This document shows positions 1 through 64,000 of a stretch of DNA of 64,000 nt, one piece after another. Numbering within the stretch: the stretch's first letter is position 1; the number at the start of each line of letters is the position of its first letter. This DNA is from an uncultured virus (IMG/VR IMGVR_UViG_3300021964_000043) (lineage: Duplodnaviria > Heunggongvirae > Uroviricota > Caudoviricetes). Where the stretch lies: IMG/VR virus record IMGVR_UViG_3300021964_000043; one strand, written 5' to 3'. The position numbers and the translations under genes were made by a program. The notes beneath the pieces were generated by a model. It saw only the letters and a list, made by a program, of their open reading frames with translations, did not search any database and was not told the origin of the DNA.

Positions 1-179
1 ATCGTACTGTTTCCAAGATTATTCAAATCTTCTCTAAGCATAGGTCGACCACCAGCAGTGTAATTGTCATGGACGACCAAAGTATCCTTTGTGGTGTCGA
101 GAGTAATCTCACCCTCGGCGCCTGTAAACGACGCGTGTTCTGCTGTCGTGCCGCGCCTTAGTTTAAGTTGTGTTGCCAT
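1..179 (-). CDS. Tail fibre protein, N-terminal part (runs off the window); Mtd_N-like start; paralog of 17060..17902
   Basis: Manual translation from ATG at 179: MATQLKLRRGTTAEHASFTGAEGEITLDTTKDTLVVHDNYTAGGRPMLREDLNNL, nearly identical to the N-terminus of 17060..17902. Confidence 0.85.
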   Translation of the reverse strand, partial: MATQLKLRRGTTAEHASFTGAEGEITLDTTKDTLVVHDNYTAGGRPMLREDLNNLGNST

Positions 180-182
180 TTA

Positions 183-1568
183 TTAGCTCCCGACAAATTC
201 AATGATCATAATGTCATTGTTAGTTAAAGTAATATTTGATTGACTCGAATTATATAAACGAAACTCTAGTGTATCATCAAAACTACAAGCTTCCATCCAA
301 GAAAATGTGTTGTGATAATTTGCCATTCCATCATAATCTGCATACGTTACTTTAGAACCATTTTTCCATAATTCTAAAGTACAGTTTTGGTTTGGTCTAA
401 ATTTCAAATCAAACTTAAGATACGAGTTAGTCATATCTTTTGTAATTCGTATACGTTGATTTGAGTCTTCAAGTGTAAATCCACCAATACCATCTTCGAC
501 AGTATTAGTAAGATCAATTCTTGCTCCATTAGATCCTGCAACATTACAACCTGTACAGGTCTGAGATCCAAATCTATACATTGTAAATCGTTTATTGATA
601 AGCGTTCCAGTCTTTAGATTAGACTGGTCTGCTTTCATAAGTTCATAACCACCTGGTGTTGAGCCATCATGAACAAATAGTGCATTATTACTATCAATAC
701 CAAGTATATTATCCGAAAGGAAGGCGAGAAGGAGAAGACCGCCGTTATCTCTTAAGCCTGGTGAAGAAACATCAGTAATAAGACCATCGTCTACTGTAGT
801 TGCTACAGCATCAGTGAGTAGACCATTATCAGTAATACTTAATGTGCCTGTTGGTTGTTCACTAGCACCAGCCGAATCTGAAAAAGCTAATGTTTTCCAA
901 CCACGACCCGTATAAACTTCAAGATCAGCAATAGCATCACCAGCGTCAGTATTCATACGAATATAGCCAATAGTTTCGGCTGGTGGATCAGAAACCGTAA
1001 TGACATTTGCCATTCCAGTCTGAGCATGCTGAATTACAACCTGGTTATATGCGTAATTTGTTGGAATATTCCAAACAATAACACCTGGTGCATTACTACC
1101 GACTACGCTTTTTATTCCTTGAGTTCCAGTAATACCATCACTAGCACTAAGAGTAAATATATCATCAGCGTCACCAGCATTTGTTTTCTCTGTATGTCTT
1201 AAATAAAGTCCATGCCCTACAGCGTAATTATTGAAGGTATATGTTGAACCTCTAAATAATACAAGACTTGAAGTGTCTGTTTCGTTTGTAGCAGCTGAAG
1301 TTCTATTATAGTTTGCAACCCAAGACCATAGCCACGGCTCATTCTGTAAAAATCCTGGATCACCAGATTCTACGTTAGCAGTAACACGTAGGTCAAACGA
1401 AACATTTTCACGACCACCTGTAGCAGTCGTCGGTCTCTCAGACGTATTACCCCGTGGAAGCTTAAGCGCTCCTACAGTGCCAGATACATCTTGCGAATAC
1501 CAATTACAATCTTCAATTGAGACTGTATTATTGGCAATTCCATCTCCACTGACCTGAGTTACTGCCAC
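183..1568 (-). CDS. Virion structural/tail fibre protein with a degenerate cupredoxin-like domain; paralog of 17906..19327
   Basis: LKLPRGNTSERP and GYIRMNTD...LEVYTG.GW fibre motifs; VHDGSTPGGY; colinear with 17906..19327. Confidence 0.75.
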   Translation of the reverse strand: MAVTQVSGDGIANNTVSIEDCNWYSQDVSGTVGALKLPRGNTSERPTTATGGRENVSFDLRVTANVESGDPGFLQNEPWLWSWVANYNRTSAATNETDTSSLVLFRGSTYTFNNYAVGHGLYLRHTEKTNAGDADDIFTLSASDGITGTQGIKSVVGSNAPGVIVWNIPTNYAYNQVVIQHAQTGMANVITVSDPPAETIGYIRMNTDAGDAIADLEVYTGRGWKTLAFSDSAGASEQPTGTLSITDNGLLTDAVATTVDDGLITDVSSPGLRDNGGLLLLAFLSDNILGIDSNNALFVHDGSTPGGYELMKADQSNLKTGTLINKRFTMYRFGSQTCTGCNVAGSNGARIDLTNTVEDGIGGFTLEDSNQRIRITKDMTNSYLKFDLKFRPNQNCTLELWKNGSKVTYADYDGMANYHNTFSWMEACSFDDTLEFRLYNSSQSNITLTNNDIMIIEFVGS

Positions 1569-1578
1569 GACCTACTCC

Positions 1579-1989
1579 TTATGAAGTAGGTTCAGTCGGC
1601 CAAGTCACATTACCAAGAGTACGTCCATCCCAAGTTGGCGCGGGATTATCAGCAGGCATATCGCGAAGTTCTTGACGATAAGTTGTCCACTCAGCTGACA
1701 TGGTAACATCTGAGTTACCCATCCAATCTGATTCTGCTAACTTGGTATCACGCTGTTTGCGAAGTTCTTTCATTGGAGCAGCAGCATCAATTTCATCTTT
1801 CTTAGTTGAAATATCTGCCCATGTAACACCCCAGTCAGCTGGATCAGCTGACTCGATGGCTGAACCATTTGAATCTGCACCAGTTACTTTACGGAACATT
1901 TCACCGAATTCTGCTTCGGTTGTTGGCTCACCGCGAAGAACCCATTCAGTAATCCCAAGTTCACCGAGTGCTTGTGCAACACTTGCCAT
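1579..1989 (-). CDS. Tail fibre assembly chaperone-like protein
   Basis: C-terminal LRKQRDTKLAESDW...WTTYRQELRDMP...VTWPTEP signature; GGAG SD upstream. Confidence 0.75.
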   Translation of the reverse strand: MASVAQALGELGITEWVLRGEPTTEAEFGEMFRKVTGADSNGSAIESADPADWGVTWADISTKKDEIDAAAPMKELRKQRDTKLAESDWMGNSDVTMSAEWTTYRQELRDMPADNPAPTWDGRTLGNVTWPTEPTS

Positions 1990-2029
1990 AGTTTATCTCT
2001 CCTTCGAGTTAAAAAAGTTATTATGATGT

Positions 2030-2037
2030 TATTTATA
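2030..2037 (-). promoter_or_regulatory. T4-type late promoter TATAAATA
   Basis: Exact match in the intergenic gap upstream of 1579..1989. Confidence 0.75.
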
Positions 2038-2042
2038 TAGTT

Positions 2043-2567
2043 TTAGCCTTTGATTTCGTCGCATCTTAAGTTAACTGGACTTGTCAAACCGCCCGTATTA
2101 TATTGAAACCAGACAGTACCTCCACCACCTCGTGATCTAACGTATATATGGTATGTTATTTCATTACCAAAAGTATATGAAGGAGTATGAGTGTATTGAC
2201 AAGACCAAGTACCATTATATGTATTTGCTTGCCTAATAGCACCAATATAAGATACAAAAACTGGTGTTACTCCAGTTGGATTTGATATATATAGTGCTGC
2301 AACCATATTCAAACTGATAGTATCATAAGTTTGTTGACCACTGGCCATATTAAGTACAAAGGTGCTACCAGCAGATACTGGTGTAATAGCAAGTGTTAAT
2401 CCAGTAGCTACTTCTGCATCACTTGAAGTTCCAACTTGCCCAGTTAGTGTACTTGTTTTTGTTTGTATTACAGTTTTAGTCGGTAGATCGCCACCACCAA
2501 TTACGGGTACTTGTCCTGTGATAAGAGAACCTGTTAAACTTCGATTATTAATTTTAGTTAATGGCAT
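2043..2567 (-). CDS. Short tail fibre/adhesin-like protein (EIAQ paralog family)
   Basis: VIQ...ITP...ITY...EIKG pattern shared with neighbours. Confidence 0.65.
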   Translation of the reverse strand: MPLTKINNRSLTGSLITGQVPVIGGGDLPTKTVIQTKTSTLTGQVGTSSDAEVATGLTLAITPVSAGSTFVLNMASGQQTYDTISLNMVAALYISNPTGVTPVFVSYIGAIRQANTYNGTWSCQYTHTPSYTFGNEITYHIYVRSRGGGGTVWFQYNTGGLTSPVNLRCDEIKG

Positions 2568-2571
2568 GTCC

Positions 2572-3081
2572 TTATCCTAATCTAAATCCGCAGAAAAATG
2601 CTAGCCTACTCTGTGGAAATCCAGTAGTTTTATCTGATCCACTTGATTGCTGCACTTTAAATTCAACTGTATCACCTGCAGATAAATTAGCAATGTTTAC
2701 CTGTCTTACAGCCTGATTTGTAATCATAGTTGGATTATATACTTCATGCTGAGCATCACTGCTGCCATTAATAAAAAGAGTTGTAACAATAAATGTACTG
2801 GCACCAATTCCATTTACTGTAACACCCGTACTAAAATGATATAATCCACCCTGTCCGGCCGGCACTGTAAACACTCCACTGGAAACTGCACTGTGTGTAT
2901 CAAGTTCTTCTGTCCATGTTAATGACATAAAACTACCACTTGTTAATGTGTTTGTCGCGCTTTCTCTGCATACAAAGGCAGGACTAATTGTCTTACCAGA
3001 AATATACCCGTTTGCATCAATTGTTACTGCAGCTGTACCAGTATTATTTTGAATCTGATCTACTTTTAAGATACCGGTCAT
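2572..3081 (-). CDS. Tail fibre protein with C1q/TNF-like C-terminal domain
   Basis: PAF...GVFTVPAGQGGLYHF...LSAGDTVE...FCGFRL; likely start MTGILKV at 3081 (ATGA overlap). Confidence 0.65.
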   Translation of the reverse strand: MTGILKVDQIQNNTGTAAVTIDANGYISGKTISPAFVCRESATNTLTSGSFMSLTWTEELDTHSAVSSGVFTVPAGQGGLYHFSTGVTVNGIGASTFIVTTLFINGSSDAQHEVYNPTMITNQAVRQVNIANLSAGDTVEFKVQQSSGSDKTTGFPQSRLAFFCGFRLG

Positions 3082-3689
3082 TGTGCAATCTCCTGGCAGG
3101 TCAATGTACAAATAGGCCTAGGACTGTTTGTTGTACCTGTCGCGCTATTAACATAAAGAGGATGGTTTGGTCCGTCACTGCCATCATTAGTCCAAACCTG
3201 AAGAGTATATGTTATCTGCGACGTTGTTGATGGACTGTCAAGAATTGTATGACTAAATGACTGTGGTGCCCAGTTTGTGGTAGCGTCACCTGATTCAGCA
3301 GTCCTAACACCTATACCACCACCTTTATACGGAGTTGATGATGCAAAATTGCCGTCATTATTAGTTGTGTCAGTGCCAAGCGTAATTTCAGTAGAACCTC
3401 TAAAAATGCCAGCATAACCAGTATAATAATTCCTATGCCATAACCATAATTGTGTTGACACTAGAATTTTTGATGTATTAAATTTTGGAGTAATATTTAC
3501 AGTCATAATTGTAGTATGACTTGCACTATTTGTCGACATTACTGTATCATATGTATCTTGTAATGTTTGAATAACGTGACCTGGCGCAACAATAGATCCA
3601 CTGTCTGTTCCTACAATCTTTTGACCAGTTGGTACAGTAATTTGAGATGCGTTGTTTGCACGAATGTTATCAGTATAAAGCGTACTCAT
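3078..3689 (-). CDS. Short tail fibre/adhesin-like protein (EIAQ family)
   Basis: MSTLYTDNI...PGHVIQ...ITPKFNTSKILV...LDSPSTTSQITY...EIAQ. Confidence 0.7.
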   Translation of the reverse strand: MSTLYTDNIRANNASQITVPTGQKIVGTDSGSIVAPGHVIQTLQDTYDTVMSTNSASHTTIMTVNITPKFNTSKILVSTQLWLWHRNYYTGYAGIFRGSTEITLGTDTTNNDGNFASSTPYKGGGIGVRTAESGDATTNWAPQSFSHTILDSPSTTSQITYTLQVWTNDGSDGPNHPLYVNSATGTTNSPRPICTLTCQEIAQ

Positions 3690-4369
3690 TGTGCAATCTC
3701 CTGAACTAATAACGTAGAAACTTCACCATTATAATCATTGCCAGAACTTGTATAAAAATAATCTACCCCACTAATGACTAAGTAACCATTGACATGAGCC
3801 CATATTGCAAAATTAAGAGTTGTTCCTGCCGCTACGTTTGGGCTAAGTTGAAACACTTGGCTTTTTGACCTTGTTTGGTAAGCTGTACCATAGGTCCCAG
3901 ACGCATGACCTTCTGGAACATCTGTATTGAAAAACGGATTGTTATCACTACCTGATAATCCAGAAACTTCGTAAGCAGCTGATGTACCAGTTCTGCCACC
4001 AAAGCCTGTGTAGTCTGAAACTGTTGACGATGCCGCGCCAGTTTTATAACCGGCAGTAAAAGAGTAGTTCATTGAATCCGGATTCGAGCTTTGGTAAGCG
4101 CCATAAGAAATATTTACCCAAAACAAAAAAGTAGAGTTTGTTGCTTTTGTTACTAAACCACTAACCTCTAGGATTTTATGCGCGCTAGAGGCACCGTAAG
4201 TTACTGAAGATGTCTGATTGAAACTTTTAACCTGAAGTATAGCTCCAGGTGAATAAATTGATGCGGCATCAGTACCTATTATTTTTTGACCAGTTGGTAC
4301 TACAATCTGGTTTGCATTTGCTCCAGTTGGTACGCCTCGAATTGTAGTTACTTGTAATTCACTTGCCAT
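3686..4369 (-). CDS. Short tail fibre/adhesin-like protein (EIAQ family)
   Basis: MASELQV...VPTGQKIIGTD...PGAILQV...EIAQ. Confidence 0.7.
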   Translation of the reverse strand: MASELQVTTIRGVPTGANANQIVVPTGQKIIGTDAASIYSPGAILQVKSFNQTSSVTYGASSAHKILEVSGLVTKATNSTFLFWVNISYGAYQSSNPDSMNYSFTAGYKTGAASSTVSDYTGFGGRTGTSAAYEVSGLSGSDNNPFFNTDVPEGHASGTYGTAYQTRSKSQVFQLSPNVAAGTTLNFAIWAHVNGYLVISGVDYFYTSSGNDYNGEVSTLLVQEIAQ

Positions 4370-4834
4370 TTATATCACCGTTAATGTTCCGTCAATAGTC
4401 ACTGTCGCATCTAAACGAACTGGACCAGCAACGAAGGCATTCTTTGTACTTGCAATCGTGACGTTTTGGTCAATGACTGCATCGTTAACTCGAATAGGAG
4501 TATCATCTGCCACAAGACTTGATCCTAACTTATTAGTACTTATAGCACCATCAGAAACCGTTGTGGTATTACCAACTTCGCCCATAGCTGTAACGAAATC
4601 AACTACATCAGCTGATACAAGTGCAGCACCAAAAGTAATGGTTGAACCGTTTACCGTATAACCAACTCCTGGCTCTTGCATGACACCATTAACTGAAACT
4701 AGAAGAGATTCAGCATTTGAAGGTTCAAACGCAGCAGTATTATAAAGCAAGCTATAAGCACTTGACCCATCGGTAGTAATACTATCTAATTTCTTAAACT
4801 CGCCTGTCTTCGGGCTTTTTCCAATAAACGGCAT
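4370..4834 (-). CDS. Tail fibre adaptor-like structural protein; paralog of 9504..9968
   Basis: LLVSVNGVMQEPG...YTVNGSTITF module; C-terminal NAFVAGPV...GTLTVI. Confidence 0.65.
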   Translation of the reverse strand: MPFIGKSPKTGEFKKLDSITTDGSSAYSLLYNTAAFEPSNAESLLVSVNGVMQEPGVGYTVNGSTITFGAALVSADVVDFVTAMGEVGNTTTVSDGAISTNKLGSSLVADDTPIRVNDAVIDQNVTIASTKNAFVAGPVRLDATVTIDGTLTVI

Positions 4835-4837
4835 AAA

Positions 4838-5062
4838 TTATTCTCCCAATCCTGCTAAATAATTTTTAGCAGCTGTCAGTGAAGAATTAAATGATGTCAA
4901 ATCTTCTGAACTTTCACTAACCATTGAAATTCCAAGTTGGTATTCAATACCTTTAATAACTTCATTTATTCTTGTTACATCTGTACTGTCATTAGATACT
5001 AATTGATCTAAATAAGCGCAACCATTTGTTAAATCTGTAATATATTGAGTTAAATCTGCCAT
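4838..5062 (-). CDS. Hypothetical protein
   Basis: Fills the gap in the operon; likely start MADLTQY at 5062. Confidence 0.55.
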   Translation of the reverse strand: MADLTQYITDLTNGCAYLDQLVSNDSTDVTRINEVIKGIEYQLGISMVSESSEDLTSFNSSLTAAKNYLAGLGE

Positions 5063-5063
5063 A

Positions 5064-5681
5064 TCAATATCCATTCTCATCATGTATGCCAGTCATAGCA
5101 CCAGCATATAAAAATATTTGGTCTGCATAAAGCGTTTGAGAAGCATTGGTATTTAATACGCTTCCTTGACTATTTGACGCACTCATTTCAAGAGTGATTC
5201 CGTTACCGCCTCTTCCCGTAACATCAAAAACTCTTGCTGCTTGATTGGTATTTGAATGAACAGAACCTGTAAAACGAAATCCTCCGGTGCCACTTGTACC
5301 CCACCAATCATAAGAACTTGGTCCAGTTATGGGTTGGACTATACTATTATCTGTTACATCAAAGAGTCGCCAAGTATACCAATAAGCACCAGCACTAATA
5401 TAACCAAAAAAAGTTAATGAACACATATTTGCCCAACTTTGTTCTAATACAGAATCACTTGGTAAAGTAAAGGTGCTTGACATCGTTCTGTACGCTGTTG
5501 CAGGCATAGATTGAACCGAATTATCCCAAGTATAAAGCATCGAGCCTAGAGCATGAATTTTTGATTGAGTGATAGCGTCATCAGCAACTTTAGTTGTTGT
5601 GATTGCTCCATCGGCAATTTGCGAAGATCCTATTGTGCCAGTAAGATTTGTTGCCGGTATAGTAATTACTGATCTTGTCAT
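5064..5681 (-). CDS. Tail fibre-like protein
   Basis: IADGAITTTKVADDAITQSKI fibre repeats followed by a beta-rich C-terminal domain. Confidence 0.65.
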   Translation of the reverse strand: MTRSVITIPATNLTGTIGSSQIADGAITTTKVADDAITQSKIHALGSMLYTWDNSVQSMPATAYRTMSSTFTLPSDSVLEQSWANMCSLTFFGYISAGAYWYTWRLFDVTDNSIVQPITGPSSYDWWGTSGTGGFRFTGSVHSNTNQAARVFDVTGRGGNGITLEMSASNSQGSVLNTNASQTLYADQIFLYAGAMTGIHDENGY

Positions 5682-5685
5682 ATCC

Positions 5686-6642
5686 TTATCCTACTAAATG
5701 ACCTCCAACTACAACATAACCACCCAAATAAGCATTTGCATATGATGCGTTAGAAGCAACTTCTAAATAATCACCAGCAGCTAAATTCCAAACTTGTGTT
5801 TTACTAGTAGTATTATCTCCGGATGCAGAGTTATAAGATTGTACCCAGTTTCCACCACCCAAGCTACCGTTTTTTAAGAAAGCCCAAAGGTGATAAGTAC
5901 TACCGGATCCGTGATGCACCGTTGCGTAAATCATATATCTACCAGCTACTGGTGCAGTAAAACGTCCAGTTGAGTTATTCCAATGACTACCAATATTGTG
6001 ATCAACAGTAGCAAATCCCTGCCATATATAAGTAGAAGCTTGATAATTCCAAGTGCCACCATAAGCCATGAAGCTTGGTTGTTTAGTTGTTAAAATTCTT
6101 CCACCTTCATCAATTACCAAAGCATCGTTTTGAACTCCAGCACTTGAAGGCTGATAAACGATAAAAGGGTTATTATCATAGTCAGCAGTATAAGTAGAAC
6201 GAAGTGCAAATCGATTTGAAACTGCAGATTGAATTGCCAGTTGCATTTTATTAGTACTGCTGCTCATATTCATAGCATCGATACGAACGGTCTTTGATGA
6301 AAGATCCATGTCGGTATGAAGTTTAGCATGAGTAACCGATGTATTAGCAATTTGGCTTGTACCAACGGAGTTTGCTGGTGGATTGATTGTTCCAATTGCT
6401 TGTCCCTGATAAATTAAGTAACAAGAATCGGATAAAGTCACTGCTTGTGTAAAGGTAATCGTATTTCCAGACGCGGTATAAGAAACATCGGGTTCTTGAC
6501 GAACATTGTTGATAAACACTTCCATATCATAAGCATTCGTTACGCTTCGATTTAAAGTGTATGCAGTGCTTCCATCGCCAGTAATTGTTTGTTTGGCGAG
6601 TGACTGATACTGATCTGCTGGTTGACTACCTAAAAATGGCAT
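5686..6642 (-). CDS. Tail fibre protein with C1q-like C-terminal domain
   Basis: GDGSTAYTL...VFINNVRQEP module; PSF...TGRFTAPVAGRY...LAAGDYLEV...GHLVG. Confidence 0.7.
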   Translation of the reverse strand: MPFLGSQPADQYQSLAKQTITGDGSTAYTLNRSVTNAYDMEVFINNVRQEPDVSYTASGNTITFTQAVTLSDSCYLIYQGQAIGTINPPANSVGTSQIANTSVTHAKLHTDMDLSSKTVRIDAMNMSSSTNKMQLAIQSAVSNRFALRSTYTADYDNNPFIVYQPSSAGVQNDALVIDEGGRILTTKQPSFMAYGGTWNYQASTYIWQGFATVDHNIGSHWNNSTGRFTAPVAGRYMIYATVHHGSGSTYHLWAFLKNGSLGGGNWVQSYNSASGDNTTSKTQVWNLAAGDYLEVASNASYANAYLGGYVVVGGHLVG

Positions 6643-6974
6643 TAACTAAGCTCCAGTACTCCAAGTGTAATATCTAATGCCGTAGCTGTTCCAGCTCTGG
6701 CAAGAAGAATATCATCTGCTTCTAAAATATATTTTTGACCTGCCAATACTTCAAGTGTGGTATTACCAGGAATTGCTACATCAGATAAAAGTTCGGTTGT
6801 TGTTGAAGCCGAAGTGTCAGTAAACTTAATCTTAGCCGTGACTTCGTTTGCAGTTTTATTTGCAATTGCCACGCCAAGAACGATAGAAGTCGTACCAGCA
6901 GGAGCAGTATACAAAGTGGCATCAGCCGAATTATTGACGTTTACCAATGATGCGTTCTTAAAGGTTTCTGCCAT
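6642..6974 (-). CDS. Small structural protein (MANTFK family; paralogs 11701..12030 and 12433..12768)
   Basis: TLYTAPA.TT.IV.G...IPGNTTLE...GQKYILE.DD pattern. Confidence 0.65.
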   Translation of the reverse strand: MAETFKNASLVNVNNSADATLYTAPAGTTSIVLGVAIANKTANEVTAKIKFTDTSASTTTELLSDVAIPGNTTLEVLAGQKYILEADDILLARAGTATALDITLGVLELS

Positions 6975-6978
6975 AGTA

Positions 6979-7395
6979 TTATCCTAATGCAATGCTCAAG
7001 GCAATTGCTGTTCCTTTTGTTGAATATGTATTACCAAAACTGCTACTCATCTTTGCAGGAGTAACAGAACCATCTGCAATTTTTGTTGTAGTAACTTGTC
7101 CATCACCTACGGTCGCTTCATCTCCAAGACCAGAAAGCGCTACCGCAAAAAAGTTTGTGCCGGCGGTTGGTGCAGTCGTAAACTGAATTTGTGAACCACC
7201 ACCAACTACGTTATAAGTAGTATGAGGTTCCTGAATAACACCATTAAGGGAAACAATAAGCTGAGTTGCTGATCCAACGTTGAATGCTACTGTGCCCGTC
7301 GTTAAGTTAAACGTCGTAGTAGTGCCATTAAACGTCAGTGCGTCTACTTTTCTAAATTCACCTTTTGAAGGTGAATTGCCAATATAGTTTGCCAT
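6979..7395 (-). CDS. Tail fibre adaptor-like protein ending in ALSIALG
   Basis: FNGTTTTFNL...LIVSLNGVIQEP module; hydrophobic C-terminal tail. Confidence 0.65.
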   Translation of the reverse strand: MANYIGNSPSKGEFRKVDALTFNGTTTTFNLTTGTVAFNVGSATQLIVSLNGVIQEPHTTYNVVGGGSQIQFTTAPTAGTNFFAVALSGLGDEATVGDGQVTTTKIADGSVTPAKMSSSFGNTYSTKGTAIALSIALG

Positions 7396-7420
7396 CGAGT
7401 TCCCTATCCGTCGATACTGT

Positions 7421-7428
7421 TATTTATA
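7421..7428 (-). promoter_or_regulatory. T4-type late promoter TATAAATA
   Basis: Exact intergenic match upstream of 6979..7395. Confidence 0.75.
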
Positions 7429-7433
7429 CTATA

Positions 7434-7919
7434 TCATGCTTTGATTTCGTACCATGTCAAAAATGAGGCACAATCGCTATCTCCACTTGGATAATTGTAG
7501 TACCAACTGCCTCCAGTACCATAGTGCTGTAAAGTATAAGTTCTTGTTCCACCACCAGTTTGATAATCGTGAACTGTAATATCTGATCTTACACCACGCC
7601 ACCCACCATTACCATTTGTATTTCTACCATATTGACCCAGATTAGTAGAATCAGAAGTCAAAATTCTCCAATAAACAGTATTAGCAGTTTCTACTAAATC
7701 ATTAATCGATAAAGTCAAGTAAACAGTATTTCCAGCCGTTATTCCAGGAACAGTAAAGGTTTCAATGGTTGCCCAAGTGTTCTGAGTATTAGAATCAGCA
7801 TATTGAGTTAGCTTAGCTGAACCCATACGAATTACATTTCCTGCTGGAATACCAGTTAAAAAGTTACTACCATCAGTTAACTTTGAAGTTGCAATATTTC
7901 TTGGTGTGATAAGTGCCAT
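7434..7919 (-). CDS. Short tail fibre/adhesin-like protein (divergent EIAQ family)
   Basis: PAGNVIR...TRTYTLQ...EIKA. Confidence 0.6.
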   Translation of the reverse strand: MALITPRNIATSKLTDGSNFLTGIPAGNVIRMGSAKLTQYADSNTQNTWATIETFTVPGITAGNTVYLTLSINDLVETANTVYWRILTSDSTNLGQYGRNTNGNGGWRGVRSDITVHDYQTGGGTRTYTLQHYGTGGSWYYNYPSGDSDCASFLTWYEIKA

Positions 7920-8377
7920 TACTGTGCAATCTCCATAGCAATCATTCCTCCTCCAGTAGGATTATTAACAGTATAAAGATTTGAATCTGTAGCGCCAGAA
8001 GAAGCGATTCCTTGTAAGGTATAAGTAACTTGACTAGTTGTTGCTGGATTATCCAGCTTAAAACCTACTGCATTTATCCTACCAGTATTTGATTGTCCTT
8101 CACCTGTTATTACGAGTGTTGAACCGTTTCTTTGTACACGAGTTCCCCAATGTCCAGTGGTTGTATTTAATGTTTGAAAATAAGTGATAAAAATTAAAGA
8201 ATTATTAAATTTTGGAGTTATATTTAATGTTATTAAAGTGGTATAAGAAGATGTAGAAGCACCAAAATAGATAATTCCAGATCCTTCGGCTTCTGCAACT
8301 TGAACTACATGTCCTGGAATCTGTACACCAGAGCCAACATTAAGTTCCTGTACTTTATTAACATACATCGTACTCAT
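7919..8377 (-). CDS. Short tail fibre/adhesin-like protein (EIAQ family)
   Basis: PGHVVQV...ITPKFNNS...LDNPATTSQVTY...MEIAQ. Confidence 0.7.
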   Translation of the reverse strand: MSTMYVNKVQELNVGSGVQIPGHVVQVAEAEGSGIIYFGASTSSYTTLITLNITPKFNNSLIFITYFQTLNTTTGHWGTRVQRNGSTLVITGEGQSNTGRINAVGFKLDNPATTSQVTYTLQGIASSGATDSNLYTVNNPTGGGMIAMEIAQ

Positions 8378-8919
8378 TGTTTAAACTCCATAGCTACAAA
8401 GGTCCATATTCCGTTATCGCAATGTCTAATTTCACCAGCTGAGTTTGATTTATAAATTTCTATAGTATACGTCGTTTGACTTGTAGTATTAAATGCGTCA
8501 TCAACTGCAACAACAGCCCAATTAAGAGGTACCCATGTTGACGTATTAGTATATCCATATCTTGTATTTGTATAGAAATAGCTTGATGATCCACCAGATA
8601 TGGCTCTTTGTATTCTTAAGCCAATATCACTACTACTTGTACTTGATAAACCACCAGCTGTATGAGACAAATAGATTTTACTATTAGCATATTTTGGTGT
8701 AATAGATACAGTGGCATAGGTTGATGTCCAAACTCCACCAGCTGTTACTTGTGTTTCGTTTCCAGAAGGACCACCAGTTGCATTTACCATTTGAATTGCA
8801 GAACCAGGTGAAACAATAGAAGCCGCATCTGTGCCAATTACTTTTACGCCAGTTGGAATCGTAATATTACCAGAACCCGAGACTGTGGAGATATTATCGG
8901 CTTTAATTATAGATGTCAT
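8374..8919 (-). CDS. Short tail fibre/adhesin-like protein (EIAQ family)
   Basis: IPTGVKVIGTDAAS...ITPKYANSKI...TTSQTTY...MEFKQ. Confidence 0.7.
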   Translation of the reverse strand: MTSIIKADNISTVSGSGNITIPTGVKVIGTDAASIVSPGSAIQMVNATGGPSGNETQVTAGGVWTSTYATVSITPKYANSKIYLSHTAGGLSSTSSSDIGLRIQRAISGGSSSYFYTNTRYGYTNTSTWVPLNWAVVAVDDAFNTTSQTTYTIEIYKSNSAGEIRHCDNGIWTFVAMEFKQ

Positions 8920-9503
8920 TGTGCAATTTCCGTTAATATCAGTGTTGTATTTGGCGGAGGATTATAGCCATCACCAGGATACGTATGATGCCTATTTATT
9001 CTAAGTTGTCTACTACTAGCATCTGCTTTAGCATATAATTTATAAGTTATTTGACTAGTAGTAGCAGGTGAATCTAAAAAGTTAAAAGGAGTGTGCCACA
9101 TCTTATATACATCGTTTGCTGATCCATTCATTTGTATACCAAAAGAAGCATCAGTAAATCTAGTTTCTGGATCAACACCATTGCCAAGTCTCATAGCAAC
9201 TTCGCTTCCACCACTAATAGTTCTTCCACACTTTCCTGCAGAATAAGAGTTATCAACTCCTCCATAGCAAGTAATACTTTGAATTAGTATTTTACTTGTT
9301 GCTAACTTTGGAGTTATAGTTGATGAAAGGTATTCAACCCAAGATGAAGTTGCAGTAGTTGTAAATCCAGCGTATTGAGCATATACTGTTTGAATCACAT
9401 GTCCTGGCGCATGCAAAGTTTGACCAGAAGGAATAGTAATCGTGTTGGGTGTTGACCCAGCCGCTAATCCTTGAAGTTGTTCTACTGATAATATTGACGC
9501 CAT
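8916..9503 (-). CDS. Short tail fibre/adhesin-like protein (EIAQ family)
   Basis: PGHVIQT...ITPKLATSKILI...LDSPATTSQITY...EIAQ. Confidence 0.7.
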   Translation of the reverse strand: MASILSVEQLQGLAAGSTPNTITIPSGQTLHAPGHVIQTVYAQYAGFTTTATSSWVEYLSSTITPKLATSKILIQSITCYGGVDNSYSAGKCGRTISGGSEVAMRLGNGVDPETRFTDASFGIQMNGSANDVYKMWHTPFNFLDSPATTSQITYKLYAKADASSRQLRINRHHTYPGDGYNPPPNTTLILTEIAQ

Positions 9504-9968
9504 TTATACCACCGTGAATGTTCCATTAACTACGATCTCAGCGTTAATACTAACTGGACCTGCAACCATTGCATTTTGGTTTGCACCAACAGTAACATTA
9601 CTATCGATCGTATTTGTATTTATTCTCACTGGAGTATTGGTTACTGCCAATGAACTTGCAAGCTTGGCTGGTGTAATTACGTTATCTGAGACTGTGGCAA
9701 CATTATGAGCTGAACCAAGAGCTAAGATAAAGTCTACTGCATCGGTCGAGGCAAGTGCTGAGGCAAAAGTAATTTGCGAACCCGATATTGTATATGAAGT
9801 ACCTGCTCTTTGTATTGCGCCATTTACCGATACCAAAAGCTGTTCGGCTTTGTAATTGCTAACGGCAGATCCACTTTTTTCAAGCGTATAAGTTTGTGAC
9901 CCATCAGTTACGATGTTGTCCAACATTACGTGATCGCCATAAGAGGCTTGGTTGCCTATCATACTCAT
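9504..9968 (-). CDS. Tail fibre adaptor-like structural protein; paralog of 4370..4834
   Basis: LLVSVNGAIQ...YTISGSQITF; C-terminal NAMVAGPV...GTFTVV. Confidence 0.65.
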   Translation of the reverse strand: MSMIGNQASYGDHVMLDNIVTDGSQTYTLEKSGSAVSNYKAEQLLVSVNGAIQRAGTSYTISGSQITFASALASTDAVDFILALGSAHNVATVSDNVITPAKLASSLAVTNTPVRINTNTIDSNVTVGANQNAMVAGPVSINAEIVVNGTFTVV

Positions 9969-10468
9969 TGTGCGATCTCCATAGCTGTCATAAAGACTTT
10001 GCTTGGGTCATAATCCATGTAAATTGTTCCTGTCCCATTCTTAGCAATATACAATTTGTAGATATGTGGAGTGGTATTATTTACCAAAGATGAATCAACT
10101 GCACCGCATGAAGTTGTTGACATATGGTTACTACTACCAGCGTAAGCATTGACTAAACCATTATTCGCTCCAGCTGACAAATCAACATCAGATTGCCCAC
10201 TGACTGACCTATATATTGTGGCATAACCTCGCGTGTCACTACTAGCACAGAATAAGCTACCACCGTGTACTTGGATTATAATTTTACTGTTAGCAAACAA
10301 GGGCGTTATTGAAACACTATGGTTTGTGTATAAGTAAGTAGTTTGTGCAGATGTAGAAACACTTGAACCAGTCCTAGATGCTTCTTGTACTTGAATAACA
10401 CTCCCTGCTGGTATATCACTTGCAACTAAAGCCGATTGCATATTTGTTGGTATTTTACTAAGTGCCAT
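9965..10468 (-). CDS. Short tail fibre/adhesin-like protein (EIAQ family)
   Basis: Likely start MALSKIP at 10468; PAGSVIQV...ITPLFANSKII...MEIAQ. Confidence 0.7.
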   Translation of the reverse strand: MALSKIPTNMQSALVASDIPAGSVIQVQEASRTGSSVSTSAQTTYLYTNHSVSITPLFANSKIIIQVHGGSLFCASSDTRGYATIYRSVSGQSDVDLSAGANNGLVNAYAGSSNHMSTTSCGAVDSSLVNNTTPHIYKLYIAKNGTGTIYMDYDPSKVFMTAMEIAQ

Positions 10469-10713
10469 TATGGTTTCTCCGGCCAAGTCAAATCTTCCCA
10501 CAAAATATAACCTTTATCATTTGTAGGAATGGATAGTTCATCCATAAAGTCTCTTAGTTCTTGTCTGTATATTGCCCATTTAGTTTTATCTGAATCTGAA
10601 AGAGGACTATCATTATGCTGTGTCCAATCAGATTCTTGCAAAAGATTGTTTCTATGTGCTCTAATTTCATGTTCATGCCATTGAGCATTTGTCCAATTTG
10701 TAGTATCAACCAT
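10468..10713 (-). CDS. Tail fibre assembly chaperone-like protein
   Basis: IRAHRNNLLQESDWTQ..DSPL...WAIYRQELRD...WPEKP. Confidence 0.75.
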   Translation of the reverse strand: MVDTTNWTNAQWHEHEIRAHRNNLLQESDWTQHNDSPLSDSDKTKWAIYRQELRDFMDELSIPTNDKGYILWEDLTWPEKP

Positions 10714-10715
10714 TT

Positions 10716-11699
10716 TTATCTAATCCCATAAAGTTCTGCAACAACTCTGCAATTTGAATTTGTAGAACCACTGTCACCACCTCCAGCATCACCAGCATCA
10801 AAGTTCAAATTCAGTTTAGCAATTTTATCGGTACTGGTAACTCTAATAGAACCGTTTGCTCTTGCTGCGCCAACACCGGCATATTGCCAATTTGATTGCA
10901 ATTGCATAGTTGCATTTTGAGCCCCAGTGTTTGGATGATTATGAATATATCCAGTTAATGTACAAGCCATTTGTTTGTATTGTCTGTATGCAAATCTGAA
11001 ATAACCACCATTTGCACCAGTTTGTGGAGTATTGACGCTGCTGCTGGCATTATAACCATGCATGGTCATTGCCATATTTAATAAAGTACCACTTGTATTT
11101 ACTGGTGTTAGATAATAATGTTGGTTTCCATCTGCTCCAGTAGCATCAACATTTATACTAAACCAAAATGTATTATAGTCATTAATATAACTAGAAAAAT
11201 CTAATATAACCACATTACCGCCATAATCTACATTACTAGTATCAGTTCTACTAGCTAAAAGATTATATCCATTTGGATTTGTAAAGTTACTAACAGTCTT
11301 TCCACTAAAACTTAATGCAGAAGGTAGTTTTGCCATAGTAACTGCATTGTTCGTAATCTTTGAAGTAGTAACTGCATTTGAAGCAATCTTTGAGCTGTGT
11401 ACCGAGCCATCGTCAGGAATAACCTGTTGAGTAGTAATATGTTTTGAAGCATTATAGATAACGTAAACGTTATTAGTACCTGCACTTGGTGCACCAGAAA
11501 ATGTAAGAGTTGTACCACTTACCGAGTATGAACTATCATAAGGTGATTGTTGGACATTATCAACAAGCACTTCGATATCATTTACACTTCCTACTGCCTG
11601 ACTTAAAGTAAAAGCGGTTGTTGATCCATCACCATTGAATGAATCGTTGGCAATAGTAAGAGCTTGTCCAGCCGCTAGTTGATTACCAAGCATTCCCAT
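10716..11699 (-). CDS. Tail fibre protein
   Basis: Likely start MGMLGNQ at 11699; FNGDGSTTAFTL module, IASNAVTTSKI repeats, variable C-terminal domain. Confidence 0.7.
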   Translation of the reverse strand: MGMLGNQLAAGQALTIANDSFNGDGSTTAFTLSQAVGSVNDIEVLVDNVQQSPYDSSYSVSGTTLTFSGAPSAGTNNVYVIYNASKHITTQQVIPDDGSVHSSKIASNAVTTSKITNNAVTMAKLPSALSFSGKTVSNFTNPNGYNLLASRTDTSNVDYGGNVVILDFSSYINDYNTFWFSINVDATGADGNQHYYLTPVNTSGTLLNMAMTMHGYNASSSVNTPQTGANGGYFRFAYRQYKQMACTLTGYIHNHPNTGAQNATMQLQSNWQYAGVGAARANGSIRVTSTDKIAKLNLNFDAGDAGGGDSGSTNSNCRVVAELYGIR

Positions 11700-11700
11700 C

Positions 11701-12030
11701 TTATGTCTGCTCCACAATTGACATAATAATATCAAGTGATGTTGCTGTTGTGCTTACAGCTTTAATTTCATCACCAGGTTCAAGAATTACTTTTTGTTCT
11801 CCACCAATAGGAACTAATGTACCACCAACTGCAATTGTCGCATTTTTGACAATATAATAATCAGTACCGCCAGATGTCAAGTAAATATCGACGTTAATCT
11901 GTGTATTGGTATGAATATTTGAACAGGTCATACCAATAATGATTGTCTTTGTACTTGCTGGACAGGTATAAAGCGTGGTGGCGGAAGTTCCAATACTGCT
12001 TGAGAGTTCGTTTTTAAGAGTGTTTGCCAT
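11701..12030 (-). CDS. Small structural protein (MANTFK family)
   Basis: MANTLK...TLYTCPA...QKVILEPGD...SIVEQT. Confidence 0.65.
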   Translation of the reverse strand: MANTLKNELSSSIGTSATTLYTCPASTKTIIIGMTCSNIHTNTQINVDIYLTSGGTDYYIVKNATIAVGGTLVPIGGEQKVILEPGDEIKAVSTTATSLDIIMSIVEQT

Positions 12031-12032
12031 TT

Positions 12033-12431
12033 CTATCCACCAAAGATTAGTGCGTTAAGTAAAGAGTTACCGTCGTCAGTAACATCGTTTGCTGCGATTT
12101 TTGTATCGATTTTTGTATCAATTCTATTATCAGCTTCACTTTTTGTATAATGATTTGCAACCTGAAATTGTTTATCAACGAAAATTACAACTTCATCATT
12201 TACTGTCGCTCCAGTTGTAAAAGTAACAGTATTTACGGTTAAGGTATATTCAGTAGTGTCCATAAGCACGCCATTTAGAAAAACACGCGCGTTACTAGTT
12301 GGTGCAATGCTAAGTGTGACCCCAGCAGAGTCAGCTCCAGTAAAAGCGGTTTGACCAGCAGTTGCTACGTATTTCAGAATTTGATTCTGATTTAACGTAC
12401 CAGTATTTGGATCATTACCTAAATATGCCAT
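12033..12431 (-). CDS. Tail fibre adaptor-like protein ending in ALIFGG
   Basis: ATAGQTAF...VFLNGVL module. Confidence 0.65.
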   Translation of the reverse strand: MAYLGNDPNTGTLNQNQILKYVATAGQTAFTGADSAGVTLSIAPTSNARVFLNGVLMDTTEYTLTVNTVTFTTGATVNDEVVIFVDKQFQVANHYTKSEADNRIDTKIDTKIAANDVTDDGNSLLNALIFGG

Positions 12432-12432
12432 A

Positions 12433-12768
12433 TTATGTTTGCTCCATAATACTTAAAGTCGTATCGATACTATTTGCTGTATTCGATTGGACCTTTAATA
12501 CGTCGCCAGTTTCAAGAACAACTTTATTCCCTGCCATAACCTCAAGAGCAGAGCCTTGTGGAAGAGGAACGTCATTCAAAAAGGTAACATTGTCACCATC
12601 AGCATTTTCGATCAATACTTTAGCTGCAATAGACTGTGTAACAATGTTTGATAAGGTCAAACCAATTACGATAGTCGTAGTGGCAGCAGGTGTAGTATAG
12701 ACCGTAATGGCTGTATTGGCAGCAGTTGATCCACCCGTCGCAGTTTTTAGTTTAAATGTATTTGCCAT
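12433..12768 (-). CDS. Small structural protein (MANTFK family)
   Basis: MANTFK...VYTTPAATTTIVIGL...GNKVVLETGD...SIMEQT. Confidence 0.65.
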   Translation of the reverse strand: MANTFKLKTATGGSTAANTAITVYTTPAATTTIVIGLTLSNIVTQSIAAKVLIENADGDNVTFLNDVPLPQGSALEVMAGNKVVLETGDVLKVQSNTANSIDTTLSIMEQT

Positions 12769-12772
12769 TTGT

Positions 12773-14059
12773 TTATCCTAATGCAATTGCCAATGCTACG
12801 GCATCGTCTTCTGGGTTGAAAGCCAAATCTGTTTTAGTAATTGTTCCATCTGCAATTTTAGCAGATGTTACAGCGCTATTTTGAATTTTTACAGTTGAAA
12901 CCGAATTATCAGCTGGTACTAAAATTGATGCACCAACGTAATATCTAACCAAAATCGAGGCTCCATTAGCTGGTGCACTCGTAAAGGTTAATGTTGTTCC
13001 AGTTGCGGTATAAGCTGTTTGTGGTGTTTGCATAACTGCAGCCACAGTAACCAATAAGTGTTTTGCTTCAAGTACAGACTGGCTAAGAGTAAATGCAGTA
13101 GTAGTACCATCACCAGTAAATGTATCATAATTGAATACACTTGGTGCCATTTTCTGAAATGTAATCGATCCATCACTTGGAATGCCAGTTGAAGAAACTG
13201 GTCCATATACAACTACAGCTTCAGTTCCAGTTGGAAGATTAGAAGTAAATGTAATTGTTTGAGGTGAAGCAAGCACATCAATAGTATAGTGAGTTGATGG
13301 ATCTTGAAGAATACCACCAACAAATACAAATGGAGCTAATGGAGACCCAGCATCACCAGTAAGATTATAGGTCGCGGTCGATCCATTGCCTGTAAAAATA
13401 TCTCTTGTATATGCCGAAGCTGCAAGCTTTGCGGCAGTAACAGTTCCATCGCCTGGAATATTAACTGTGGTAAGAGGTGTAGTACCAAAAGCTTCAATTC
13501 TTGCTGAATTTACTGGTGCACTTGTAAAAGTTAAAGTAGTGCCAGATAAAGTAAAGTTATTACCTGGATACTGAATAACACCATCAACAAATACAAGAAT
13601 ATCATTTTGACCAGCGTATACTTGAGTTAAAGTAAACGCTGTGGTTGTGCCATCACCTGTAAAGGAATCACGAGAAGACTGACCAAGAGTAACACCACCA
13701 AATTCTAGAGCAGTTCCAGCAGAATTTACCTGAACAATTTTACCACCATTATTAGTATAGGTGGTTTCTGATACATCAGTAAGCCCTAAAAAATTAGTAG
13801 AAATTGCAGTCCAGTCATAATCACTACCAGACCAACTTAATACCTCATTTGCATTTGCAGTACTCGTATTAAGATGAGTATCTACGTCTGCATCAGTATA
13901 ATAAGAAGGAGTAATAAACGACAGGTTACCGCTACCATCAGTCTGAATGACCTGGCCAGATGTGCCGTCTGCTGTTGGAAATACTAAAGTAGTAGTACTG
14001 CCTGAGAGTGTATTTACTTCGAGTCCGTGTTTGACTCGAAATTTTTTATTTGTCGCCAT
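12773..14059 (-). CDS. Tail fibre protein with three tandem FTGDG modules, ending in ALAIALG
   Basis: Three FTG(D/N)G.T..(F/Y).L...V.G..Q.P repeats. Confidence 0.7.
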   Translation of the reverse strand: MATNKKFRVKHGLEVNTLSGSTTTLVFPTADGTSGQVIQTDGSGNLSFITPSYYTDADVDTHLNTSTANANEVLSWSGSDYDWTAISTNFLGLTDVSETTYTNNGGKIVQVNSAGTALEFGGVTLGQSSRDSFTGDGTTTAFTLTQVYAGQNDILVFVDGVIQYPGNNFTLSGTTLTFTSAPVNSARIEAFGTTPLTTVNIPGDGTVTAAKLAASAYTRDIFTGNGSTATYNLTGDAGSPLAPFVFVGGILQDPSTHYTIDVLASPQTITFTSNLPTGTEAVVVYGPVSSTGIPSDGSITFQKMAPSVFNYDTFTGDGTTTAFTLSQSVLEAKHLLVTVAAVMQTPQTAYTATGTTLTFTSAPANGASILVRYYVGASILVPADNSVSTVKIQNSAVTSAKIADGTITKTDLAFNPEDDAVALAIALG

Positions 14060-14096
14060 GATTCCTCTGTTTCACTGTCCACAGTGGATTATAGAG

Positions 14097-15542
14097 TTAT
14101 TTATAAATATTTTGCTTTAGATATTCATAATGACTTGGCATTTGACCAACTAAATATTGTAAATCTTTTATATGCTCTTTCAAACTATTGACCATAACGT
14201 CACCATGATCAAAATTAAATTGATCGACATCTAATTCTCTTTTGAATCCCATACCAGCTCCAATATAAATCGTGCCTTCACCATTATCAGGTAATGCATA
14301 ATCTATATTTTCAGTAATGTACCTCCAATATGGCGTATCTTCTCGAGTACTCATTGCATAGTGAATAGCCACGAAATTTGAAAGAACAGTAATGGCGTCA
14401 TCACATTTTAAGTTAAATGCTTGTCTATTCAAATTGTTAATTTTATTTCCACGCATCGTTAATTGATGTAATAGATACAAAATATTTTCGTGTGTTGTAA
14501 GCAATCCAGTTGATTCTAACGGTTCAATAAATCCATAAGATAAACCAATTGCTACCACATTTTTATGCCAGGCCTTTTTATGTTTACCATGACGGAATTT
14601 AATATGACGTACGTCTCCATCCCAGTTAACTTCCTCTCTAAACTCAGCCTCAGCTTCTTCTTTTGTCAAAAAGTCTGAACTATAGACATACCCAGTTCCA
14701 ATACGTGACCAAAGAGGAATATCCCATAGCCAACCAGAACTTAATGCTTTACAGTCAGTCACACAAGTCATTCTATTGATTTTATCTTCTTCATTTTTAT
14801 ATGGAATACGAGCTGCAACTGCTGAATCGTTAGGAAGAGTTTTGAATTTTTCAAACTCAACACCCATTACTTTTTCGATAAGCAAAGCGGCAAATCCAGT
14901 GCAGTCAATAAACAAATCTGCATTTAATACAACACCATCTTCAGTAATAAGATATAATAAATTGCCTTCGTCGTCCTTTTGATGTGAGACAACGTCATCA
15001 ACAATATGTCTTACTTTATTACAATATCGATTTTTCAAATACTGACCAAAAGCATCAGCGTCCATATGATATGCAATATCTTTGTCTGGATCATATCCAA
15101 ACTCATCAATTTTATCGCCCCACATTTTATTATCTTCAGCCATAAGAGCGTTAATTGAATGCGATCTTGCAAAATCACGATCATCTAATTCACCAGGACT
15201 ATTTGCTTGGACTGTAAAAAAGTCTGGCATTCTAGTGACTTCATGAGCTTTCATACCACCAAAAGGATATTGAAAGGTGTATCCTTTTTCTCTAAAGTCA
15301 GTAAATTGAATTGAGGTTTTATAAGTGGCTGAACATTCTTTCATCCACTCTTCGTCTTTCAAATCTAAAAGACGCATAAATCGATTGATATGACCAAGGG
15401 TTGACTCACCAACACCAACATTACCAATTCGTTTTGATTCAATAAGAGTAAGTTTAATGTCTGGACATTTATAAGCTAAAGCAGCAGCTGTCATCCAGCC
15501 TGAAGAACCGCCACCAACAATTACTATATTTTTTACTTCCAT
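14097..15542 (-). CDS. Flavin-dependent halogenase (tryptophan halogenase/PrnA family)
   Basis: GGGSSG FAD motif, GVGEST, CSATYK (catalytic Lys position), WLWDIP, FIEPLESTG. Confidence 0.9.
   Translation of the reverse strand: MEVKNIVIVGGGSSGWMTAAALAYKCPDIKLTLIESKRIGNVGVGESTLGHINRFMRLLDLKDEEWMKECSATYKTSIQFTDFREKGYTFQYPFGGMKAHEVTRMPDFFTVQANSPGELDDRDFARSHSINALMAEDNKMWGDKIDEFGYDPDKDIAYHMDADAFGQYLKNRYCNKVRHIVDDVVSHQKDDEGNLLYLITEDGVVLNADLFIDCTGFAALLIEKVMGVEFEKFKTLPNDSAVAARIPYKNEEDKINRMTCVTDCKALSSGWLWDIPLWSRIGTGYVYSSDFLTKEEAEAEFREEVNWDGDVRHIKFRHGKHKKAWHKNVVAIGLSYGFIEPLESTGLLTTHENILYLLHQLTMRGNKINNLNRQAFNLKCDDAITVLSNFVAIHYAMSTREDTPYWRYITENIDYALPDNGEGTIYIGAGMGFKRELDVDQFNFDHGDVMVNSLKEHIKDLQYLVGQMPSHYEYLKQNIYK
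14098..14105 (-). promoter_or_regulatory. T4-type late promoter TATAAATA
   Basis: Exact match overlapping the halogenase stop codon, upstream of 12773..14059. Confidence 0.6.
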
Positions 15543-16105
15543 ACTATGCTCGTTAATTGATCTTCTTTTCCAGCTTTTCCTTTTACCATAATATTAAAAG
15601 ATATGCTAATTCTTGGGTTTGGTGATTTATTTACTGGAACCCAGTGTTGTAACCAAGCAGGAAAAATTAAAATGCTATTTGGAATAACTGGATAATGCCA
15701 AGAATCTGAATTTTGAACAATATATTCTTTTACTGTAGGAGCAATTGATCCTATATTTTTTGAATCAAAAAATTCAATTGGTGGATGATCAGGATCTCCA
15801 GTAGGATAATAAACGCCACTCAATAAGCTATTTCCATGATTATGTGGCCTATGGTCTTCATATTGATTCATCACGTTATACCACATAGTATTCAAATATA
15901 GTTCACAATCCCAATTCATATACTCTGCGTACTGATTAGATAAATCTAAAACAGCATCTGCCAAAGGTTTGAATTCTTCTTCTTTGTGAATGTGTGGTTT
16001 ACTGTGCCTTTGAGTAAGATCAATAGAATCTAAAAGATCATTTGGTTTTTCAATAACATTATATTCAGCTAAAACTGATGTAGGAAATAACGAGTCAATT
16101 ATCAT
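15533..16105 (-). CDS. Fe(II)/2-oxoglutarate oxygenase (TIGR02466-like)
   Basis: HNHGNSLLSGVYY...IFPAWLQHWV...RISISFN. Confidence 0.85.
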   Translation of the reverse strand: MIIDSLFPTSVLAEYNVIEKPNDLLDSIDLTQRHSKPHIHKEEEFKPLADAVLDLSNQYAEYMNWDCELYLNTMWYNVMNQYEDHRPHNHGNSLLSGVYYPTGDPDHPPIEFFDSKNIGSIAPTVKEYIVQNSDSWHYPVIPNSILIFPAWLQHWVPVNKSPNPRISISFNIMVKGKAGKEDQLTSIVWK

Positions 16106-16635
16106 CTCGCTTCCCATCCAAAATTTATAGACACCACAATACGATCTTCGTCTAATTCATTTGCTTCAGTTTTATGAAGTAAAAAAGCTGGAAATATTAT
16201 GAGGTCTTTTTCTTCTAATGGAATTGTAATCAATGGCTCATCATAACGTCTTTCTCTTCCTTGATAAATGTCTAAAGGATTTCGAAAAACTAGATTACCA
16301 TTGCCAGGCTTAAATTGAGGATACCATACAGCTGCTAGTTCGCATGGGCCATGATGATGCCAATCGGTCCAACCACCTTTACCATGACGATTAGACCAAG
16401 CCTGAAGCAAAAGTGGTTTTGATTCAGGATTCATACCATACTCAAGCCAAAACTTATCAGCTTCAGCTAATATAGTATCATGGATTTCTTTTGGAATAAT
16501 TAAAGTTTGACCATTATTTTCAGATGATTCAGCATCTCCTATTTCTAAAAGATGCTGTGCATAATTACATTCTGGAATCCAATCGGTATTTAACTTTGTT
16601 GCCCAAATAGGTAACTCAACTAATATATTTTTCAT
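16102..16635 (-). CDS. Fe(II)/2-oxoglutarate oxygenase (TIGR02466-like)
   Basis: HHH...AVWY...IIFPAFLLHKT...RIVVSIN. Confidence 0.85.
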   Translation of the reverse strand: MKNILVELPIWATKLNTDWIPECNYAQHLLEIGDAESSENNGQTLIIPKEIHDTILAEADKFWLEYGMNPESKPLLLQAWSNRHGKGGWTDWHHHGPCELAAVWYPQFKPGNGNLVFRNPLDIYQGRERRYDEPLITIPLEEKDLIIFPAFLLHKTEANELDEDRIVVSINFGWEAR

Positions 16636-16670
16636 TTCACTTCCAATAACAAATTATTTAGAATTATATA

Positions 16671-17060
16671 TTAAGCTTCCCAAGCTGGATTTTCGATTGT
16701 TCCATTTGCTATTGCTTCAATATAATCTGGCTGTTCACTGGGTGGCGCATTCGCAGCTTTGACTGCCGCAATATGATCTTTCCACTCAGTTGTACCATTA
16801 ACAGCATCACGATATTGCATATCGAGCTGTTCACCAACATCACCATAAGCAATTCTACGTCTCATGGCATAATCAACTGGTGGCTCATCTCTTTCTACAA
16901 AAGCACCATTTCTCATAATCCAGTTTAAGTTAACTGAATCATTAGAACAATCTACCCATTTCATTGTAGCACCATCACCTTCATAAATTTCATACTCTTG
17001 ACCAGGTTCTACAATTTCCATAATTGTTCCCAAAAAGGACACTAAACATTTCTTAGCCAT
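16671..17060 (-). CDS. Probable tail fibre assembly/chaperone protein
   Basis: RRIAYGDVGEQLDMQY...WKDHIAAVK pattern; coupled to the upstream fibre gene; start MAKKCL at 17060. Confidence 0.55.
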   Translation of the reverse strand: MAKKCLVSFLGTIMEIVEPGQEYEIYEGDGATMKWVDCSNDSVNLNWIMRNGAFVERDEPPVDYAMRRRIAYGDVGEQLDMQYRDAVNGTTEWKDHIAAVKAANAPPSEQPDYIEAIANGTIENPAWEA

Positions 17061-17902
17061 TATGCATACTCCCAAACTACGATGCAACCATGTTTACCGT
17101 TTGCACCTCTATGCGCTGATGCGTAAGCACCTGTTCCGCCGCCACCGGGTGCTGCGTGTGTTTCATGGCCGCTAGGATAATTAGCTTGGCCACTATGAGC
17201 ACCATGTGTTCCACCACCAAAATAAGAAGCTGCACCAGTGCCAGAAGAATTTGGTCCATGGCCGCCGCCACCTCCACCATAAATGTTAATATTGCCACCA
17301 GAGCCTACGCCTCCAACACCACCACTATGGCTACCTTGACTATTAGCTCCATGGCCACCGCTAGCTGAAAGATATGAACCAAACGATGATGAACCACCAT
17401 TTCCGCCTTGGTTGCTATAAGTAACACCACCACCGCCAGTGCCAACAGTAACTGTTACTGTTGTAATTGAAGTGGCATCAATAACTTCTTCTGCATAACC
17501 TCCAGCACCGCCGCCTTCAGCATGACCAGAACCACCACCGCCAGCGCCTACAACTTGAACACGAATAAATTTAATTCCAGCTGGTTTTGTATATGTGCCT
17601 GAAGATATAAAATACTGACAAGATACTGGACCACTATTACCAATTTCAATAGCTGTACCAGCGTCATTTACTTGAAGTGTTTGACCATAGGTACCAGAAT
17701 TGGTATTTAACTTAGCAGCAGTAATTGCACCAGTTGCTAAGTTATTTAGATCTTCGCGAAGAAGCGGAAATCCACCCGCTTGATAATTATCATGTACGAC
17801 CGCAGTGTCCTTATCAGTGTCAATGGTTAATTCACCAACTTCACCAGTAAAGGAAGAGTGCTCGGCGGTAGTACCTCTCCTTAATTGTAATTGTTTTGCC
17901 AT
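17060..17902 (-). CDS. Tail fibre protein: Mtd_N-like N-terminus plus Gly/His-rich C-terminal domain
   Basis: QLRRGTTAEH...VVHD; SSGTYTKPAG...VVGAGGGG...G.G.VVWEY glycine-rich domain. Confidence 0.75.
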   Translation of the reverse strand: MAKQLQLRRGTTAEHSSFTGEVGELTIDTDKDTAVVHDNYQAGGFPLLREDLNNLATGAITAAKLNTNSGTYGQTLQVNDAGTAIEIGNSGPVSCQYFISSGTYTKPAGIKFIRVQVVGAGGGGSGHAEGGGAGGYAEEVIDATSITTVTVTVGTGGGGVTYSNQGGNGGSSSFGSYLSASGGHGANSQGSHSGGVGGVGSGGNINIYGGGGGGHGPNSSGTGAASYFGGGTHGAHSGQANYPSGHETHAAPGGGGTGAYASAHRGANGKHGCIVVWEYA

Positions 17903-17905
17903 TTA

Positions 17906-19327
17906 TTAACTCCCGACAAGTTCTGCAAATAAGTGAATATCAGATATTGCAATAGAATCTATGGTTGAACCATTTGTAATATGAATTGTCATAACATCAT
18001 TAAATGACAATTGAATCATTCGTGTCATTGAATAATGATTTGCTGTAGTCCCTAACCAATGTAATTTTTCTCGTGCTCCATTTTTTCTAAAATCAATATA
18101 TGCTTGATGACTTGCACCATTGATATAAAGATCTAATGTAAATTTAATCCACGTATTGTTATTTATATCATTAGCAATACGCAATTCTTTACCACTATCC
18201 TGAAGTGTGAAGATGTCATGACCAGCTGCTTGTTCAGTCCAAGCAATCCTACTTTGTGGAGTACCAGGAACAGCGGTTGAGGTATATGTTCCATCTGCGC
18301 CAGTAAGATACTGAATTGTTTTGTTTGATTTTTTAATTGGAACATTGGCCATATCAGCGCGCAACATTGAAATACCACCGCCAGTTGCACCATCATGAAG
18401 AACTAATGTTTTAGTGGCATTTACTCCAGATGGATTCATAGAAATATCGCCATCTGCTAAGAAAGCAGTAACTAAAAGATTTTCAAAATCTTCAGTTGAA
18501 GCGGTAGCATCAGCAACTCCTGCGTTATCTGCAGTAGAAGTTACTGAATCAGCGACATTACCATTATCATCAGTTAAAAGAGTTCCTGTTGGATGAGTTT
18601 TAGTTCCACCGGCATTATCTGAATATGGAATAGTCTTCCATCCAGCTCCAGTATAAACTTCAAGTCCAGTTTGTGTAGCTTCATCATGACCAATATCTGT
18701 ATTGAGACGAATATAGCCCAATGTTTCAGCAGGAGGATCGGCAATTGCTATGGTATTAACCATTCCTGTCTGTTTGTGTTGGACATAAACAATATTAGCA
18801 GAATAGTTTGATGGTATAACCCAAGTAACAACTGCGGCTGCGTCACTTGGTTGAGCCTTAATGGCACCATTATTAGTAACGCCATCAGCAGCTCCAAGAG
18901 CATATATATTATCTGGATCGCTGGAATTAGTTTTTTCGGCAGATCTAAGCCAAAGATTATGACCTACACTACCATTTCTAAAATTATATGTTGAACCGCG
19001 TAAAAGAGTTAGGCCAGAAACTTGCTGGCCCGAAGCAATAGTTGTAGGTGTAAATTCATTTCTATTATAGTTACCACTCCAAGACCAAATCCAAGGATCA
19101 TTTATAATAAAACTTGGATCAGTAGAATATACATCTGGCTGAGAAACTGTTAAATCAATATTGATATTTTCACGACCACCTGTAGCAGTCGTCGGTCTTT
19201 CGCCTGTATTACCTCGTGGAAGTTTAAGAGCACCTACTCCACCTACAACACTTGGCGAATACCAATCACAATGCTCAAGGCTAATTTCAGCTAATTGAAT
19301 CGCTTCTGATTGTAATTGTCTTGGCAT
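17906..19327 (-). CDS. Virion structural/tail fibre protein; paralog of 183..1568
   Basis: Likely start MPRQLQ at 19327; colinear similarity along its whole length. Confidence 0.75.
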   Translation of the reverse strand: MPRQLQSEAIQLAEISLEHCDWYSPSVVGGVGALKLPRGNTGERPTTATGGRENINIDLTVSQPDVYSTDPSFIINDPWIWSWSGNYNRNEFTPTTIASGQQVSGLTLLRGSTYNFRNGSVGHNLWLRSAEKTNSSDPDNIYALGAADGVTNNGAIKAQPSDAAAVVTWVIPSNYSANIVYVQHKQTGMVNTIAIADPPAETLGYIRLNTDIGHDEATQTGLEVYTGAGWKTIPYSDNAGGTKTHPTGTLLTDDNGNVADSVTSTADNAGVADATASTEDFENLLVTAFLADGDISMNPSGVNATKTLVLHDGATGGGISMLRADMANVPIKKSNKTIQYLTGADGTYTSTAVPGTPQSRIAWTEQAAGHDIFTLQDSGKELRIANDINNNTWIKFTLDLYINGASHQAYIDFRKNGAREKLHWLGTTANHYSMTRMIQLSFNDVMTIHITNGSTIDSIAISDIHLFAELVGS

Positions 19328-21123
19328 TAAGCTACTCCTAAGACGGTTACTTTCCATCCCTTAAAATTATAGTATATACTTGAAGCATATGTTGGCTGGC
19401 CATCAGCTTTTCTGAAATATACTTTATAGATATGGTCACCGGTTCCTAGACTAGAATCTACACCCTGCAATGCTACTTGGTCATAAACCTCAGTTCCGCC
19501 AGCAACAACACCAAGCTGAGAACGAGTCATTTCTACTACTGAAGGAGCAGAACGTTCAAGTTTCCAATCTACAAATGCATGAGTATTTTTGTTAACTCTA
19601 AAAGAACCATTTGCAAAGACTATAATCTTGCTTAATTTAGCAACTTCGACAGCTGGAATAGTAATTGATGTTCCACTATCAGTCCAAGAAGTAGCTGTAC
19701 TTGTTAGAGCGCCATTTGCTGTAATTGTAGCTTCATTCGTATAAATGATATGACCTGGAATAGCTTTATCAATAACGTTAATAGTTCCAACCATTGCGGA
19801 ATGAACTGTACACTGATAAACCAATGAATCAGGCGCATCATCTGGAACAGTAAAGTATATTGCTCCAACTTGTGCATTGGCATTTTCAACACCATTTGTA
19901 TAAGCCGAACCACCACTTGATACTCTAATAGCAAATGGATGGCCCGAAGCATTTACATCAAATCGATATGTCTTACCTCTTTCAAGAGTAATTGTTGGAT
20001 TATCACCCGTTGCAGCTCCACTAAATGTATAAGCCGAAGCTCCATTATTAGTAACACCAAATTCTTGATCATCTGGTAAAGCAACGTAAGGAATAACTGG
20101 TGGTGTATAAGTAAACACTCCAGTTGAGTTATTATAAGCTAATGAGCCGTCGCCTGAGGCTGTACCTTCAGCGCCTACGCTCAGGTCGCCTAATGCAATA
20201 CCACTCGATCCTGCCGAGTCAGCTGCTGGCGCCCATGATGTTCCGTTATATTTTAGTACTTGTCCTGATGTAACTCCAGAGGTTGAGACGTCTGAAAGTC
20301 CATCAAGTGTAAGCTGAGAATTATTTGCCAATTCGATCCAGTTACCGGCATGGGCATAATAAGCTTTCCCTGTTCCATGTACGTGTGCGAACATCCCGTG
20401 ATAACTGGAAGCAGAAGGAAGATCGCCAATATTCGTATAAACATTTGAAAATAAGATTTTGTTTGTGCTAAGATCAACATCACCTCCAGCTGTTAAACCC
20501 GATAATGTTGGAGGAGTATATGTAAACTCACCACTATTGTTATAAGAAAGAGTACCGTCTCCAGATGCTGTGCCTTCGGTTCCTACTGAAAGATCACCAA
20601 ATCCAATTCCACCACTGCCACTATTTGTAACCCACGCATAGTCACTTCCATCCCAACTTAAAACTTCATTGGTTGCAGCAGTACTTGTATTAAGATGAGT
20701 GTCAACATCCGCATCAGCATATGAACTTCCACCCGAACCCTGTAAATCAGAATCTGGTGCCCATTGAGCACCACTCCATTTAAGTACTTGGCCTGTCGAT
20801 GGAGTTGCTGATGAGACATCATTTAGTGCGCCTAAAGTTGTAGCACCACTTCCACCGCTTTGAGAACCAAGAGGTCTTTCTGTCATCATACGAATACGTA
20901 CATCGTCGTTTACTGAAAGGCCTGAAGTAAAAGTAAGAGTAGTTCCAGAAACAGTATAATCTACTGTTGGCTGTTGAATAACATCATTGACGTGTACAAG
21001 TACAGAATTTACTGCAGCCGCTCTTGACATTGTAAAGGCAGTTTGACCTGCTGTTGCAGTATAGACATCAACCAACATATCATCATTATCAAAAGCCCTT
21101 TGAGGAATCTTATTGATTGCCAT
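19327..21123 (-). CDS. Tail fibre protein with a cupredoxin-like domain
   Basis: GQVLKW.G..W repeats; NPTITLERGKTYRF...GHPF...YQCTVHSAMVG. Confidence 0.75.
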   Translation of the reverse strand: MAINKIPQRAFDNDDMLVDVYTATAGQTAFTMSRAAAVNSVLVHVNDVIQQPTVDYTVSGTTLTFTSGLSVNDDVRIRMMTERPLGSQSGGSGATTLGALNDVSSATPSTGQVLKWSGAQWAPDSDLQGSGGSSYADADVDTHLNTSTAATNEVLSWDGSDYAWVTNSGSGGIGFGDLSVGTEGTASGDGTLSYNNSGEFTYTPPTLSGLTAGGDVDLSTNKILFSNVYTNIGDLPSASSYHGMFAHVHGTGKAYYAHAGNWIELANNSQLTLDGLSDVSTSGVTSGQVLKYNGTSWAPAADSAGSSGIALGDLSVGAEGTASGDGSLAYNNSTGVFTYTPPVIPYVALPDDQEFGVTNNGASAYTFSGAATGDNPTITLERGKTYRFDVNASGHPFAIRVSSGGSAYTNGVENANAQVGAIYFTVPDDAPDSLVYQCTVHSAMVGTINVIDKAIPGHIIYTNEATITANGALTSTATSWTDSGTSITIPAVEVAKLSKIIVFANGSFRVNKNTHAFVDWKLERSAPSVVEMTRSQLGVVAGGTEVYDQVALQGVDSSLGTGDHIYKVYFRKADGQPTYASSIYYNFKGWKVTVLGVA

Positions 21124-21614
21124 TATGCACGAACTCCAGTTCTAGTCACTTTAATAATAGTTGAAGCATTTACTGGATCAACAAGAAGTCTAACATTACC
21201 ACTGTTAATATCTGAATCAAAAGCAGCTAGTTCAGTATTTGTTACAATATTGCCAAACTCAGTCAAATAAACTGTTGACCCATCATGGACAGCTAAAATT
21301 TCAGAAACTTGATAATCACTACCAGATGTTACTTGAATAAGATACTTAACACATCGGAAATTAGCAGCCGAAAAAGAGTCGACTACCTGGTTTGCAGTAT
21401 TTGTCGTAGTAGTAAGAGTTGCGGTTGTAATAACCGAATCATCTAGAATAAGTTCATTTTGGCCAAAGGCTATTTCAACAACATCACCAGAATCTTTTTC
21501 AAGAAACATCTTACCATCGTTGGTATTGATAGCTATTTCACCAACTGTAAGGTCGCTCGCTTGTGGTTTAGATCCTAGTGTTGTTGATCTCTTAAACTGA
21601 ACAACGGTTCCCAT
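21123..21614 (-). CDS. Virion structural protein
   Basis: VQFKRS...GEIAINT.DGK N-terminus; KYLIQV...EILAVHDG domain. Confidence 0.65.
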   Translation of the reverse strand: MGTVVQFKRSTTLGSKPQASDLTVGEIAINTNDGKMFLEKDSGDVVEIAFGQNELILDDSVITTATLTTTTNTANQVVDSFSAANFRCVKYLIQVTSGSDYQVSEILAVHDGSTVYLTEFGNIVTNTELAAFDSDINSGNVRLLVDPVNASTIIKVTRTGVRA

Positions 21615-21812
21615 TTACTCTTTCTCTTCTTCTCCGAATGTCCCTGCATCATGCACTTCATCTTTCTCACCTAGAGTTTCCTCTAATTTTCTTTCGGCCA
21701 TTGCTAACCGAGTTTCAAGCAAGATGTTTTGCGATTGCAGTTCACCTATTCTTTTATTTTGTCTAGCAATATACTCATTCATCAGTTCATTCTGATCGTA
21801 TTCAATAGTCAT
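21615..21812 (-). CDS. Hypothetical coiled-coil protein
   Basis: ORF in the operon with heptad character. Confidence 0.6.
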   Translation of the reverse strand: MTIEYDQNELMNEYIARQNKRIGELQSQNILLETRLAMAERKLEETLGEKDEVHDAGTFGEEEKE

Positions 21813-21829
21813 AATATACCTTTATAATA

Positions 21830-23326
21830 TTAGTAAGTTCCACAGTCAATGTGTCCAAAGAAAGGAACACCCGAAGCATTTACTTGAAGGACGTGGCCAT
21901 CAGTTGATGATGTCTTATAAACAACATCGTCGTTTGAGTCAGTAACTAAAACCCCGTTTTGCGCATAACCAGTACCAGTTGCATCTAGTGAAATACTTGT
22001 CAAAAGAGCGTTACCAAACTGTACGCCAGAAACTGTACCAGAATATACACCAGCCGCCAAAGTAGCGTCTTCAATCATCTTAAATCTGTTATCTGACAGA
22101 TCGTAACCAAAGAAGCCAAGTTTAGCTGCAGTGTCATACCAACGGAATTCAATACCTTTATCTAAACCGTCGTTTGAAGTAGGAGCAGTATCGCCAGCCA
22201 ACGTAAAAACTGGATCGTCAATAGTTACTGTAGTTGAATTAACTGTTGTTTGAACACCGTTAACTGTAAGGTCACCTTCAATAACAACTGAACCAGCAGA
22301 ACCAGCTGGGTTTGGATCGATATAAATTGTTCCACCACTTACAGATGAAATTGTATCATCATCAATTTTAATCTTACCAACTTGGAAAGTCATAGCAGTG
22401 TCGTTAAATTCCAGGCCTGTAGTAGACATGGTTGCACGCTTTGTACCACCGGTAAAGAACTCAAGTTCGTCGTTATCGGCTAATGGAGAGGTTTCAGCCC
22501 GGACAAAAGTATCTTGGTCAACGTCTACTACGCCACCAAGTCCTGCCCATGCATTACCATCATAACCTTCAAATCTACCGTCGGTAGTATTGAATCGAAC
22601 TTGACCAGTAGCTTGTGTAGGTCGTTGGCCTGTTGTACCAACTGGAATCTTAAGTGATGTGGTAGAGTTAACAATAGTTTCGCCTGTACCATTTGGTGCA
22701 ATTTCAAGGTTACCATTAGTATTTGTTGTTGAGATAGTATTACCATCAAGACGAATATTATCAACATCCAGAATACCAGTAACAGTTGAGTTACCAGTTT
22801 GCTGAAGAGCACCATTCAAGCTAAGAGCACCAATAAGAGAAATTGTACCTGTAGCTGTGGCATCCAAAGTAATCGATCCAGCAGTATTGGTCGTCATAGA
22901 TACATCACCAGTTGACTGCGTGAAGTTTCCTGTAACGTTAGTGTTATCTGCAGTTAGATTGATAGCCCCTGTGCCATTTGGATCAAGGTTGATATCGCCA
23001 TTAGTATTTGTTGAAGAAAGAGTATTGCTATCAAGTGTAAGATTATCAACGTTCCATACGTCAATCTTACTATTTGAATCTACAATTACTCCCGAACTAG
23101 CGGTAAGTGTTCCATGAACGTGGTCCAGCATACTGGTAAAATATTTACCACCAATGACTTCGATGTTCGCCGCAACACCATTCGTCTCGGTACCGGTACC
23201 GATATACATTCTATCACCGCCATTTGCCTGTGAACCGGATTGGAACGAATAGGCCATTTCACCGGTAGCAACGGCGGACGGCGCGCCCGAGGTACCAGAA
23301 TTTTTAATTTTGATAATTGTTGCCAT
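21830..23326 (-). CDS. Tail fibre/virion structural protein
   Basis: IKIKNS...GEMAYS start; VDNLTLD.NTLSST repeats; IPVGTTGQRP...RFNT..FEGY; GDLTVNG.QTTVNST. Confidence 0.75.
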   Translation of the reverse strand: MATIIKIKNSGTSGAPSAVATGEMAYSFQSGSQANGGDRMYIGTGTETNGVAANIEVIGGKYFTSMLDHVHGTLTASSGVIVDSNSKIDVWNVDNLTLDSNTLSSTNTNGDINLDPNGTGAINLTADNTNVTGNFTQSTGDVSMTTNTAGSITLDATATGTISLIGALSLNGALQQTGNSTVTGILDVDNIRLDGNTISTTNTNGNLEIAPNGTGETIVNSTTSLKIPVGTTGQRPTQATGQVRFNTTDGRFEGYDGNAWAGLGGVVDVDQDTFVRAETSPLADNDELEFFTGGTKRATMSTTGLEFNDTAMTFQVGKIKIDDDTISSVSGGTIYIDPNPAGSAGSVVIEGDLTVNGVQTTVNSTTVTIDDPVFTLAGDTAPTSNDGLDKGIEFRWYDTAAKLGFFGYDLSDNRFKMIEDATLAAGVYSGTVSGVQFGNALLTSISLDATGTGYAQNGVLVTDSNDDVVYKTSSTDGHVLQVNASGVPFFGHIDCGTY

Positions 23327-23571
23327 TAGTAGAATCCTCCGATTATCTTAGTATTGGCGTTATCCATCTCATTACGGACGGAAAAGGTTTGAGTTGAAGT
23401 TTCATAAATCAATGTTGCACCATCGGCTAACCGTGATGCATCAACGTCAGTCAGGTCTAAAAGACTTTGTCTTGGAGCCATAGCTAGGGTTTTAGCTCTC
23501 ATAGTCGATTGAGGTTTAAGAGCACCTTTTATGGCAGATGATTGTCCAACTACACCTTTAAGATTTGCCAT
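23326..23571 (-). CDS. Small virion structural protein
   Basis: LLDLTDVD...DGATLIY...GGFY. Confidence 0.6.
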   Translation of the reverse strand: MANLKGVVGQSSAIKGALKPQSTMRAKTLAMAPRQSLLDLTDVDASRLADGATLIYETSTQTFSVRNEMDNANTKIIGGFY

Positions 23572-23579
23572 ATTTATTC

Positions 23580-23912
23580 CTACCTAGTAACGTAAGCGTT
23601 AATGTCTACTTGTCCTTCTACAACTCTTGATACGTCACCAGTTGGTGAAGTCACAATAACATCATAAACATATCTTCCTGGTTTAAGAGCTGCAGTCTGA
23701 GCAGCAGTAAGACTAATTTTTATTTCACCGCCTGTTGCATTCGTAATTGAAGCAGTAAAAGCAGTAAAAGTACTTGAACTATATGTTTTCCGGATTTGAC
23801 CAGAAGTAGTATAGCTCGTCAAATCAACAATCTGACCAGCTGCGTCCGATACAGTAATAAACGTAGAATATGACGTCCCCTGATCGATAGATAGATTAGC
23901 ATAAATAGCCAT
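23580..23912 (-). CDS. Virion structural protein (BppU-like Ig fold)
   Basis: ANLSIDQG...LTAAQTAALKPGRYVYDV...RVVEG. Confidence 0.65.
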   Translation of the reverse strand: MAIYANLSIDQGTSYSTFITVSDAAGQIVDLTSYTTSGQIRKTYSSSTFTAFTASITNATGGEIKISLTAAQTAALKPGRYVYDVIVTSPTGDVSRVVEGQVDINAYVTR

Positions 23913-23940
23913 TTACATTTCCTGTCATATGATATATAAT
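23912..23940 (+). promoter_or_regulatory. Sigma70-like (early-type) promoter of the enzyme island
   Basis: TTTACA-N17-TATAAT; same -35/-10 as four promoters at 58.8-63.7 kb. Confidence 0.7.
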
Positions 23941-23950
23941 AGTACGTAGT

Positions 23951-23958
23951 TATTTATA
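23951..23958 (-). promoter_or_regulatory. T4-type late promoter TATAAATA for the fibre operon
   Basis: Exact intergenic match upstream of 23580..23912. Confidence 0.75.
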
Positions 23959-23974
23959 TAGATTAGAAATTAGA

Positions 23975-24382
23975 ATGCTAGAGATTTTACACAAAGGTTC
24001 AAAAGCGTGTTTCATTGATGACACTGGGCGGGATCACATAATCCCTATATTTTCTGTTGGCAGATATCTCGCTGAAGGAAGATACGTCGTTAAGGTCGAA
24101 GGGCTTGAACAAGAGTTTAAGCATATTATTGAAAAGCTTAAAATAACTGAAAATCATAGTGTGCATTGCTATATTTCTCCTAAGTTTGCAAAGTCTTTTG
24201 ACGTTCACACAGATCCTATAGATGTATTTATATACTGTCTCGAAGGGACTAAAGTCATGTCAATTGATGAACAATTGGTTTATATCGAACCAGAGACTTT
24301 TGTCAGAATACCCGCAAACACTCCTCACAGAGCTTTAAATATATTTGATTCTACGATGTTATCAATAGGAGTTGAAAAATGA
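23975..24382 (+). CDS. JmjC/cupin-type oxygenase (ROXA/Cupin_4-like, short)
   Basis: YISP...SFDVHTD..DVF...EGTK...IPANTPHRA (HxD...H). Confidence 0.75.
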   Translation: MLEILHKGSKACFIDDTGRDHIIPIFSVGRYLAEGRYVVKVEGLEQEFKHIIEKLKITENHSVHCYISPKFAKSFDVHTDPIDVFIYCLEGTKVMSIDEQLVYIEPETFVRIPANTPHRALNIFDSTMLSIGVEK

Positions 24383-24549
24383 AATATGCCGTTTACGTTG
24401 AAATAGACACAAACGAATTTATGTATGATACTGGTAATGATGCAATTAACGTTGGTGATAAACCATTACTATTTGATACAAAAGAAGAAGCAGAAAAAAG
24501 AGCTAAATTATGGAAAACAGGAACTGTAGTCGAATATCCATATGATTAA
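24379..24549 (+). CDS. Hypothetical 56-aa protein (not in ORF track)
   Basis: Manual translation MKYAVYVEID...PLLFDTKEEAEKRAKLWKTGTVVEYPYD; AGGAG SD; ATGA overlap. Confidence 0.65.
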   Translation: MKYAVYVEIDTNEFMYDTGNDAINVGDKPLLFDTKEEAEKRAKLWKTGTVVEYPYD

Positions 24550-25576
24550 AAACGACACTATGATCTACGTCAAAACGACGGAGACGTGTAACTTAAATTG
24601 TGATCACTGTTTTACGAACGGTATCAATGGAGCAAAAATTTATTTTAATCCAGATGCTGTCGCAAAATGGTGTAATGAGTTAAAAGAGTTAATGCCACAA
24701 ATGACTACTCATTTTGAGTTTCATGGTGGTGAACCTTTTCTTGCTCCCGTTGATGATATGTGGAGATTCTATGAATTGACACAAGAAAAATGGAACGGTG
24801 ACGCGACTTATGGTATCACTACTAACCTGGTTGTAAAACTTACTGAAAAAAGATTAGACTTTTTAGACCATGTGTGCAATAAACGTATTGGTACGTCATG
24901 GGATCCAACAATTCGATTTGATAACGAAAAACAGCGAGAGCTCTTTGAATCAAACATCAAATTATTATTACAAAGAGGTTATATTATTAAGCTGTTTGTA
25001 TCACTTACATGTGATACTATTGAAATGGGTCCTGAAAAACTTATGCGTTATGTCAAAGATTTAGGCGTACAGGAAATGGCTCTTGAAAGAATTACTCATG
25101 ATGGCAATGCAACTCGTAATCCCGTATTTCCATCTAACCTAGCACTTCAAAATTATTTTCTTGATATGCATAGATTCATAGAAGAAAATGATGCACGTGG
25201 TTGGTTTGATAATGAGTTTATGGAAAACATATACACTAAATTTGAAACTGGATATACGGGTGCTGGTACATTTTGCCGAGATTGTGAGCAAAAGCTCTTT
25301 ACAATTAACGCAGATGGAGGGATAGCTGGATGTCCAAACTCAGCTCCGACAAGTGCTTTTGGACATATCTATATCCATCCTGAAGAAGTAATCAAAGCAC
25401 CAAAACGATGTAACGTAATCATGGAAGAATTACAAAGAGATCCACGATGTTACGATTGCAAAGTGTATAAATACTGTAAAGGCGACTGCCACCAACTTGC
25501 ATGGGAAGGTGATATATGTGGCGCGCCAAGATTTTTAATGAAAGAATTGGACGAGAAATATGGCAACACTAACTAA
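24542..25576 (+). CDS. Radical SAM/SPASM-domain protein (rSAM-1)
   Basis: CNLNCDHC; FHGGEP; C-terminal CRDC...GCPN...CYDCKVYKYCKGDC...C. Confidence 0.92.
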   Translation: MIKNDTMIYVKTTETCNLNCDHCFTNGINGAKIYFNPDAVAKWCNELKELMPQMTTHFEFHGGEPFLAPVDDMWRFYELTQEKWNGDATYGITTNLVVKLTEKRLDFLDHVCNKRIGTSWDPTIRFDNEKQRELFESNIKLLLQRGYIIKLFVSLTCDTIEMGPEKLMRYVKDLGVQEMALERITHDGNATRNPVFPSNLALQNYFLDMHRFIEENDARGWFDNEFMENIYTKFETGYTGAGTFCRDCEQKLFTINADGGIAGCPNSAPTSAFGHIYIHPEEVIKAPKRCNVIMEELQRDPRCYDCKVYKYCKGDCHQLAWEGDICGAPRFLMKELDEKYGNTN

Positions 25577-26141
25577 TCCAGTTGAAGACGATAACATTGC
25601 GGCGAGATTTAATGATTATCTACCGCCAGCAGCAAATACAGGTATTTCGTGGGGAACTAATGCGCATCCTTTTTCTCACGGCGATTGGCCTTTGTATTTT
25701 GGTGGAAGTACAAGTGGTAGATCTTCGACTCTTACTGGCGCATCACTAAAAAATAGTGGTGATCTTATTACCGCGGGTGGTCTAGAATCTGCAATTGAAA
25801 CCGAAACTTATTATTATACCTCTATTCGTAGTTTAAGAGCTCAACATAATATTACTGGTGGTGGAGGTAATACTGGTTCACAACCTACTCCAGGTATTAT
25901 CTACGACCAAACAGCAATTGCTTATCTGAATAGCAATTACTATCAATCTGCAGTATATTACGGTTCTATTGGATTAGGAATTGGGTCTTATACACAAGTC
26001 GATGACTCCCATCTTGAACAAAAATTTGACCAATTAAGAACTCTTTATAATACTGCAAGAGGAGCAACTACAACAATTACCCTAAACACGTGCCATGCGT
26101 CTTGCCATAGCTCGTGTCATGGTTCAAGAGGAAGAAGATAA
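25560..26141 (+). CDS. Putative rSAM substrate/structural-like protein with C-terminal (CHxS)3 motif
   Basis: G/S/T/Y-rich body; ends TCHASCHSSCHGSRGRR, which holds the only three Cys of the protein. Confidence 0.7.
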   Translation: MATLTNPVEDDNIAARFNDYLPPAANTGISWGTNAHPFSHGDWPLYFGGSTSGRSSTLTGASLKNSGDLITAGGLESAIETETYYYTSIRSLRAQHNITGGGGNTGSQPTPGIIYDQTAIAYLNSNYYQSAVYYGSIGLGIGSYTQVDDSHLEQKFDQLRTLYNTARGATTTITLNTCHASCHSSCHGSRGRR

Positions 26142-26812
26142 TGAAATTGATTGAAACGACCGCTCCCATTTCTTTGGAAGAGCTTAAATTATTTTTTAAT
26201 GATAAAAATATTACGTATATGGTTCATTATGAAGATTCAACTCTTCAAGGACCAAAACTTTTAACCTATTTGAGTAATTTAGAAATTCCGTGTGATATTG
26301 GATTTACTACTCAAGATGGGTTTGACGAAATGACTAAGGCTTATTTGGAAGCGAATATTATAGTTAATATTCCCATTCTAAAAGAAAGAGTAGTTAACTT
26401 ATTGCTTCAAATGAAAGGCTTACTTGAATTAAAGGAAAAAGAGTTTATTGACGCAAATGTCGATATACTAAAAGACTGGGCTAAAAAACTAGATGCACTT
26501 ACTCTTTATAATCTATATACTGTAAATTCATCCGAGATTAAAGAATATGTTGAATCACATCCAGAAGATGATACAAAAGATTTGACTGGTATTAACTGGG
26601 TAAGCTTGTTAGACGTTGAAAAGTTTTTTAGATTTTATGGAAACGTTATACCAGAGCATAAGGTTTATTACAAGTCTTATTTTAACGAATATATGTTTAA
26701 GGGAAAAAATCTTTATAGTTACTGGGCAAACGAAAACAATCCCATGTTTCTATTAACTAACGGTATCGCTACCGGCGCATTACAGGAGAATAATAATGCT
26801 ACATCTATTTAA
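26141..26812 (+). CDS. Hypothetical protein in the rSAM island
   Basis: Likely start MKLIETT at 26141 (TAATG coupling). Confidence 0.75.
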   Translation: MKLIETTAPISLEELKLFFNDKNITYMVHYEDSTLQGPKLLTYLSNLEIPCDIGFTTQDGFDEMTKAYLEANIIVNIPILKERVVNLLLQMKGLLELKEKEFIDANVDILKDWAKKLDALTLYNLYTVNSSEIKEYVESHPEDDTKDLTGINWVSLLDVEKFFRFYGNVIPEHKVYYKSYFNEYMFKGKNLYSYWANENNPMFLLTNGIATGALQENNNATSI

Positions 26813-27947
26813 GAAAGTTTACGTAGCAACCGACACTTATATAGATATGGCAATTGATAGAGTCGTTATCTCAAAAGAAAATGGTTTTGAGGCTAGTGAA
26901 CTTTTACAGCTACAACAACCAGGAAAGCTTATTGCTTATGCCCAAGAGGTAAAAAACCTTATTGGATCTAAAGACCGAGCGTTTATGGATACAATGGATA
27001 TGTTTGATAAGCTTGGTGATCACACAGACGCTACTGGAAAACGAGTAGTTGTATATTGTGATGATAAAGCTTTTAAGATTGTTATGGCTCTATGGTTTAG
27101 ACTTATATTTAAGAAAACAAATGCTGACGCTGCTGTTGATCTTCTCGAATCAATGGTATTTAAGCATAAGCTATTTGGCCAATCAAGATTTGTTTCGAAC
27201 AATGGTAACACAGACAATCCATATGAGATAGACATTACTGGATTCAAAAAGGTTTTTGAAGGTGCGCAAAAACCATCAGCTGAAAGACGTAAAAAGTTTC
27301 TATCTGAAAACAAAGCAGCATTAAGCCTTGAATATCTATTGGCAACTTATCTTGCTAATGGTAAACTAAAAGGTGAATTAAAAACTGTACTTCGTATTCT
27401 CTTAAAAAAGGACCTTGAAAAATATTTGTATGAGCTTAAGGAAATTTTCTTTACTCATATCATTACTCAAAGGTTTACCTCAACTCTTAAACTTGAAAAA
27501 ACCTATGACTTTACTAATTATGATACTATCCTTAAAGACGAATCAGAGTTTCCAAAATTATTCATGGATCCAAATGTTTGGACAACACCATATATGAGTA
27601 AGCCAAGTTCTGGCAAAAATATTAACTTTGAAGGAATCACTGATAAGCATATTAAATCATTTGCTAAATTTGCTCAATTGGCTGGAGCGTGTTGGGCTGA
27701 AGAAAGTATTTACGAATTCGTAAAGTCTGATACTTCAAAGCTAGATTTTATTAGTGCTATTAAAGGTGATAGTATGACAGACACTATGCTTAAATATATT
27801 CTTGAAGTTGAGTCAACATATGAGCACGCAGCTGGGTCATTCTTCTCTATTGACCTTGAGACTGTAAATCATTATTTTGTACAAGCTCTTTTGGACGCTT
27901 GGAATGATGGCAATAAAGAATTCTTGGAGCAATACTCAGTAATGTAA
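26796..27947 (+). CDS. Hypothetical protein in the rSAM island
   Basis: 383-aa ORF with AGGAG SD; no recognised motif. Confidence 0.75.
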   Translation: MLHLFKKVYVATDTYIDMAIDRVVISKENGFEASELLQLQQPGKLIAYAQEVKNLIGSKDRAFMDTMDMFDKLGDHTDATGKRVVVYCDDKAFKIVMALWFRLIFKKTNADAAVDLLESMVFKHKLFGQSRFVSNNGNTDNPYEIDITGFKKVFEGAQKPSAERRKKFLSENKAALSLEYLLATYLANGKLKGELKTVLRILLKKDLEKYLYELKEIFFTHIITQRFTSTLKLEKTYDFTNYDTILKDESEFPKLFMDPNVWTTPYMSKPSSGKNINFEGITDKHIKSFAKFAQLAGACWAEESIYEFVKSDTSKLDFISAIKGDSMTDTMLKYILEVESTYEHAAGSFFSIDLETVNHYFVQALLDAWNDGNKEFLEQYSVM

Positions 27948-28966
27948 TGGATATTTACGACTTAATTGATACAAAAGTAGTTCGTTATGGTGAAATAGTC
28001 GTATGTCTATTTGAACACTGTAACCTTAGATGTTCTTTCTGTCCACAAGATCACTCTTCAGTTATTGGTGCATCTTACGAAGAAATTACTGATAAAGTAA
28101 AATCAATTGTTGAGTGGATTAACAATAATCCGCGACAGCAAGCTTATAAGATTCATCTAATGGGTGGCGAATTATTTCAAGATCGATGGATTGAAGAAGA
28201 TTTTTTAAGTTACTATCAAGACCTAATTAGTCTTATTGATGCTCAAACAAAAGCTGATATTCATTTTAATTTTATCACTAATTTAGTGTTTCAAAATCGA
28301 AAACCAGTTTTAGATTTTCTAAATCGTAACAATCTTAAGATATCGATTAGCTATGATCCATCTGGTCGATTTAATAAAAATGATTTAGAAATTTTCACTC
28401 GCAATATAATCTATTTTCAAGACCATATTGAAATGGTTTCCCTTGTAGCAACCAAACAAAATATAGATCGTATTATTGCTGGTGATCATTTATTTGAAGA
28501 TCTATACACTAACTATACTTGCGACTTTGATCATTTTCTGCCGTCGGTTGCTACGTCCAGAATTATGATGCCAAGTGAAAAAGATTTATTTGAATTCTAT
28601 AAGGTGTTAGTGAATAAATACCCTAAGTGTTTGAACGTTAATCACTTTGTGAATGACAAGCCAGCAAATAAAATGATATGCACAAGAGGTAACTCTTTGA
28701 CTATTATGCCTGATGGTGCTAAGCCTCAAGGTTGTTCTGGTGCAGTATTCTTAAAGGAAGCTCAAACCGAAGATTTAGGTGGACCACAAATTGTTGAGAA
28801 TTTTCTTGACAAATATAATTGTTTTGAATGTGAATATTTTCCACGTTGCCCTTTATCATGTTTTATAAAAGAAGACTATAAACACATAGAACAAGATATG
28901 AGTGAGTGCGTTTTTAAGGCGACTTTTAGATATGCAGATAGCATTTATAAATCCACCACACGCTGA
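27947..28966 (+). CDS. Radical SAM protein with SPASM/twitch-like C-terminus (rSAM-2)
   Basis: CNLRCSFC; MGGELF; CTRG...GCS...CFECEYFPRCPLSC...C. Confidence 0.9.
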   Translation: MDIYDLIDTKVVRYGEIVVCLFEHCNLRCSFCPQDHSSVIGASYEEITDKVKSIVEWINNNPRQQAYKIHLMGGELFQDRWIEEDFLSYYQDLISLIDAQTKADIHFNFITNLVFQNRKPVLDFLNRNNLKISISYDPSGRFNKNDLEIFTRNIIYFQDHIEMVSLVATKQNIDRIIAGDHLFEDLYTNYTCDFDHFLPSVATSRIMMPSEKDLFEFYKVLVNKYPKCLNVNHFVNDKPANKMICTRGNSLTIMPDGAKPQGCSGAVFLKEAQTEDLGGPQIVENFLDKYNCFECEYFPRCPLSCFIKEDYKHIEQDMSECVFKATFRYADSIYKSTTR

Positions 28967-30602
28967 CTGGTCACTAGCAAACAATGTGACCTACCTTTTA
29001 ATACAGAGTCACTATAAGCACCGAGGCCGTTATGCAGATCAAGTCAAATTCATTCCAGCACCATACAAATGGAATCAATATGAATCATATAATGACGTCA
29101 TCTCAGAAATTGAATCTGCTGATGTCATCATGTTCAGTTCCTATGCCTGGAACTATACAATTGTGGATGGGATCGCAATTGAAATCAAACAGCGCTATCC
29201 AGAAAAAATCTTAGTACTTGGTGGACCACACATTGGTACTAATGACCCTGAGTTACTAAAAGACAGATTTTATTACGATTATATTTGTGAACCTACTAAA
29301 CCAGGTGAACCATTTATGGAAGACCTAATTGATTGTTATATTGAAGGGCGTTTAGACTCAAAAAATATAGCATGGGAACTTTATAATGGCAAAGGTCGTA
29401 TTCATGATTTGTCTACCGAAGATTATTCTATATATGAAGAGCATATTGAATATCTAACAGAAACTGTTAAATATGCTAGACAAAATGACATGGAACCTTT
29501 TATTGTTATCGAAACAACAAGAGGTTGTCCATATAAATGTGTCTTCTGCGAGTGGGGTGGAGGCATTAACACTAAGATCTATAAAAAAGATATTGACATT
29601 GTCAAACGCGATATCCTAGCTATGAAAAAAGCCGGATATCGTGATGCTTATCTGACTGACGCAAACTTTGGCGCGTTTGAAGATCGTGATATCGAAATAT
29701 TTTCATTTGCCTGGAACAATGGATTTAATTTAACCGACATATCTACAATGAAATCTACCGATATTAAAAGACGTAAACGACTAATTGATCGTTGGTTTGA
29801 GGTAGTTGGTAAAGATCGTAGATCACCAAAGTCTGGTGATGGAAGAGATATGTGGGAAGGAACAGGATTTGTTTCTATTGTCCCAACGGTATCAATTCAA
29901 AGCATTAGTGAAAGGGCTATGAAATTAGCTGATCGTATTGACTTGTCAACAGAAAATAAACTTGAACTGAGTAGGTATATCAATCAACGATGTGCTGAAC
30001 ACGGATTTCCTATTCCTGCTCTTGAACTTATCCTAGCTATGCCTGGTTCAACAATACAAGATTTTTATGACGAAATGGAAATCATTTGGAATTTTAAGGC
30101 ATGGGGCTCTTATCGTCATGATTATATGTTTTTGCCTGATTCACGACTAAACTCTGAATCATATAAAAAAGAACATAATATTGAAACAGTCGAAGTCTAT
30201 TCTGATATTGTAGACGAAGACGGTACTGATAATTGGAATAGTCTATATAAGGATAAGAAAACTTATTTCCATACCATTCGTTCTTGCAATTCATTTACTA
30301 CAAATGAAATGTATGAGATGTGGTTTATGAATAATGCTTCTAATTACCTATTAGAAAATTTTTATCCAGCTTTTAATGATATTTGTGACCCTTCAAGGTT
30401 TACAAAAGAGTGTTTTTGTGTTATAATATATCTAGATGAGTGGGAAGGGATATATAATGAAATAAAGGATATTTTCGATCCATCTACTCCACCACGCTCT
30501 ATTAGGCAACTAGGTGGTAAATTTAGAGTAGACACAGTAAATGAGTTTTTGCAAAGAAATAAAACATTGATAATGAGTGAACTATTTAGGAGACTAGCAT
30601 GA
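28932..30602 (+). CDS. Cobalamin-binding-domain radical SAM protein (rSAM-3)
   Basis: Likely start MQIAFINPP; FSSYAWN...VLGGPH B12-binding-like region; ETTRGCPYKCVFCEWG; DANFG; ELILAMPG. Confidence 0.85.
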   Translation: MQIAFINPPHADWSLANNVTYLLIQSHYKHRGRYADQVKFIPAPYKWNQYESYNDVISEIESADVIMFSSYAWNYTIVDGIAIEIKQRYPEKILVLGGPHIGTNDPELLKDRFYYDYICEPTKPGEPFMEDLIDCYIEGRLDSKNIAWELYNGKGRIHDLSTEDYSIYEEHIEYLTETVKYARQNDMEPFIVIETTRGCPYKCVFCEWGGGINTKIYKKDIDIVKRDILAMKKAGYRDAYLTDANFGAFEDRDIEIFSFAWNNGFNLTDISTMKSTDIKRRKRLIDRWFEVVGKDRRSPKSGDGRDMWEGTGFVSIVPTVSIQSISERAMKLADRIDLSTENKLELSRYINQRCAEHGFPIPALELILAMPGSTIQDFYDEMEIIWNFKAWGSYRHDYMFLPDSRLNSESYKKEHNIETVEVYSDIVDEDGTDNWNSLYKDKKTYFHTIRSCNSFTTNEMYEMWFMNNASNYLLENFYPAFNDICDPSRFTKECFCVIIYLDEWEGIYNEIKDIFDPSTPPRSIRQLGGKFRVDTVNEFLQRNKTLIMSELFRRLA

Positions 30603-31105
30603 ATATAAGAAAAGAGCTAGAAACAAAAGGATTTGTAAAACTAAAAGAAGATGGTGGCCTTGATTTAATTCGAATTGATGACCATAAATTGCTAAACACC
30701 GAAGAACGAGCAAGAGATAACGGTGAAAAAGATGTTGATATTCAATTAACAAATAAGCTTAGACTTTTTGCATACTACTTAGAAAATCTTTATGTTAAGC
30801 CAAATTGGCCAAACGCATCGTTCAATAAATTTCTCGTATGGGAAGGTGTCGACAAAGACAATCAGGGTTGGCATACTGATACCTTTGAAAGCTATGATAT
30901 TTTCTTTTTATATTATTTTGATGATACACATGAAGAAACTGGTGGGTCAATAAGTTTCAAATGGGACGAAGATTGTGAAGCAGTATTTCAGCCCTCAGCA
31001 GGTGACTTATTTATGGTATCAAATGCAAGAGGTTTTTGGCATAAAGCTGGTGCCACACAAATAAAAAGGAGGGTCGCTAGTTTTGACTTCTCTATCCACG
31101 AGTGA
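30599..31105 (+). CDS. Fe(II)/2-oxoglutarate oxygenase-like protein
   Basis: WHTD...LYYFD...GGSI...FWHKA...RRVASF; paralog of 32057..32605. Confidence 0.75.
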   Translation: MNIRKELETKGFVKLKEDGGLDLIRIDDHKLLNTEERARDNGEKDVDIQLTNKLRLFAYYLENLYVKPNWPNASFNKFLVWEGVDKDNQGWHTDTFESYDIFFLYYFDDTHEETGGSISFKWDEDCEAVFQPSAGDLFMVSNARGFWHKAGATQIKRRVASFDFSIHE

Positions 31106-31385
31106 TATCATCGAAAAGAAAAGAATTCTGTGTAATGAAAGAGATTTAACTGCAGAATTGTATAACCTATGGATTACTAAACTTCATGAATTTCAAGGCA
31201 ATGAAGAAAAATACAATATGTATGCTCTTATGATTGAGAACCTTGAACCATATTCAAATATGCTAAAAGAAGAAATACGAGAATGTAATAGACAAATATG
31301 CGAAATTGAAGGCGTAGAATCTATAAGTGATACCAATTTTGAGCAAGAATGCGTGTATAAATATGGGTATGATAAACCAAATTGA
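31083..31385 (+). CDS. Hypothetical helical protein
   Basis: ORF in the operon; start uncertain (TTG). Confidence 0.55.
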   Translation: MTSLSTSDIIEKKRILCNERDLTAELYNLWITKLHEFQGNEEKYNMYALMIENLEPYSNMLKEEIRECNRQICEIEGVESISDTNFEQECVYKYGYDKPN

Positions 31386-31397
31386 TGAGAGCTGAAA

Positions 31398-32054
31398 ATG
31401 ACTATTAGAGAAATTTATCCAACTAATATCTATGAAAAAGAACTTGATATTAGTGAAGAAAAACTGAAAGAAATCGAGACCTTTTTAAGAGCTCAACATA
31501 AAGCTTTTATGAGTTCTCCGGATATGGATCACGATGAATATTCAGATGGTAATGAAAACATTGTAATAGATGCTGTCATCGAAGGGCAATGCCCAGAAAT
31601 GAAAGAACTTATTGATGAGGTTAAAAAGGGTTTTCTTACTTTGGCTTATAGTAACCTCGACAACTTTACTGAATCTAATACCGACTCTATGTTACTTGAC
31701 GTCGAGTTAGATTCTTGTAAAATTAACCTAATGAAAAAAGGTTATCGTCTTGGTGCTCACACTCATTATTCAGATGATGCTTTTGCATGCATTTATTTTA
31801 ATGATGTGACCGAAGAAGAGGGTGGCGAACTAGTACTATATGATCCACGTTGGCAGAGAAACTATATGTTTGGCGGGTCTAAACAAGAAAAAATTAAGTC
31901 TAAAAGAGGAAAAATGGTAATTGCTCCTCAGTATCTATGGCATGAAGTAACTCATTATCATGGTGAAGATGAAAGACTTACCTTAGTTGTAAATGCCCAA
32001 GTAGTAAATAAAGGAAATGAGTTAAGAAATAAGAGAACTCAGCACACGGTGTAA
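31398..32054 (+). CDS. Fe(II)/2-oxoglutarate oxygenase (TIGR02466-like)
   Basis: HTH...CIYF...GGELVLYDPR...PQYLWHEV...RLTL. Confidence 0.8.
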   Translation: MTIREIYPTNIYEKELDISEEKLKEIETFLRAQHKAFMSSPDMDHDEYSDGNENIVIDAVIEGQCPEMKELIDEVKKGFLTLAYSNLDNFTESNTDSMLLDVELDSCKINLMKKGYRLGAHTHYSDDAFACIYFNDVTEEEGGELVLYDPRWQRNYMFGGSKQEKIKSKRGKMVIAPQYLWHEVTHYHGEDERLTLVVNAQVVNKGNELRNKRTQHTV

Positions 32055-32056
32055 AA

Positions 32057-32605
32057 TTGGAAAAAATTATAGAATGCATGGATAGTGAAAAACCAAAGGA
32101 AATGACTAACGAACAAACGTTTTTTGTAGATGGTTATTGGTTAGACAAATTACCAAATAATGTCAATATTGATATTTTCGATTCCTTTGATTTCAAAGAT
32201 TGTACAGAACCAGAAGAAGTCTGGTTAGATCCAAGAGCACAGGCTGATCTCGATAAACTCCACCAATGGTTTGCAGATAACTATATCTCAAAAATGTTTG
32301 ATGATTTTGAGATGAAACAATGCGCCATGTGGTCTGGAGTAGATGAAGGCTCGCGTAATTGGCACAACGATTACGAAGATGGTGATTCATTTAATTCAAA
32401 TATTTTAGTCTATATGGATGATAATACTATTGAAAATGGAAATAATATCCAAGTAGCAAGTGGAGATTATATTAACATAATCTATCCAAAAAGACGAGAG
32501 TTTGTTTGGCTAAATCAAAAGAAATGTTTTCAACATAGGGCAACGCACACTAGCGGAGTAAGACGAGTACTTAGTTTTGAATATCTAATTCCCGCGTTAT
32601 TTTAA
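32057..32605 (+). CDS. Fe(II)/2-oxoglutarate oxygenase-like protein
   Basis: WSGVD...WHND...LVYMDD...FQHRA...RRVLSF; start uncertain. Confidence 0.75.
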   Translation: MEKIIECMDSEKPKEMTNEQTFFVDGYWLDKLPNNVNIDIFDSFDFKDCTEPEEVWLDPRAQADLDKLHQWFADNYISKMFDDFEMKQCAMWSGVDEGSRNWHNDYEDGDSFNSNILVYMDDNTIENGNNIQVASGDYINIIYPKRREFVWLNQKKCFQHRATHTSGVRRVLSFEYLIPALF

Positions 32606-32606
32606 T

Positions 32607-33638
32607 ATGGATCTAATTATTAAGCCGACTGAGTTGTGCAATTTCAAATGCACTTTTTGTTCAAGCACAAAATTAGTCGAAGACAAAGCATCAAAATTAG
32701 ATTTGATGAAAATCTTTCAGTTTCTAGATCGTTATCCAGAAACTCAAACTATTATTGTCAATGGTGGTGATCCGTTAATGATGGACCCACAATATTATTG
32801 GGAAATTATTAAATACCTAGACGATAAAAATTTACCTGCCACAATATCACTTACCACTAATCTCTGGCCATTCTATAAAAATCCTAACAAATGGATTCCA
32901 TTATTTAAGAATCCAAGAGTAGGTGTAGCTACATCATTTCAATATGGTGATGGAAGACTTAAAGGTGACTATTCAGTATTTACAGAACAAGACTTTACTA
33001 TGTGTTCTGACTATATGTTATATTATATTGGATATAGACCTTCCTTTATTGCAGTCATTACAGAAGAAAATGAGTGGAGCGTATTACAAACTGTTGAACT
33101 TGCTAAATCAATGAAGGTGGTTTGTAAAGTTAACTATGCAATGGCTTCAGGCGAACAATCAAAACCATATCGACTTTCTAAAATATATGAGCAATATATT
33201 AAAATATGGAAAGCAGGTCTTGCGCCTTGGGAACATAATACTCAACAAATGATGAAACGTATTAGAGGTGAAGCTACTATCTGTCCGCTCACGCGTACGT
33301 GTGACAGCCATATAAGAACTATTCAGCCAGAAGGTGATTATTATTCTTGTGGTGCATTTGGTGATGATAAGGATAAACCTATTGACTTTGATTTTGAAAT
33401 GAAAGGTGGGTTTGTTACACCATTAGCCAATTCACCAGAACTGAATAGCTTAAAAATGGGTTGCTATTCTTGCCCGATGTTTAGTATCTGTAATGGTTGC
33501 AAGAAAACAATTAAAGACCTTAAAGAACACAATATGGTAGAAGATCATTGTTATCATATGAAGCAGCTTGGTCCAGATATTTTAGAAGCTAATGGATTAG
33601 ATACGCAAATGACACCATACGTAAATGAATCAATATGA
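32607..33638 (+). CDS. Radical SAM/SPASM-domain protein (rSAM-4)
   Basis: IKPTELCNFKCTFC; NGGDP; CPLTRTC...YSCG...CYSCPMFSICNGC...C. Confidence 0.92.
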   Translation: MDLIIKPTELCNFKCTFCSSTKLVEDKASKLDLMKIFQFLDRYPETQTIIVNGGDPLMMDPQYYWEIIKYLDDKNLPATISLTTNLWPFYKNPNKWIPLFKNPRVGVATSFQYGDGRLKGDYSVFTEQDFTMCSDYMLYYIGYRPSFIAVITEENEWSVLQTVELAKSMKVVCKVNYAMASGEQSKPYRLSKIYEQYIKIWKAGLAPWEHNTQQMMKRIRGEATICPLTRTCDSHIRTIQPEGDYYSCGAFGDDKDKPIDFDFEMKGGFVTPLANSPELNSLKMGCYSCPMFSICNGCKKTIKDLKEHNMVEDHCYHMKQLGPDILEANGLDTQMTPYVNESI

Positions 33639-34558
33639 ATATATCAATCAACCCATCATATTTCTGTAATTTTAGATGTGACTTCTGTTATTTGACACCA
33701 CAACAATTAGGTGATCAGAAAAAAATAGAACCAAAGCAGCTTGATAAGTTATTATCTCAAATATCAGAACCTATTGACCATATTGATTTATATGGCGGCG
33801 AGATTGGAGCTTTAAAGAGGAGTTATTATAATGAAATTATCGAAGTTATTCGCTGCTGGTATTCTGGCCCTATCAACCTTAATACTAATTTCTCTATGCT
33901 TGACGACAGATTCTTCGAAGATGACATCACTCTTTCCGTCTCATACGATTTTTCAGCAAGAGAAAAATCTGACCTAGTATTTCAAAATATGATGATGAGC
34001 CCTAAGCCAATATCGGTGCTGATCTTGGCCTCACCAAGGGTTATCACCATGGACGTGGACGAGATGGTTCAGAACTTAAATCTGATAAATTCTATCATTT
34101 CTGTTGAAATTAAACCATATTCTACTAATCAAGCTAATACATTTGAAATAACTCACAAGGATTATGAGAATTTTGTTATAAAATGGTTAGAGTCTCCGAT
34201 ACAAAAAAACTTTCAATTTATCAATTATGATAACATTAAAGAGAGTTATTATAAGCGTTACAATGCTTGGAGTGATGACCATGTTTATATAACGCCCAAT
34301 GGGAAATTTGGTGTGCTAGAATTTGATCAAAACGATAATGAATATTTTTTAGAGTTACCAAGCTATCACGCATATGAACTATGGGCTTGGCAAGAAAAAA
34401 GAAAACAATCTACGGTTTGTACTAATTGTCATTGGTTTGGCCATTGCCTTACAGAACATTATAGATATGTTAAAGACTTAAAAAATTCATGCAATGGATA
34501 TAGAGGACTATTGGATTGGTATGCAAGAGTGGAAGATAAAACAACAGCTATATCATAA
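33635..34558 (+). CDS. Radical SAM protein with reduced auxiliary cluster motif (rSAM-5)
   Basis: CNFRCDFC; YGGE; CTNCHWFGHCLTEH...C. Confidence 0.88.
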   Translation: MNISINPSYFCNFRCDFCYLTPQQLGDQKKIEPKQLDKLLSQISEPIDHIDLYGGEIGALKRSYYNEIIEVIRCWYSGPINLNTNFSMLDDRFFEDDITLSVSYDFSAREKSDLVFQNMMMSPKPISVLILASPRVITMDVDEMVQNLNLINSIISVEIKPYSTNQANTFEITHKDYENFVIKWLESPIQKNFQFINYDNIKESYYKRYNAWSDDHVYITPNGKFGVLEFDQNDNEYFLELPSYHAYELWAWQEKRKQSTVCTNCHWFGHCLTEHYRYVKDLKNSCNGYRGLLDWYARVEDKTTAIS

Positions 34559-34955
34559 GCTAAATAGAAATCACCCAGATGATTTGAAATGGGTTACCAT
34601 TGAAGAATCAGACGATATTATAAACAATGCAATAAGATATTTTAGAGAAAAAGATGTTGGTTGGATTTATCCAGCTAAATCTTATATGGTAGCAATTTGC
34701 TATGCATTTTGGATTATGGAAGACTATAATGAAAATTTTTATACAGTTTTAAGTGATCCAGAATTGCTTCCATTAGATGATTATTTTGTTCCATATAAAG
34801 AGGACAAAGATACTTACAATGCTATTATTAGTGAAGTGACGGCCAATAATAAAGGCAAATTAGAAATGAAAGGGATGGTGCCAGATGTCAGACAATACTA
34901 TGAAACTGAACTTGGGGACAAATTTTCTGTTTCCCACAGCAGTGACGATAACTAA
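34521..34955 (+). CDS. Hypothetical protein in the rSAM island
   Basis: Likely start MQEWK; overlaps both neighbours. Confidence 0.65.
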   Translation: MQEWKIKQQLYHKLNRNHPDDLKWVTIEESDDIINNAIRYFREKDVGWIYPAKSYMVAICYAFWIMEDYNENFYTVLSDPELLPLDDYFVPYKEDKDTYNAIISEVTANNKGKLEMKGMVPDVRQYYETELGDKFSVSHSSDDN

Positions 34956-35415
34956 ATTCGATATTACCGACAATATAGTCGAACAGGCTATTGGGTTTGG
35001 TGAAATTACTGATGACTTACAACAACAAGTTGTAAAAGGATTTGATGAACACCTAAAGTCTACCCTTGATAAAACTACAAGCGATTGGTATCATTATAGA
35101 CTACAATCTTGGGTTAACAAGTACGAAAAAGGTCATGCCGGCATGGAAATGCATACTCATGCCGGAGCTCAACTAAGTGCCATTGCTATTTTAGAAGCTG
35201 GGCGGGGAGGTGAACTTGTCTTTCAAGATCCAAGGTCATTTGCATCACGTGGATATGACCTAAACTTTAGACCACTCTTTAATAATTTTACATATGAAGG
35301 AAATCAAGGAGACCTAATCATATTTCCAAGTTTCTTATATCACTCGGTAAGACCAGTAAATATGTTTAGAGTTTCGGCTGCTTTTGATATGTATCTATTG
35401 ACAGGTGATTTTTAA
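34885..35415 (+). CDS. Fe(II)/2-oxoglutarate oxygenase (TIGR02466-like)
   Basis: HTHAGAQLSA...GGELVFQDPR...IIFPSFLYHSV...RVS. Confidence 0.82.
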   Translation: MSDNTMKLNLGTNFLFPTAVTITKFDITDNIVEQAIGFGEITDDLQQQVVKGFDEHLKSTLDKTTSDWYHYRLQSWVNKYEKGHAGMEMHTHAGAQLSAIAILEAGRGGELVFQDPRSFASRGYDLNFRPLFNNFTYEGNQGDLIIFPSFLYHSVRPVNMFRVSAAFDMYLLTGDF

Positions 35416-36599
35416 AGCACTACTGCTTCGACTACACCAAATCTTCCATCGCCAGATTTTTTAGCTTCAAAGTCTTCAAGTGCAATAGCAAACCCATGTG
35501 GAGATGTATTATCAACTATGCCTCTTCCATCTGGTCCACCGACCAAGCGATCACCTTTTGCTACAGATCCTTTTACCTTTACAGGAACACGACCCTTTAA
35601 AGCTACTGGTAAACCATTCTCTAACTGATTGTTCATCAGATAAGCTGGTCTTGCTGATACTACGCCAAAAACAGAGTGATTATTATTACCATCACTTGCT
35701 GTTACTTCAAACTCGCCACCGGCTCTTACTACTGTGCCAGCCTCATACGCAAAATCAGAAAGATAAAGCTCAGCCAAGTCAGCATAGTTAGCTGTTGTTG
35801 CATTACCACTAAAGGTAGTTGCATGAACCGTACTCCATTTAAGAGAACTTTCTCCTAATGTATAAGAATTATTTGTGGTAGGTACAATTGCTGTATTAAC
35901 TCTAGATCCAAATGTAACTATATCACCTGCAGTTGAATTACCAAGTACAACATTACCATTAGCAGTTAACGTACTTGTTACAGTAAGAGTATCGCCAAAT
36001 GTGGTAGCGTTATTAGCAGTAAACGGGCCACTAACAGTCAACCCATTATTAATACTAGCAAGTGCACTATTAACGCTAAGACCATTATTAAGTGTAGTAG
36101 CATTAGTGACTGTTAATGTTCCTGCTAAACTCGTATTACCAGTTACATCAAGAGCGCCAGATACGTCTGCGTTTCCATTACAATCGAGTCCAGCATTTGC
36201 AATTAGTGTGCTTTGAGAGGTAGTAGTACCACCAATTGTTGCGTTGCCAGTTACGCCAAGTGTTGTACCAATACTGGCAGAAGCGCCAGTTGTAAGATCG
36301 GCATGAACATTCAAATCGCCAGTTTGGTTTAGCGTAAGTACAGTTTGAGAACCAGTAGAGATAATCATTCCAGCTGCATTACCAGCTAATTCTGTAGTTC
36401 CATCCAAAGCTTGGTCATTGATTGTAATTACATTATCAAATTGAGATACGTTTTTAATTTCATTCAAAATATCGACAATATTATTACCGGTATATTGAGA
36501 TGTCAGTTGGCCGCCATCTCCAATTAAGGTAGATAAGTCATTAGACTTAACCCTCCATTGATCAAATGTATCAGTAGTATTAACGCTAATCGCAGCCAT
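35412..36599 (-). CDS. Tail fibre/spike protein with C-terminal intramolecular chaperone (peptidase G2-like) domain
   Basis: TDTFDQWRVKSN start; beta-repeat shaft; YADLAELY...GVVS..PAYLMN...PVALKGRVPVKV.G...KGDRLV. Confidence 0.75.
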   Translation of the reverse strand: MAAISVNTTDTFDQWRVKSNDLSTLIGDGGQLTSQYTGNNIVDILNEIKNVSQFDNVITINDQALDGTTELAGNAAGMIISTGSQTVLTLNQTGDLNVHADLTTGASASIGTTLGVTGNATIGGTTTSQSTLIANAGLDCNGNADVSGALDVTGNTSLAGTLTVTNATTLNNGLSVNSALASINNGLTVSGPFTANNATTFGDTLTVTSTLTANGNVVLGNSTAGDIVTFGSRVNTAIVPTTNNSYTLGESSLKWSTVHATTFSGNATTANYADLAELYLSDFAYEAGTVVRAGGEFEVTASDGNNNHSVFGVVSARPAYLMNNQLENGLPVALKGRVPVKVKGSVAKGDRLVGGPDGRGIVDNTSPHGFAIALEDFEAKKSGDGRFGVVEAVVL

Positions 36600-36805
36600 T
36601 AGTTAAGCCTCTCAATAATCGTTTGCATTAGTTGTTTCAATTCCTTAACATCGTCTTTTAGGTCTTGAATCTCATTACTTTTTCTTTTTGCAGCTTCAGC
36701 AGCTTTCACTGCTTTTAAGAAAGCTGTATCATCAGTATTTATCACAGCACCATTAGACATATCTCTTTTAAGTGATGGTCTATTTTCTATATTTACCCAC
36801 TTCAT
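36599..36805 (-). CDS. Hypothetical protein (typical companion of the large baseplate-associated protein)
   Basis: LKRD..NGAVINTD...LKDDVKELKQLM. Confidence 0.65.
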   Translation of the reverse strand: MKWVNIENRPSLKRDMSNGAVINTDDTAFLKAVKAAEAAKRKSNEIQDLKDDVKELKQLMQTIIERLN

Positions 36806-39800
36806 TATGTACCTAACGCGATAACTCTAAAGTCTTTAATTCTTGGTGTAGAAGTCGAAGATTGTGACTTAAACACTACTTTTACAGCTACTGATTGGAA
36901 CGGCGCCGATGTCAGATCGATTGTATATTCGTAGTCGTTAAACTTAGTTGGATCGTCTGTGGTTGATACCGCATTATCAATAGTAGCTAATACCCAGTTC
37001 AAGCTATTAAATGGAGCCTCAGCACCAGCTTCTTGAGTCTTATAATAAACCTCAATGAATGAACCATCTGGTCTATTACCTGCAAAAATAATTCTTAGAC
37101 CAATCGAACTTTGAGCTAGTGTAACTTTACGTGTGATATACTTAGCAAGTGCAGATCCACCTGTTGGTTCAGTTTCAGCTAAGAAATCTTGAACTTTATT
37201 TTTACCACTATCTGTACCACTAGATATCTGTGGGTTATCAATTCTATTTGCTACAGTAAATACTGAAGTTCTATCAAGGTCAATCATAGGACTAAGATAA
37301 GTACTAGTAGAAACTATTGTAGCTCTTAAATCTAAACTTTTGGCAGCTGCCATACTGGTAGTTTCGTTAATCGCCGAAGCCACCATTTTTGGATTAGTTG
37401 GATAAAAGTTTTCATTGGCAATAACAGAAACATAAGATGTATCCTTTTGGTATGTATTTTCGCTGCCAGCTAATGATTTAGAAGAGGTTGTTTTAATACC
37501 GTATCCAATTGCTGTATTCGGAAAAATCAATTGTTGAATATTTGGATATAGAATATCAATGTGTTTGTTTTCACTAGCAGTTACTCCAGTTCCACCACCA
37601 TTTGTGGTTGAAGTAGCATTTGAAGCTACTGTAATCGAATATTGATCCATTTCAACGTCATCAATAACATGGTTAGCATTGAATTGAGTAAATGCAATTC
37701 CACCAATATCAGCCGTAATACCAGCAATAGTTACTGTTGAACCAGTAGGCATACCATGATTTCTGTGTTTAACAAAAACCTTATTAGTGTTAATTGTTAC
37801 ATAAAGTGGATTAGCTTCAAGTGGTTTAACTGGTAGTGCCGCATTTGAAAAATCAATTATGCCACTTGCTGTAATATCAAATTCAGCTCTTTTCATCTTA
37901 AACTTAAGATCTTTAGTCTGATCAGCTGACCAAGTTGAACCATTCTGTGACTTAAAGAATACACCAGCATATGGTTGAGTTGAAATACGTCTTGTAGTAC
38001 CAATTGAATTCTGACCAATTTCAGCCGTATAAACTCTATAAGCATTTGAGTTAGCTAAAAGACAGATAGCGTATTCTACGTTTTGCCTTAGATAAATTGG
38101 AGATGGGAAAGTAAAGGTCGTTGCAGATGTTGCATCTGTAGATGTATTAACATCAACTGCCTGTTTTACGACTTCACCAAAAGCCAGAATTTCAGGTGAA
38201 GGATAACCATTTACCACTCCACGGATTTGAAGAGTTACTGGAATACTTAAATCTTTTTCACTAAAGAATATATCACAACTAGTAATAAATGCACCATCTG
38301 GATTATCAACCAAGAAAGTCTGCGCAAGAGGATCAACCCATCCAACTGTTCTAGTTGATTGGCGAGTAAGAATCGTGTCTTGCGTCCCAGTTACTGTTTC
38401 TTGAGTCAGTGTTGGTGAACGTAAGCTTACTTCTTGAGTGCTATTTACAATACCAGTAGCCGAATATGTGGCCCGGCCAGATGTCGTAATATTTGCATTG
38501 TTATTGTTTGGATCATCAGCTAGTGTAAAGAGTCTTTCACCAGTTCTAAATCTAATATTCGCTGTGTTTGGAATATAGAATTCACCATAAGCTGTACCGG
38601 TAGCATCAGTAATGATTGCATTATTTCCTGCCGTAATATCAGAGGCTGACAGATCTGGGTGACGTAATGCATTAAAATTCGGCTCAGGATCGACTGGTGT
38701 AGTACTATGGCGGATAAAACTAGCCGAAGTAATATCGTTTGTGAAATCACCTACTGCAATATCTTCAAAGAAAGGATACAGGCGTGTATTAGGCTTAAAG
38801 CGAGTTGCCATAAACTTAATTCTTCTAGACCGAATAAATGGTACCATTCTAACATCTACTACTCTTTCACCAAATGAAGTTTGAATAGTATCAGGAGCTA
38901 CCGAAGTACGAACACCAGTTCTTGATTGTTGAGCTTGCTGAGCAATAAGTGTTTCAACAAAAAGTCTACGACCAGATCTTTGCGTGCCACTAGAGCCAAT
39001 TTCTATTTCACGGCCAGCCCACTGTGTTTCCCATTCATTCCAAACTGTTCCAAGAACGCCATCTTCATTGGCCAACGTGTTAACCACATCGAATAGGCCT
39101 TCATTATCAATAATAAGATCAGGTCTAACATCTGTCTCTTTCCAATCATCGGTTGATGGAGTAAGATCAATTTGACCTACCCATTGGAAAATGTCGTAAG
39201 GGTTAACGTTCTCAGTTCCAGACGCAAATGGTTGATCGATAATATCAACTTCTGTATATGGAAGAGTAATTACATCACCGGTTTTCTGATATGTGCTAGA
39301 CGTTCCAGCAATTTGTGTTTCAAGTCTAACGTTACTTTCATAGAACTGAGGTCTAGCTTCACCAACATCTGCATCAATAGAAATATGATAGTCTGGATCT
39401 TTTGGATTACCTACGTTATGACCATAAAAAGGATCTACGATAAATCCAGACTTAAATCTATCAACATTATTACTATCGAGAATCTGAGCATCAGCAGTTT
39501 CTTTTTCAAGAAGTGAAAGTGATGTATAATATTCTAGGCTGTTAATACGCTTTTCAAGACGACCAATATCTCTCATTGTATAACGTTTATTGTCCTTTAT
39601 AGCAGGAATAACATCAGTTACGTCAAACGTATAAGGATTTAAAGCTAGCTCATAAATAACCATTCCATCGTCTGGGTCATTAGGAATAGCTGGGTTTGCA
39701 GCAGATACCCCTTTTAGTACTTTAAAGTTACCCTTGTTGTCCACATAAATTTTATCTTTACGTGGAAGGTAATATCTAAAGTCCATAATCATACTTGAAG

Positions 39801-42090
39801 CAATTTTACCAATTTCGGTAAGTGCAGCACCAGACTGATTTGTACCACCTGCGTTTACAAATGATGTTCCATCATCTCTTACTCTTGGACGGAAGTCAAG
39901 AACATCTCTTAATTCATATGTTGTGCTTGTTGATGCATACTGTGGGATATTAGCGTAATCAACCTGACCAGTATATGAATCAACTGAGAAATAATCGCCA
40001 GCACCATGAGTAAAGTAGTCAAAGACCACTAGGATTCTACCAGTAGGACCTGGTGAACCTGGCTTCAATTTGATTCGACCAACATCATAGAAATTATCTC
40101 TTTGGCCATTATCAAGCTCATAACGACTTGTAATATCTAAATCTGAAGTTGTAGCATTAGTGCCAGACTGTAATGAATCATATACAGCAACTAAGCGATA
40201 GATATCAGCTTTGTAAAGAAGATCATGGCTATTCACTGTCGTGTTTGGTGTACTAATATTTAGATTATGGTTTGATACAAGCGTTTTTTGTTTTTCTTGC
40301 GCAATTCTTTTTACTACAGTAGCTACGACTGTAAGTGTCTCTGTAGTAAGACCAGCACCAGTCAAATCAATATTAAGGTTAACACTATTTGTTCCAGAAA
40401 TACTGAGTCGAGCAGCACCACCAGTACCATCAGACTGTGACATGTCATACACTGTACCAGTATTTGAATTTGCTACCACGTAATCAATTCCAGTATATGG
40501 AGTTTGGAATGATTCATCAGACCCAGCTGTAATTGTAGCTAGACCAGAAGAAAGTGTTTGAGTATAAACTCGTCTTACTGTAATTGTGGTATCAATTGAA
40601 CCATCTGCAGCTCTAATTGTTTCTACGGTCTGATAAGAAAGTGGGAACAATAAGTCGTTATTAGCAATATTATAAATTACTGCTAATCCACCAGTTTTTA
40701 CTGTGGTAGATGCAAATTTACCGCTGGCTGAACCAGTAACGTTGATAGTATTAACTGATCCAAACGTATTTGAGCCAGTCATTTGAATATCAAAGAGGTA
40801 TAGTTTATAGACAGCAGCTGTTGTACCTGGAGTGCCTGAATGAAGTTCATAAGCTCTTGCTCGAGCAGTACCAATTACTGTACTACCAGAACTAATTAAG
40901 TCTAAAAGCTCATAGGTATTGATGTCCGGAACGTTGGTTGTTGTATTGACTAGTGTATAGTTACCGAGATCATATGAAACAACAGAGTTCACTACTTGTT
41001 CAGTGTCTCTTGCCTTATCAACATCAACAAAGGTTGTACTAACCTTTTCAATTTCATAACCACGAACATAAGCCTTGCCTGGCTCTAGACCAACCGCAAG
41101 TTTTGAATCTGCACCACCATTTGCTGATGTGTAAATGCCACGATTATTTCCATTTAGCAAGTGCTCTCTAATATCGATACCAAATGGACGAACAGTATAG
41201 TCACCAGATTCGTCATAGGTTCTACGAGCAAATGTATCTTCAAGGACTGAATAATCAGTAGATCTTACGTGCTTTGAAATTACACCATTATTGACTCGAA
41301 TAAGCTCAATAAAGTTTTGATCTGTAGTATCAGTAAGAGATTTTTTCGCAAGTGTAAGTTCAATCTTATATCTGTTAGCGCCTGGAGCAGCAAAGTTAGG
41401 AGAACCGGCTGCGTTATCATTTAGATTGGAATCTTCAGTAGAACTTATAATCGATTCAGTTACTGTAAGACCAATTCTATACGATGGTGTATTTGTATAT
41501 TTGTCAAGAACTAGTGTTTGAGTAGTTACAAAGGCAAAGGTTCCATTGACATAATATACACCTGGCTGAATATTAGCAGCTGAGCCAAATCCTACAGAAC
41601 CAGATACGTTGTCAATTTGTGCTGATCTTGGAGTAGAAGCATTTGAAGTTACTACCTCATTTTGAGCAAACTGTTTAGTGACTTTATCTGTACCAGAAGA
41701 TGTATATTTAACAAAAAGAGTAATTGGGTCAGTGCCGTCATTCGCTGCAGTTCCTACAACCTTTGCAGTCACACCAGTTGTTTGGCCTGTAATAATAGTA
41801 TTTAGAAATTCTGCTCTGTAAAGTTCAACGTCAGCTGAATTATATGTTCCACCTACTTTAATGAACCCGTATTCTTTATCGAGTGCAGTTTGGCCTGGAA
41901 TAACCATTGCACCATCTTCAAAAGTATGATTCGCAAATTGCGTAATTTGATTTTGAAGAGTTGATTGTAATTGTGTAAGTTCTCTTGCCTGAAGAGCAAC
42001 GGAAGGACGGAACAAAATTCTATAATATTGTTCCTTCGCGTTTGTTTCGTAATCGTCGTAATACGGAGCTACATTAAAATCAAGTGTCAT
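36805..42090 (-). CDS. Large virion structural protein (DUF4815/VrlC-like)
   Basis: FNVAPYYDDY...YRILFRP...QARELTQLQS; APGANR; ARRTYDESGDY; DPLAQTF. Confidence 0.85.
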   Translation of the reverse strand: MTLDFNVAPYYDDYETNAKEQYYRILFRPSVALQARELTQLQSTLQNQITQFANHTFEDGAMVIPGQTALDKEYGFIKVGGTYNSADVELYRAEFLNTIITGQTTGVTAKVVGTAANDGTDPITLFVKYTSSGTDKVTKQFAQNEVVTSNASTPRSAQIDNVSGSVGFGSAANIQPGVYYVNGTFAFVTTQTLVLDKYTNTPSYRIGLTVTESIISSTEDSNLNDNAAGSPNFAAPGANRYKIELTLAKKSLTDTTDQNFIELIRVNNGVISKHVRSTDYSVLEDTFARRTYDESGDYTVRPFGIDIREHLLNGNNRGIYTSANGGADSKLAVGLEPGKAYVRGYEIEKVSTTFVDVDKARDTEQVVNSVVSYDLGNYTLVNTTTNVPDINTYELLDLISSGSTVIGTARARAYELHSGTPGTTAAVYKLYLFDIQMTGSNTFGSVNTINVTGSASGKFASTTVKTGGLAVIYNIANNDLLFPLSYQTVETIRAADGSIDTTITVRRVYTQTLSSGLATITAGSDESFQTPYTGIDYVVANSNTGTVYDMSQSDGTGGAARLSISGTNSVNLNIDLTGAGLTTETLTVVATVVKRIAQEKQKTLVSNHNLNISTPNTTVNSHDLLYKADIYRLVAVYDSLQSGTNATTSDLDITSRYELDNGQRDNFYDVGRIKLKPGSPGPTGRILVVFDYFTHGAGDYFSVDSYTGQVDYANIPQYASTSTTYELRDVLDFRPRVRDDGTSFVNAGGTNQSGAALTEIGKIASSMIMDFRYYLPRKDKIYVDNKGNFKVLKGVSAANPAIPNDPDDGMVIYELALNPYTFDVTDVIPAIKDNKRYTMRDIGRLEKRINSLEYYTSLSLLEKETADAQILDSNNVDRFKSGFIVDPFYGHNVGNPKDPDYHISIDADVGEARPQFYESNVRLETQIAGTSSTYQKTGDVITLPYTEVDIIDQPFASGTENVNPYDIFQWVGQIDLTPSTDDWKETDVRPDLIIDNEGLFDVVNTLANEDGVLGTVWNEWETQWAGREIEIGSSGTQRSGRRLFVETLIAQQAQQSRTGVRTSVAPDTIQTSFGERVVDVRMVPFIRSRRIKFMATRFKPNTRLYPFFEDIAVGDFTNDITSASFIRHSTTPVDPEPNFNALRHPDLSASDITAGNNAIITDATGTAYGEFYIPNTANIRFRTGERLFTLADDPNNNNANITTSGRATYSATGIVNSTQEVSLRSPTLTQETVTGTQDTILTRQSTRTVGWVDPLAQTFLVDNPDGAFITSCDIFFSEKDLSIPVTLQIRGVVNGYPSPEILAFGEVVKQAVDVNTSTDATSATTFTFPSPIYLRQNVEYAICLLANSNAYRVYTAEIGQNSIGTTRRISTQPYAGVFFKSQNGSTWSADQTKDLKFKMKRAEFDITASGIIDFSNAALPVKPLEANPLYVTINTNKVFVKHRNHGMPTGSTVTIAGITADIGGIAFTQFNANHVIDDVEMDQYSITVASNATSTTNGGGTGVTASENKHIDILYPNIQQLIFPNTAIGYGIKTTSSKSLAGSENTYQKDTSYVSVIANENFYPTNPKMVASAINETTSMAAAKSLDLRATIVSTSTYLSPMIDLDRTSVFTVANRIDNPQISSGTDSGKNKVQDFLAETEPTGGSALAKYITRKVTLAQSSIGLRIIFAGNRPDGSFIEVYYKTQEAGAEAPFNSLNWVLATIDNAVSTTDDPTKFNDYEYTIDLTSAPFQSVAVKVVFKSQSSTSTPRIKDFRVIALGT

Positions 42091-42101
42091 TATTTTCTAC
42101 C

Positions 42102-43406
42102 TTAAAACTCTAGTACAAGTTTAATATCTTCAATTTGTGAGTTTGCTCTTGCAACTGCACTTCTATTTTCGATATACAAAACTTCACCAGAGAACTTTTC
42201 CATTTCTGGATTTCCAAGACCACTAATAGTAGCTGATACACCACTTCCATTTGAAATATTTTCAGCATTTTGAAATGTTCCATATCCAGTAGTTGCGTCT
42301 TGATGATATCGAATAACGTTATTTACTGCATCAATTGATGTTATATAGGCCTGAGCTCCAGAAGTACTACCAGTAATTGTTTCATCTACCGAAAAGGCTC
42401 CACCAGTTGGAGCGGCAGTAGTAACTGAACGTGTGGCCTGAAGTGTAGAGGCTGTCGCTACATTTGTTGTTCCATAATCATATGGATTGCGAATCAAACC
42501 AAGTTGGCGATAATCATTATCAATAGGGAAGTCGCCTGAGCCTTCATCTGAGTCCAAGTTAACGTTGGCCATAATAAAGAACCCTTGCAATTCGTCTGCT
42601 GCATTAGATCCATGACCACCTGGAGGTGAAATAATAGCTCTGGCAGTGGCGCCTGTGCCTCCACCACCTGTGATTGTTACAATTGCTTCATTGTAACCCG
42701 ATCCAATATTACTCATTGAGATACTAGTAACTGCACCACCAACAACTGTAGCCGCAGCTGTGGCACTGGCACCGTTACCAGTAATAGTAACTGTTGGATT
42801 GGATGTATACCCTGATCCACCAGCGGTTACTACAACTCTATGAATTGATCCATTTTGAGCATTTGTTTGAACTTGCCACTGCAATGATCCGTCGTCGGAG
42901 GTAAGAACGTTGACTGGAATAAATGAGTTGGTCAAGAACTTTGTGGCCTGTGTACCAGATAGGGCATACATAAATTTCCATACGTAACCATCTGATTCTA
43001 CGCTATTTGCTGCAGTAGTTAACTGCCCAGTTGGTTTCACAACCGATGCGCCAGAACCAGCTTGCAAACATTTATAAACGTTAAGTTCGTCCGTGATTAC
43101 GTAATATTGTGCTGTTCCCATCGAAGCTAATTGATCGTTATACGCGGTATATGTCGTACCGGACAACCAGTTATATCTTGTAATAGCGTGAGTCACGTCG
43201 GACTGTGCTATCTTTTTAAGTGCAATCATATTTTGATGCACATTATTTTTATCAGCAACTGTATCTACTGGCGTAGCAACAGTTGTATCTGAATTCGGCC
43301 AAGGATGTGAACGGCCGATATACAAATATGTACTGTTCGTGCCAATATCACTACGGAAATTTTCCGCGTTATTGACCCTGATTTGTTTCGAAATTATGGC
43401 TACCAT
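42102..43406 (-). CDS. gp8: Baseplate wedge subunit gp8-like
   Basis: YLYIGR..PW; VYKCL; DGYVWKFMY; PPGGHG; SGEVLYIENR...EDIKLVLEF. Confidence 0.85.
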   Translation of the reverse strand: MVAIISKQIRVNNAENFRSDIGTNSTYLYIGRSHPWPNSDTTVATPVDTVADKNNVHQNMIALKKIAQSDVTHAITRYNWLSGTTYTAYNDQLASMGTAQYYVITDELNVYKCLQAGSGASVVKPTGQLTTAANSVESDGYVWKFMYALSGTQATKFLTNSFIPVNVLTSDDGSLQWQVQTNAQNGSIHRVVVTAGGSGYTSNPTVTITGNGASATAAATVVGGAVTSISMSNIGSGYNEAIVTITGGGGTGATARAIISPPGGHGSNAADELQGFFIMANVNLDSDEGSGDFPIDNDYRQLGLIRNPYDYGTTNVATASTLQATRSVTTAAPTGGAFSVDETITGSTSGAQAYITSIDAVNNVIRYHQDATTGYGTFQNAENISNGSGVSATISGLGNPEMEKFSGEVLYIENRSAVARANSQIEDIKLVLEF

Positions 43407-43440
43407 TTTATAACCCTTACCTCATTAAATTAGTTTAAAC

Positions 43441-43448
43441 TATTTATA
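43441..43448 (-). promoter_or_regulatory. T4-type late promoter TATAAATA
   Basis: Exact intergenic match upstream of gp8. Confidence 0.75.
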
Positions 43449-43452
43449 CACG

Positions 43453-44358
43453 TTATGGAGTGATATCGATGACTGTATCAAATGAAATATCGATTTTCTC
43501 ACCGTCAAGCACTTGTTGAAGTGTATAATTTCCATAGTTACTTATAGGGCCCATATCGGGCTGGAATTTATACATTTCAAGATGATATAAAGTTGGTCCA
43601 ATAGCGGTAGTAGCTTGTGGTTGAAGAATAAACGTAAGTGATACGTTAACTTGCGTTCCACCAATTAACGGTATTTCAACATCTACTACAACTGGACCAG
43701 AAGAAATAGGAATACCAAAGTCTTGTGTACTAAAGTCAGCTTCAATACCTCTTCTAACTTTAGCTCCATTGGCTCCCGTTGCTGATGAGAAAATAGATAC
43801 CTCACCAAAGAAAGCAAACCCTGCAGGGTGCAATAATTTTTTAACTACGTCTTTCCAGTTATCAATTGTTTGACCAGTTTTAATAACATATGAAAACGAC
43901 TGATAATAACGAGAATCTTGAATAAATTTCTTTACTGAAAGTTTACCATCATCGTTTAACCATCTTTGGTTTGTTGCATCCCAGCTTGATGATGACGGTT
44001 TAAGAATATCTACCCTTGGAAAGAAAAGTTCAATTTCATCTCTAAATACAAGTTTGAATAGCGCTTTATAAGAAGGTTCAGCGCCTTTTGACAAATAAAT
44101 GTCAGTAATATTTTTATAAAGTTTTCTTTTATCAGCTTGAATATTTTCTGGAATTGGAACAGCCAATTCTCTTTGTAGCAATTCTAGAAAAACATCAGCG
44201 GTTTGATCCAAATCTCTATGTGGTGGAAGAGAATTTAAGAAATAACCTGGTTGATCTGGCTGCTGTAAAAAGTCATAATACGCTTCCATGAATGCCATCA
44301 ATTGAGGACGCTCAAGTTGAATATGTTCTGGTACTATGGATGTGACTTTATCGCTCAT
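43453..44358 (-). CDS. gp7: Baseplate wedge initiator gp7-like (short form)
   Basis: FMEAYYDFL...YLSKG...SYKALF; IQDSRYYQSFSYVIK...LLHPAGF..FGEV; between gp6 and gp8. Confidence 0.7.
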   Translation of the reverse strand: MSDKVTSIVPEHIQLERPQLMAFMEAYYDFLQQPDQPGYFLNSLPPHRDLDQTADVFLELLQRELAVPIPENIQADKRKLYKNITDIYLSKGAEPSYKALFKLVFRDEIELFFPRVDILKPSSSSWDATNQRWLNDDGKLSVKKFIQDSRYYQSFSYVIKTGQTIDNWKDVVKKLLHPAGFAFFGEVSIFSSATGANGAKVRRGIEADFSTQDFGIPISSGPVVVDVEIPLIGGTQVNVSLTFILQPQATTAIGPTLYHLEMYKFQPDMGPISNYGNYTLQQVLDGEKIDISFDTVIDITP

Positions 44359-46226
44359 TAGATACTATTCGACGTAGTTGTGTAACCAATACCAGCAATA
44401 ACAGATCCTGTAGCGATCTCATCAATTTGTGGTGTTACTGTTGTTTGAAGTAAGTCGATATTCAAAAGCTGATTTCTCTTTGGTGCCAAATCATTTGAAC
44501 TTGGAGTAGCTGTAATAGTAATATATGTGCCACCACCAACAATTCCACCATCAGGATTAAAATTTGTAAGAGTAACTGAGCCTTTTACGAGATCAACCGT
44601 TCCTGCGTTTTCCGTTGTAATAATTTTTTGATTGTTTGAAATTCTATATAGCTGAATTTGTCTTTGAGTGGCATTTCCTTCAATTGGAATATCTTGCATT
44701 TTGTGATTAAAACCATTCAAAATAAATTCAGATGAATCGATAACCGAAGCGCCTGATGCAATATTAGTAGAAAATGGTGACGAGAATTCAAGTTCATATT
44801 TCAAAGCCGTGCCAATTGTAGGTGCAAGTCTTTTTTGAACGTTCACTCTCATAATAGTATTTAGAATCGCTGCGTTTGTATCATCAATTGCACCAGTTAC
44901 TTGCGATGCTCTAAACACACCATCAAATTTTTTCAAATTAGTATTATTGTAATTTGTAATTGTTGCAATCACAGCGTTTTTCAACTCACCTGCAGTCAAT
45001 GACGTTAGGTTTGGATCGTACTTAAAAAATACTTCCAATTTAATATACGTATAGTCTGGATCAATAATTTCAGGTGTAATAGACACTAGGTTTTTTGTTT
45101 TCAAAATAGAGTCTTTAATAAACTGCTTTTGAATATCAGTTAAAGTTTCGGCATTGGCAGGTTTAATAGATAGGAAAACCTTTCCATATTCTGGAACTGC
45201 TTGTTCTTCACCACCCCAGACCGAAATAGTTTCGGTATTAGTATAGTTATTTTTGACAATGGCTTTATAATCATCTGCGGTCACAACTCGGTTTTGAGAA
45301 AGGAATGAAAGTGGAGCGTTAAATTTAATTGAGTCAACATCTTCTCTGTCTGCACCACCACCTGATTTTGTGACCAAAGTAACAGTAGCGTTACTATTAC
45401 CAGATATTGTTCCTGTCAATTTGAATGATGTCGCATTATTTGCTAAAGAGCCGTTAGTCACAAGATATTCGATTTCAATAATATTACCGGCATCTAGTTT
45501 TCTACCAAATACATCATCACCAAAATAAATTTCAAATAAACCATCTGGTCCTTCTTGTAAGAAATATGCATTAGTAGTGGATTCAACATCAACAATATTA
45601 GTAACTAGAGTATAAATTTCGAAATCTGTAGAAGCAGAATTTGTTTTTACTCTTACAATAAGAGTAGCAGTGTCTACACCAATATCTGGAATTTGATATC
45701 TTTGAGCTGTTGAAGTATCATCAACAATATATGTCTGAGTTCTAATTGTGCCTTGATTTATTCTTACGTTACTAAATGTATACACATTAGAAACAGGAAC
45801 GATTGTTTGAGCTTCAAGGTTAACAAACGTATAATTTTTTCCATCAAGGACTGTTTGAAACGTAGTTCCTCTAGACATTGACAATGAACTTGGTGTACCA
45901 GATGGTGAATTGACAGTAATATTTATGTCAGCAAATGCGCTAGTAGCAGATCTTGGAACGTAACCAAGTGATTTAGCGTGTGCAACAACATTATTTCTTA
46001 CTTGTGCTGTATCCAAGAAGATTTCGTTCATATTGACATTAGCATTAAACGAATTATAAAACGTATTGTATGCTAAAACATCAATAATTGTTCCTAAAGC
46101 CGAACCTTCAAAATCGTAATCAGCAAGGCTTGACTGAGATTGAAGATAAGTTTTTAGATTTGATTTAATTTGATCAAAATCTAAAGAGGAGACATTCAAT
46201 CTTTCTTTTGAAACTGTAACAGCCAT
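44358..46226 (-). CDS. gp6: Baseplate wedge subunit gp6
   Basis: LDFDQIK.NLK...DYDFEGS...LAYNT; FGDDVFG; QNRVVTADDY; WGGE...YGKVF. Confidence 0.92.
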   Translation of the reverse strand: MAVTVSKERLNVSSLDFDQIKSNLKTYLQSQSSLADYDFEGSALGTIIDVLAYNTFYNSFNANVNMNEIFLDTAQVRNNVVAHAKSLGYVPRSATSAFADINITVNSPSGTPSSLSMSRGTTFQTVLDGKNYTFVNLEAQTIVPVSNVYTFSNVRINQGTIRTQTYIVDDTSTAQRYQIPDIGVDTATLIVRVKTNSASTDFEIYTLVTNIVDVESTTNAYFLQEGPDGLFEIYFGDDVFGRKLDAGNIIEIEYLVTNGSLANNATSFKLTGTISGNSNATVTLVTKSGGGADREDVDSIKFNAPLSFLSQNRVVTADDYKAIVKNNYTNTETISVWGGEEQAVPEYGKVFLSIKPANAETLTDIQKQFIKDSILKTKNLVSITPEIIDPDYTYIKLEVFFKYDPNLTSLTAGELKNAVIATITNYNNTNLKKFDGVFRASQVTGAIDDTNAAILNTIMRVNVQKRLAPTIGTALKYELEFSSPFSTNIASGASVIDSSEFILNGFNHKMQDIPIEGNATQRQIQLYRISNNQKIITTENAGTVDLVKGSVTLTNFNPDGGIVGGGTYITITATPSSNDLAPKRNQLLNIDLLQTTVTPQIDEIATGSVIAGIGYTTTSNSI

Positions 46227-46663
46227 TAGTTAACTCTCTCTAAGTAAAATGAAACTTCGCCAGTGTCTAAATTAGTCACCATTTGAAAGTCTATTGATAA
46301 TTTGAATCTATTAAAATCTGGTTCAGAAATTACTTCTATATTTGTTACTGTAATTCTTGGCTCAAAATTATTAAGTGTAATTAAAACTTCTTCTTTAATG
46401 TCAAAAGCTGTAAACTCATCAACCGGTTCAAATAGTAAAGCTCGTATTTTAGAACCCAATCTTGGATTAAAAGGTCTTTCGCCTTTATTAGTAAGAATAA
46501 GATTTTTTACAGATTGTTTGACAGAATCAATATCTTTTAGTATTGTAATATCTTTTGTATTTGGATGGCTAATAAAAGACAGATCAAAATCAGAATAGAG
46601 AACTTCTCTACTCGTAATAACTGCTTTTCTAGAAGCGTCTGATTTTGTCTGCGTTCTTGCCAT
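46226..46663 (-). CDS. gp25: Baseplate wedge subunit gp25
   Basis: YSDFDL...SVKNLILT..GERPFNP.LGS...FEPRI. Confidence 0.92.
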   Translation of the reverse strand: MARTQTKSDASRKAVITSREVLYSDFDLSFISHPNTKDITILKDIDSVKQSVKNLILTNKGERPFNPRLGSKIRALLFEPVDEFTAFDIKEEVLITLNNFEPRITVTNIEVISEPDFNRFKLSIDFQMVTNLDTGEVSFYLERVN

Positions 46664-46863
46664 TAGCTAAAGTATTTCTTAATCATTTCTAATTGATCTT
46701 CGTATTTAGCCATTTCCATGAGTTCACCTTCCATGGCTTCAATAATATCTGGATGTTCACCAATACCAGTAGTTGAATTAAGATACACTTCAACATTTGC
46801 TCTGTGTTTTGCAATATGTCCTTCGGCGTGTGATCTTAATGCTTCAAGTAATATTTCTCTCAT
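46663..46863 (-). CDS. Hypothetical protein
   Basis: 66-aa ORF with GGAG SD and an upstream late promoter. Confidence 0.65.
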   Translation of the reverse strand: MREILLEALRSHAEGHIAKHRANVEVYLNSTTGIGEHPDIIEAMEGELMEMAKYEDQLEMIKKYFS

Positions 46864-46885
46864 AATTTACTCCATTCGTTTAATC

Positions 46886-46893
46886 TATTTATA
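46886..46893 (-). promoter_or_regulatory. T4-type late promoter TATAAATA
   Basis: Exact intergenic match. Confidence 0.7.
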
Positions 46894-46897
46894 CAAG

Positions 46898-47956
46898 TTA
46901 GCTGTTCTGATTATAGGCATACCATCCTTTAGCACCAGCTTCGGTAGCTTTTAGGTCTGCCTCGATTTCTCTAAATTTAGCAATATCTTCAGCTGGAATT
47001 TTTTGATTACCATCTGCATCTTTTTTACCACCTTGCAAATATCCTTCTGGATGATTTGCCTCTTCTTCATAAGTTTTAGCTGGCATTTCTCCAGACAAAT
47101 AAAGATTATAAGCAAAAACTTGACGTGTTAATATGTAATCTCTTGCTTTTAGAAATTCTCTTTCTGCGATTAGTGAATCACGAAGTTCTACCCATTTTAC
47201 TTCACCATCAGTAAGAGCGCCTTCGTCTTTTAGTTGATGATATTTTTTACCAGATTCTCTTGCTTTAGTTGCTATTGTTCCAAAATTGTCATCTTTTTTT
47301 GCTTCTTTAATCTTAAGTGCTAAAGCCTTATATTTAGGTTTGAAATAAGCTTCAATGTCTTCCCCAGCTTTTTTTCTAGCAGCTGTATTAGCTTTCATCT
47401 CATCAGTAATTTTACTTTCATACGTTCTTGTAATTACGGGCTCATACGTAGCAGAAGGCGTTTCAGTAAAAGTTGTTGGAGCAGCGTTTGGAATAGCGGC
47501 GGCCTGAGCTTTAGTACTTACCTTTCCAGTTGCAGGATCTATTTGTTTATTTGGAAATGCTTTACAAGCATCAAAAGTCAAAAGAGATGTTGGATCACTT
47601 AAAAGAGCAGTAATTGTGTCTATATAGCCTTGGATTTCTGCTTCTGGAAGAGCTTCGCCCCATTTTTCTCTAAAGGCAGCAAAAGCAGAGGCAGCATCAT
47701 TTTGAGCGGCCGCCAAAGCAGCAGCCAAATCAGCTTGAAGTGAGTCAAGGCCAGGTATTTCAGCTTTTAAAGAGGTAAGTTTACTTAAAGCTTCGGTTGC
47801 CTTTGCCTCAAGATCAGCAAGAGCTGACAAACCTTCATTTAGCTTATCTTTGATTTCATTTATTTTACCGGTAAGATCACCAAGCGCAGCATTATCTCCA
47901 CAAGGAAGAGCTGAACTAGCAGCTTTAGCGGGATCGACGGGAAAAGTATCAGCCAT
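46898..47956 (-). CDS. Hypothetical helical protein in the baseplate cluster
   Basis: 352-aa Ala/Lys-rich ORF with SD. Confidence 0.7.
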   Translation of the reverse strand: MADTFPVDPAKAASSALPCGDNAALGDLTGKINEIKDKLNEGLSALADLEAKATEALSKLTSLKAEIPGLDSLQADLAAALAAAQNDAASAFAAFREKWGEALPEAEIQGYIDTITALLSDPTSLLTFDACKAFPNKQIDPATGKVSTKAQAAAIPNAAPTTFTETPSATYEPVITRTYESKITDEMKANTAARKKAGEDIEAYFKPKYKALALKIKEAKKDDNFGTIATKARESGKKYHQLKDEGALTDGEVKWVELRDSLIAEREFLKARDYILTRQVFAYNLYLSGEMPAKTYEEEANHPEGYLQGGKKDADGNQKIPAEDIAKFREIEADLKATEAGAKGWYAYNQNS

Positions 47957-47963
47957 ATTATCC

Positions 47964-48263
47964 TCAGTTTATAATTACAGTTCCAGAACCAGAAGTCATA
48001 GCACCGGCATCTGCTGAATCACCAATACGTCCAACTGCAATTCCATTGATAAACACATTTGGAGAGCCAGCATTTAGGTTAGCAACGTGTGGCGCGCATG
48101 GAGGAAGCGGTGGAAATGGATGAGCTACTGTAGGTGCTCCTACAACAGCCGCCAAAATTCCATTAGCCGATACTGTACTTTGAGCGGCTCCACCAAGTGT
48201 GGTAGTTGCAGCACAAATATGCCCAGTCGACAAACTATCTCCTATTCTTACTACTCCTGGCAT
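47964..48263 (-). CDS. PAAR-repeat spike tip protein (gp5.4-like)
   Basis: VRIGD...GH...GSPNVFINGIAVGRIGD...GS.TV. Confidence 0.88.
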   Translation of the reverse strand: MPGVVRIGDSLSTGHICAATTTLGGAAQSTVSANGILAAVVGAPTVAHPFPPLPPCAPHVANLNAGSPNVFINGIAVGRIGDSADAGAMTSGSGTVIIN

Positions 48264-48451
48264 TATGTTCCTCTACTTCCTACTGGTTTACAAACATATT
48301 CTACAGTATCCCAATGACCGTCAGCTGGCACACTTATATATGCTGGTAACGTATCTCGGCACTGTTCTTCTTTTTCAAACCATTGAACGTCTTGTTCTAT
48401 ACAAGTACTTCCTAAACAGACAGTCAATAGTATATGCCATATAGTTTCCAT
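48263..48451 (-). CDS. Hypothetical small protein
   Basis: 62-aa ORF with 4 Cys and GGAG SD. Confidence 0.6.
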   Translation of the reverse strand: METIWHILLTVCLGSTCIEQDVQWFEKEEQCRDTLPAYISVPADGHWDTVEYVCKPVGSRGT

Positions 48452-48459
48452 AGTTACTC

Positions 48460-49764
48460 CTATGGGTTCAAGTTAATATTAGGACCACCAGTAATAGTAA
48501 TATCACCACCAGCAGTTGTATTTTGTGTTGAACCATAAGTTTCAGTTACGGCTCCAGTCACATTGTCGTTAAATGTACCAGTAATATTATTTGTTACGTT
48601 ACCAGTTACTGTCTTATTATAATTTGCTGGTGTTTCAACTTTAATATCACCTTTTGAAGTAATTGTTAAAGCACCAACTGTTGTTGTTGAATAATCTTTC
48701 AATGCAAATACCGACAATTTATCCATTGTGGTTACTGTTAATTCGCCAGTAACTGTAAGGACATCGCTTAAAGCAAGTGTAGTATTTCTTGCACCATCGA
48801 TAACTCTTGCTTCGTTAGTTCCAATTCTTTGTGTATAACTTTCAGTTACGTTTGAAGCAAAGTCTTGGCCAATTTCTATGTGTTCTGAATTACCAATTTT
48901 ACTTTGTCTTGAACCACCAATTACTTCTGTTTTATTACCTTTTACTTCTAGATGATAATTGCCTTTGACAAGATGTCTCATATCACCATCAACTGTAATA
49001 TTAGCTTGGCCCATAATATAGATATTGTCTCCACCATAAATGGCTGTGTAATTATTACCATTTATTGTAAGTGTCTTATCGCCATTTGCTTGAAACTCTT
49101 CATTTGTTCCAGACATATGATATGTGCTAATTCTTTCGTTACCGACAGTATCATCAACTTCTAAAACGTGACCACTTTCGGTTTCAATAACTTTATTAAG
49201 TGGATATGTTGGAAGTTTGTCACCAAAAGGTGTTGGCATATCCCATGTTGTACGTTCGTAATATGAATCAGCCTCATCTTGAGCAACAGAAGTAACTTTT
49301 TCTGGAACAGCAGTTTCAATTTTTTCTTTTCTTAAATTAACCTTATCAATATTAGGCGCATGGTCTGCATATTCATCTGGAAGAGCAGAATAAGGAGTAT
49401 CTGGACCGTCTTCTCTTCTTGGATTTACACCGGATGGATCTGCAAATCCTGCTTCTGGACGGCCGGTTTGGCCAGCTTCACCGGGCACAGTTCCCATTAT
49501 TAACGGTTGTTGTTTTGATGGACCATCTAAATAAAATCCAACAACCCATGAACCTTCAACAATTCCAGTAGCAGATTGACCAATACCAGCACAAGAAGCT
49601 GATGTGACTGGCATAATTACTTGAGCCCAAGGAAGAGATTCTGTAGGAATTTTAGTTTTGTCTGCAATATGGTCGCCGAAAATACGAACACGCACACGAC
49701 CCATACTTTTTGGATCAGCACGATCTTCAACAATACCCATAAAATAGTTCATATTATTCGACAC
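48460..49764 (-). CDS. gp5: Baseplate hub/cell-puncturing protein gp5 (no lysozyme domain evident)
   Basis: GIVEDRADP..MGRVRVR...LPWA OB-fold; YP.N.V.ETESGH..EVDDT; C-terminal beta-helix repeats. Confidence 0.9.
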   Translation of the reverse strand: MSNNMNYFMGIVEDRADPKSMGRVRVRIFGDHIADKTKIPTESLPWAQVIMPVTSASCAGIGQSATGIVEGSWVVGFYLDGPSKQQPLIMGTVPGEAGQTGRPEAGFADPSGVNPRREDGPDTPYSALPDEYADHAPNIDKVNLRKEKIETAVPEKVTSVAQDEADSYYERTTWDMPTPFGDKLPTYPLNKVIETESGHVLEVDDTVGNERISTYHMSGTNEEFQANGDKTLTINGNNYTAIYGGDNIYIMGQANITVDGDMRHLVKGNYHLEVKGNKTEVIGGSRQSKIGNSEHIEIGQDFASNVTESYTQRIGTNEARVIDGARNTTLALSDVLTVTGELTVTTMDKLSVFALKDYSTTTVGALTITSKGDIKVETPANYNKTVTGNVTNNITGTFNDNVTGAVTETYGSTQNTTAGGDITITGGPNINLNP

Positions 49765-51046
49765 CGTATTCTTCTCCTATTCCATCAGTGCATATTTCTA
49801 AAGTTAGTGTGTATTTGTCTGACTTGAAATTATGGTTACAAGCTGTGACTAAATATCTTCCACTCTTTTTATTATCTATTAGTGATTCAGGACTTGATTT
49901 ATCTTGCAATTTATGAGTTGGAAAGTTTAGCCAAATAACAGAACCACATTCAATATCCCATCTTCCAGCAATAGACATTTCATACATATACGTACTCAAT
50001 ATGCCTCTATAATTTCTTCTTGCTGATACTGTACTATTAAAGTCACTATTATAATTTAGAAACTCATCACCAAAAGATGGACCAGTGTGATAAGACATAA
50101 TATTCCTAGTCTTAAAAGTTTTTGTCATAGGAGTTTCATTTTCACCATACTTAAAATTTGTATTGATAGCTAAATTTTTACTAAGTCTAGGTTTTTTATT
50201 AAATTCGTCTTCACCATCAAATTCTAAAATTGAAGAGGTTTTATTAACTGAATCAATATTCACAAATGTGGCGCCATGAGTGCCATACATCATTTGATTG
50301 TATGCATTACTGTGTTGTTTCATATGAAACGTCTGTGGCTTCTGAAATATATTTCTTATTTCGTATGCTGTACCCTGCTCACTACCTTTTTCAGTAGGAT
50401 TCATGTTTATAAAAAATTCTTCCATAGAATTTCTTTGAAACATGGTATCAAAAGACTCTAGACTTGTGCCATTGTTGAGAGTGTTAACAACTCTTATAGG
50501 TACACCATTAGAGTCTATTGCTCTTTTTTCTAGCCATGAGATTGCATCCATTGGATTCATATTTGGAACTACGCATCGATAATTACCAGAGCACTCATCT
50601 TTATATCTTAATTCTACACCCAAATAATCTTCATAAATTTTTTCAATTATTTTATCAATTGTTCCTTCAAAGGCTTGAGACACTAACATTCCTGCGTTAA
50701 TAAAAGCAGTTCTTGAAACAATTGTAAAAGTATAAGTGGCAACAAGACCTGGAGGCTCATAATCTAAACTATCTAATTTTGTAATAAAAAACTGAAAAGT
50801 TTTTGTAATATCTAATCCATATTTTACAGTAAAAGAAAATAGCTCTTGGCCGGTTAGACTAAAACGACCCAAAACATTTTCAGCATCTACTAATTGAACT
50901 CTACCGTATAAAGCAATTTGACCAATTGCTTCAAAAATACTGATATCAAACACCATATCAGTAACATCAAGAGCTTCACCACTTCCACCAACAATAATGA
51001 CATCAGAAAGCTCAATGTCACCAGGCATTCTAAATTGATCAGGCAC
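49754..51046 (-). CDS. Baseplate hub protein (gp27-like)
   Basis: Position between gp53 and gp5; C-terminal SGRYLVTACNH. Confidence 0.65.
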   Translation of the reverse strand: MPDQFRMPGDIELSDVIIVGGSGEALDVTDMVFDISIFEAIGQIALYGRVQLVDAENVLGRFSLTGQELFSFTVKYGLDITKTFQFFITKLDSLDYEPPGLVATYTFTIVSRTAFINAGMLVSQAFEGTIDKIIEKIYEDYLGVELRYKDECSGNYRCVVPNMNPMDAISWLEKRAIDSNGVPIRVVNTLNNGTSLESFDTMFQRNSMEEFFINMNPTEKGSEQGTAYEIRNIFQKPQTFHMKQHSNAYNQMMYGTHGATFVNIDSVNKTSSILEFDGEDEFNKKPRLSKNLAINTNFKYGENETPMTKTFKTRNIMSYHTGPSFGDEFLNYNSDFNSTVSARRNYRGILSTYMYEMSIAGRWDIECGSVIWLNFPTHKLQDKSSPESLIDNKKSGRYLVTACNHNFKSDKYTLTLEICTDGIGEEYGVE

Positions 51047-51749
51047 TCACAACTCTCCTAAACTGATCAGCTACTTTAGTAATAATTTCTGGTCTAATTA
51101 CTTTAATTTTTTTATTTGCGTCATTTTTTTCTTTTTCATTCTGAATAATAGTAACTTCTGAAGCACCACTTGTTCCACGTGGAACTGTAAGTCCGTCTTT
51201 TTCATAGTGATGAGCAGCATTTAATTCAGTTATAGCTGATCCAATAACAGCAATATCACCAGATGTTTGCCCTTGAATTGTTTCACCATTTGTAAAAGTC
51301 CCAGTAACATCTAAAACTCTTAAATATCCTAAATCACTACTTTTTGAAACGTATCTTGCTGTTGCGCCGGAAATCAATCCACGAACTGTTTCTCCAACTG
51401 TGAATTTATTAAAAAAGTCAAAAGTGTTAATTGTAAGAACAATATGAGGATATACGTGTTTCATTCTATCTTCTAAATCGTTAGAAGGAACAGGCCAGTC
51501 AGTGTTTAAACTTTTTAGGTTTGGATTACAAAGAAAAAAAGTCCAATAATAATCTGGTGTTGAATATAGTTTTTGAGATACGTGATCGGGTCTTTCACCC
51601 TCTTGAATATCATAAAATCTATAAAACGTAATATCGTCTTTATATTCAGTTATAATTTTTGCAAAACGAAATGTGTCAACAATAGTTCTTGTTTGCCCAT
51701 TGCCATCTAGATCGTATTCTATTTTTGGAAAGTACTTAAAATATTTCAT
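51039..51749 (-). CDS. gp53: Baseplate wedge subunit gp53
   Basis: YFKYFPKIEYD...GERPDHVSQKLY....YYW...HHYE. Confidence 0.88.
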   Translation of the reverse strand: MKYFKYFPKIEYDLDGNGQTRTIVDTFRFAKIITEYKDDITFYRFYDIQEGERPDHVSQKLYSTPDYYWTFFLCNPNLKSLNTDWPVPSNDLEDRMKHVYPHIVLTINTFDFFNKFTVGETVRGLISGATARYVSKSSDLGYLRVLDVTGTFTNGETIQGQTSGDIAVIGSAITELNAAHHYEKDGLTVPRGTSGASEVTIIQNEKEKNDANKKIKVIRPEIITKVADQFRRVVSA

Positions 51750-52672
51750 TAGAATCCTCCATTCAGAATACTTTCTCTAGTCTGAATCTCTGTCTCTTGG
51801 AATGTAACTGTAAGATCAATCTCTACTGGTTCACCACCATTATCACTAAAAAAGGCTGGACCAGATGCGCCATAACTAGTATTTACTGAGGTACAATAAG
51901 CTTTTGCAAATTTAATCATTTGAGAATCATTACCTCTTCTGGTAACAAAATCAACTTGAAACACATTTGGAAAAGTAAAAGCTGCTGATTGACCAGTAGA
52001 ACCAATTGAAGGATATGCATTTGCTCTTATAGTTTTAATCAATTCATAAATTGTATTTGATTCTTGTCTATTAGTTGGCATCAATTTCCAAGTAAGAGAT
52101 AATTGTCTAAGAGCTGGAGACTTAAATAGCATTTCTGTTCTTGGGTTTCTAGCAACACCAGATCTTAATCTTACCTGTTGGCCAGCACCAGTTCTTTGGG
52201 CCAGTTCGCCAGCGCTGGCAGCAATAAACCCAGCTCCCATATTTTTCAATCCTTCCCCATATCCACCACCTTGCTGATTAGCCTGAGCGGCCGCTTCTGC
52301 TGCTCCAAAAAGTGCGCCAGCAAATAAACCTAGATCTTGATTATCGTATTGCAATCCATCTGAATATTGAATTGATGATGGTGCATACAAATATATTTGA
52401 GCTATACTATCTTCAATACTACCAGCAATTTCTCTATTAGCTATTTTTTCACCGAGTTCAGTAAGAGTACCATCTTCATTTTGAATTAGTTTTTTGTAAC
52501 TCATTGCTGTGTCTGGATTAGCCCCAGATTGAACTACAGCTCCTAACACATTATATCTTTCTAATATAGATATACGTGTAATTACCGGATGTTTTTGTTT
52601 CAAATCACCCGGATAAATAAATTTTTGCGCTGCTGGTTTAGAATCTTTTTTTCCAATTCCTGGTTCTGGCAT
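51749..52672 (-). CDS. gp48: Baseplate tail-tube cap gp48
   Basis: NPRTEMLFKSP.LR...P....ES..I...FP..F...CTSV...Y...LTVTFQE. Confidence 0.8.
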   Translation of the reverse strand: MPEPGIGKKDSKPAAQKFIYPGDLKQKHPVITRISILERYNVLGAVVQSGANPDTAMSYKKLIQNEDGTLTELGEKIANREIAGSIEDSIAQIYLYAPSSIQYSDGLQYDNQDLGLFAGALFGAAEAAAQANQQGGGYGEGLKNMGAGFIAASAGELAQRTGAGQQVRLRSGVARNPRTEMLFKSPALRQLSLTWKLMPTNRQESNTIYELIKTIRANAYPSIGSTGQSAAFTFPNVFQVDFVTRRGNDSQMIKFAKAYCTSVNTSYGASGPAFFSDNGGEPVEIDLTVTFQETEIQTRESILNGGF

Positions 52673-52706
52673 AGTGCTACACTCAACTGTTAAAATTATC
52701 TGCTGT

Positions 52707-52714
52707 TATTTATA
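52707..52714 (-). promoter_or_regulatory. T4-type late promoter TATAAATA
   Basis: Exact match upstream of gp48. Confidence 0.72.
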
Positions 52715-53160
52715 TGACTTACAAAGGCCGTTACAAGGTAAAGAACATCGCAAAATACAAAGGTAACCATAAAGAAGTGGTCTATAGATCGTCATGGGAG
52801 CGTGCAGTTTTTCGATTCCTTGATAATAATGATGGCGTAAAAGAGTGGAGCTCAGAAGAATATGTTATACCATATCGTTGTGCTACCGATAAACGCATTC
52901 ATCGTTATTTCGTAGATATTTATTTCAAAGACTCAGCAGGGCAGCAATGGTTAGTAGAAATCAAACCTAAGAAACAGACTGTCCCTCCAGCTACACCAAA
53001 ACGAAAAACTAAAAGGTATCTCAATGAGGTGATGACTTATATTAAAAACGAGTCTAAATGGAAAGCAGCAAATGCTTGGTGCGAAAATAGAGGATATAAA
53101 TTTGCAATATGGCATGAAGATACTTTGAAGCAACTTGGCATTAAAATCCTCAAAGGATAG
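52714..53160 (+). CDS. gp4: Head completion nuclease gp4 (TnsA-like)
   Basis: YRSSWE...WSSEE..IPY...HRYFVD...VEIKP.KQT...KW.AA. Confidence 0.9.
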   Translation: MTYKGRYKVKNIAKYKGNHKEVVYRSSWERAVFRFLDNNDGVKEWSSEEYVIPYRCATDKRIHRYFVDIYFKDSAGQQWLVEIKPKKQTVPPATPKRKTKRYLNEVMTYIKNESKWKAANAWCENRGYKFAIWHEDTLKQLGIKILKG

Positions 53161-53162
53161 AG

Positions 53163-53170
53163 TATAAATA
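53163..53170 (+). promoter_or_regulatory. T4-type late promoter TATAAATA
   Basis: Exact match just upstream of gp2. Confidence 0.72.
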
Positions 53171-53175
53171 ACAGT

Positions 53176-53763
53176 ATGGCTGAAAGTTTTTTTGACAAAT
53201 TACAAATACAAGCTTACAGAGCTGGACTCCAGCCACGGACAAAAGAGTCTCAAGACTGGTTCCGTGATAAGCTTAAAAATATGAGGAACATCAATAGGCA
53301 AAGACTATTGAAAGATCCTACGGTTACTCGTACTCAAAGACCGCGTATGGGTGACATGTATATGTTTTTCTATGACCCAAAGCATAAAGACACTCTTCCA
53401 TACTATGATACGTTTCCCCTTATCATCATGGTTGAAAGAGCACCAGGCGGATTTTACGGTTTGAATTTGCATTATCTTCCACCTGTTCTTCGTGCAAAGT
53501 TATTTGATGCATTGTCTCTTACTAACGATAAGTATGATGAGTCGACTCGTTTTAAAGCAAGATATAGAATGCTTAAAAGCGTAAGAAAGCTTCGTTATTT
53601 CAAGCCATGTTTTAAGCATTATCTAACAGAACATATTGAATCGAGAATAGCAAAGGTTGAACCTACAGAGTGGGAAGTTGCGATGTTTATGCAAACGCAA
53701 AGATTTAAGAAATCAACAGCCTCGAACATTTATCGTGATTCTAGACAGAAATTGAGGGCATAA
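53176..53763 (+). CDS. gp2: DNA end protector protein gp2
   Basis: MFFYDPKHK.TLPYYD.FPL...GLNLHYL...KPCFKHYL. Confidence 0.92.
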   Translation: MAESFFDKLQIQAYRAGLQPRTKESQDWFRDKLKNMRNINRQRLLKDPTVTRTQRPRMGDMYMFFYDPKHKDTLPYYDTFPLIIMVERAPGGFYGLNLHYLPPVLRAKLFDALSLTNDKYDESTRFKARYRMLKSVRKLRYFKPCFKHYLTEHIESRIAKVEPTEWEVAMFMQTQRFKKSTASNIYRDSRQKLRA

Positions 53764-53764
53764 T

Positions 53765-54403
53765 ATGGTATTACCAGCTAGTATTGATACATTAAGAAGT
53801 ACACTTGGTAAACGACAAGGCGTTGCAAGACCAAATAGATTCTCAATCTATATGCCTTTGCCTTTGATTTCTATCAATCCTGGTTCAATTTTAACTAATA
53901 TTGCATCTGGTGGCGGATTTAATCCTATGTCACTTTTGAACGATCCAAGAGATATATCTCTTTTGTGCGAAAGTTGTACACTACCAGGACGACAAATTGC
54001 AACCACAGAACACATGACAAGATTAAAAGCAATTAAGAAACCGTATGGTTATATCAATGATGATGTAACCTTTTCGTTTTTGCTTACTAACGATTATTAT
54101 ATAAAACAAGTCTTTGATGATTGGACTAATAAAGTTATTGATTTCGACGGAGGCACTGTAAACTATAAAGATGAATGTGTTTCTGACGTAACAATTCAAC
54201 AACTAGGACCAGACAATATTCCAATTTATACCTGTACGTTAAGGAATGCGTTTCCGGTTACTGTTTCTTCTGTTGAATTATCGAATACTTCTGAAAACGC
54301 TATAGCAAGAATAAGTGTTACTATGGCGTATGATGAGTGGGGCGACGGTGCTAGTTTGGCTGGAACCATACTTGGTATTGTTGCAAATAAATTATTATCT
54401 TAA
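53765..54403 (+). CDS. Tail-tube-fold protein (gp19/gp54-like tube initiator)
   Basis: ARPNRF...CESCTLPGR...F...FDDW...LRNAFP..V. Confidence 0.75.
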   Translation: MVLPASIDTLRSTLGKRQGVARPNRFSIYMPLPLISINPGSILTNIASGGGFNPMSLLNDPRDISLLCESCTLPGRQIATTEHMTRLKAIKKPYGYINDDVTFSFLLTNDYYIKQVFDDWTNKVIDFDGGTVNYKDECVSDVTIQQLGPDNIPIYTCTLRNAFPVTVSSVELSNTSENAIARISVTMAYDEWGDGASLAGTILGIVANKLLS

Positions 54404-54413
54404 TGAGGAGTGA

Positions 54414-55136
54414 ATGATGGCGCTGCCACAACTTAATACTGTAAAATACGATATGGTGATTCCTTCAACGGGTCAACAAATTAAATATCGACCTTTTGTT
54501 GTAAAAGAAGAAAAGGTACTATTAACAAGTTTAGAGTCTGGTGATTCTAAACAAATTACAAACGCAATGAGAGATCTTGTGCAAGTATGTACGTTTGAAT
54601 CAGTAGACGTAAAAAATCTTGCAATGTTTGATCTTGAATATATTTTTCTAAAATTGAGAGCAAAATCAGTTGGTGAATCTGCTGATATTACTCTTCAATG
54701 TACAGCTGAAGATTGTGAGCATATGACACCAGTCAATATCAATCTTGATCAAGTAGAGCTCCAAGGAAATCCACAAGGAAAAACTACTATTGAGCTTACT
54801 GATGAAGTTGGTGTTACTTTGATTTATCCTACAGTCGAAAAAACAGAAAGAATTTTGGCTGGTGCACAACTTAATGGTACTATGGACGTTGCTGTCGGCA
54901 TGATTGCAGCTGCGATTGAATCGATTTATGATAAAGAAAATGTTTATCCAGCAATCGATTCAACACCACAAGAATTAGTAGACTTTATTGATTCATTGAA
55001 TAAACAACAATTTGACAAAATTCAAACATTTTTTGAGAATTTTCCGAAACTAAAACAAGAGGTAGATTTTACTTGTGAAAAATGTAATAAACAAAACCAT
55101 ATTGTCCTGGAGGGCCTAAACGATTTTTTCGTATAG
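54414..55136 (+). CDS. gp26: Baseplate hub assembly chaperone gp26
   Basis: LPQL...PSTG..IKYRPF.VKEEK.LL...FDLEYIFLKLRAKSVGE...C..C...LEGLNDFF. Confidence 0.88.
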   Translation: MMALPQLNTVKYDMVIPSTGQQIKYRPFVVKEEKVLLTSLESGDSKQITNAMRDLVQVCTFESVDVKNLAMFDLEYIFLKLRAKSVGESADITLQCTAEDCEHMTPVNINLDQVELQGNPQGKTTIELTDEVGVTLIYPTVEKTERILAGAQLNGTMDVAVGMIAAAIESIYDKENVYPAIDSTPQELVDFIDSLNKQQFDKIQTFFENFPKLKQEVDFTCEKCNKQNHIVLEGLNDFFV

Positions 55137-55162
55137 CTCTTTCTCATAACACATTGGAATCA

Positions 55163-55327
55163 ATGTTTAGGACCAACTTCGCTATGATGCAACATCATAA
55201 TTATTCTTTGGCTGAGATTGAGAACATGGTCCCGTGGGAAAGAGATATTTACGTGGCTCTGTTAATGCAATATGTTGAAGAACAAAATGATCACTTACAA
55301 AGACAACAAAACGTGCGGAGAAGGTAA
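55163..55327 (+). CDS. gp51: Baseplate hub assembly catalyst gp51-like (not in ORF track; possibly made as a -1 frameshift fusion with gp26)
   Basis: Manual translation MFRTNFAMMQHHNYSLAEIENMVPWERDIYVALL...; frame is open back to 55124. Confidence 0.8.
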   Translation: MFRTNFAMMQHHNYSLAEIENMVPWERDIYVALLMQYVEEQNDHLQRQQNVRRR

Positions 55328-55656
55328 TGGGAGAAGATATTAAAGAAGCAGGTTTCCATCCAGCAGACACTAATGGCGATGGAATGGTAACAAGCGATGA
55401 GCAAAAAATGTATCTTGAGTTCAAACGTAAAGAACTTGAAGATGCAGACGCGAGAAGAGATGCAATGAGATATATGACATGGTTCGCTTTGTTGGGTATA
55501 TTCAACTATCCAGGGGCGATTTTGATTACAGCAATGCTAGGTTATGATACAGCGGCGAATATTATCGGAGATATTGCTCCAACTTACTTCGTTGCCACTT
55601 CAGCAATTGTTGCCGCATACTTTGGTGCTAACGCATACACAGATAAGAAAAAATAA
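55327..55656 (+). CDS. Small membrane protein with EF-hand-like loop (possible holin)
   Basis: DTNGDGMVTSDE loop, two hydrophobic segments, basic C-terminus. Confidence 0.6.
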   Translation: MGEDIKEAGFHPADTNGDGMVTSDEQKMYLEFKRKELEDADARRDAMRYMTWFALLGIFNYPGAILITAMLGYDTAANIIGDIAPTYFVATSAIVAAYFGANAYTDKKK

Positions 55657-55666
55657 GAGATAAAAA

Positions 55667-57799
55667 ATGGCAGAGCTTCAAGATCTCATAAATCAACTTA
55701 AAGAAAGTAGTGGCGAACAAAAATCGCAATTACACGAAGTTGAGCGTCATACTCGAAATTCAAGACGTCATTTGCTTGAAATGAAAAAAGAGATTTTTAG
55801 GCTCTCTGAAAATATTGCTATAATGTCGGCAATTGAACCTCCAGAACTTCCAGAACCTGAAACTGAAGGCGAAAAAACAGAACAACGCCGTGAAGATCGT
55901 AAGTTTGAAGAAAAACAATTAGCAGTTCTTACTAAAATAGCAGATGGTATTACAGGGCTAAGTAAAGGTGGTGGCTCTGGCAGTGGTGGTGGAGGATTCC
56001 TAAAAGGTCTAAAAGGTTTAGGCCTTGGTGGAGCACTAGCTGGCGCTGGTATTGGATTAGGAGCTGCTGGAGCAGGCATTGGTGCATTCTTTATGGGTCT
56101 TGCTGGTGCTGAAGCTATTATGGCTAAATTTGGTAGTGGCGATAATCTTAAAAAACTTTTAATAAATTTAGGCGAAGGCCTTGATAGTCTATCAGACAGA
56201 AGTTTAACTGCTCTTGCTGTAGCATTGGGCGCAGGTGCCGCAATTGGTGCTATTCCTGGATTATCAGGTGCCGGTGCTGGTATGGGCATTGCTTGGATTG
56301 GTGTTGGTATTGGAGCTTTCTTTGCTGGTCTTGCTTTAGCAGATAAAGGTATGTCATATCTTAAGACAGATATGGGTGCTTTAAAACGAGCTGCTAAAGG
56401 TCTGAATGATACTATTGGAGTACTAGATGAAAAATCATTTAAGGTGGTTGCAACTTTAATTGGTGTTGGTGCAGCCGGTGGCGCGCTCTTTGGTCCAACT
56501 AAAATGGCCGGAGTTGCGGCTGGTATTGGCCTTGTAGGTCTTGGAATTGGATCATTCTTTGCTGGCCTATCAGTTGCTGACGCTGCTGCAAATTGGATGT
56601 CAGTTGATGGATCAAAATTAGCAACTCAAGCAAAATATCTAGCCGAAGGTATCACTGCACTTGCGGCTGATCCAAAAGTATTTAATACCATTGGTGGTCT
56701 TATAGGTGGTGGCGCAGCGGCAGCTGCACTTTTTGGGCCAAGTACCGTAGCTAAAGGAGCAGTTGGAATGACTGCTATTGGTATGGGTATTGGTGGTTTC
56801 TTTGCTGGTTTGGCTCTTGGAGATAAAGCTGCTTCATGGCTTGGCGTTGATGGCTCAACAATGAAGAAACAAATGCAAAACTTAGCCGAAGGTCTTGGAT
56901 CATTTAGTAATGGAAGTTTAATTGGTCTTGGAGCATTGTTAGGAGCTGGTGCTCTCTTTGGAGCAGTTGGTGGTCCTATGGTTGCTGGTATGGCTGCAGT
57001 TGGTATGACTATGATTGGTGCCGGCCTTGCAGGATTCCTAATGGCATTTGACGGATTATCTGCAATCGGCGGATTTATTGGATTAGATGGTAGTAACGGC
57101 AAAATACTACTAAAAAATATTGCTGAAGGCTTAGTACCTATTTCAAAACTTGATGGAGCAAATTTGAAAAACGCAGTAGCTGCAATTGCTTTAGCAGGAC
57201 CTGCGATGGTATCATTCCTAGGCTCAGAAGGTTTAGCAAAACTTGGTACAGCAATATCCGAAGGATTTAAGAAAGCTTGGCGTTGGATTACTGGAGCCGA
57301 TGAACCAGATCCGAGCAAGAAAGTAAGTAGATTTCAGGCAATTGTGGACGAGTTAGAGCCACTTAAAAATTTAGATCCAAATATACTTAGTAGTTTTGGC
57401 AAAGTTCTAGGTGATCTTGAAAAACTTTCTAATCTTGGTAACTTTGCTAATGGTGGCAGAGATATTAAGCAATTTGCAAACAATCTAAAATCTGCTATGC
57501 CAGAAATTGAAACAGCACTCTATGGCTCAGAAGCTACTGGCATAAATGGATATAGAGGCTATAAAATTCGTGGATTAGCAAATGGTGGTGATGAATTAGC
57601 TATGGCAGTTGATAATCTTAATCAACTCAATATGGCTAGTCAAACTATTCCAGATCCTTCAGTTATCGTTAATAATATAGACCAATCTTCTGGAACTCAA
57701 AATAAAATACTACCAACATCAGGACATAATGCTAGATCCCAAAATGGAGCTCCATCAGGGTTTGGTAATAGTTGGATGGATGAAAGCAGTGCACAGTAA
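55667..57799 (+). CDS. Tape-measure-like protein (gp29 position)
   Basis: 710 aa, Gly/Ala-rich helical, five ~79-aa repeats, downstream of gp26/gp51. Confidence 0.65.
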   Translation: MAELQDLINQLKESSGEQKSQLHEVERHTRNSRRHLLEMKKEIFRLSENIAIMSAIEPPELPEPETEGEKTEQRREDRKFEEKQLAVLTKIADGITGLSKGGGSGSGGGGFLKGLKGLGLGGALAGAGIGLGAAGAGIGAFFMGLAGAEAIMAKFGSGDNLKKLLINLGEGLDSLSDRSLTALAVALGAGAAIGAIPGLSGAGAGMGIAWIGVGIGAFFAGLALADKGMSYLKTDMGALKRAAKGLNDTIGVLDEKSFKVVATLIGVGAAGGALFGPTKMAGVAAGIGLVGLGIGSFFAGLSVADAAANWMSVDGSKLATQAKYLAEGITALAADPKVFNTIGGLIGGGAAAAALFGPSTVAKGAVGMTAIGMGIGGFFAGLALGDKAASWLGVDGSTMKKQMQNLAEGLGSFSNGSLIGLGALLGAGALFGAVGGPMVAGMAAVGMTMIGAGLAGFLMAFDGLSAIGGFIGLDGSNGKILLKNIAEGLVPISKLDGANLKNAVAAIALAGPAMVSFLGSEGLAKLGTAISEGFKKAWRWITGADEPDPSKKVSRFQAIVDELEPLKNLDPNILSSFGKVLGDLEKLSNLGNFANGGRDIKQFANNLKSAMPEIETALYGSEATGINGYRGYKIRGLANGGDELAMAVDNLNQLNMASQTIPDPSVIVNNIDQSSGTQNKILPTSGHNARSQNGAPSGFGNSWMDESSAQ

Positions 57800-57823
57800 C
57801 TTAAAGTTACGGTGGCTGAGAAT

Positions 57824-57854
57824 AAAAAAAGGGAGGGCCGAAACCCTCCCTTTT
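57824..57854. terminator. Bidirectional intrinsic terminator
   Basis: AAAAAAA-GGGAGGG-CCGAAA-CCCTCCC-TTTT hairpin between convergent genes. Confidence 0.85.
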
Positions 57855-57856
57855 CC

Positions 57857-58777
57857 TTAGGCCTGTTGGGCCAATTTAGCGAAGTAGCTCATGGTGTCGT
57901 CTTCTTCACCATTGTTATCTGAGCTAGCTCGCTCCTGAATCGATGGTTGATCCCGCTCTGGAAAGGAAGGAATTGGAGCAGTTTCATCCAAGGATACAGA
58001 TTCTGCGGTACTCATTGGAGTACCATCCTCACCGAGAACTCTTGCAAGCTTTGCTTTAAGCTCGGCATAGGACTTGTAGTTTTTAGGATCGAGGAATTCC
58101 TGCAAACTATAGAGGGTATTATAAACACCTTCTAGTTTAGTATCATCACCATCATGCAGTGCAGCTGGTGACGCAAACTCCGATTTATCATAATTGCGAT
58201 AACCTTCAACTTGACGAATCTTGAGTTTGAAGTCCGCACCCTCCCAGAAGTCAAATGGATTTACTGGGTTCTCATCTTGAAACTGAGGCTGCATCAAATC
58301 CATAATCTTATCAAAGATCTTCTTACCAAACTTATAAAGGAATACCTTACCTTCATTTGCTGGATTAGACGGATCAGAAACCACCATAACGTTAGTGACA
58401 TAATGAAGACGACGCTTACGATCTCTCGCAATAGCCTTATCTTCGTCACGGCCAGAGTTCCATAACACAGAGTTCATTTCACCTACCGGATCAGGCTGAC
58501 CAATAGAGGTCAAGCTATTCTCGATATACCAAAGTCCAGTTGGACCTTTGAACCCATGATCCCAATAACGAACCCACGGCAGATCCTCGCCCGCGGGTGC
58601 TGGAAGAAAGCGGAGTACTGCATAACCATTACCGGCTTTATCAACCGTTGGTTTCCAGAACCGCTCGTCGGCATACGATTTCTTTTCTTGGTTTCCACCA
58701 CCACCGATAGACTCAGCAGCTGAAACTAGATTGGCGATATCGTTTGCACGATTTTGTTTAAGAGCGCTAAATGACAT
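57857..58777 (-). CDS. gp32: Single-stranded DNA-binding protein gp32
   Basis: DERFWKP..DKAGNGYAVLRFLP; WYIENSL; KFGKKIFDK; NYDKSEF; acidic tail. Confidence 0.95.
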   Translation of the reverse strand: MSFSALKQNRANDIANLVSAAESIGGGGNQEKKSYADERFWKPTVDKAGNGYAVLRFLPAPAGEDLPWVRYWDHGFKGPTGLWYIENSLTSIGQPDPVGEMNSVLWNSGRDEDKAIARDRKRRLHYVTNVMVVSDPSNPANEGKVFLYKFGKKIFDKIMDLMQPQFQDENPVNPFDFWEGADFKLKIRQVEGYRNYDKSEFASPAALHDGDDTKLEGVYNTLYSLQEFLDPKNYKSYAELKAKLARVLGEDGTPMSTAESVSLDETAPIPSFPERDQPSIQERASSDNNGEEDDTMSYFAKLAQQA

Positions 58778-58844
58778 ATGTATATTCTCCTTGTATTTGC
58801 GTATTAGCTGAATTATCCACTTTATTCATTATATAAGTCCTTAT

Positions 58845-58873
58845 ATTATAACACATTTTTCTCACTTTGTAAA
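58845..58873 (-). promoter_or_regulatory. Sigma70-like early-type promoter upstream of gp32
   Basis: TTTACA-N17(ending TGTGT)-TATAAT. Confidence 0.75.
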
Positions 58874-59449
58874 TACCTTAGTTACAATATTTGCAAATTT
58901 TTTTCTGTCAAAATTAACAAATGTGCTATACTTTCGTATTTTTCGAGATATATCCGGCCATAGGATAGTCTCAGTAATTTGTTTGTTTGCCTTTCTCATA
59001 AAGCCAGTAAGCTTATCGAGTATGACCACAGTCTCCAAACAAATGTTTCCACTCACATATTCTTTGACAATAAATGGATGAGTGTCTATACTAAACAGAT
59101 CTTCAAATGACTCTATCTGCTCAGCGAGTTTATTTATATCCTGTTCAAAGGTGTATGACAGAGACTGATTTCTTTTTTGCCATTCAATGTAGTTATCATC
59201 TTCAATCATCATATCACCAACCCATTTTTGGTCCATAATAAACTGAGAGACATAGTAGTTAATTAACTCCGGTGGCTTCTCATATTTACGACCAAGTCGA
59301 GCAAAATGAAATTTGTCTTTCCTTTTCCAGAATGATTGTGGTTTAGCCGAGGTCTTAAAGTTATATTTTATCGCATCATAAGACTCACTCTCAAAGTGGA
59401 GCTTGATTGCTAGATAATAACTATAAGCCTCAAATGGTTCCATAAGCAT
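58862..59449 (-). CDS. gp59: Helicase loader gp59
   Basis: AY..YLAIKLHF....YD..KY...F.KRKDK..F; adjacent to gp32 and gp33; start chosen from the AAGGA SD. Confidence 0.82.
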   Translation of the reverse strand: MLMEPFEAYSYYLAIKLHFESESYDAIKYNFKTSAKPQSFWKRKDKFHFARLGRKYEKPPELINYYVSQFIMDQKWVGDMMIEDDNYIEWQKRNQSLSYTFEQDINKLAEQIESFEDLFSIDTHPFIVKEYVSGNICLETVVILDKLTGFMRKANKQITETILWPDISRKIRKYSTFVNFDRKKFANIVTKVFTK

Positions 59450-59478
59450 CTCATATTCCTTGATCTGATTGAGCTCGT

Positions 59479-59712
59479 TCAAAGTGGTAAAGTATTCCCA
59501 CCATTATTAACAATCAGATTTAATTCAATAGCCTCAGCCTCTATCTTTTCCTTGAGGACTGGACCAATAAGGTTACCAATATCAATAGGGTCAAGGTCAC
59601 GTTCTTCACAGATTCTAAGTACTGCATCCATATATGGCATCTTAGTTTCAGTTACTTTATCCTCAACTAATTTTGAGAATCGCTTTTTTGTTAGAATAAT
59701 TTGTTCAATCAT
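59479..59712 (-). CDS. gp33: Late transcription coactivator gp33
   Basis: F...VE......YMDAVL..CE....D...I...LKEKIEAEA..LN. Confidence 0.82.
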   Translation of the reverse strand: MIEQIILTKKRFSKLVEDKVTETKMPYMDAVLRICEERDLDPIDIGNLIGPVLKEKIEAEAIELNLIVNNGGNTLPL

Positions 59713-60239
59713 TGTATTTCCCACCTATAAAAGATGTGGTCACCAATAGTGACTGTTTGTGTTTTAGTTGATGCCCATTCAGGCGAAACATAATAAGCAT
59801 GGTAATGCGTTGCACCATCTGTAATATCATTGCCTTCATCTGCATAGAATATTTTGAAGGCCATTGCGGTAATAAGTGAATATAGATCTTCATCAGCTGA
59901 TGGTATTTCATCTGATTTACCATCGCAATACCATGAGAACTGACAACGATTTTTTACTGGGTAGTATGTTCCTTTAGTTTTCCAGCTTTCTCTTACTGGT
60001 CCTTGTTCAACTACCTCGCAGACTGAATAAGGAAATCTGTCATCAGATACTCTATTCATAGTAACATATCCAACGGCCAACATTCCTTTTACTGACTGAT
60101 TTCTAGCTTCCCAATACATATTGTCAGCTAAACAAGTGATTTGATTTTTATCGTGTTCAAGATCTAGATTAGGTGGAGTCTCCAACATAGGAGACTCACC
60201 AAACATTAAACTAAAGGCGGTAACAGCTTCTTTAATCAT
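59709..60239 (-). CDS. Cell wall hydrolase (SleB/Hydrolase_2 family)
   Basis: CLADNMYWEAR...V..NRV...FP..VC.VV...CQFSWYCDG...GATHYHA.YV.P.W...IGDHIFY. Confidence 0.9.
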   Translation of the reverse strand: MIKEAVTAFSLMFGESPMLETPPNLDLEHDKNQITCLADNMYWEARNQSVKGMLAVGYVTMNRVSDDRFPYSVCEVVEQGPVRESWKTKGTYYPVKNRCQFSWYCDGKSDEIPSADEDLYSLITAMAFKIFYADEGNDITDGATHYHAYYVSPEWASTKTQTVTIGDHIFYRWEIQ

Positions 60240-61375
60240 TTTAGGCCTACCTTAATAAGAATAGTGTCCTTATTGATTCGAGCATTAGTCGTTCCGGTCT
60301 TAGTGGTAAGTGATTCCCAAGCCTTATCAACTTGTTTCACTGTACCACTAAGAACCTTTGGAAGGAACTCATCAGGCTTACGCAATTTGATTTTACGTGA
60401 ACTCTCAAGGTCTACATTTTTGACTGTAGATCCACTCACCTCAAATCCATTTGGAGAACTAGAGAGAAGTTCAGTAAAATCTTTATTCTTGACGTTGAAG
60501 GTGTATAACCTAATAGCGCCAGGAATAGTAAGAGGATCGATTGAGGTGATCTTATAGTTCTTATCCTCTTTTAGGTATTGCAATTTAGAGACTTGCTTAT
60601 CTGCAGTCTTTACCTTTGGTGCACGTGTTTTACGTGTAGCTTTGGCTGAAGCTTTGATCTTATCAAGATCCATAAGCATTTCTTCACACGTCTTCATAAC
60701 TTTACGAAGCTGTGGTCTTGTCATGTGTGAAAAGCCTTCAACAGCCTGATCACAACGTTTATGGTAAGCATCAGAATAATCAAGATGCCAACCTTCAACA
60801 GTTTTACGAACCATATCGACGGCAGAACCACTTAGTCCATGAGCTTTAAATCGATTATAAAGATCTATTGAAGCACCATAATCGCCTTCAATCCATTTAT
60901 CTTCTACTTCATCTAGCTCAGTCATAATAGTGCTGTTGATTTTGCGAATAAGTCTTTGTTGTGGTGTAAGTATAATCACATTAGACTTTTGTTTTTCAGC
61001 CTGAGTTTTCTCTTTTAGAATTTGTTTGCCAGAATTGATAAGGTCATCAAATTTCTTTTTAGCGCATGTAGCGTATCCAGAATATTTTTGATCTAGGTCA
61101 TCCCAGTTTTTACCAGCATCAGTCCATGCAATCGCAGCAGCGACATGAGAGTGAGCAGTAAAGTTCCATTCAGGGTTAGCCAATATTGCTTTAGCATCAG
61201 CTTTCGAATAATTCTTTTTGACCCAATTTTTACAAATAGCTGAGTACTCTTTTTTATCTACTTCGATATGAAAGTAAGAAGAGAACGCAAGCCAACTTGT
61301 CATTGGAGCTGCTGCAACGCCTGTTCTGGCGCGAGCGCGAATAGTCTTTTTACGTGTTCTTTTAGGTATTGCCAT
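60236..61375 (-). CDS. Hypothetical phage protein
   Basis: 379-aa ORF with its own promoter and strong SD. Confidence 0.75.
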   Translation of the reverse strand: MAIPKRTRKKTIRARARTGVAAAPMTSWLAFSSYFHIEVDKKEYSAICKNWVKKNYSKADAKAILANPEWNFTAHSHVAAAIAWTDAGKNWDDLDQKYSGYATCAKKKFDDLINSGKQILKEKTQAEKQKSNVIILTPQQRLIRKINSTIMTELDEVEDKWIEGDYGASIDLYNRFKAHGLSGSAVDMVRKTVEGWHLDYSDAYHKRCDQAVEGFSHMTRPQLRKVMKTCEEMLMDLDKIKASAKATRKTRAPKVKTADKQVSKLQYLKEDKNYKITSIDPLTIPGAIRLYTFNVKNKDFTELLSSSPNGFEVSGSTVKNVDLESSRKIKLRKPDEFLPKVLSGTVKQVDKAWESLTTKTGTTNARINKDTILIKVGLK

Positions 61376-61408
61376 AGTGTTTTCCTTCCTTTTCCATTTG
61401 ATAGATAT

Positions 61409-61437
61409 ATTCTATCACACTTTTGACCAATTGTAAA
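61409..61437 (-). promoter_or_regulatory. Sigma70-like early promoter
   Basis: TTTACA-N17(ending TGTGA)-TAGAAT. Confidence 0.75.
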
Positions 61438-61446
61438 GGATTATTT

Positions 61447-61785
61447 TCAAATACTTTCCCAAATTTCATGATCAAGGTAGAGAACAGAGTTAACGCAAAT
61501 GAAAGCGCTTTTATCATAGCCACCAACTGACCACTGCTTATTCTCTTTGGCTGGAACGCCAGTGCAATAGTCATATATAGTGGCTTTGACTTTTTTCTCG
61601 AAGAAATATTCATCTTCAACATCAAATGTCAACTGCCATTCTACAGAAACTTTACCACTATCTACATGATTAGTAATAGTTGGCTCGCCAAAAGAATGAA
61701 CTAGGTCATCATAGCTATAATTTACTACACCTTGATTGCAAGAACCAGTAGAGTCAAAAGCTTTATTGTCCATCATTTTAATCAT
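61447..61785 (-). CDS. Hypothetical phage protein
   Basis: SYDDLV..FGEP...DSGKV..EW...ATIYD...WSVGG. Confidence 0.7.
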   Translation of the reverse strand: MIKMMDNKAFDSTGSCNQGVVNYSYDDLVHSFGEPTITNHVDSGKVSVEWQLTFDVEDEYFFEKKVKATIYDYCTGVPAKENKQWSVGGYDKSAFICVNSVLYLDHEIWESI

Positions 61786-61961
61786 TATACAATCTCCGCT
61801 TTTTTTAAGACTTGATAAGCTTCAGTAACTTTTTGATTTTCGTTAGCATAACCAGCTTCACGAAAACTTTTTTCTATTTCATCGGCTAACCAAGCTACAG
61901 TCTGACCGTAGAAATTTTCAGCGCGGTCTTTAAAGACCTTTTTTGCAGTTTCGAGTTTCAT
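61785..61961 (-). CDS. Hypothetical 58-aa protein (not in ORF track)
   Basis: Manual translation MKLETAKKVFKDRAENFYG...; AGGAG SD; TAATG coupling at both ends. Confidence 0.6.
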   Translation of the reverse strand: MKLETAKKVFKDRAENFYGQTVAWLADEIEKSFREAGYANENQKVTEAYQVLKKAEIV

Positions 61962-62125
61962 TATCTAGCTCCTGATTTATCAGCAATTGACCAAACGCCT
62001 AGTACTATACCAAGGATAGCGAACGTAAAGGCTAAACCAAAGTTGTCATTTTCGTAACCAGTTGGACCATCAATAGCTCCAACAGATAAGATCATACAGA
62101 CCATAGCTAAAGTAAGTCTAATCAT
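61961..62125 (-). CDS. Hypothetical 54-aa membrane protein (not in ORF track)
   Basis: Manual translation MIRLTLAMVCMILSVGAIDG...FGLAFTFAILGIVLGVWSI; TAATG coupling. Confidence 0.6.
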   Translation of the reverse strand: MIRLTLAMVCMILSVGAIDGPTGYENDNFGLAFTFAILGIVLGVWSIADKSGAR

Positions 62126-62400
62126 TATTTTACACTCCATCCAAAATTTTCAACTAAGAAGTCGTTGCCTTTATCTTCAGCAATCGCCATGCAAACAGCT
62201 TCACGAACGATTGTATCAAGGTTGTTAAGATACTTAGCAGCAGTTGGGATATTAACACCATTGCCATCAACGATGAAGTTATATACAACTTCTACGTCGT
62301 TAGCATCTTGCTTGTACATATCAGCCATATCTTCTTGGATTGCCCAATCGCTTTTGGCTTCGTTCTTGTAGCTTTTGATGAGGTTCTTAAGAGTTTTCAT
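62125..62400 (-). CDS. Hypothetical protein
   Basis: Likely start MKTLKN at 62400 after a GGAAAGGAAG SD. Confidence 0.7.
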   Translation of the reverse strand: MKTLKNLIKSYKNEAKSDWAIQEDMADMYKQDANDVEVVYNFIVDGNGVNIPTAAKYLNNLDTIVREAVCMAIAEDKGNDFLVENFGWSVK

Positions 62401-62435
62401 TTTGGACTTCCTTTCCTTTTCCATTTTATAGATAT

Positions 62436-62464
62436 ATTATATCACAATTTTTTCACTTTGTAAA
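62436..62464 (-). promoter_or_regulatory. Sigma70-like early promoter
   Basis: TTTACA-N17(ending TGTGA)-TATAAT with upstream A/T tracts. Confidence 0.8.
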
Positions 62465-62525
62465 GGAAAAAGTGAAAAAAAGTTTCCAATGATTACAATC
62501 ACTTGTAATTTTTTTTGAAAAAAGT

Positions 62526-62795
62526 TTAAGCTGTGTGGCTAAACTTAGTCACGCTATCAATCAAAAATGATCGCCATTCGTTCTTATCAATATCAACTAC
62601 ACGCAATGCATTGATAGTTTGATCTACGCCATTCCATTCTTCTGAACCAGTCTTTGGCATAATACTTTCAGGGATTAGTTCCTGCTTAAGAGTGGCTTGC
62701 ATAATACGCTCTTCGCCATTCTTTTTAATAAATTTGACTTGGCATACTCCATTACGAAGCATATCAAGCATTTCAGATCTACTATAACTAGTCAT
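62526..62795 (-). CDS. SH3/Sm-like (WYL_2-type) phage protein
   Basis: V.F.KKNGEER.M.ATL...VVDIDKNEWRSF. Confidence 0.7.
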   Translation of the reverse strand: MTSYSRSEMLDMLRNGVCQVKFIKKNGEERIMQATLKQELIPESIMPKTGSEEWNGVDQTINALRVVDIDKNEWRSFLIDSVTKFSHTA

Positions 62796-63004
62796 TACAA
62801 ATACTCCACGAATGTTGATTTAGATGGGTTGTGTCTCGTCTCTGACGATCTAGGAAAATAAGTTAAGATTTCTTTTACTACTCTTACGCAGCGATTTCCT
62901 GCAGTGTCATACTCAGCATAATACTTAGTATTGACTTCTTTAACGAGCTCTCGACGGACTCCATCTTCAAACATATCCAGTTGTGATGTTACTCCATTAG
63001 GCAT
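62795..63004 (-). CDS. Hypothetical protein
   Basis: Coupled ORF with GAGG SD. Confidence 0.6.
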   Translation of the reverse strand: MPNGVTSQLDMFEDGVRRELVKEVNTKYYAEYDTAGNRCVRVVKEILTYFPRSSETRHNPSKSTFVEYL

Positions 63005-63378
63005 TAGTTCCTCCTCATTTTTGCGTAGTCCTCAGCTGAGGACCCTCGTCCAACTGGGACGATGTTTGATTTATGCATTGTTGCGAGTCCGACGATGTAG
63101 TCTCCGGAATAGACGTTTGTTGTTTTTTTCGTTGCGATTGGAACGATACGGTCCGACGTCGGGATTGACTTATAATCTGGTGTAGACCTGCGATATGACT
63201 CTTTGGGCGCATATTCTTTAAACTCCCGTTTTTTTGTTTTAAGTTGAGATGGATGACAACCCATCTTCATCAGCCAAGCGTCATGCTCAGCTTGAGCTTT
63301 TTCCCAACCAGGCTGTCTTCGAGTCTTACGCTTTTTAATATTGAGGGATGACATCCCTCTTACAAGATGCATAGTCAT
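63004..63378 (-). CDS. Hypothetical phage protein
   Basis: Likely start MTMHLVRG; C-terminal YSGDYIVGLATMHKSNIVPV. Confidence 0.65.
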   Translation of the reverse strand: MTMHLVRGMSSLNIKKRKTRRQPGWEKAQAEHDAWLMKMGCHPSQLKTKKREFKEYAPKESYRRSTPDYKSIPTSDRIVPIATKKTTNVYSGDYIVGLATMHKSNIVPVGRGSSAEDYAKMRRN

Positions 63379-63379
63379 A

Positions 63380-63667
63380 TTAGTTCCAATCACTATCATA
63401 GTCACGTTGATCAGCTACACGCTCACCATAGTGCTCTTGAAGATATTGTGGGCCATCAGTCCAATGGTTATGATTTTCATCCATACGAGCAATTTCAGCA
63501 TCAAACTTTTTAGATGCCTTGCGTGTACGTTCAGTGGTATTTGACCACTTACGAGCTTCAACGGCACGCTTATTAGCATGCTTTTGAGCTATTTTTTTGA
63601 TGAGTTGAGCGCGCTTGGTATATTGAAGATCAGTCATACCAGCAACTTTTGATTTGAGAATTTTCAT
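63380..63667 (-). CDS. Hypothetical protein
   Basis: ORF with AAGGA SD and an upstream promoter. Confidence 0.65.
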   Translation of the reverse strand: MKILKSKVAGMTDLQYTKRAQLIKKIAQKHANKRAVEARKWSNTTERTRKASKKFDAEIARMDENHNHWTDGPQYLQEHYGERVADQRDYDSDWN

Positions 63668-63701
63668 AATATAGTCCTTCCTTTAATTATCTAATGTAAA
63701 C

Positions 63702-63730
63702 ATTATATCACACTTTTGCGCGATTGTAAA
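63702..63730 (-). promoter_or_regulatory. Sigma70-like early promoter
   Basis: TTTACA-N17(ending TGTGA)-TATAAT with upstream A-tracts. Confidence 0.8.
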
Positions 63731-63739
63731 GGACTTTTT

Positions 63740-63919
63740 TCACTTTTTTTGAATTTTTTTTAGTTCATCCAGCTCTTTCTGAGCTGCAACATATTTGTCC
63801 ATATAGTAATGCTTTTCTTTTTCGAGATCAGCAATCATTTGTTTGTATGTCTGTTCCATAGTCATAATATCTGGTGTTTGGTCATTTGGCGATTTATATG
63901 TTGATGATGGTAACTGCAT
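63740..63919 (-). CDS. Hypothetical 59-aa coiled-coil protein (not in ORF track)
   Basis: Manual translation MQLPSSTYKSPNDQ...ELDELKKIQKK; GGAGG SD. Confidence 0.55.
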   Translation of the reverse strand: MQLPSSTYKSPNDQTPDIMTMEQTYKQMIADLEKEKHYYMDKYVAAQKELDELKKIQKK

Positions 63920-64000
63920 ATATCCTCCATTTAGAGAGCCTTTTTGCCTCGTGCTCAGGAGGGGTCCCTTTCTAGTAGTTATGGTAGGATCTTAGCAAGT

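What the first reader, a model, noticed from the sequence alone, without database searches (positions are those of the whole stretch)
23975..35415. Phage-encoded RiPP-like protein-modification island: five radical SAM enzymes, five oxygenases and a candidate substrate, inserted antisense among tail genes
Seen: an 11.4 kb, tightly coupled plus-strand operon between minus-strand tail and baseplate genes. It holds five CxxxCxxC radical SAM proteins (24542, 27947, 32607 and 33635 with Cys-rich SPASM/twitch-like tails; 28932 with a B12-binding-like N-terminus), five cupin or Fe/2OG oxygenases, several unknown proteins, and one non-enzyme-like protein ending in (CHxS)3. Established: rSAM/SPASM enzymes mature peptides and proteins (thioether and cyclophane cross-links), B12-rSAMs often methylate unactivated carbons, and Fe/2OG enzymes hydroxylate. 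Inference: this is a multi-step pathway that chemically modifies a phage protein, probably a virion component. I see no protease, transporter or nucleotide-handling gene, which argues against a secreted RiPP or DNA hypermodification. I know of no characterised pathway like this in a T4-like phage.
Basis: partly seen in the sequence, partly recalled or inferred. Interest (0 to 1): 0.93.

Follow-up and report, generated by a model that had tools for sequence, protein, structure and literature searches.

The report
Radical-SAM cassette maturing phage virion protein
This marine T4-like phage carries a widely conserved set of iron-sulfur and oxygenase enzymes built around one small protein that ends in an invariant Cys-His repeat, and a relative of that protein is found in purified phage particles, so the enzymes probably modify a particle protein chemically, a process not yet described for phages.

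Summary
Window 23975-35415 (+) holds 16 tightly packed genes: five radical SAM enzymes (four SPASM-type, one B12-type), one cupin, four 2OG-type oxygenases, five unknowns, and a 193-aa protein ending CHASCHSSCHGSRGRR.

It is not a chance island. The core (cupin, rSAM1, tail protein, u232, u383, rSAM2, rSAM3, rSAM4, u153) recurs in the same order in 80 uncultured-phage loci. It also occurs in four unrelated jumbo-phage lineages: RSL2, Atu_ph07, Phosso and pPa_SNUABM_DT01. The B12 enzyme and the oxygenases are variable extras.

The tail (CHxx)3-RxRR is the invariant feature of a family of 746 clusters. In most relatives the cassette runs co-directionally inside the baseplate/fibre operon. In this window's lineage it is inverted in place, not inserted.

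The Atu_ph07 homologue (gp170, 31.9 kDa) was detected in purified virions and peaked in the top gel band. None of the neighbouring enzymes was listed.

Best reading (about 0.6): the enzymes covalently mature the Cys-His tail of a baseplate-associated virion protein. No modification has been shown. The closest known systems are the bacterial HXS defence system (an rSAM-matured HxS-repeat effector) and CrpC/CrpA protein thioether cross-linking. This cassette is a member of neither.

The parts
23975..24382 (+). cupin1: metal-dependent cupin / JmjC-like oxygenase (core gene)
   Evidence: Cupin_2 1.6e-8 and JmjC_2 1.2e-5. H78, D80 and H118 are invariant in 29 homologues. Present in 67 of 75 loci with enough upstream DNA.
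24379..24549 (+). 56-aa ORF, lineage-specific, uncertain gene
   Evidence: No family hit. No blastp hit in 82 related loci. Overlaps both neighbouring genes.
24542..25576 (+). rSAM1: radical SAM/SPASM enzyme (core)
   Evidence: CNLNCDHC motif. PF04055 31.3 bits, above cutoff. phrog_1802 2e-55. TIGR04085 SPASM 26.9 bits against cutoff 27. C-terminal CX2CX5CX3C. Present in 75 of 75 loci.
25466..25473 (+). TATAAATA, T4-type late-promoter-like motif 87 nt upstream of the tail-protein gene
   Evidence: The same motif lies within 150 nt upstream of the tail-protein gene in 25 of 79 loci, against a background of 0.022 per 150 nt.
25560..26141 (+). CHxS-tail protein: 193 aa, folded alpha/beta domain (residues 1-178) plus C-terminal tail; candidate substrate and virion protein
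   Evidence: Family of 746 clusters at E<=1e-3. AF2 model pLDDT 82.9, with no known fold found. The Atu_ph07 homologue gp170 is in the virion proteome.
26091..26138 (+). invariant tail CHASCHSSCHGSRGRR = (CHxx)3-RxRR at the extreme C-terminus
   Evidence: C, H and the three R are invariant or nearly so in A1/A2. 137 of the 150 best representatives end in this motif. The DNA pattern is unique in the window, with 0 of 100 shuffles matching.
26141..26812 (+). u232: core unknown protein (phrog_20767); its start overlaps the tail-protein stop (TAATG)
   Evidence: phrog_20767 4.6e-54. Present in 62 of 62 loci. AF2 pLDDT 85.6. No fold match: best Z 4.9, over residues 1-57 only.
26796..27947 (+). u383: core unknown protein
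   Evidence: No family hit. Present in 60 of 62 loci. Nothing in the PDB profile search or the Atlas.
27947..28966 (+). rSAM2: radical SAM/SPASM enzyme (core)
   Evidence: CNLRCSFC motif. phrog_1802 3.5e-35. C-terminal CX2CX5CX3C. Present in 62 of 62 loci.
28932..30602 (+). B12-binding (class B) radical SAM enzyme, likely methyltransferase; variable accessory gene (ORF open from GTG 28902)
   Evidence: PF02310 4.7e-6, PF04055 1.7e-5, and KedN5-type NF033712 5.5e-24 (84 bits, cutoff 700). Present in 33 of 62 loci.
30599..31105 (+). 2OG_a: 2OG-Fe(II) oxygenase (variable)
   Evidence: PF13640 1.4e-5, just below cutoff. Present in 37 of 62 loci.
31083..31385 (+). u100: unknown, variable
   Evidence: No family hit. 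Present in 15 of 62 loci.
31398..32054 (+). 2OG_b: 2OG-Fe(II) oxygenase (phrog_81; weak TIGR02466 hit), variable
   Evidence: PF13640 1.5e-7, PF13759 8.8e-7 and phrog_81 2.4e-19. Present in 17 of 62 loci. TATAAATA at 31356.
32057..32605 (+). 2OG_c: probable 2OG oxygenase, paralogue of 2OG_a (variable)
   Evidence: No Pfam hit. phrog_19592 3.6e-8. 28% identity to 2OG_a. Present in 19 of 62 loci.
32607..33638 (+). rSAM3: radical SAM/SPASM enzyme (core)
   Evidence: CNFKCTFC motif. PF04055 30.4 bits, above cutoff. phrog_1802 6.5e-53. DynA model 1.4e-11. Present in 60 of 62 loci.
33635..34558 (+). rSAM4: radical SAM enzyme with a partial C-terminal Cys cluster (core)
   Evidence: CNFRCDFC motif. 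phrog_1802 1.3e-31. C262/C265/C271/C286. Present in 59 of 62 loci.
34494..34955 (+). u153: core unknown protein (phrog_20737)
   Evidence: phrog_20737 1.8e-41. Present in 57 of 62 loci. 24 invariant columns. No PDB or Atlas lead.
34885..35415 (+). 2OG_d: 2OG-Fe(II) oxygenase (phrog_81), frequent accessory
   Evidence: PF13759 9e-12 and phrog_81 8e-24. Present in 49 of 62 loci.
35412..36599 (-). tf395: fibre-like virion protein, the conserved neighbour that precedes the cassette in relatives
   Evidence: phrog_19602 tail fibre 6e-19. 64 best-matching ORFs in the 82 loci. 49% identical over 111 aa to Atu_ph07 gp176, a virion protein.
23580..23912 (-). p110: small tail-associated protein (phrog_1084 / phrog_3304), the conserved neighbour that follows the cassette in relatives
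   Evidence: 37 best-matching ORFs in the 82 loci.

Best explanation
The cassette is a dedicated maturation line for a phage particle protein. The 193-aa protein (25560-26141) has a folded domain and a flexible C-terminal tail, C-H-x-S C-H-x-S C-H-x-S R-G-R-R.

Proposed mechanism (inferred):
- Four non-redundant radical SAM enzymes abstract hydrogen atoms in this tail and install covalent cross-links. Three have full SPASM-type auxiliary Fe-S sites and one has a partial site.
- The most likely cross-links are Cys-derived thioethers and/or His-to-C-beta carbon-carbon links within each four-residue unit.
- The cupin/JmjC-like enzyme and the variable 2OG oxygenases add hydroxylations.
- In about half of the phages a B12-dependent enzyme adds a methyl group.

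The matured protein is then built into the virion, probably at the baseplate or fibre region whose genes surround the cassette.

Shown here: the gene content, the conserved synteny, the invariance of the tail, the enzyme-tail co-occurrence, and the genomic position. Shown in print: presence of a homologue in Atu_ph07 virions. Inferred: that the tail is the substrate, the chemistry, and the place in the particle.
For: (1) Strict synteny. Cupin > rSAM1 > tail protein > u232 > u383 > rSAM2 > rSAM3 > rSAM4 > u153 holds in 80 IMG/VR loci and in RSL2 and Atu_ph07. Counts: rSAM1 75/75, u232 62/62, rSAM2 62/62, u383 60/62, rSAM3 60/62, rSAM4 59/62, u153 57/62.

(2) The tail is the most conserved part of a protein whose domain drops to 26-30% identity. 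C178, H179, S181, C182, H183, C186 and H187 are invariant in both A1 and A2; R190/R192/R193 are invariant in A1 and at least 90% in A2. 137 of the 150 best representatives, not selected on the motif, end in it. A shorter paralogous form (125-140 aa) keeps the same tail.

(3) Reverse test. Of 80 loci fetched with rSAM1 alone, 42 have the tail protein immediately downstream, 30 have a compact variant and 8 are too short. In 5 of 5 variant records searched, two tandem tail proteins lie 8-10 kb away. 4 of 4 isolate jumbo-phage lineages have the tail protein directly after rSAM1.

(4) The enzymes resemble protein/peptide maturases. The best NCBIfam hits are rSAM/SPASM peptide maturases. The best solved relatives are 8vpo and CteB (5wgg).

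(5) The four rSAMs are only 24-29% identical to each other, yet each is conserved as its own orthologue, so they are not redundant.

(6) Atu_ph07 virion proteome, Supplementary Table S5 of PMC6102473 (read). gp170 is listed at 31.89 kDa with 8 unique peptides and 35% coverage, in bands 1-9, most abundant in band 1. The computed mass of the homologue is 31,894 Da. gp176 (the tf395 homologue) and gp177 are also listed. None of gp164-169, gp171 or gp172 is listed.

(7) A late-promoter-like TATAAATA lies within 150 nt upstream of the tail-protein gene in 25 of 79 loci. Most enzyme genes show 0-11% (2OG_b 9 of 18), against a background of 0.022 per 150 nt. This fits a stoichiometric late product made alongside catalytic enzymes.

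(8) The position next to fibre/baseplate genes is conserved in T4-like, Atu_ph07-like and phiKZ-like phages.

(9) Precedents for rSAM enzymes maturing whole proteins exist: HxsA (PMC13128918, sections 9 and 10 read) and CrpA (PMC13692751, abstract read).
Against: - No mass shift or cross-link has been observed on any member. The Atu_ph07 table gives no peptide-level data for the tail.
- The band-1 peak of gp170 could reflect disulfide-linked multimers. The loading buffer printed in the Methods lists no reducing agent. Many Atu_ph07 proteins also smear over many bands.
- RSL2 ORF068 is annotated only as 'hypothetical protein', while ORF057 and ORF065 are 'virion structural protein'. I could not read the RSL2 paper, so the protein may not have been detected there.
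- No RiPP recognition element, leader, protease or exporter was found.
- Ser is replaceable by Asn or Ala in repeats 2 and 3, so a strict HxS chemistry is not required.
- Three Cys and three His spaced i, i+4 would also make a good metal site without any covalent chemistry.
- rSAM4's nearest models are generic: viperin and MoaA.
Confidence: 0.6

Rival explanations
1. The Cys-His tail is a metal or iron-sulfur binding site, not a substrate. One possibility is a structural metal site in an oligomeric baseplate or fibre protein, like the His-coordinated iron sites of T4 fibre tips (recalled). Another is a cluster or electron donor serving the neighbouring radical SAM enzymes. In either case the enzymes act on something else, such as another virion protein or a host envelope component.
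For: Cys and His are the invariant residues, while the 'Ser' positions vary (S/N/A). The i, i+4, i+8 spacing puts like residues on one face of a helix, and AF2 draws short helices at 179-182 and 184-187, though at low confidence. Exactly three repeats occur in 137 of 139 representatives with repeats directly before RxRR. The top-band migration in a gel whose printed buffer lacks a reductant fits thiol-mediated oligomers.
Against: This does not explain why four distinct rSAM enzymes and a cupin are tied to this one protein across very different phages, including genomes where the tail proteins lie 8-10 kb from the enzymes. The enzymes are not listed in the Atu_ph07 virion table while the tail protein is, so it is not simply a subunit of them. 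No other conserved candidate substrate lies in the cassette.
Confidence: 0.2
2. The matured tail protein is an infection-stage effector rather than a structural part. It could be a phage version of, or an answer to, the bacterial HXS system. In that case it would be delivered with or made after the DNA, either to help genome entry past periplasmic barriers or to exclude superinfecting phages by blocking their DNA entry.
For: In HXS, two rSAM enzymes mature a protein with five HxS repeats rich in basic residues. That protein binds DNA and blocks phage DNA entry, and each repeat is essential (PMC13128918, section 9). The phage tail has three HxS-containing units followed by RGRR. HxsB is the top, though weak, NCBIfam hit of rSAM2, and HxsC is among the hits of rSAM3. 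The known hosts of carrier isolates are all Pseudomonadota, the phylum that holds 99.7% of HXS systems.
Against: The scores against HxsB and HxsC are 26-32 bits, against cutoffs of 268-370. No HxsA or HxsD model hit was found, and nothing specific appeared in PADLOC. No signal peptide or peptidoglycan-binding domain is visible in the tail protein. The gene sits in the late structural module and its homologue is in virions, which fits a particle protein. A particle protein could still be ejected.
Confidence: 0.12
3. The cassette makes a small molecule or modifies nucleic acid. It could build a cofactor-like product on, or cut from, the tail (as PQQ or mycofactocin are made from a peptide; recalled). 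Alternatively it could hypermodify phage DNA.
For: Radical SAM enzymes take part in phage thymidine hypermodification (PMC8989533, abstract seen in a search listing). In RSL2 a dihydrofolate reductase and a second DHFR-like gene sit inside the cassette. A C-terminal tag is typical of peptide-derived cofactors (recalled).
Against: The window's island has no nucleotide-handling, kinase, glycosylase, protease or transporter gene. The DHFR genes are absent from the window and from the other isolate lineages examined. The full-length homologue is present in virions at 35% coverage. The 178-residue domain is conserved and confidently folded, which a disposable scaffold would not need.
Confidence: 0.05

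Closest known systems
HXS antiphage system (HxsA effector with His-Xaa-Ser repeats, rSAM enzymes HxsB and HxsC, HxsD); Li et al., Nat Commun 2026, PMC13128918 (abstract and sections 9 and 10 read)
   Same: Several radical SAM enzymes are encoded next to a whole protein, not a short peptide, that carries tandem H-x-S units with basic residues. There is an rSAM-dependent covalent change on one HxS-containing motif (+8 Da on SHRSS). Small accessory proteins of unknown fold are present.
   Different: HXS is bacterial, has two rSAMs, and its effector has five repeats, N-terminal processing and a peptidoglycan-binding domain for the periplasm. The phage protein has exactly three repeats, each preceded by an invariant Cys, at the extreme C-terminus, followed by RxRR. 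It comes with four to five rSAMs plus a cupin and 2OG oxygenases, and its homologue is in virions. The curated HxsB/HxsC models score 26-32 bits against cutoffs of 268-370, and the HxsA and HxsD models give no hit.
CrpC/CrpA of Methanococcus voltae: a SPASM radical SAM enzyme installing ranthionine thioether cross-links on a Cys-rich protein (PMC13692751, abstract read)
   Same: A SPASM-type rSAM acts on a neighbouring Cys-rich protein substrate rather than a short RiPP precursor. This makes thioether formation from Cys a plausible chemistry.
   Different: The system is archaeal, has a single enzyme, and has no link to a virus particle. The TIGR04463 model hits only rSAM4, at E 0.0086. There is no Cys-His periodicity.
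Radical SAM three-residue cyclophane synthases acting on His motifs (triceptides; for example HtkB, HisC2-to-LysC-beta; PMC11499958, abstract in a search listing)
   Same: The aromatic-x-x unit H-x-S/N/A fits the three-residue motif in which the ring carbon is linked to C-beta of the third residue. The YhhB, FxsB, AmcB and GrrM/OscB models are among the weak hits of rSAM1 and rSAM4.
   Different: Those substrates are short secreted peptides with leaders. All scores here are far below the cutoffs. The invariant Cys of the phage motif has no counterpart.
QhpD/QhpC (rSAM/SPASM cross-linking of the small subunit of quinohemoprotein amine dehydrogenase; function recalled, model TIGR03906)
   Same: An rSAM/SPASM enzyme makes internal Cys thioethers in a roughly 100-aa protein that then stays as a subunit of a larger assembly. 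TIGR03906 is hit by rSAM1 (5e-6) and rSAM2 (2.4e-6).
   Different: It is a cellular enzyme subunit matured by one rSAM. Scores are 25-27 bits against a cutoff of 453.
Multi-rSAM gene sets noted in other T4-like phages (marine EVG with 12 rSAM genes, PMC5332604 passage; Campylobacter phages CP220/CPt10 with 11-12, PMC2853527 passages)
   Same: These are T4-like phages with many radical SAM genes of unexplained function, clustered as modules.
   Different: No function or substrate was proposed beyond host metabolism. CP220 has no (CHxx)3 motif anywhere in its 177,534 bases, whereas RSL2 and pPa_SNUABM_DT01 each have exactly one. CP220 was not hit by rSAM1 in tblastn.

Membership tests
Radical SAM superfamily (PF04055) | CxxxCxxC motif binding the SAM-cleaving 4Fe-4S cluster, near the N-terminus of the core | tested here: met
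   All five proteins have one CxxxCxxC. The in-frame DNA matches are at 24587, 28019, 29526, 32637 and 33665.
Radical SAM superfamily (PF04055) | Pfam score above the gathering threshold (29.5 bits) | tested here: inconclusive
   31.3 and 30.4 bits for rSAM1 and rSAM3 (above threshold). 28.4, 25.5 and 26.4 bits for rSAM2, the B12 enzyme and rSAM4 (below threshold; E 2e-6 to 2e-5). phrog_1802 'radical SAM domain-containing protein' scores 1e-31 to 2e-55 for the four non-B12 enzymes.
SPASM/twitch subfamily of radical SAM enzymes (TIGR04085) | C-terminal Cys-rich domain with CX2CX5CX3C binding auxiliary Fe-S clusters | tested here: inconclusive
   TIGR04085 scores 26.9 bits for rSAM1 (cutoff 27) and 20.6 for rSAM3, with no listed hit for rSAM2 or rSAM4. 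Read directly from the sequence: CYDCKVYKYCKGDC in rSAM1, CFECEYFPRCPLSC in rSAM2, CYSCPMFSICNGC in rSAM3, and only CTNCHWFGHC plus one further Cys in rSAM4.
Class B (B12-binding) radical SAM methyltransferases | N-terminal cobalamin-binding domain followed by the rSAM core | tested here: inconclusive
   PF02310 scores 26.9 bits (cutoff 32.1) at residues 65-129, and PF04055 at residues 203-271. The KedN5 subfamily model gives E 5.5e-24 but 84 bits against a cutoff of 700, so it is not a member of that subfamily. Methyl transfer was not tested.
HXS antiphage system | HxsB (TIGR03978) and HxsC (TIGR03977) equivalogs | tested here: not met
   HxsB scores 32.1 bits (rSAM1) and 28.3 bits (rSAM2) against a cutoff of 370. 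HxsC scores 25.9 bits (rSAM3) against a cutoff of 267.9.
HXS antiphage system | HxsA effector with HxS repeats and HxsD partner | tested here: not met
   The tail protein and every unknown of the island had no NCBIfam hit at E<=0.01, so the HxsA and HxsD models did not match. Three H-x-S units are present in the tail. The periplasmic targeting and peptidoglycan-binding domain described in PMC13128918 are not seen.
RiPP biosynthetic gene cluster | Short precursor with leader and core, leader protease and/or exporter, RiPP recognition element | tested here: not met
   The candidate substrate is a 193-aa protein with a confidently folded 178-residue domain. No protease, transporter or PqqD-like hit was found in four libraries. 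The homologue is detected in virions at 35% coverage. It works like a RiPP pathway but acts on a protein.
Fe(II)/2OG oxygenase / cupin superfamily | HxD/E...H metal-binding triad in a double-stranded beta-helix | tested here: met
   In cupin1, H78, D80 and H118 are invariant in 29 sequences. PF13640/PF13759 hits exist for 30599, 31398 and 34885. For 32057 the HND...H pattern is seen by eye only, with phrog_19592 shared with 30599.
TIGR02466 family (2OG-like proteins common in marine phages) | Score above the curated cutoff (62.5 bits) | tested here: not met
   25.0 bits (31398) and 33.3 bits (34885). Both match phrog_81 '2OG-Fe(II) oxygenase' at 2e-19 and 8e-24.

The most novel reading that the evidence does not exclude
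Tailed phages of several unrelated lineages run a private, four-to-five-step radical-SAM and oxygenase assembly line. It turns the C-terminal (Cys-His-x-Ser)3-RGRR tag of a baseplate-associated protein into a covalently cross-linked knot. The knot either staples the protein irreversibly into the particle (hence the top-of-gel migration of Atu_ph07 gp170) or forms a metal-binding or redox-active tip used during envelope penetration or DNA entry. If so, this would be the first enzymatically cross-linked virion protein made by radical chemistry. It could also be the phage-side counterpart of the bacterial HXS DNA-entry barrier.
Probability: 0.3. Interest if true: 0.92.

Novelty: new variant of a known kind. 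Interest (0 to 1): 0.82.

Why it matters
Radical SAM maturation of whole proteins is known from only a handful of cellular cases. No virus particle protein is known to be made this way.

This cassette is common. The tail-protein family holds 746 clusters at 50% identity, and IMG/VR holds 367 relatives of rSAM1. It spans T4-like marine phages and three kinds of jumbo phage. It costs the phage 6-11 kb of genome, so it must matter for infection.

It offers a defined, testable substrate-enzyme set for new radical chemistry on a Cys-His motif. It would explain the long-noted but unexplained abundance of radical SAM and 2OG oxygenase genes in marine and jumbo phages. It also suggests a possible mechanistic link to the newly described HXS defence, which blocks phage DNA entry.

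Tried and rejected
- **Near-identical DNA in isolate phages:** none found. tblastn of the tail protein against isolate phages also gave no match, although four lineages do carry it. Only the short, low-complexity tail is shared with them at sequence level.
- **Whole genome of the window:** not held.
- **Complex prediction:** rSAM1 plus the tail protein, with SAM and three 4Fe-4S clusters, gave no verdict (score 0.02, mark 0.32). It counts neither for nor against binding.
- **Fold of the tail protein:** no PDB match by Foldseek at E<=0.001. BFVD returned only family members, including the Atu_ph07 protein. The VIA-align wide search gave a best Z of 3.7.
- **Fold of u232:** no Foldseek match. 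Best VIA Z was 4.9, over residues 1-57 only.
- **PDB profile searches** for u232, u383, u153 and the tail protein: nothing below E 0.05.
- **ESM Atlas** for u383 and u153: no usable lead.
- **PADLOC:** only generic viperin-like, 2OG and PDC-M51A hits.
- **Own index by place and by sequence:** nothing.
- **PhiRP31 annotation table** (PMC5468394, supplementary file 3): it shows a different rSAM cluster (ORF72-76) at the comparable site, not this cassette. I did not find its virion list in the part I read.
- **CP220:** no tail motif.
- **First count of reverse co-occurrence** (38 of 68): this was flawed, because the script often picked the second rSAM. The architecture table replaces it.
- **Literature:** Searches found no paper that assigns a function to this cassette. 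Two jumbo-phage genome papers hold all four search terms. In the one I read (PMC11898562) the genes are listed as accessory or of unknown function. PMC8066314 was seen only in the listing.

Full report
**What is in the window.** Positions 23975-35415 carry 16 plus-strand ORFs with overlapping or abutting ends. They lie between minus-strand genes on both sides. G+C is 0.33-0.35 inside against about 0.38-0.39 in the flanks, and the GC skew changes sign with the strand. The rest of the window is a T4-like structural and replication region. It holds baseplate wedge and hub proteins, tube, head-closure proteins, gp32-like SSB, a helicase loader and many fibre-like proteins. No whole genome is held for it, and no isolate phage has near-identical DNA.

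**Gene content.** Five proteins have one CxxxCxxC each.
- Four of them (24542, 27947, 32607, 33635) match phrog_1802 at 1e-31 to 2e-55 and PF04055 at 1e-5 to 1e-7. Only two pass Pfam's own threshold.
- Three carry a full CX2CX5CX2-3C cluster in the C-terminus; the fourth has a partial one.
- The fifth (28932) combines a weak B12-binding hit with the rSAM core and resembles KedN5-type class B enzymes at 5.5e-24, far below that subfamily's cutoff.

The cupin at 23975 hits Cupin_2 and JmjC_2 and keeps an invariant H-x-D...H triad. Genes 30599, 31398 and 34885 are 2OG-Fe(II) oxygenases by Pfam. Gene 32057 is a paralogue of 30599 without a Pfam hit. Five proteins have no family outside PHROGs (24379, 26141, 26796, 31083, 34494). 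The protein at 25560-26141 ends CHASCHSSCHGSRGRR. No protease, transporter or nucleotide enzyme was found.

**The cassette is conserved, and the tail protein belongs to it.** tblastn with rSAM1 found 15 isolate records, all jumbo phages of Ralstonia, Burkholderia, Agrobacterium, Sinorhizobium and Pseudomonas, at 37-45% identity.
- In RSL2, Atu_ph07, Phosso and pPa_SNUABM_DT01 (4 of 4 lineages examined) the order is cupin, rSAM1, then a protein ending CHSSCHTSCHGSRGRR, CHSSCHASCHNSRSRR, CHTSCHASCHSSRSRR or CHTSCHTSCHSARGRR. More rSAMs and 2OG genes follow.
- The tail protein has 472 relatives at E<=0.01 among 592 candidates in the 90% clusters. A profile search found 746 clusters at 50% identity with E<=1e-3, of which 380 are at 1e-10 and 113 at 1e-30.
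- Of the 150 best representatives, not chosen by motif, 137 end in (CHxx)3RxRR. Seven have three CH units with another ending, and six lack the motif.
- In 346 distinct proteins with the canonical tail, the fourth position of the three units is Ser in 337, 296 and 317 cases, and otherwise mostly Asn or Ala. Cys, His and the Arg residues were fixed by that selection. They are also invariant or nearly so in alignments A1 and A2, which were built without it.

**Synteny counts.** In 80 IMG/VR loci fetched with the tail-protein alignment (119 relatives among 185 pattern matches), blastp with the window's proteins gives a constant order: cupin1 > rSAM1 > tail protein > u232 > u383 > rSAM2 > [B12 rSAM] > [2OGs, u100] > rSAM3 > rSAM4 > u153 > [2OG_d].

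| Gene | Present / loci with enough DNA |
|---|---|
| rSAM1 | 75/75 |
| cupin1 | 67/75 |
| u232 | 62/62 |
| rSAM2 | 62/62 |
| u383 | 60/62 |
| rSAM3 | 60/62 |
| rSAM4 | 59/62 |
| u153 | 57/62 |
| any 2OG | 57/62 |
| B12 rSAM | 33/62 |

Loci hold 3 (2 loci), 4 (32 loci) or 5 (28 loci) rSAM ORFs.

**The reverse test.** I used 80 loci fetched with rSAM1 alone (367 relatives among 437 pattern matches).
- 42 have the tail protein directly downstream.
- 30 have a compact variant in which rSAM1 is followed by rSAM3, rSAM4 and u153.
- 8 are too short or unclear (the first count was faulty).
- In 5 of 5 variant records searched whole, two tandem genes for shorter proteins (124-140 aa) with the same tail lie 8-10 kb away.

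The degenerate DNA pattern for the tail occurs once in the window (0 of 100 shuffles). It occurs once each in RSL2 and pPa_SNUABM_DT01, and not at all in Campylobacter phage CP220, a T4-like phage with 11 other rSAM genes.

**Position in the genome.** In most related loci the cassette follows, on the same strand, the series gp8-like wedge protein, a 1,761-aa DUF4815 protein, a 68-aa virion protein and the fibre-like protein tf395. It is followed by the small tail protein p110. The 82 loci hold 64 tf395-like, 56 DUF4815-like and 37 p110-like ORFs. In the window, L003, L004 and two MAG-binned contigs (L165, L166) the same neighbours are present but on the opposite strand. The cassette is therefore inverted in place rather than inserted. 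Atu_ph07 has a tf395 homologue (49% identity over 111 aa) just upstream. RSL2 and pPa_SNUABM_DT01 have baseplate or spike genes nearby.

In the species-genome collection only 12 loci were found (14 relatives among 161 pattern matches). All are on MAG or bin contigs. Nine of the 12 show cassette or tail-protein genes, which looks like binned phage DNA rather than cellular copies.

**The tail protein itself.** AlphaFold2 with 36 sequences gives a confident alpha/beta domain for residues 1-178 (mean pLDDT 82.9, pTM 0.78) and a low-confidence tail. No solved fold resembles it, and BFVD returns only family members. A T4-type late-promoter motif, TATAAATA, lies within 150 nt upstream of its gene in 25 of 79 loci, inside the 3' end of rSAM1. 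Most enzyme genes show 0-11% (2OG_b 9 of 18), and the background is 0.022 per 150 nt. The window has the motif at 25466-25473. This fits a product needed in larger amounts than the enzymes.

**Published proteome.** The Atu_ph07 paper (PMC6102473; passages, Supplementary Table S5) lists gp170 among virion proteins. The entry reads 31.89 kDa, 8 unique peptides, 35.16% coverage, bands 1-9, most abundant in band 1. The homologue at L002:13071-13961 is annotated gp170 and has a computed mass of 31,894 Da. gp176 computes to 66,066 Da against the listed 66.07 kDa, so the numbering matches.

gp176 and gp177 are also listed. gp164-169, gp171 and gp172 (the enzymes and unknowns) are not listed. In the part of the table I read, the other well-supported proteins that peak in band 1 are 75-139 kDa, so gp170 runs far above its size. 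The printed loading buffer contains no reductant, so disulfide-linked forms are an alternative to enzymatic cross-links.

**Interpretation.** The most economical reading is that the enzymes mature the tail of a particle protein.
- The four rSAMs are mutually only 24-29% identical, yet each is conserved. This points to four different steps.
- Their nearest curated models are peptide or protein maturases. For rSAM1 these are TIGR04083, TIGR04133, DynA, anSME, PapB, DarW, YhhB and HxsB. For rSAM2 they are HxsB, twitch, PapB and the QhpD type. For rSAM3 they are DynA and anSME. rSAM4 is generic.
- The nearest solved chains are 8vpo and CteB, at 3e-7 and 1e-6.

The chemistry cannot be read from sequence. 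Cys thioethers (as shown for CrpC/CrpA; PMC13692751 abstract) and His-to-C-beta links (as in HtkB; abstract) are both compatible with C-H-x-S/N/A units. The cupin's JmjC_2 affinity and the RxRR end suggest hydroxylation of a basic residue, but that is speculation.

**Relation to HXS.** The bacterial HXS system (PMC13128918) is the closest described parallel in motif and logic. It has rSAM enzymes, a whole-protein effector with HxS repeats, and a +8 Da change on an HxS-containing motif, and it blocks phage DNA entry. The phage cassette fails every membership test for HXS, so it may work in a similar way but is not a member. Whether the phage protein acts at DNA entry is open.

**Literature.** Searches found these genes only as unexplained accessory genes in jumbo-phage genome papers (PMC11898562 passage; PMC8066314 in a listing only). 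They also turned up notes that some T4-like phages have many rSAM genes (PMC5332604 and PMC2853527 passages). I found no paper assigning a substrate or function. The library lacks most subscription journals, including the RSL2 paper.

**Earlier notes of this scan** describe the same or similar cassettes in other genomes and reach the same reading. They are unchecked AI notes. I re-derived the synteny, the tail conservation and the Atu_ph07 proteome entry independently here.

**Verdict.** The feature is real, widespread and uncharacterised.

Noticed in passing
window 14097-16635 (-): A tryptophan halogenase (PF04820 3e-107, phrog_2928 1e-141) and two further phrog_81 2OG-Fe(II) oxygenases sit among the tail-fibre genes. 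This is a second, separate set of tailoring enzymes in the fibre region. Two halogenase-like ORFs also occur upstream of the cassette in locus L065.
   Followed up: partly
window 4370-14059 (-): An array of at least eight small or medium ORFs shares the N-terminal module of phrog_18673 'tail fiber protein' (4370, 5686, 6979, 9504, 10716, 12033, 12773 and others). They are interleaved with unknowns and two phrog_6942 fibre C-termini. It looks like a multi-copy fibre or adhesin cassette.
   Followed up: no
L177-L181, L170, L173 (IMG/VR and MAG contigs): There is a second architecture of the system. Two tandem paralogous short proteins (124-140 aa) both end in the same (CHxx)3RGRR tail. They are encoded 8-10 kb from a compact enzyme set (cupin, rSAM1, rSAM3, rSAM4, u153, sometimes rSAM2), or directly upstream of it in L173.
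   Followed up: partly
L001 18030-19179 (RSL2 ORF073, ORF074): In RSL2 a dihydrofolate reductase and a second DHFR-like gene are inserted in the middle of the cassette, between rSAM2 and rSAM3. RSL2 ORF071 (annotated hypothetical) also carries a CxxxCxxC motif.
   Followed up: no
PhiRP31 ORF72-76 (PMC5468394, supplementary file 3): The related Ralstonia jumbo phage PhiRP31 has a different radical SAM cluster at the comparable site behind SbcC and YomR genes. It comprises a 537-aa rSAM, an 'arylsulfatase regulator' Fe-S oxidoreductase, a MoaA-like protein and an MgoB-like protein. The site seems to host alternative rSAM modules.
   Followed up: no
L165, L166 (genome collection): Contigs that carry this phage region, with the same inverted arrangement as the window, are binned into MAGs labelled Marinovum sp. 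and Methanobacteriota archaeon. These are most likely phage contigs mis-binned into cellular MAGs.
   Followed up: no
window 55667-57799 (+): A 710-aa protein with no PHROG or Pfam hit has long Gly/Ala-rich hydrophobic repeats and an odd base composition (G+C 0.45, GC skew 0.29). By its position after the baseplate hub gene it may be a tape-measure or hub-like protein.
   Followed up: no
window 23913-23974: The 62-nt divergent intergenic region created by the inversion carries TATAAATA on the minus strand, upstream of p110, and TATATAATA on the plus strand, upstream of the cupin. These are possible back-to-back late promoters.
   Followed up: no

What the first reader, a model, noticed from the sequence alone, without database searches (positions are those of the whole stretch)
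25560..26141. Candidate substrate ending in a perfect triple C-H-x-S repeat (CHAS-CHSS-CHGS-RGRR)
Seen: codons 26091-26126 encode CHASCHSSCHGS. These are the protein's only Cys residues, and the codons differ between copies, so the repeat is kept at protein level. The gene overlaps the end of rSAM-1. The rest of the protein is G/S/T/N/Y-rich like the fibre proteins and unlike its K/E-rich neighbours. Established: CxxxCxxxC spacing is typical of sacti/ranthipeptide substrates, and His-Xaa-Ser triplets mark the rSAM-associated His-Xaa-Ser systems and fit the aromatic-x-x triceptide cyclophane pattern. Inference: this is a hybrid core on a ~175-aa folded carrier rather than a short leader. It may be cross-linked or may form a metal-binding tip on the virion.
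Basis: partly seen in the sequence, partly recalled or inferred. Interest (0 to 1): 0.88.

Follow-up and report, generated by a model that had tools for sequence, protein, structure and literature searches.

The report
Phage virion protein with CHxS tail
A small phage protein ends in an almost unchanging Cys-His-x-Ser triple repeat, always travels with radical-SAM enzyme genes, and is found in virus particles in a cultured relative, so it is probably a structural protein that these enzymes chemically modify.

Summary
Window 25560-26141 (+) encodes a 193-aa protein ending CHAS-CHSS-CHGS-RGRR, and these are its only three Cys.

The tail is the signature of a large, unnamed phage family. The strict form (CHxx)3-RxRR-COOH ends 119 of 120 close homologs and 136 of 150 cluster representatives, while the protein bodies fall to about 30% identity.

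The gene sits in a tightly overlapping operon: cupin, SPASM radical-SAM enzyme, CHxS protein, two unknown proteins, second SPASM radical-SAM enzyme. This order holds in marine T4-like contigs. The cassette genes also occur in 15 of 15 matching records of cultured jumbo phages of Ralstonia, Burkholderia, Agrobacterium, Sinorhizobium and Pseudomonas.

The body is predicted to fold confidently, with no known structural relative. The tail is predicted to be flexible.

Published virion proteomics of Agrobacterium phage Atu_ph07 lists its tail-bearing homolog gp170, which peaks in the highest-mass gel slice. The flanking enzymes are not listed.

Best reading (about 0.55): a virion-associated protein whose tail is matured by the co-encoded radical-SAM enzymes. 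This is a phage counterpart of, but not a member of, the bacterial HXS system. No modification has been shown. A purely metal-binding or disulfide-forming tail remains a serious rival.

The parts
23975..24382 (+). Cupin / JmjC-like protein (135 aa), first gene of the cassette
   Evidence: Pfam Cupin_2 E=1.6e-8 and JmjC_2 E=1.2e-5. A homolog lies directly upstream of the radical-SAM gene in 65 of 80 related loci.
24542..25576 (+). rSAM-1: radical-SAM enzyme with a SPASM-type C-terminal Cys set (344 aa)
   Evidence: Pfam Radical_SAM. NCBIfam gives only weak hits (20-48 bits against cut-offs of 300-650) to peptide-modifying SPASM maturases, and the SPASM domain model scores 26.9 bits against a cut-off of 27. 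CxxxCxxC and the C-terminal Cys (C245, C248, C264, C303, C306, C312, C316, C326) are invariant in 37 orthologs. It lies directly upstream of the CHxS gene in 78 of 80 loci; the 2 misses are contig ends.
25560..26141 (+). CHxS-tail protein (193 aa): folded body of about 178 aa plus a C-terminal tail
26091..26138 (+). The tail itself: CHAS-CHSS-CHGS-RGRR, preceded by a beta-strand-like ...TITLNT and followed directly by the stop codon
   Evidence: The strict form is present in 119 of 120 and 136 of 150 homologs.
26141..26812 (+). Unknown protein 'unk232' (223 aa); its ATG overlaps the CHxS stop (TAATG)
   Evidence: Directly downstream in 79 of 80 loci. phrog_20767, unknown function. Homologs in 15 cultured jumbo-phage records. 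AF2 pLDDT 87 with no convincing fold match: no Foldseek hit at E<=0.001, and VIA best Z 5.2 over 54 residues.
26796..27947 (+). Unknown protein 'unk383' (383 aa); overlaps both neighbours
   Evidence: Present in 66 of 80 loci. No Pfam, PDB-sequence or Atlas lead.
27947..28966 (+). rSAM-2: second radical-SAM enzyme with a SPASM-type Cys pattern (339 aa)
   Evidence: Pfam Radical_SAM at 28.4 bits against a cut-off of 29.5. The best NCBIfam hit is HxsB at 28 bits against a cut-off of 370. CNLRCSFC and CxxCx5Cx3C are read from the translation. Present in 73 of 80 loci.
28902..30602 (+). B12-binding radical-SAM enzyme (putative C-methyltransferase class); its real start is probably the ATG near 28932
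   Evidence: NCBIfam KedN5-family 84 bits (cut-off 700). Pfam B12-binding plus Radical_SAM. Present in 33 of 80 loci.
30599..32054 (+). Two 2OG-Fe(II) oxygenase-like genes (30599-31105, 31398-32054) with a 100-aa ORF between them
   Evidence: Pfam 2OG-FeII_Oxy_3/5. Present in 45 and 25 of 80 loci.
32607..34558 (+). Second pair of radical-SAM genes (32607-33638, 33635-34558) on the same + strand island
   Evidence: phrog_1802 and Pfam Radical_SAM. In 4 variant loci this pair directly follows cupin and rSAM-1.

Best explanation
The 193-aa protein is a structural or virion-associated phage protein. It has a compact folded body and a flexible, exposed C-terminal tail of the form [V/I]-CHxS-CHxS-CHxS-RxRR.

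The tail is the substrate of the enzymes encoded around it in one translationally coupled operon. These are two SPASM-type radical-SAM enzymes and two unknown proteins, probably acting as recognition or chaperone partners. Many phages add a cupin/JmjC-like oxygenase, a B12-radical-SAM methylase and 2OG oxygenases.

The radical-SAM enzymes would abstract a hydrogen from tail residues and install covalent links within each C-H-x-S unit. The candidates are a His-to-Ser(C-beta) cyclophane-type link and/or a Cys thioether. The matured protein is then built into the particle while the enzymes stay behind in the cell.

Shown here: the motif, its extreme conservation, the operon, the folded carrier, and virion presence of a homolog.

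Inferred: the enzyme-substrate relation, the type of link, and the role of the finished tail (a rigid, basic, possibly metal-binding tip or attachment point).
For: 1. Tail conservation against a diverging body. The strict (CHxx)3-RxRR end is present in 119 of 120 close homologs and 136 of 150 representatives of clusters at 50% identity; 10 more are near-variants and 4 are fragments or lack the end. Cys, His and Arg are invariant with free synonymous codon use.

2. Gene linkage. Among 80 IMG/VR loci found through the tail protein, rSAM-1 is directly upstream in 78 (the 2 misses are contig ends), unk232 directly downstream in 79, rSAM-2 present in 73, unk383 in 66 and cupin in 65.
- Starting instead from rSAM-1, 73 of 80 loci have the motif downstream, 3 are cut short and 4 lack it there. 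These loci partly come from the same contigs as the first set.
- Of those 4, 3 carry two tandem short paralogs with the same tail elsewhere on the contig, and the fourth record is an 8.8-kb fragment.
- The window genes overlap by 17, 1, 17 and 1 nt.

3. The same arrangement is found in distant cultured jumbo phages. All 15 records that hold the unk232 homolog also have rSAM-1 and a tail-bearing protein directly after rSAM-1. This was read directly in RSL2, Phosso, pPa_SNUABM_DT01 and Atu_ph07 and shown by full-length tblastn in the 11 RSL2-like records.

4. Both flanking enzymes have the radical-SAM CxxxCxxC motif and a SPASM-type Cys set. Their only family resemblances are to peptide- or protein-modifying maturases.

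5. Precedent. In the bacterial HXS system, two radical-SAM enzymes plus a small protein mature a protein of about 200 aa with His-x-Ser repeats, and a +8 Da change maps to an S-H-R-S-S motif (PMC13128918; abstract and sections 9-10 read).

6. Rare tail variants lose the middle Cys but keep H-x-S/N triplets (P0166, P0175). The fourth position is Ser in 715 of 765 units and Asn in 37.

7. Virion evidence. Atu_ph07 gp170 is the tail-bearing homolog (296 aa; computed mass 31.89 kDa equals the published value).
- It is listed in the published virion proteome with 8 unique peptides and 35% coverage.
- It was found in gel slices 1-9 and was most abundant in slice 1, where proteins of 76-139 kDa peak; most proteins of about 30 kDa peak in slices 7-8.
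- gp165-169 and gp171-175, which include the radical-SAM enzymes, are not listed (PMC6102473, Supplementary Table S5).

8. Natural fusions join the phage Gly_rich_2 domain (PF21722) to the CHxS body and tail (P0156, P0279-P0282). The same domain occurs in a fibre-like protein of the window, together with Mtd_N.
Against: - No modified residue has been observed anywhere, so the enzyme-substrate link rests on gene context and analogy.
- The enzymes score far below every curated family cut-off, so no chemistry can be transferred from a known family.
- The Atu_ph07 loading buffer as described contains no reductant. The high-mass gel position could therefore be ordinary disulfides through the three tail Cys. 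Two other proteins of about 32-36 kDa (gp321, gp616) also peak in slice 1.
- In 4 loci rSAM-1 is not next to a tail protein, so adjacency is not absolute.
- The island also holds other radical-SAM enzymes, oxygenases and a halogenase. Their targets could be the neighbouring fibre proteins rather than this tail.
Confidence: 0.55

Rival explanations
1. The tail is an unmodified metal-binding or redox element. Three Cys and three His in a fixed register would bind Zn, Fe or Cu, or form inter-chain disulfides. This would stabilise an oligomeric virion protein, much as metal-His sites stabilise some phage fibre tips. The radical-SAM enzymes next door would act on something else, such as the fibre proteins.
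For: - Cys and His are the invariant residues.
- The homolog gp170 is in virions and runs at high mass in a gel whose described loading buffer has no reductant, as disulfide-linked oligomers would.
- The fibre region holds many other tailoring enzymes with unknown targets.
- That T4 fibre tips use His-coordinated metal ions is recalled, not tested here.
Against: - It does not explain why Ser (or Asn) at the fourth position and the terminal RxRR are conserved almost as strictly as Cys and His.
- It does not explain the near-obligatory, translationally coupled pairing with rSAM-1 and unk232 across unrelated phage lineages.
- It does not explain why rare variants drop a Cys but keep HxS/N triplets.
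Confidence: 0.2
2. The tail is a covalent anchoring handle. The radical-SAM enzymes, or oxidation during assembly, link it to a different virion protein such as a fibre or baseplate protein, so the small protein becomes permanently attached to a large structural partner.
For: - gp170 (31.9 kDa) is most abundant in the top gel slice and spreads over slices 1-9 after SDS and 95 C.
- The cassette is next to fibre or large structural genes in the window, and next to genes annotated as virion structural proteins in RSL2, Phosso and Atu_ph07.
- Fusions to a fibre-type Gly-rich domain exist.
Against: - Known SPASM maturases make links within one chain (general knowledge, not tested here).
- The gel was apparently non-reducing, so disulfides suffice to explain the pattern.
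- No partner has been identified.
Confidence: 0.12
3. The protein is not a product but a helper. It could be an Fe-S or electron carrier, or a scaffold that presents other substrates to the many radical-SAM enzymes of the island.
For: - The phage carries four SPASM-type radical-SAM enzymes plus a B12 type that need clusters and electrons.
- A Cys/His-rich tail could ligate a cluster.
- Marine T4-like genomes rich in radical-SAM genes also carry Fe-S assembly genes (PMC5332604; passage read).
Against: - The homolog is packaged in virions while the enzymes are not.
- The CxxxCxxxC-His register with Ser and RxRR does not resemble known ferredoxin or scaffold motifs (recalled).
- The body has no known fold.
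Confidence: 0.06
4. The cassette is a phage-borne functional analogue of, or counter to, the bacterial HXS defence. The matured basic HxS-type tail would act at the DNA-entry step, either excluding superinfecting phages or protecting the phage's own DNA entry from HxsA-like blockers.
For: - The logic is shared with HXS: two radical-SAM enzymes, small partners, and a protein of about 200 aa with HxS units and basic residues. HxsA acts on incoming phage DNA.
- Virion location would place the protein at the entry site.
Against: - The HxsA model gives no hit even at E<=10, and HxsB/HxsC hits are 13-32 bits against cut-offs of 268-370.
- By eye, the N-terminus (MATLTNPVEDDN...) does not look like a signal peptide; no predictor was run.
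- No peptidoglycan-binding or any other Pfam domain was found.
- No PADLOC defence model matches apart from generic radical-SAM hits.
Confidence: 0.07

Closest known systems
HXS anti-phage system (HxsA/B/C/D; NCBIfam TIGR03976-03979; Li et al., Nat Commun 2026, PMC13128918)
   Same: - Two radical-SAM enzymes plus accessory protein(s) encoded beside a protein of about 200 aa rather than a short peptide.
- The substrate carries several His-x-Ser units rich in basic residues.
- The modified HxsA motif S-H-R-S-S has the same X-H-x-S-X shape as C-H-x-S-C, with Ser in place of Cys.
   Different: - This cassette is phage-encoded and the protein is virion-associated, not a bacterial periplasmic effector.
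- The units have period 4, each with an invariant Cys, and sit at the extreme C-terminus before RxRR.
- No signal peptide is apparent by eye and no peptidoglycan-binding domain was found.
- The partner proteins differ (unk232, unk383, cupin).
- The HxsA model gives no hit, and HxsB/HxsC models score 13-32 bits against cut-offs of 268-370.
Triceptide / three-residue cyclophane maturases acting on His motifs (e.g. HaaB, HtkB; PMC11499958, search listing and start of abstract only)
   Same: - SPASM-type radical-SAM enzymes that link an aromatic residue, including His, to the beta-carbon of the residue two positions on.
- H-x-S/N in the tail fits that three-residue pattern.
- Weak hits of rSAM-1 to the cyclophane-forming YhhB, AmcB and FxsB models.
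   Different: - Those substrates are short leader-core peptides released as natural products. Here the motif is on a folded virion protein and each unit is preceded by an invariant Cys.
- Scores are 22-35 bits against cut-offs of 370-445.
Sactipeptide / ranthipeptide thioether maturases (PapB, SCIFF/CteB class) and the NCBIfam 'CXXX-repeat target' maturase family TIGR04115
   Same: - Cys-rich cores with regular spacing, modified by SPASM radical-SAM enzymes.
- rSAM-1 and rSAM-2 hit PapB (36.5 and 28 bits) and TIGR04115 (about 19 bits) weakly.
   Different: - There is no leader peptide.
- His and Ser are as conserved as Cys.
- Scores are far below the cut-offs of 340-350.
- The acceptor residues typical of these families, as recalled, are not evident.
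Radical-SAM maturases that act on folded proteins: anaerobic sulfatase maturase (anSME) and QhpD
   Same: - The substrate is a protein, not a peptide.
- rSAM-1 aligns end to end with the anSME model (36 bits) and with QhpD (25 bits).
- The last unit C-H-[G/S/A]-S-R loosely recalls the sulfatase C-x-[P/A]-x-R motif (recalled).
   Different: - Scores are far below the cut-offs of 349-453.
- The third position is mostly Gly or Ser, and Ala only rarely.
- There is no sulfatase or amine-dehydrogenase context.

Membership tests
HXS system (HxsA substrate) | Match to the HxsA repeat-protein model (NCBIfam library, which holds TIGR03979 as recalled) | tested here: not met
   No NCBIfam family at E<=10 for the window protein or for the RSL2, Phosso, DT01 and Atu_ph07 homologs.
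HXS system (HxsB / HxsC maturases) | Score at or above the curated cut-off of TIGR03978 (370 bits) or TIGR03977 (267.9 bits) | tested here: not met
   rSAM-1 scores 32.1 bits and rSAM-2 28.3 bits against HxsB. The third and fourth radical-SAM enzymes score 25.9 and 12.9 bits against HxsC.
HXS system | Tandem His-x-Ser units in the substrate | tested here: met
   There are three H-x-S units (HAS, HSS, HGS). Ser or Asn fills the third place of the triplet in 752 of 765 units across homologs. The units are spaced by an extra Cys (period 4), unlike HxsA as described in PMC13128918.
HXS system | Exported effector with N-terminal processing and a peptidoglycan-binding domain | tested here: not met
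   No Pfam domain of any kind was found. The N-terminus MATLTNPVEDDN... does not look like a signal peptide by eye; no signal-peptide predictor was run.
SPASM-domain radical-SAM peptide/protein maturases (broad class) | CxxxCxxC radical-SAM motif plus the C-terminal multi-Cys SPASM pattern | tested here: met
   Both motifs can be read in rSAM-1 and rSAM-2. The Cys are invariant in 37 rSAM-1 orthologs. The SPASM model TIGR04085 scores 26.9 bits against a cut-off of 27, which is borderline.
RiPP precursor (leader-core peptide) | Short precursor with a disposable leader and a released core | tested here: not met
   The body is a 178-aa domain predicted with confidence (pLDDT 83, pTM 0.79). The full-size homolog is found in virions with 35% sequence coverage.
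Triceptide (3-residue cyclophane) systems | Aromatic-x-x motif cross-linked ring to C-beta by the cognate maturase | not testable with these tools
   The motif fits (H-x-S/N), but the link can be shown only by mass spectrometry or NMR. Maturase models YhhB, AmcB and FxsB score 22-35 bits against cut-offs of 370-445.
Phage virion structural protein | Detected in purified particles | tested here: met
   Met for the Atu_ph07 homolog gp170 in published proteomics (PMC6102473 Table S5). Not tested for the window's own phage.

The most novel reading that the evidence does not exclude
This would be the first virus structural protein known to be matured by radical-SAM chemistry. Large phages from the ocean to soil would use an HXS-like two-enzyme pathway to turn an exposed (C-H-x-S)3-RxRR tail into a cross-linked, basic, possibly metal-holding tip or covalent anchor on the particle. 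The bacterial HXS defence and this phage cassette would then be two sides of one ancient chemistry acting at the cell-envelope / DNA-entry interface.
Probability: 0.35. Interest if true: 0.9.

Novelty: new variant of a known kind. Interest (0 to 1): 0.8.

Why it matters
Radical-SAM maturation is known for small secreted peptides and, since 2026, for one bacterial anti-phage effector. It has not been described for a component of a virus particle in the papers I could search.

The family is large: 472 hits in the 5.8-billion-protein set and 220 clusters at 50% identity. It spans marine T4-like phages and cultured jumbo phages of plant-associated and clinical bacteria. It is still annotated only as 'hypothetical protein'.

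The question is directly testable, because cultured phages carry the cassette and one virion proteome already contains the protein. Does a phage chemically cross-link its own structural protein, and what does the finished tail do? The answer would also give a defined, compact substrate for unexplored radical-SAM chemistry on Cys-His-x-Ser units.

Tried and rejected
- Complex prediction of rSAM-1 (alignment A2) with three 4Fe-4S, SAM and the tail protein (alignment A1) gave ipSAE 0.01 in both runs. The tool returned no verdict, and this is no evidence either way.
- tblastn of the window protein against 50,697 GenBank phage records found nothing, and blastn of the whole cassette found nothing. 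The cultured homologs were reached only through rSAM-1 and unk232, because the bodies have diverged.
- Fold searches of the tail protein model:
  - Foldseek against PDB gave no match at E<=0.001.
  - VIA-align against 48,161 chains gave a best Z of 4.4.
  - The viral library returned only uncharacterised relatives.
- Fold searches of the unk232 model: Foldseek gave no match. VIA gave a best Z of 5.2 over 54 residues.
- Pfam, NCBIfam, PHROGs and PADLOC gave nothing for the tail protein.
- Pfam and the PDB sequence profile gave nothing for unk232 or unk383. The Atlas gave nothing useful for unk383 and was unreachable three times.
- Our earlier scan notes: nothing by place or by sequence.
- The RSL2/RSF1 virion proteomics paper (PubMed 27081857) is not held. 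Supplements of the FLC6 and S13 papers were not opened.
- I considered a sulfatase-type formylglycine motif for the last unit (C-H-G-S-R). The third position is rarely Ala and never Pro in the sequences examined, so I do not favour it.
- I considered a T4-type late promoter, TATAAATA at 25466-25473, 87 nt before the gene. The motif count in the window is 14 against 8 expected, and the site lies in a coding motif, so this is not conclusive.
Full report
**The observation**

The ORF at 25560-26141 (+) encodes 193 aa and ends ...TLNT-CHAS-CHSS-CHGS-RGRR, followed directly by the stop codon. The three Cys are the only ones in the protein. The body is rich in T, G, S, A, Y and N, with 2 Lys and 5 Glu. 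The gene starts 17 nt inside the upstream radical-SAM gene. The three repeat units use different codons. 'CH..CH..' occurs only here in the six-frame translation of the window.

**The motif defines a large family**

- A word-indexed search of 5.8 billion proteins gave 472 hits at E<=1e-3 among 592 candidates; the best 120 were listed.
- An exhaustive HMMER search of 1.84 billion cluster representatives gave 220 at E<=1e-3, 120 at <=1e-10 and 17 at <=1e-30; the best 150 were listed.
- The strict ending (CHxx)3-RxRR-COOH is present in 119 of the 120. The exception has Asn for the first His.
- It is present in 136 of the 150. Ten more are near-variants: an extra residue before RxRR, four units, two units, His to Tyr, or a form that loses the middle Cys but keeps HxN/HxS triplets. 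Four are fragments or lack the end.
- Body identity meanwhile falls to about 30%.
- Position 4 of each unit is Ser in 715 and Asn in 37 of 765 units. Position 3 is variable.
- In 62 distinct tail DNA sequences from 79 loci plus the window, Cys, His and three of the four C-terminal residues (Arg) never change. TGT/TGC, CAT/CAC and both Ser codon families are all used.

This is strong selection on the peptide, not on the DNA.

**Gene context**

The window is part of a marine T4-like myovirus. It carries baseplate wedge and hub proteins, a gp32-like SSB and many fibre-like proteins. Between fibre genes on the minus strand lies a plus-strand island running from 23975 to 35415. Its genes, in order:

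- a cupin/JmjC-like protein;
- a 56-aa ORF;
- rSAM-1;
- the CHxS protein;
- unk232;
- unk383;
- rSAM-2;
- a B12-radical-SAM enzyme;
- two 2OG oxygenase-like genes with a 100-aa ORF between them;
- a 182-aa ORF with no Pfam match;
- two more radical-SAM enzymes;
- a 153-aa ORF with no Pfam match;
- another 2OG oxygenase.

The five core genes overlap by 17, 1, 17 and 1 nt. Both rSAM-1 and rSAM-2 have CxxxCxxC and a CxxCx5Cx3C...C SPASM-type pattern, and the rSAM-1 Cys are invariant in 37 orthologs. Their only family resemblances are weak ones to peptide- and protein-modifying maturases such as DynA, anSME, PapB, YhhB and HxsB. These score 20-48 bits against cut-offs of 300-650.

**Synteny elsewhere**

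From IMG/VR, 146 stretches encode a relative of the tail protein, and the best 80 loci were kept. tblastn with the window's proteins found the following homologs in those 80:

| Gene | Loci with a homolog (of 80) | Note |
|---|---|---|
| rSAM-1 | 78 | directly upstream; both misses are contig ends (L034, L069) |
| unk232 | 79 | directly downstream; the miss, L014, ends 77 nt after the gene |
| rSAM-2 | 73 | |
| unk383 | 66 | |
| cupin | 65 | |
| first 2OG oxygenase (30599-31105) | 45 | |
| B12 enzyme | 33 | |
| 56-aa ORF | 0 | |

Each of the 83 loci then held contains exactly one (CH..)3 motif.

I then ran the converse test, starting from rSAM-1. There were 372 relatives, and the best 80 loci were kept; these partly come from the same contigs as the first set.

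- 73 have the motif downstream, 3 are truncated, and 4 have cupin and rSAM-1 followed directly by the second radical-SAM pair.
- Three of those four contigs carry, about 12 kb away, two tandem proteins of 120-127 aa that both end RICH[A/S]SCHYSCH[G/A]SRGRR.
- The fourth record is an 8.8-kb fragment.

So the enzyme and a tail-bearing protein co-occur in 76 of 77 evaluable records.

**Cultured phages**

The window protein itself finds nothing in GenBank phages, but rSAM-1 and unk232 do. They hit Ralstonia RSL2, RSF1, FLC4-x and RsoM3USA, Burkholderia FLC6, FLC8 and S13, Agrobacterium Atu_ph07, Sinorhizobium Phosso and Pseudomonas pPa_SNUABM_DT01.

In each of RSL2, Phosso, DT01 and Atu_ph07, the gene right after rSAM-1 encodes a protein with a different body that ends in the same tail:

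| Phage | Length (aa) | C-terminal end |
|---|---|---|
| RSL2 | 186 | VCHSSCHTSCHGSRGRR |
| Phosso | 306 | YCHTSCHASCHSSRSRR |
| DT01 | 178 | ICHTSCHTSCHSARGRR |
| Atu_ph07 | 296 | FCHSSCHASCHNSRSRR |

All 11 RSL2-like records have the full-length homolog. That makes 15 of 15 records. By their annotation and literature these phages belong to very different lineages: phiKZ-related, Rak2-like and T4-like. Published genome papers merely list the cupin, radical-SAM and 2OG genes (PMC8066314 and PMC11898562; passages read).

**Structure**

- AlphaFold2 with a 40-row alignment gives a confident alpha/beta body (mean pLDDT 83, pTM 0.79). The last 15 residues are at low confidence.
- No solved structure resembles it. 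Foldseek found nothing at E<=0.001, and VIA-align gave a best Z of 4.4.
- The viral model library returns only uncharacterised relatives, including the Atu_ph07 protein.
- unk232 also folds confidently (pLDDT 87) without a convincing match.

**Virion evidence**

The Atu_ph07 paper (PMC6102473) reports ESI-MS/MS of gel slices from purified particles.

- Supplementary Table S5 lists gp170 as 'hypothetical protein', 31.89 kDa, 8 unique peptides, 35.16% coverage, in bands 1-9 and most abundant in band 1.
- The tail-bearing protein translated from the RefSeq gp170 locus has a computed mass of 31.89 kDa, so the identification is secure.
- In that table, band 1 is where proteins of 76-139 kDa peak, and most proteins of about 30 kDa peak in bands 7-8.
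- gp165-169 and gp171-175, which include the radical-SAM enzymes and the unk232 homolog, are absent from the table.

The protein is therefore packaged and the enzymes are not, and it runs in an SDS- and heat-stable high-mass form.

Two caveats apply. The loading buffer as described has no reductant, so disulfides through the tail Cys could explain the shift. Two other small proteins, gp321 and gp616, also peak in band 1.

A structural role is also suggested by natural fusions of the phage Gly_rich_2 domain (PF21722) to the CHxS body and tail (P0156, P0279-P0282). The same domain occurs with Mtd_N in a fibre-like protein of the window.

**Comparison with known systems**

The closest described system is the bacterial HXS defence (PMC13128918; abstract and sections 9 and 10 read).

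- HxsB and HxsC (radical-SAM enzymes) and HxsD mature HxsA, a protein with five His-x-Ser repeats.
- A +8 Da change maps to S-H-R-S-S.
- The product blocks phage DNA entry from the periplasm.

The phage cassette works on the same plan, but it fails the membership tests. The HxsA model does not match. HxsB and HxsC scores are 13-32 bits against cut-offs of 268-370. No signal peptide is apparent by eye, no peptidoglycan-binding domain was found, and the accessory proteins are different.

His-based cyclophane maturases exist (HtkB, HaaB; PMC11499958, listing and start of abstract only), and H-x-S/N fits their three-residue pattern. Thioether maturases (PapB class) are an equally possible analogy for the Cys. 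None of this chemistry can be assigned from sequence.

**Verdict**

- The interpretation 'substrate of the radical-SAM enzymes on a folded carrier, possibly on the virion' is the best-supported reading (about 0.55). It remains an inference, because no modified residue has been seen.
- The main rival is an unmodified metal- or disulfide-forming tail (about 0.2).
- Lesser rivals are inter-protein anchoring (0.12), an HXS-like or anti-HXS role at DNA entry (0.07), and a helper role for the enzymes (0.06).

I found no paper describing the motif or a radical-SAM-matured virion protein. The searches were made; the strings SCHGSRGRR and SCHSSRGRR occur in no held paper. The library lacks most subscription journals, and the RSL2 proteomics paper could not be read.

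Noticed in passing
window 14097-15542 (-), 15533-16117 (-), 16102-16635 (-), 34885-35415 (+): A tryptophan halogenase (PF04820, 360 bits) and several PF13759 2OG-Fe(II) oxygenases sit among the tail-fibre genes. The fibre region as a whole is peppered with oxidative tailoring enzymes whose targets are unknown.
   Followed up: partly
L150, L155, L157, L165; L169-L171: A variant island in which cupin and rSAM-1 are followed directly by the second radical-SAM pair. In three of these contigs, two tandem paralogs of 120-127 aa with the same tail lie about 12 kb away, next to a structural-looking gene.
   Followed up: yes
P0156, P0279-P0282: Natural fusions of the phage Gly_rich_2 domain (PF21722) with the CHxS body and tail. 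In P0282 the Gly-rich domain is inserted inside the body.
   Followed up: partly
P0166, P0175, P0257: Rare tail variants. TCHSNH[A/S]NTCH[T/S]S... loses the middle Cys but keeps HxN/HxS triplets. P0257 has four CHxS units and a Gly/Pro-rich end instead of RxRR.
   Followed up: no
window 25466-25473 (+): TATAAATA, the T4-type late-promoter core as recalled, lies inside the 3' end of rSAM-1, 87 nt before the CHxS start codon. The window has 14 such sites against 8 expected by chance, so this may be coincidence.
   Followed up: partly
L084-L087 (genome contigs): Contigs carrying the phage cassette are binned in MAGs labelled Marinovum sp., Methanobacteriota archaeon, Bdellovibrionaceae and Rhodobacteraceae. 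This is most simply phage contigs mis-binned into MAGs.
   Followed up: no
window 26141: The unk232 gene starts at ATG 26141, sharing one base with the CHxS stop codon (TAATG). The mechanical ORF list gives a GTG at 26114. My references used 26138, which adds one extra codon.
   Followed up: yes
Atu_ph07 virion table (PMC6102473, Table S5): Besides gp170, two other small proteins peak in the top gel slice: gp321 (36 kDa) and gp616 (32 kDa, single peptide). I did not check whether they carry unusual Cys motifs.
   Followed up: no
window 32057-32605 (+): A 182-aa ORF with no Pfam hit. By eye its sequence shows H-x-D and distal His features like a 2OG oxygenase.
   Followed up: no
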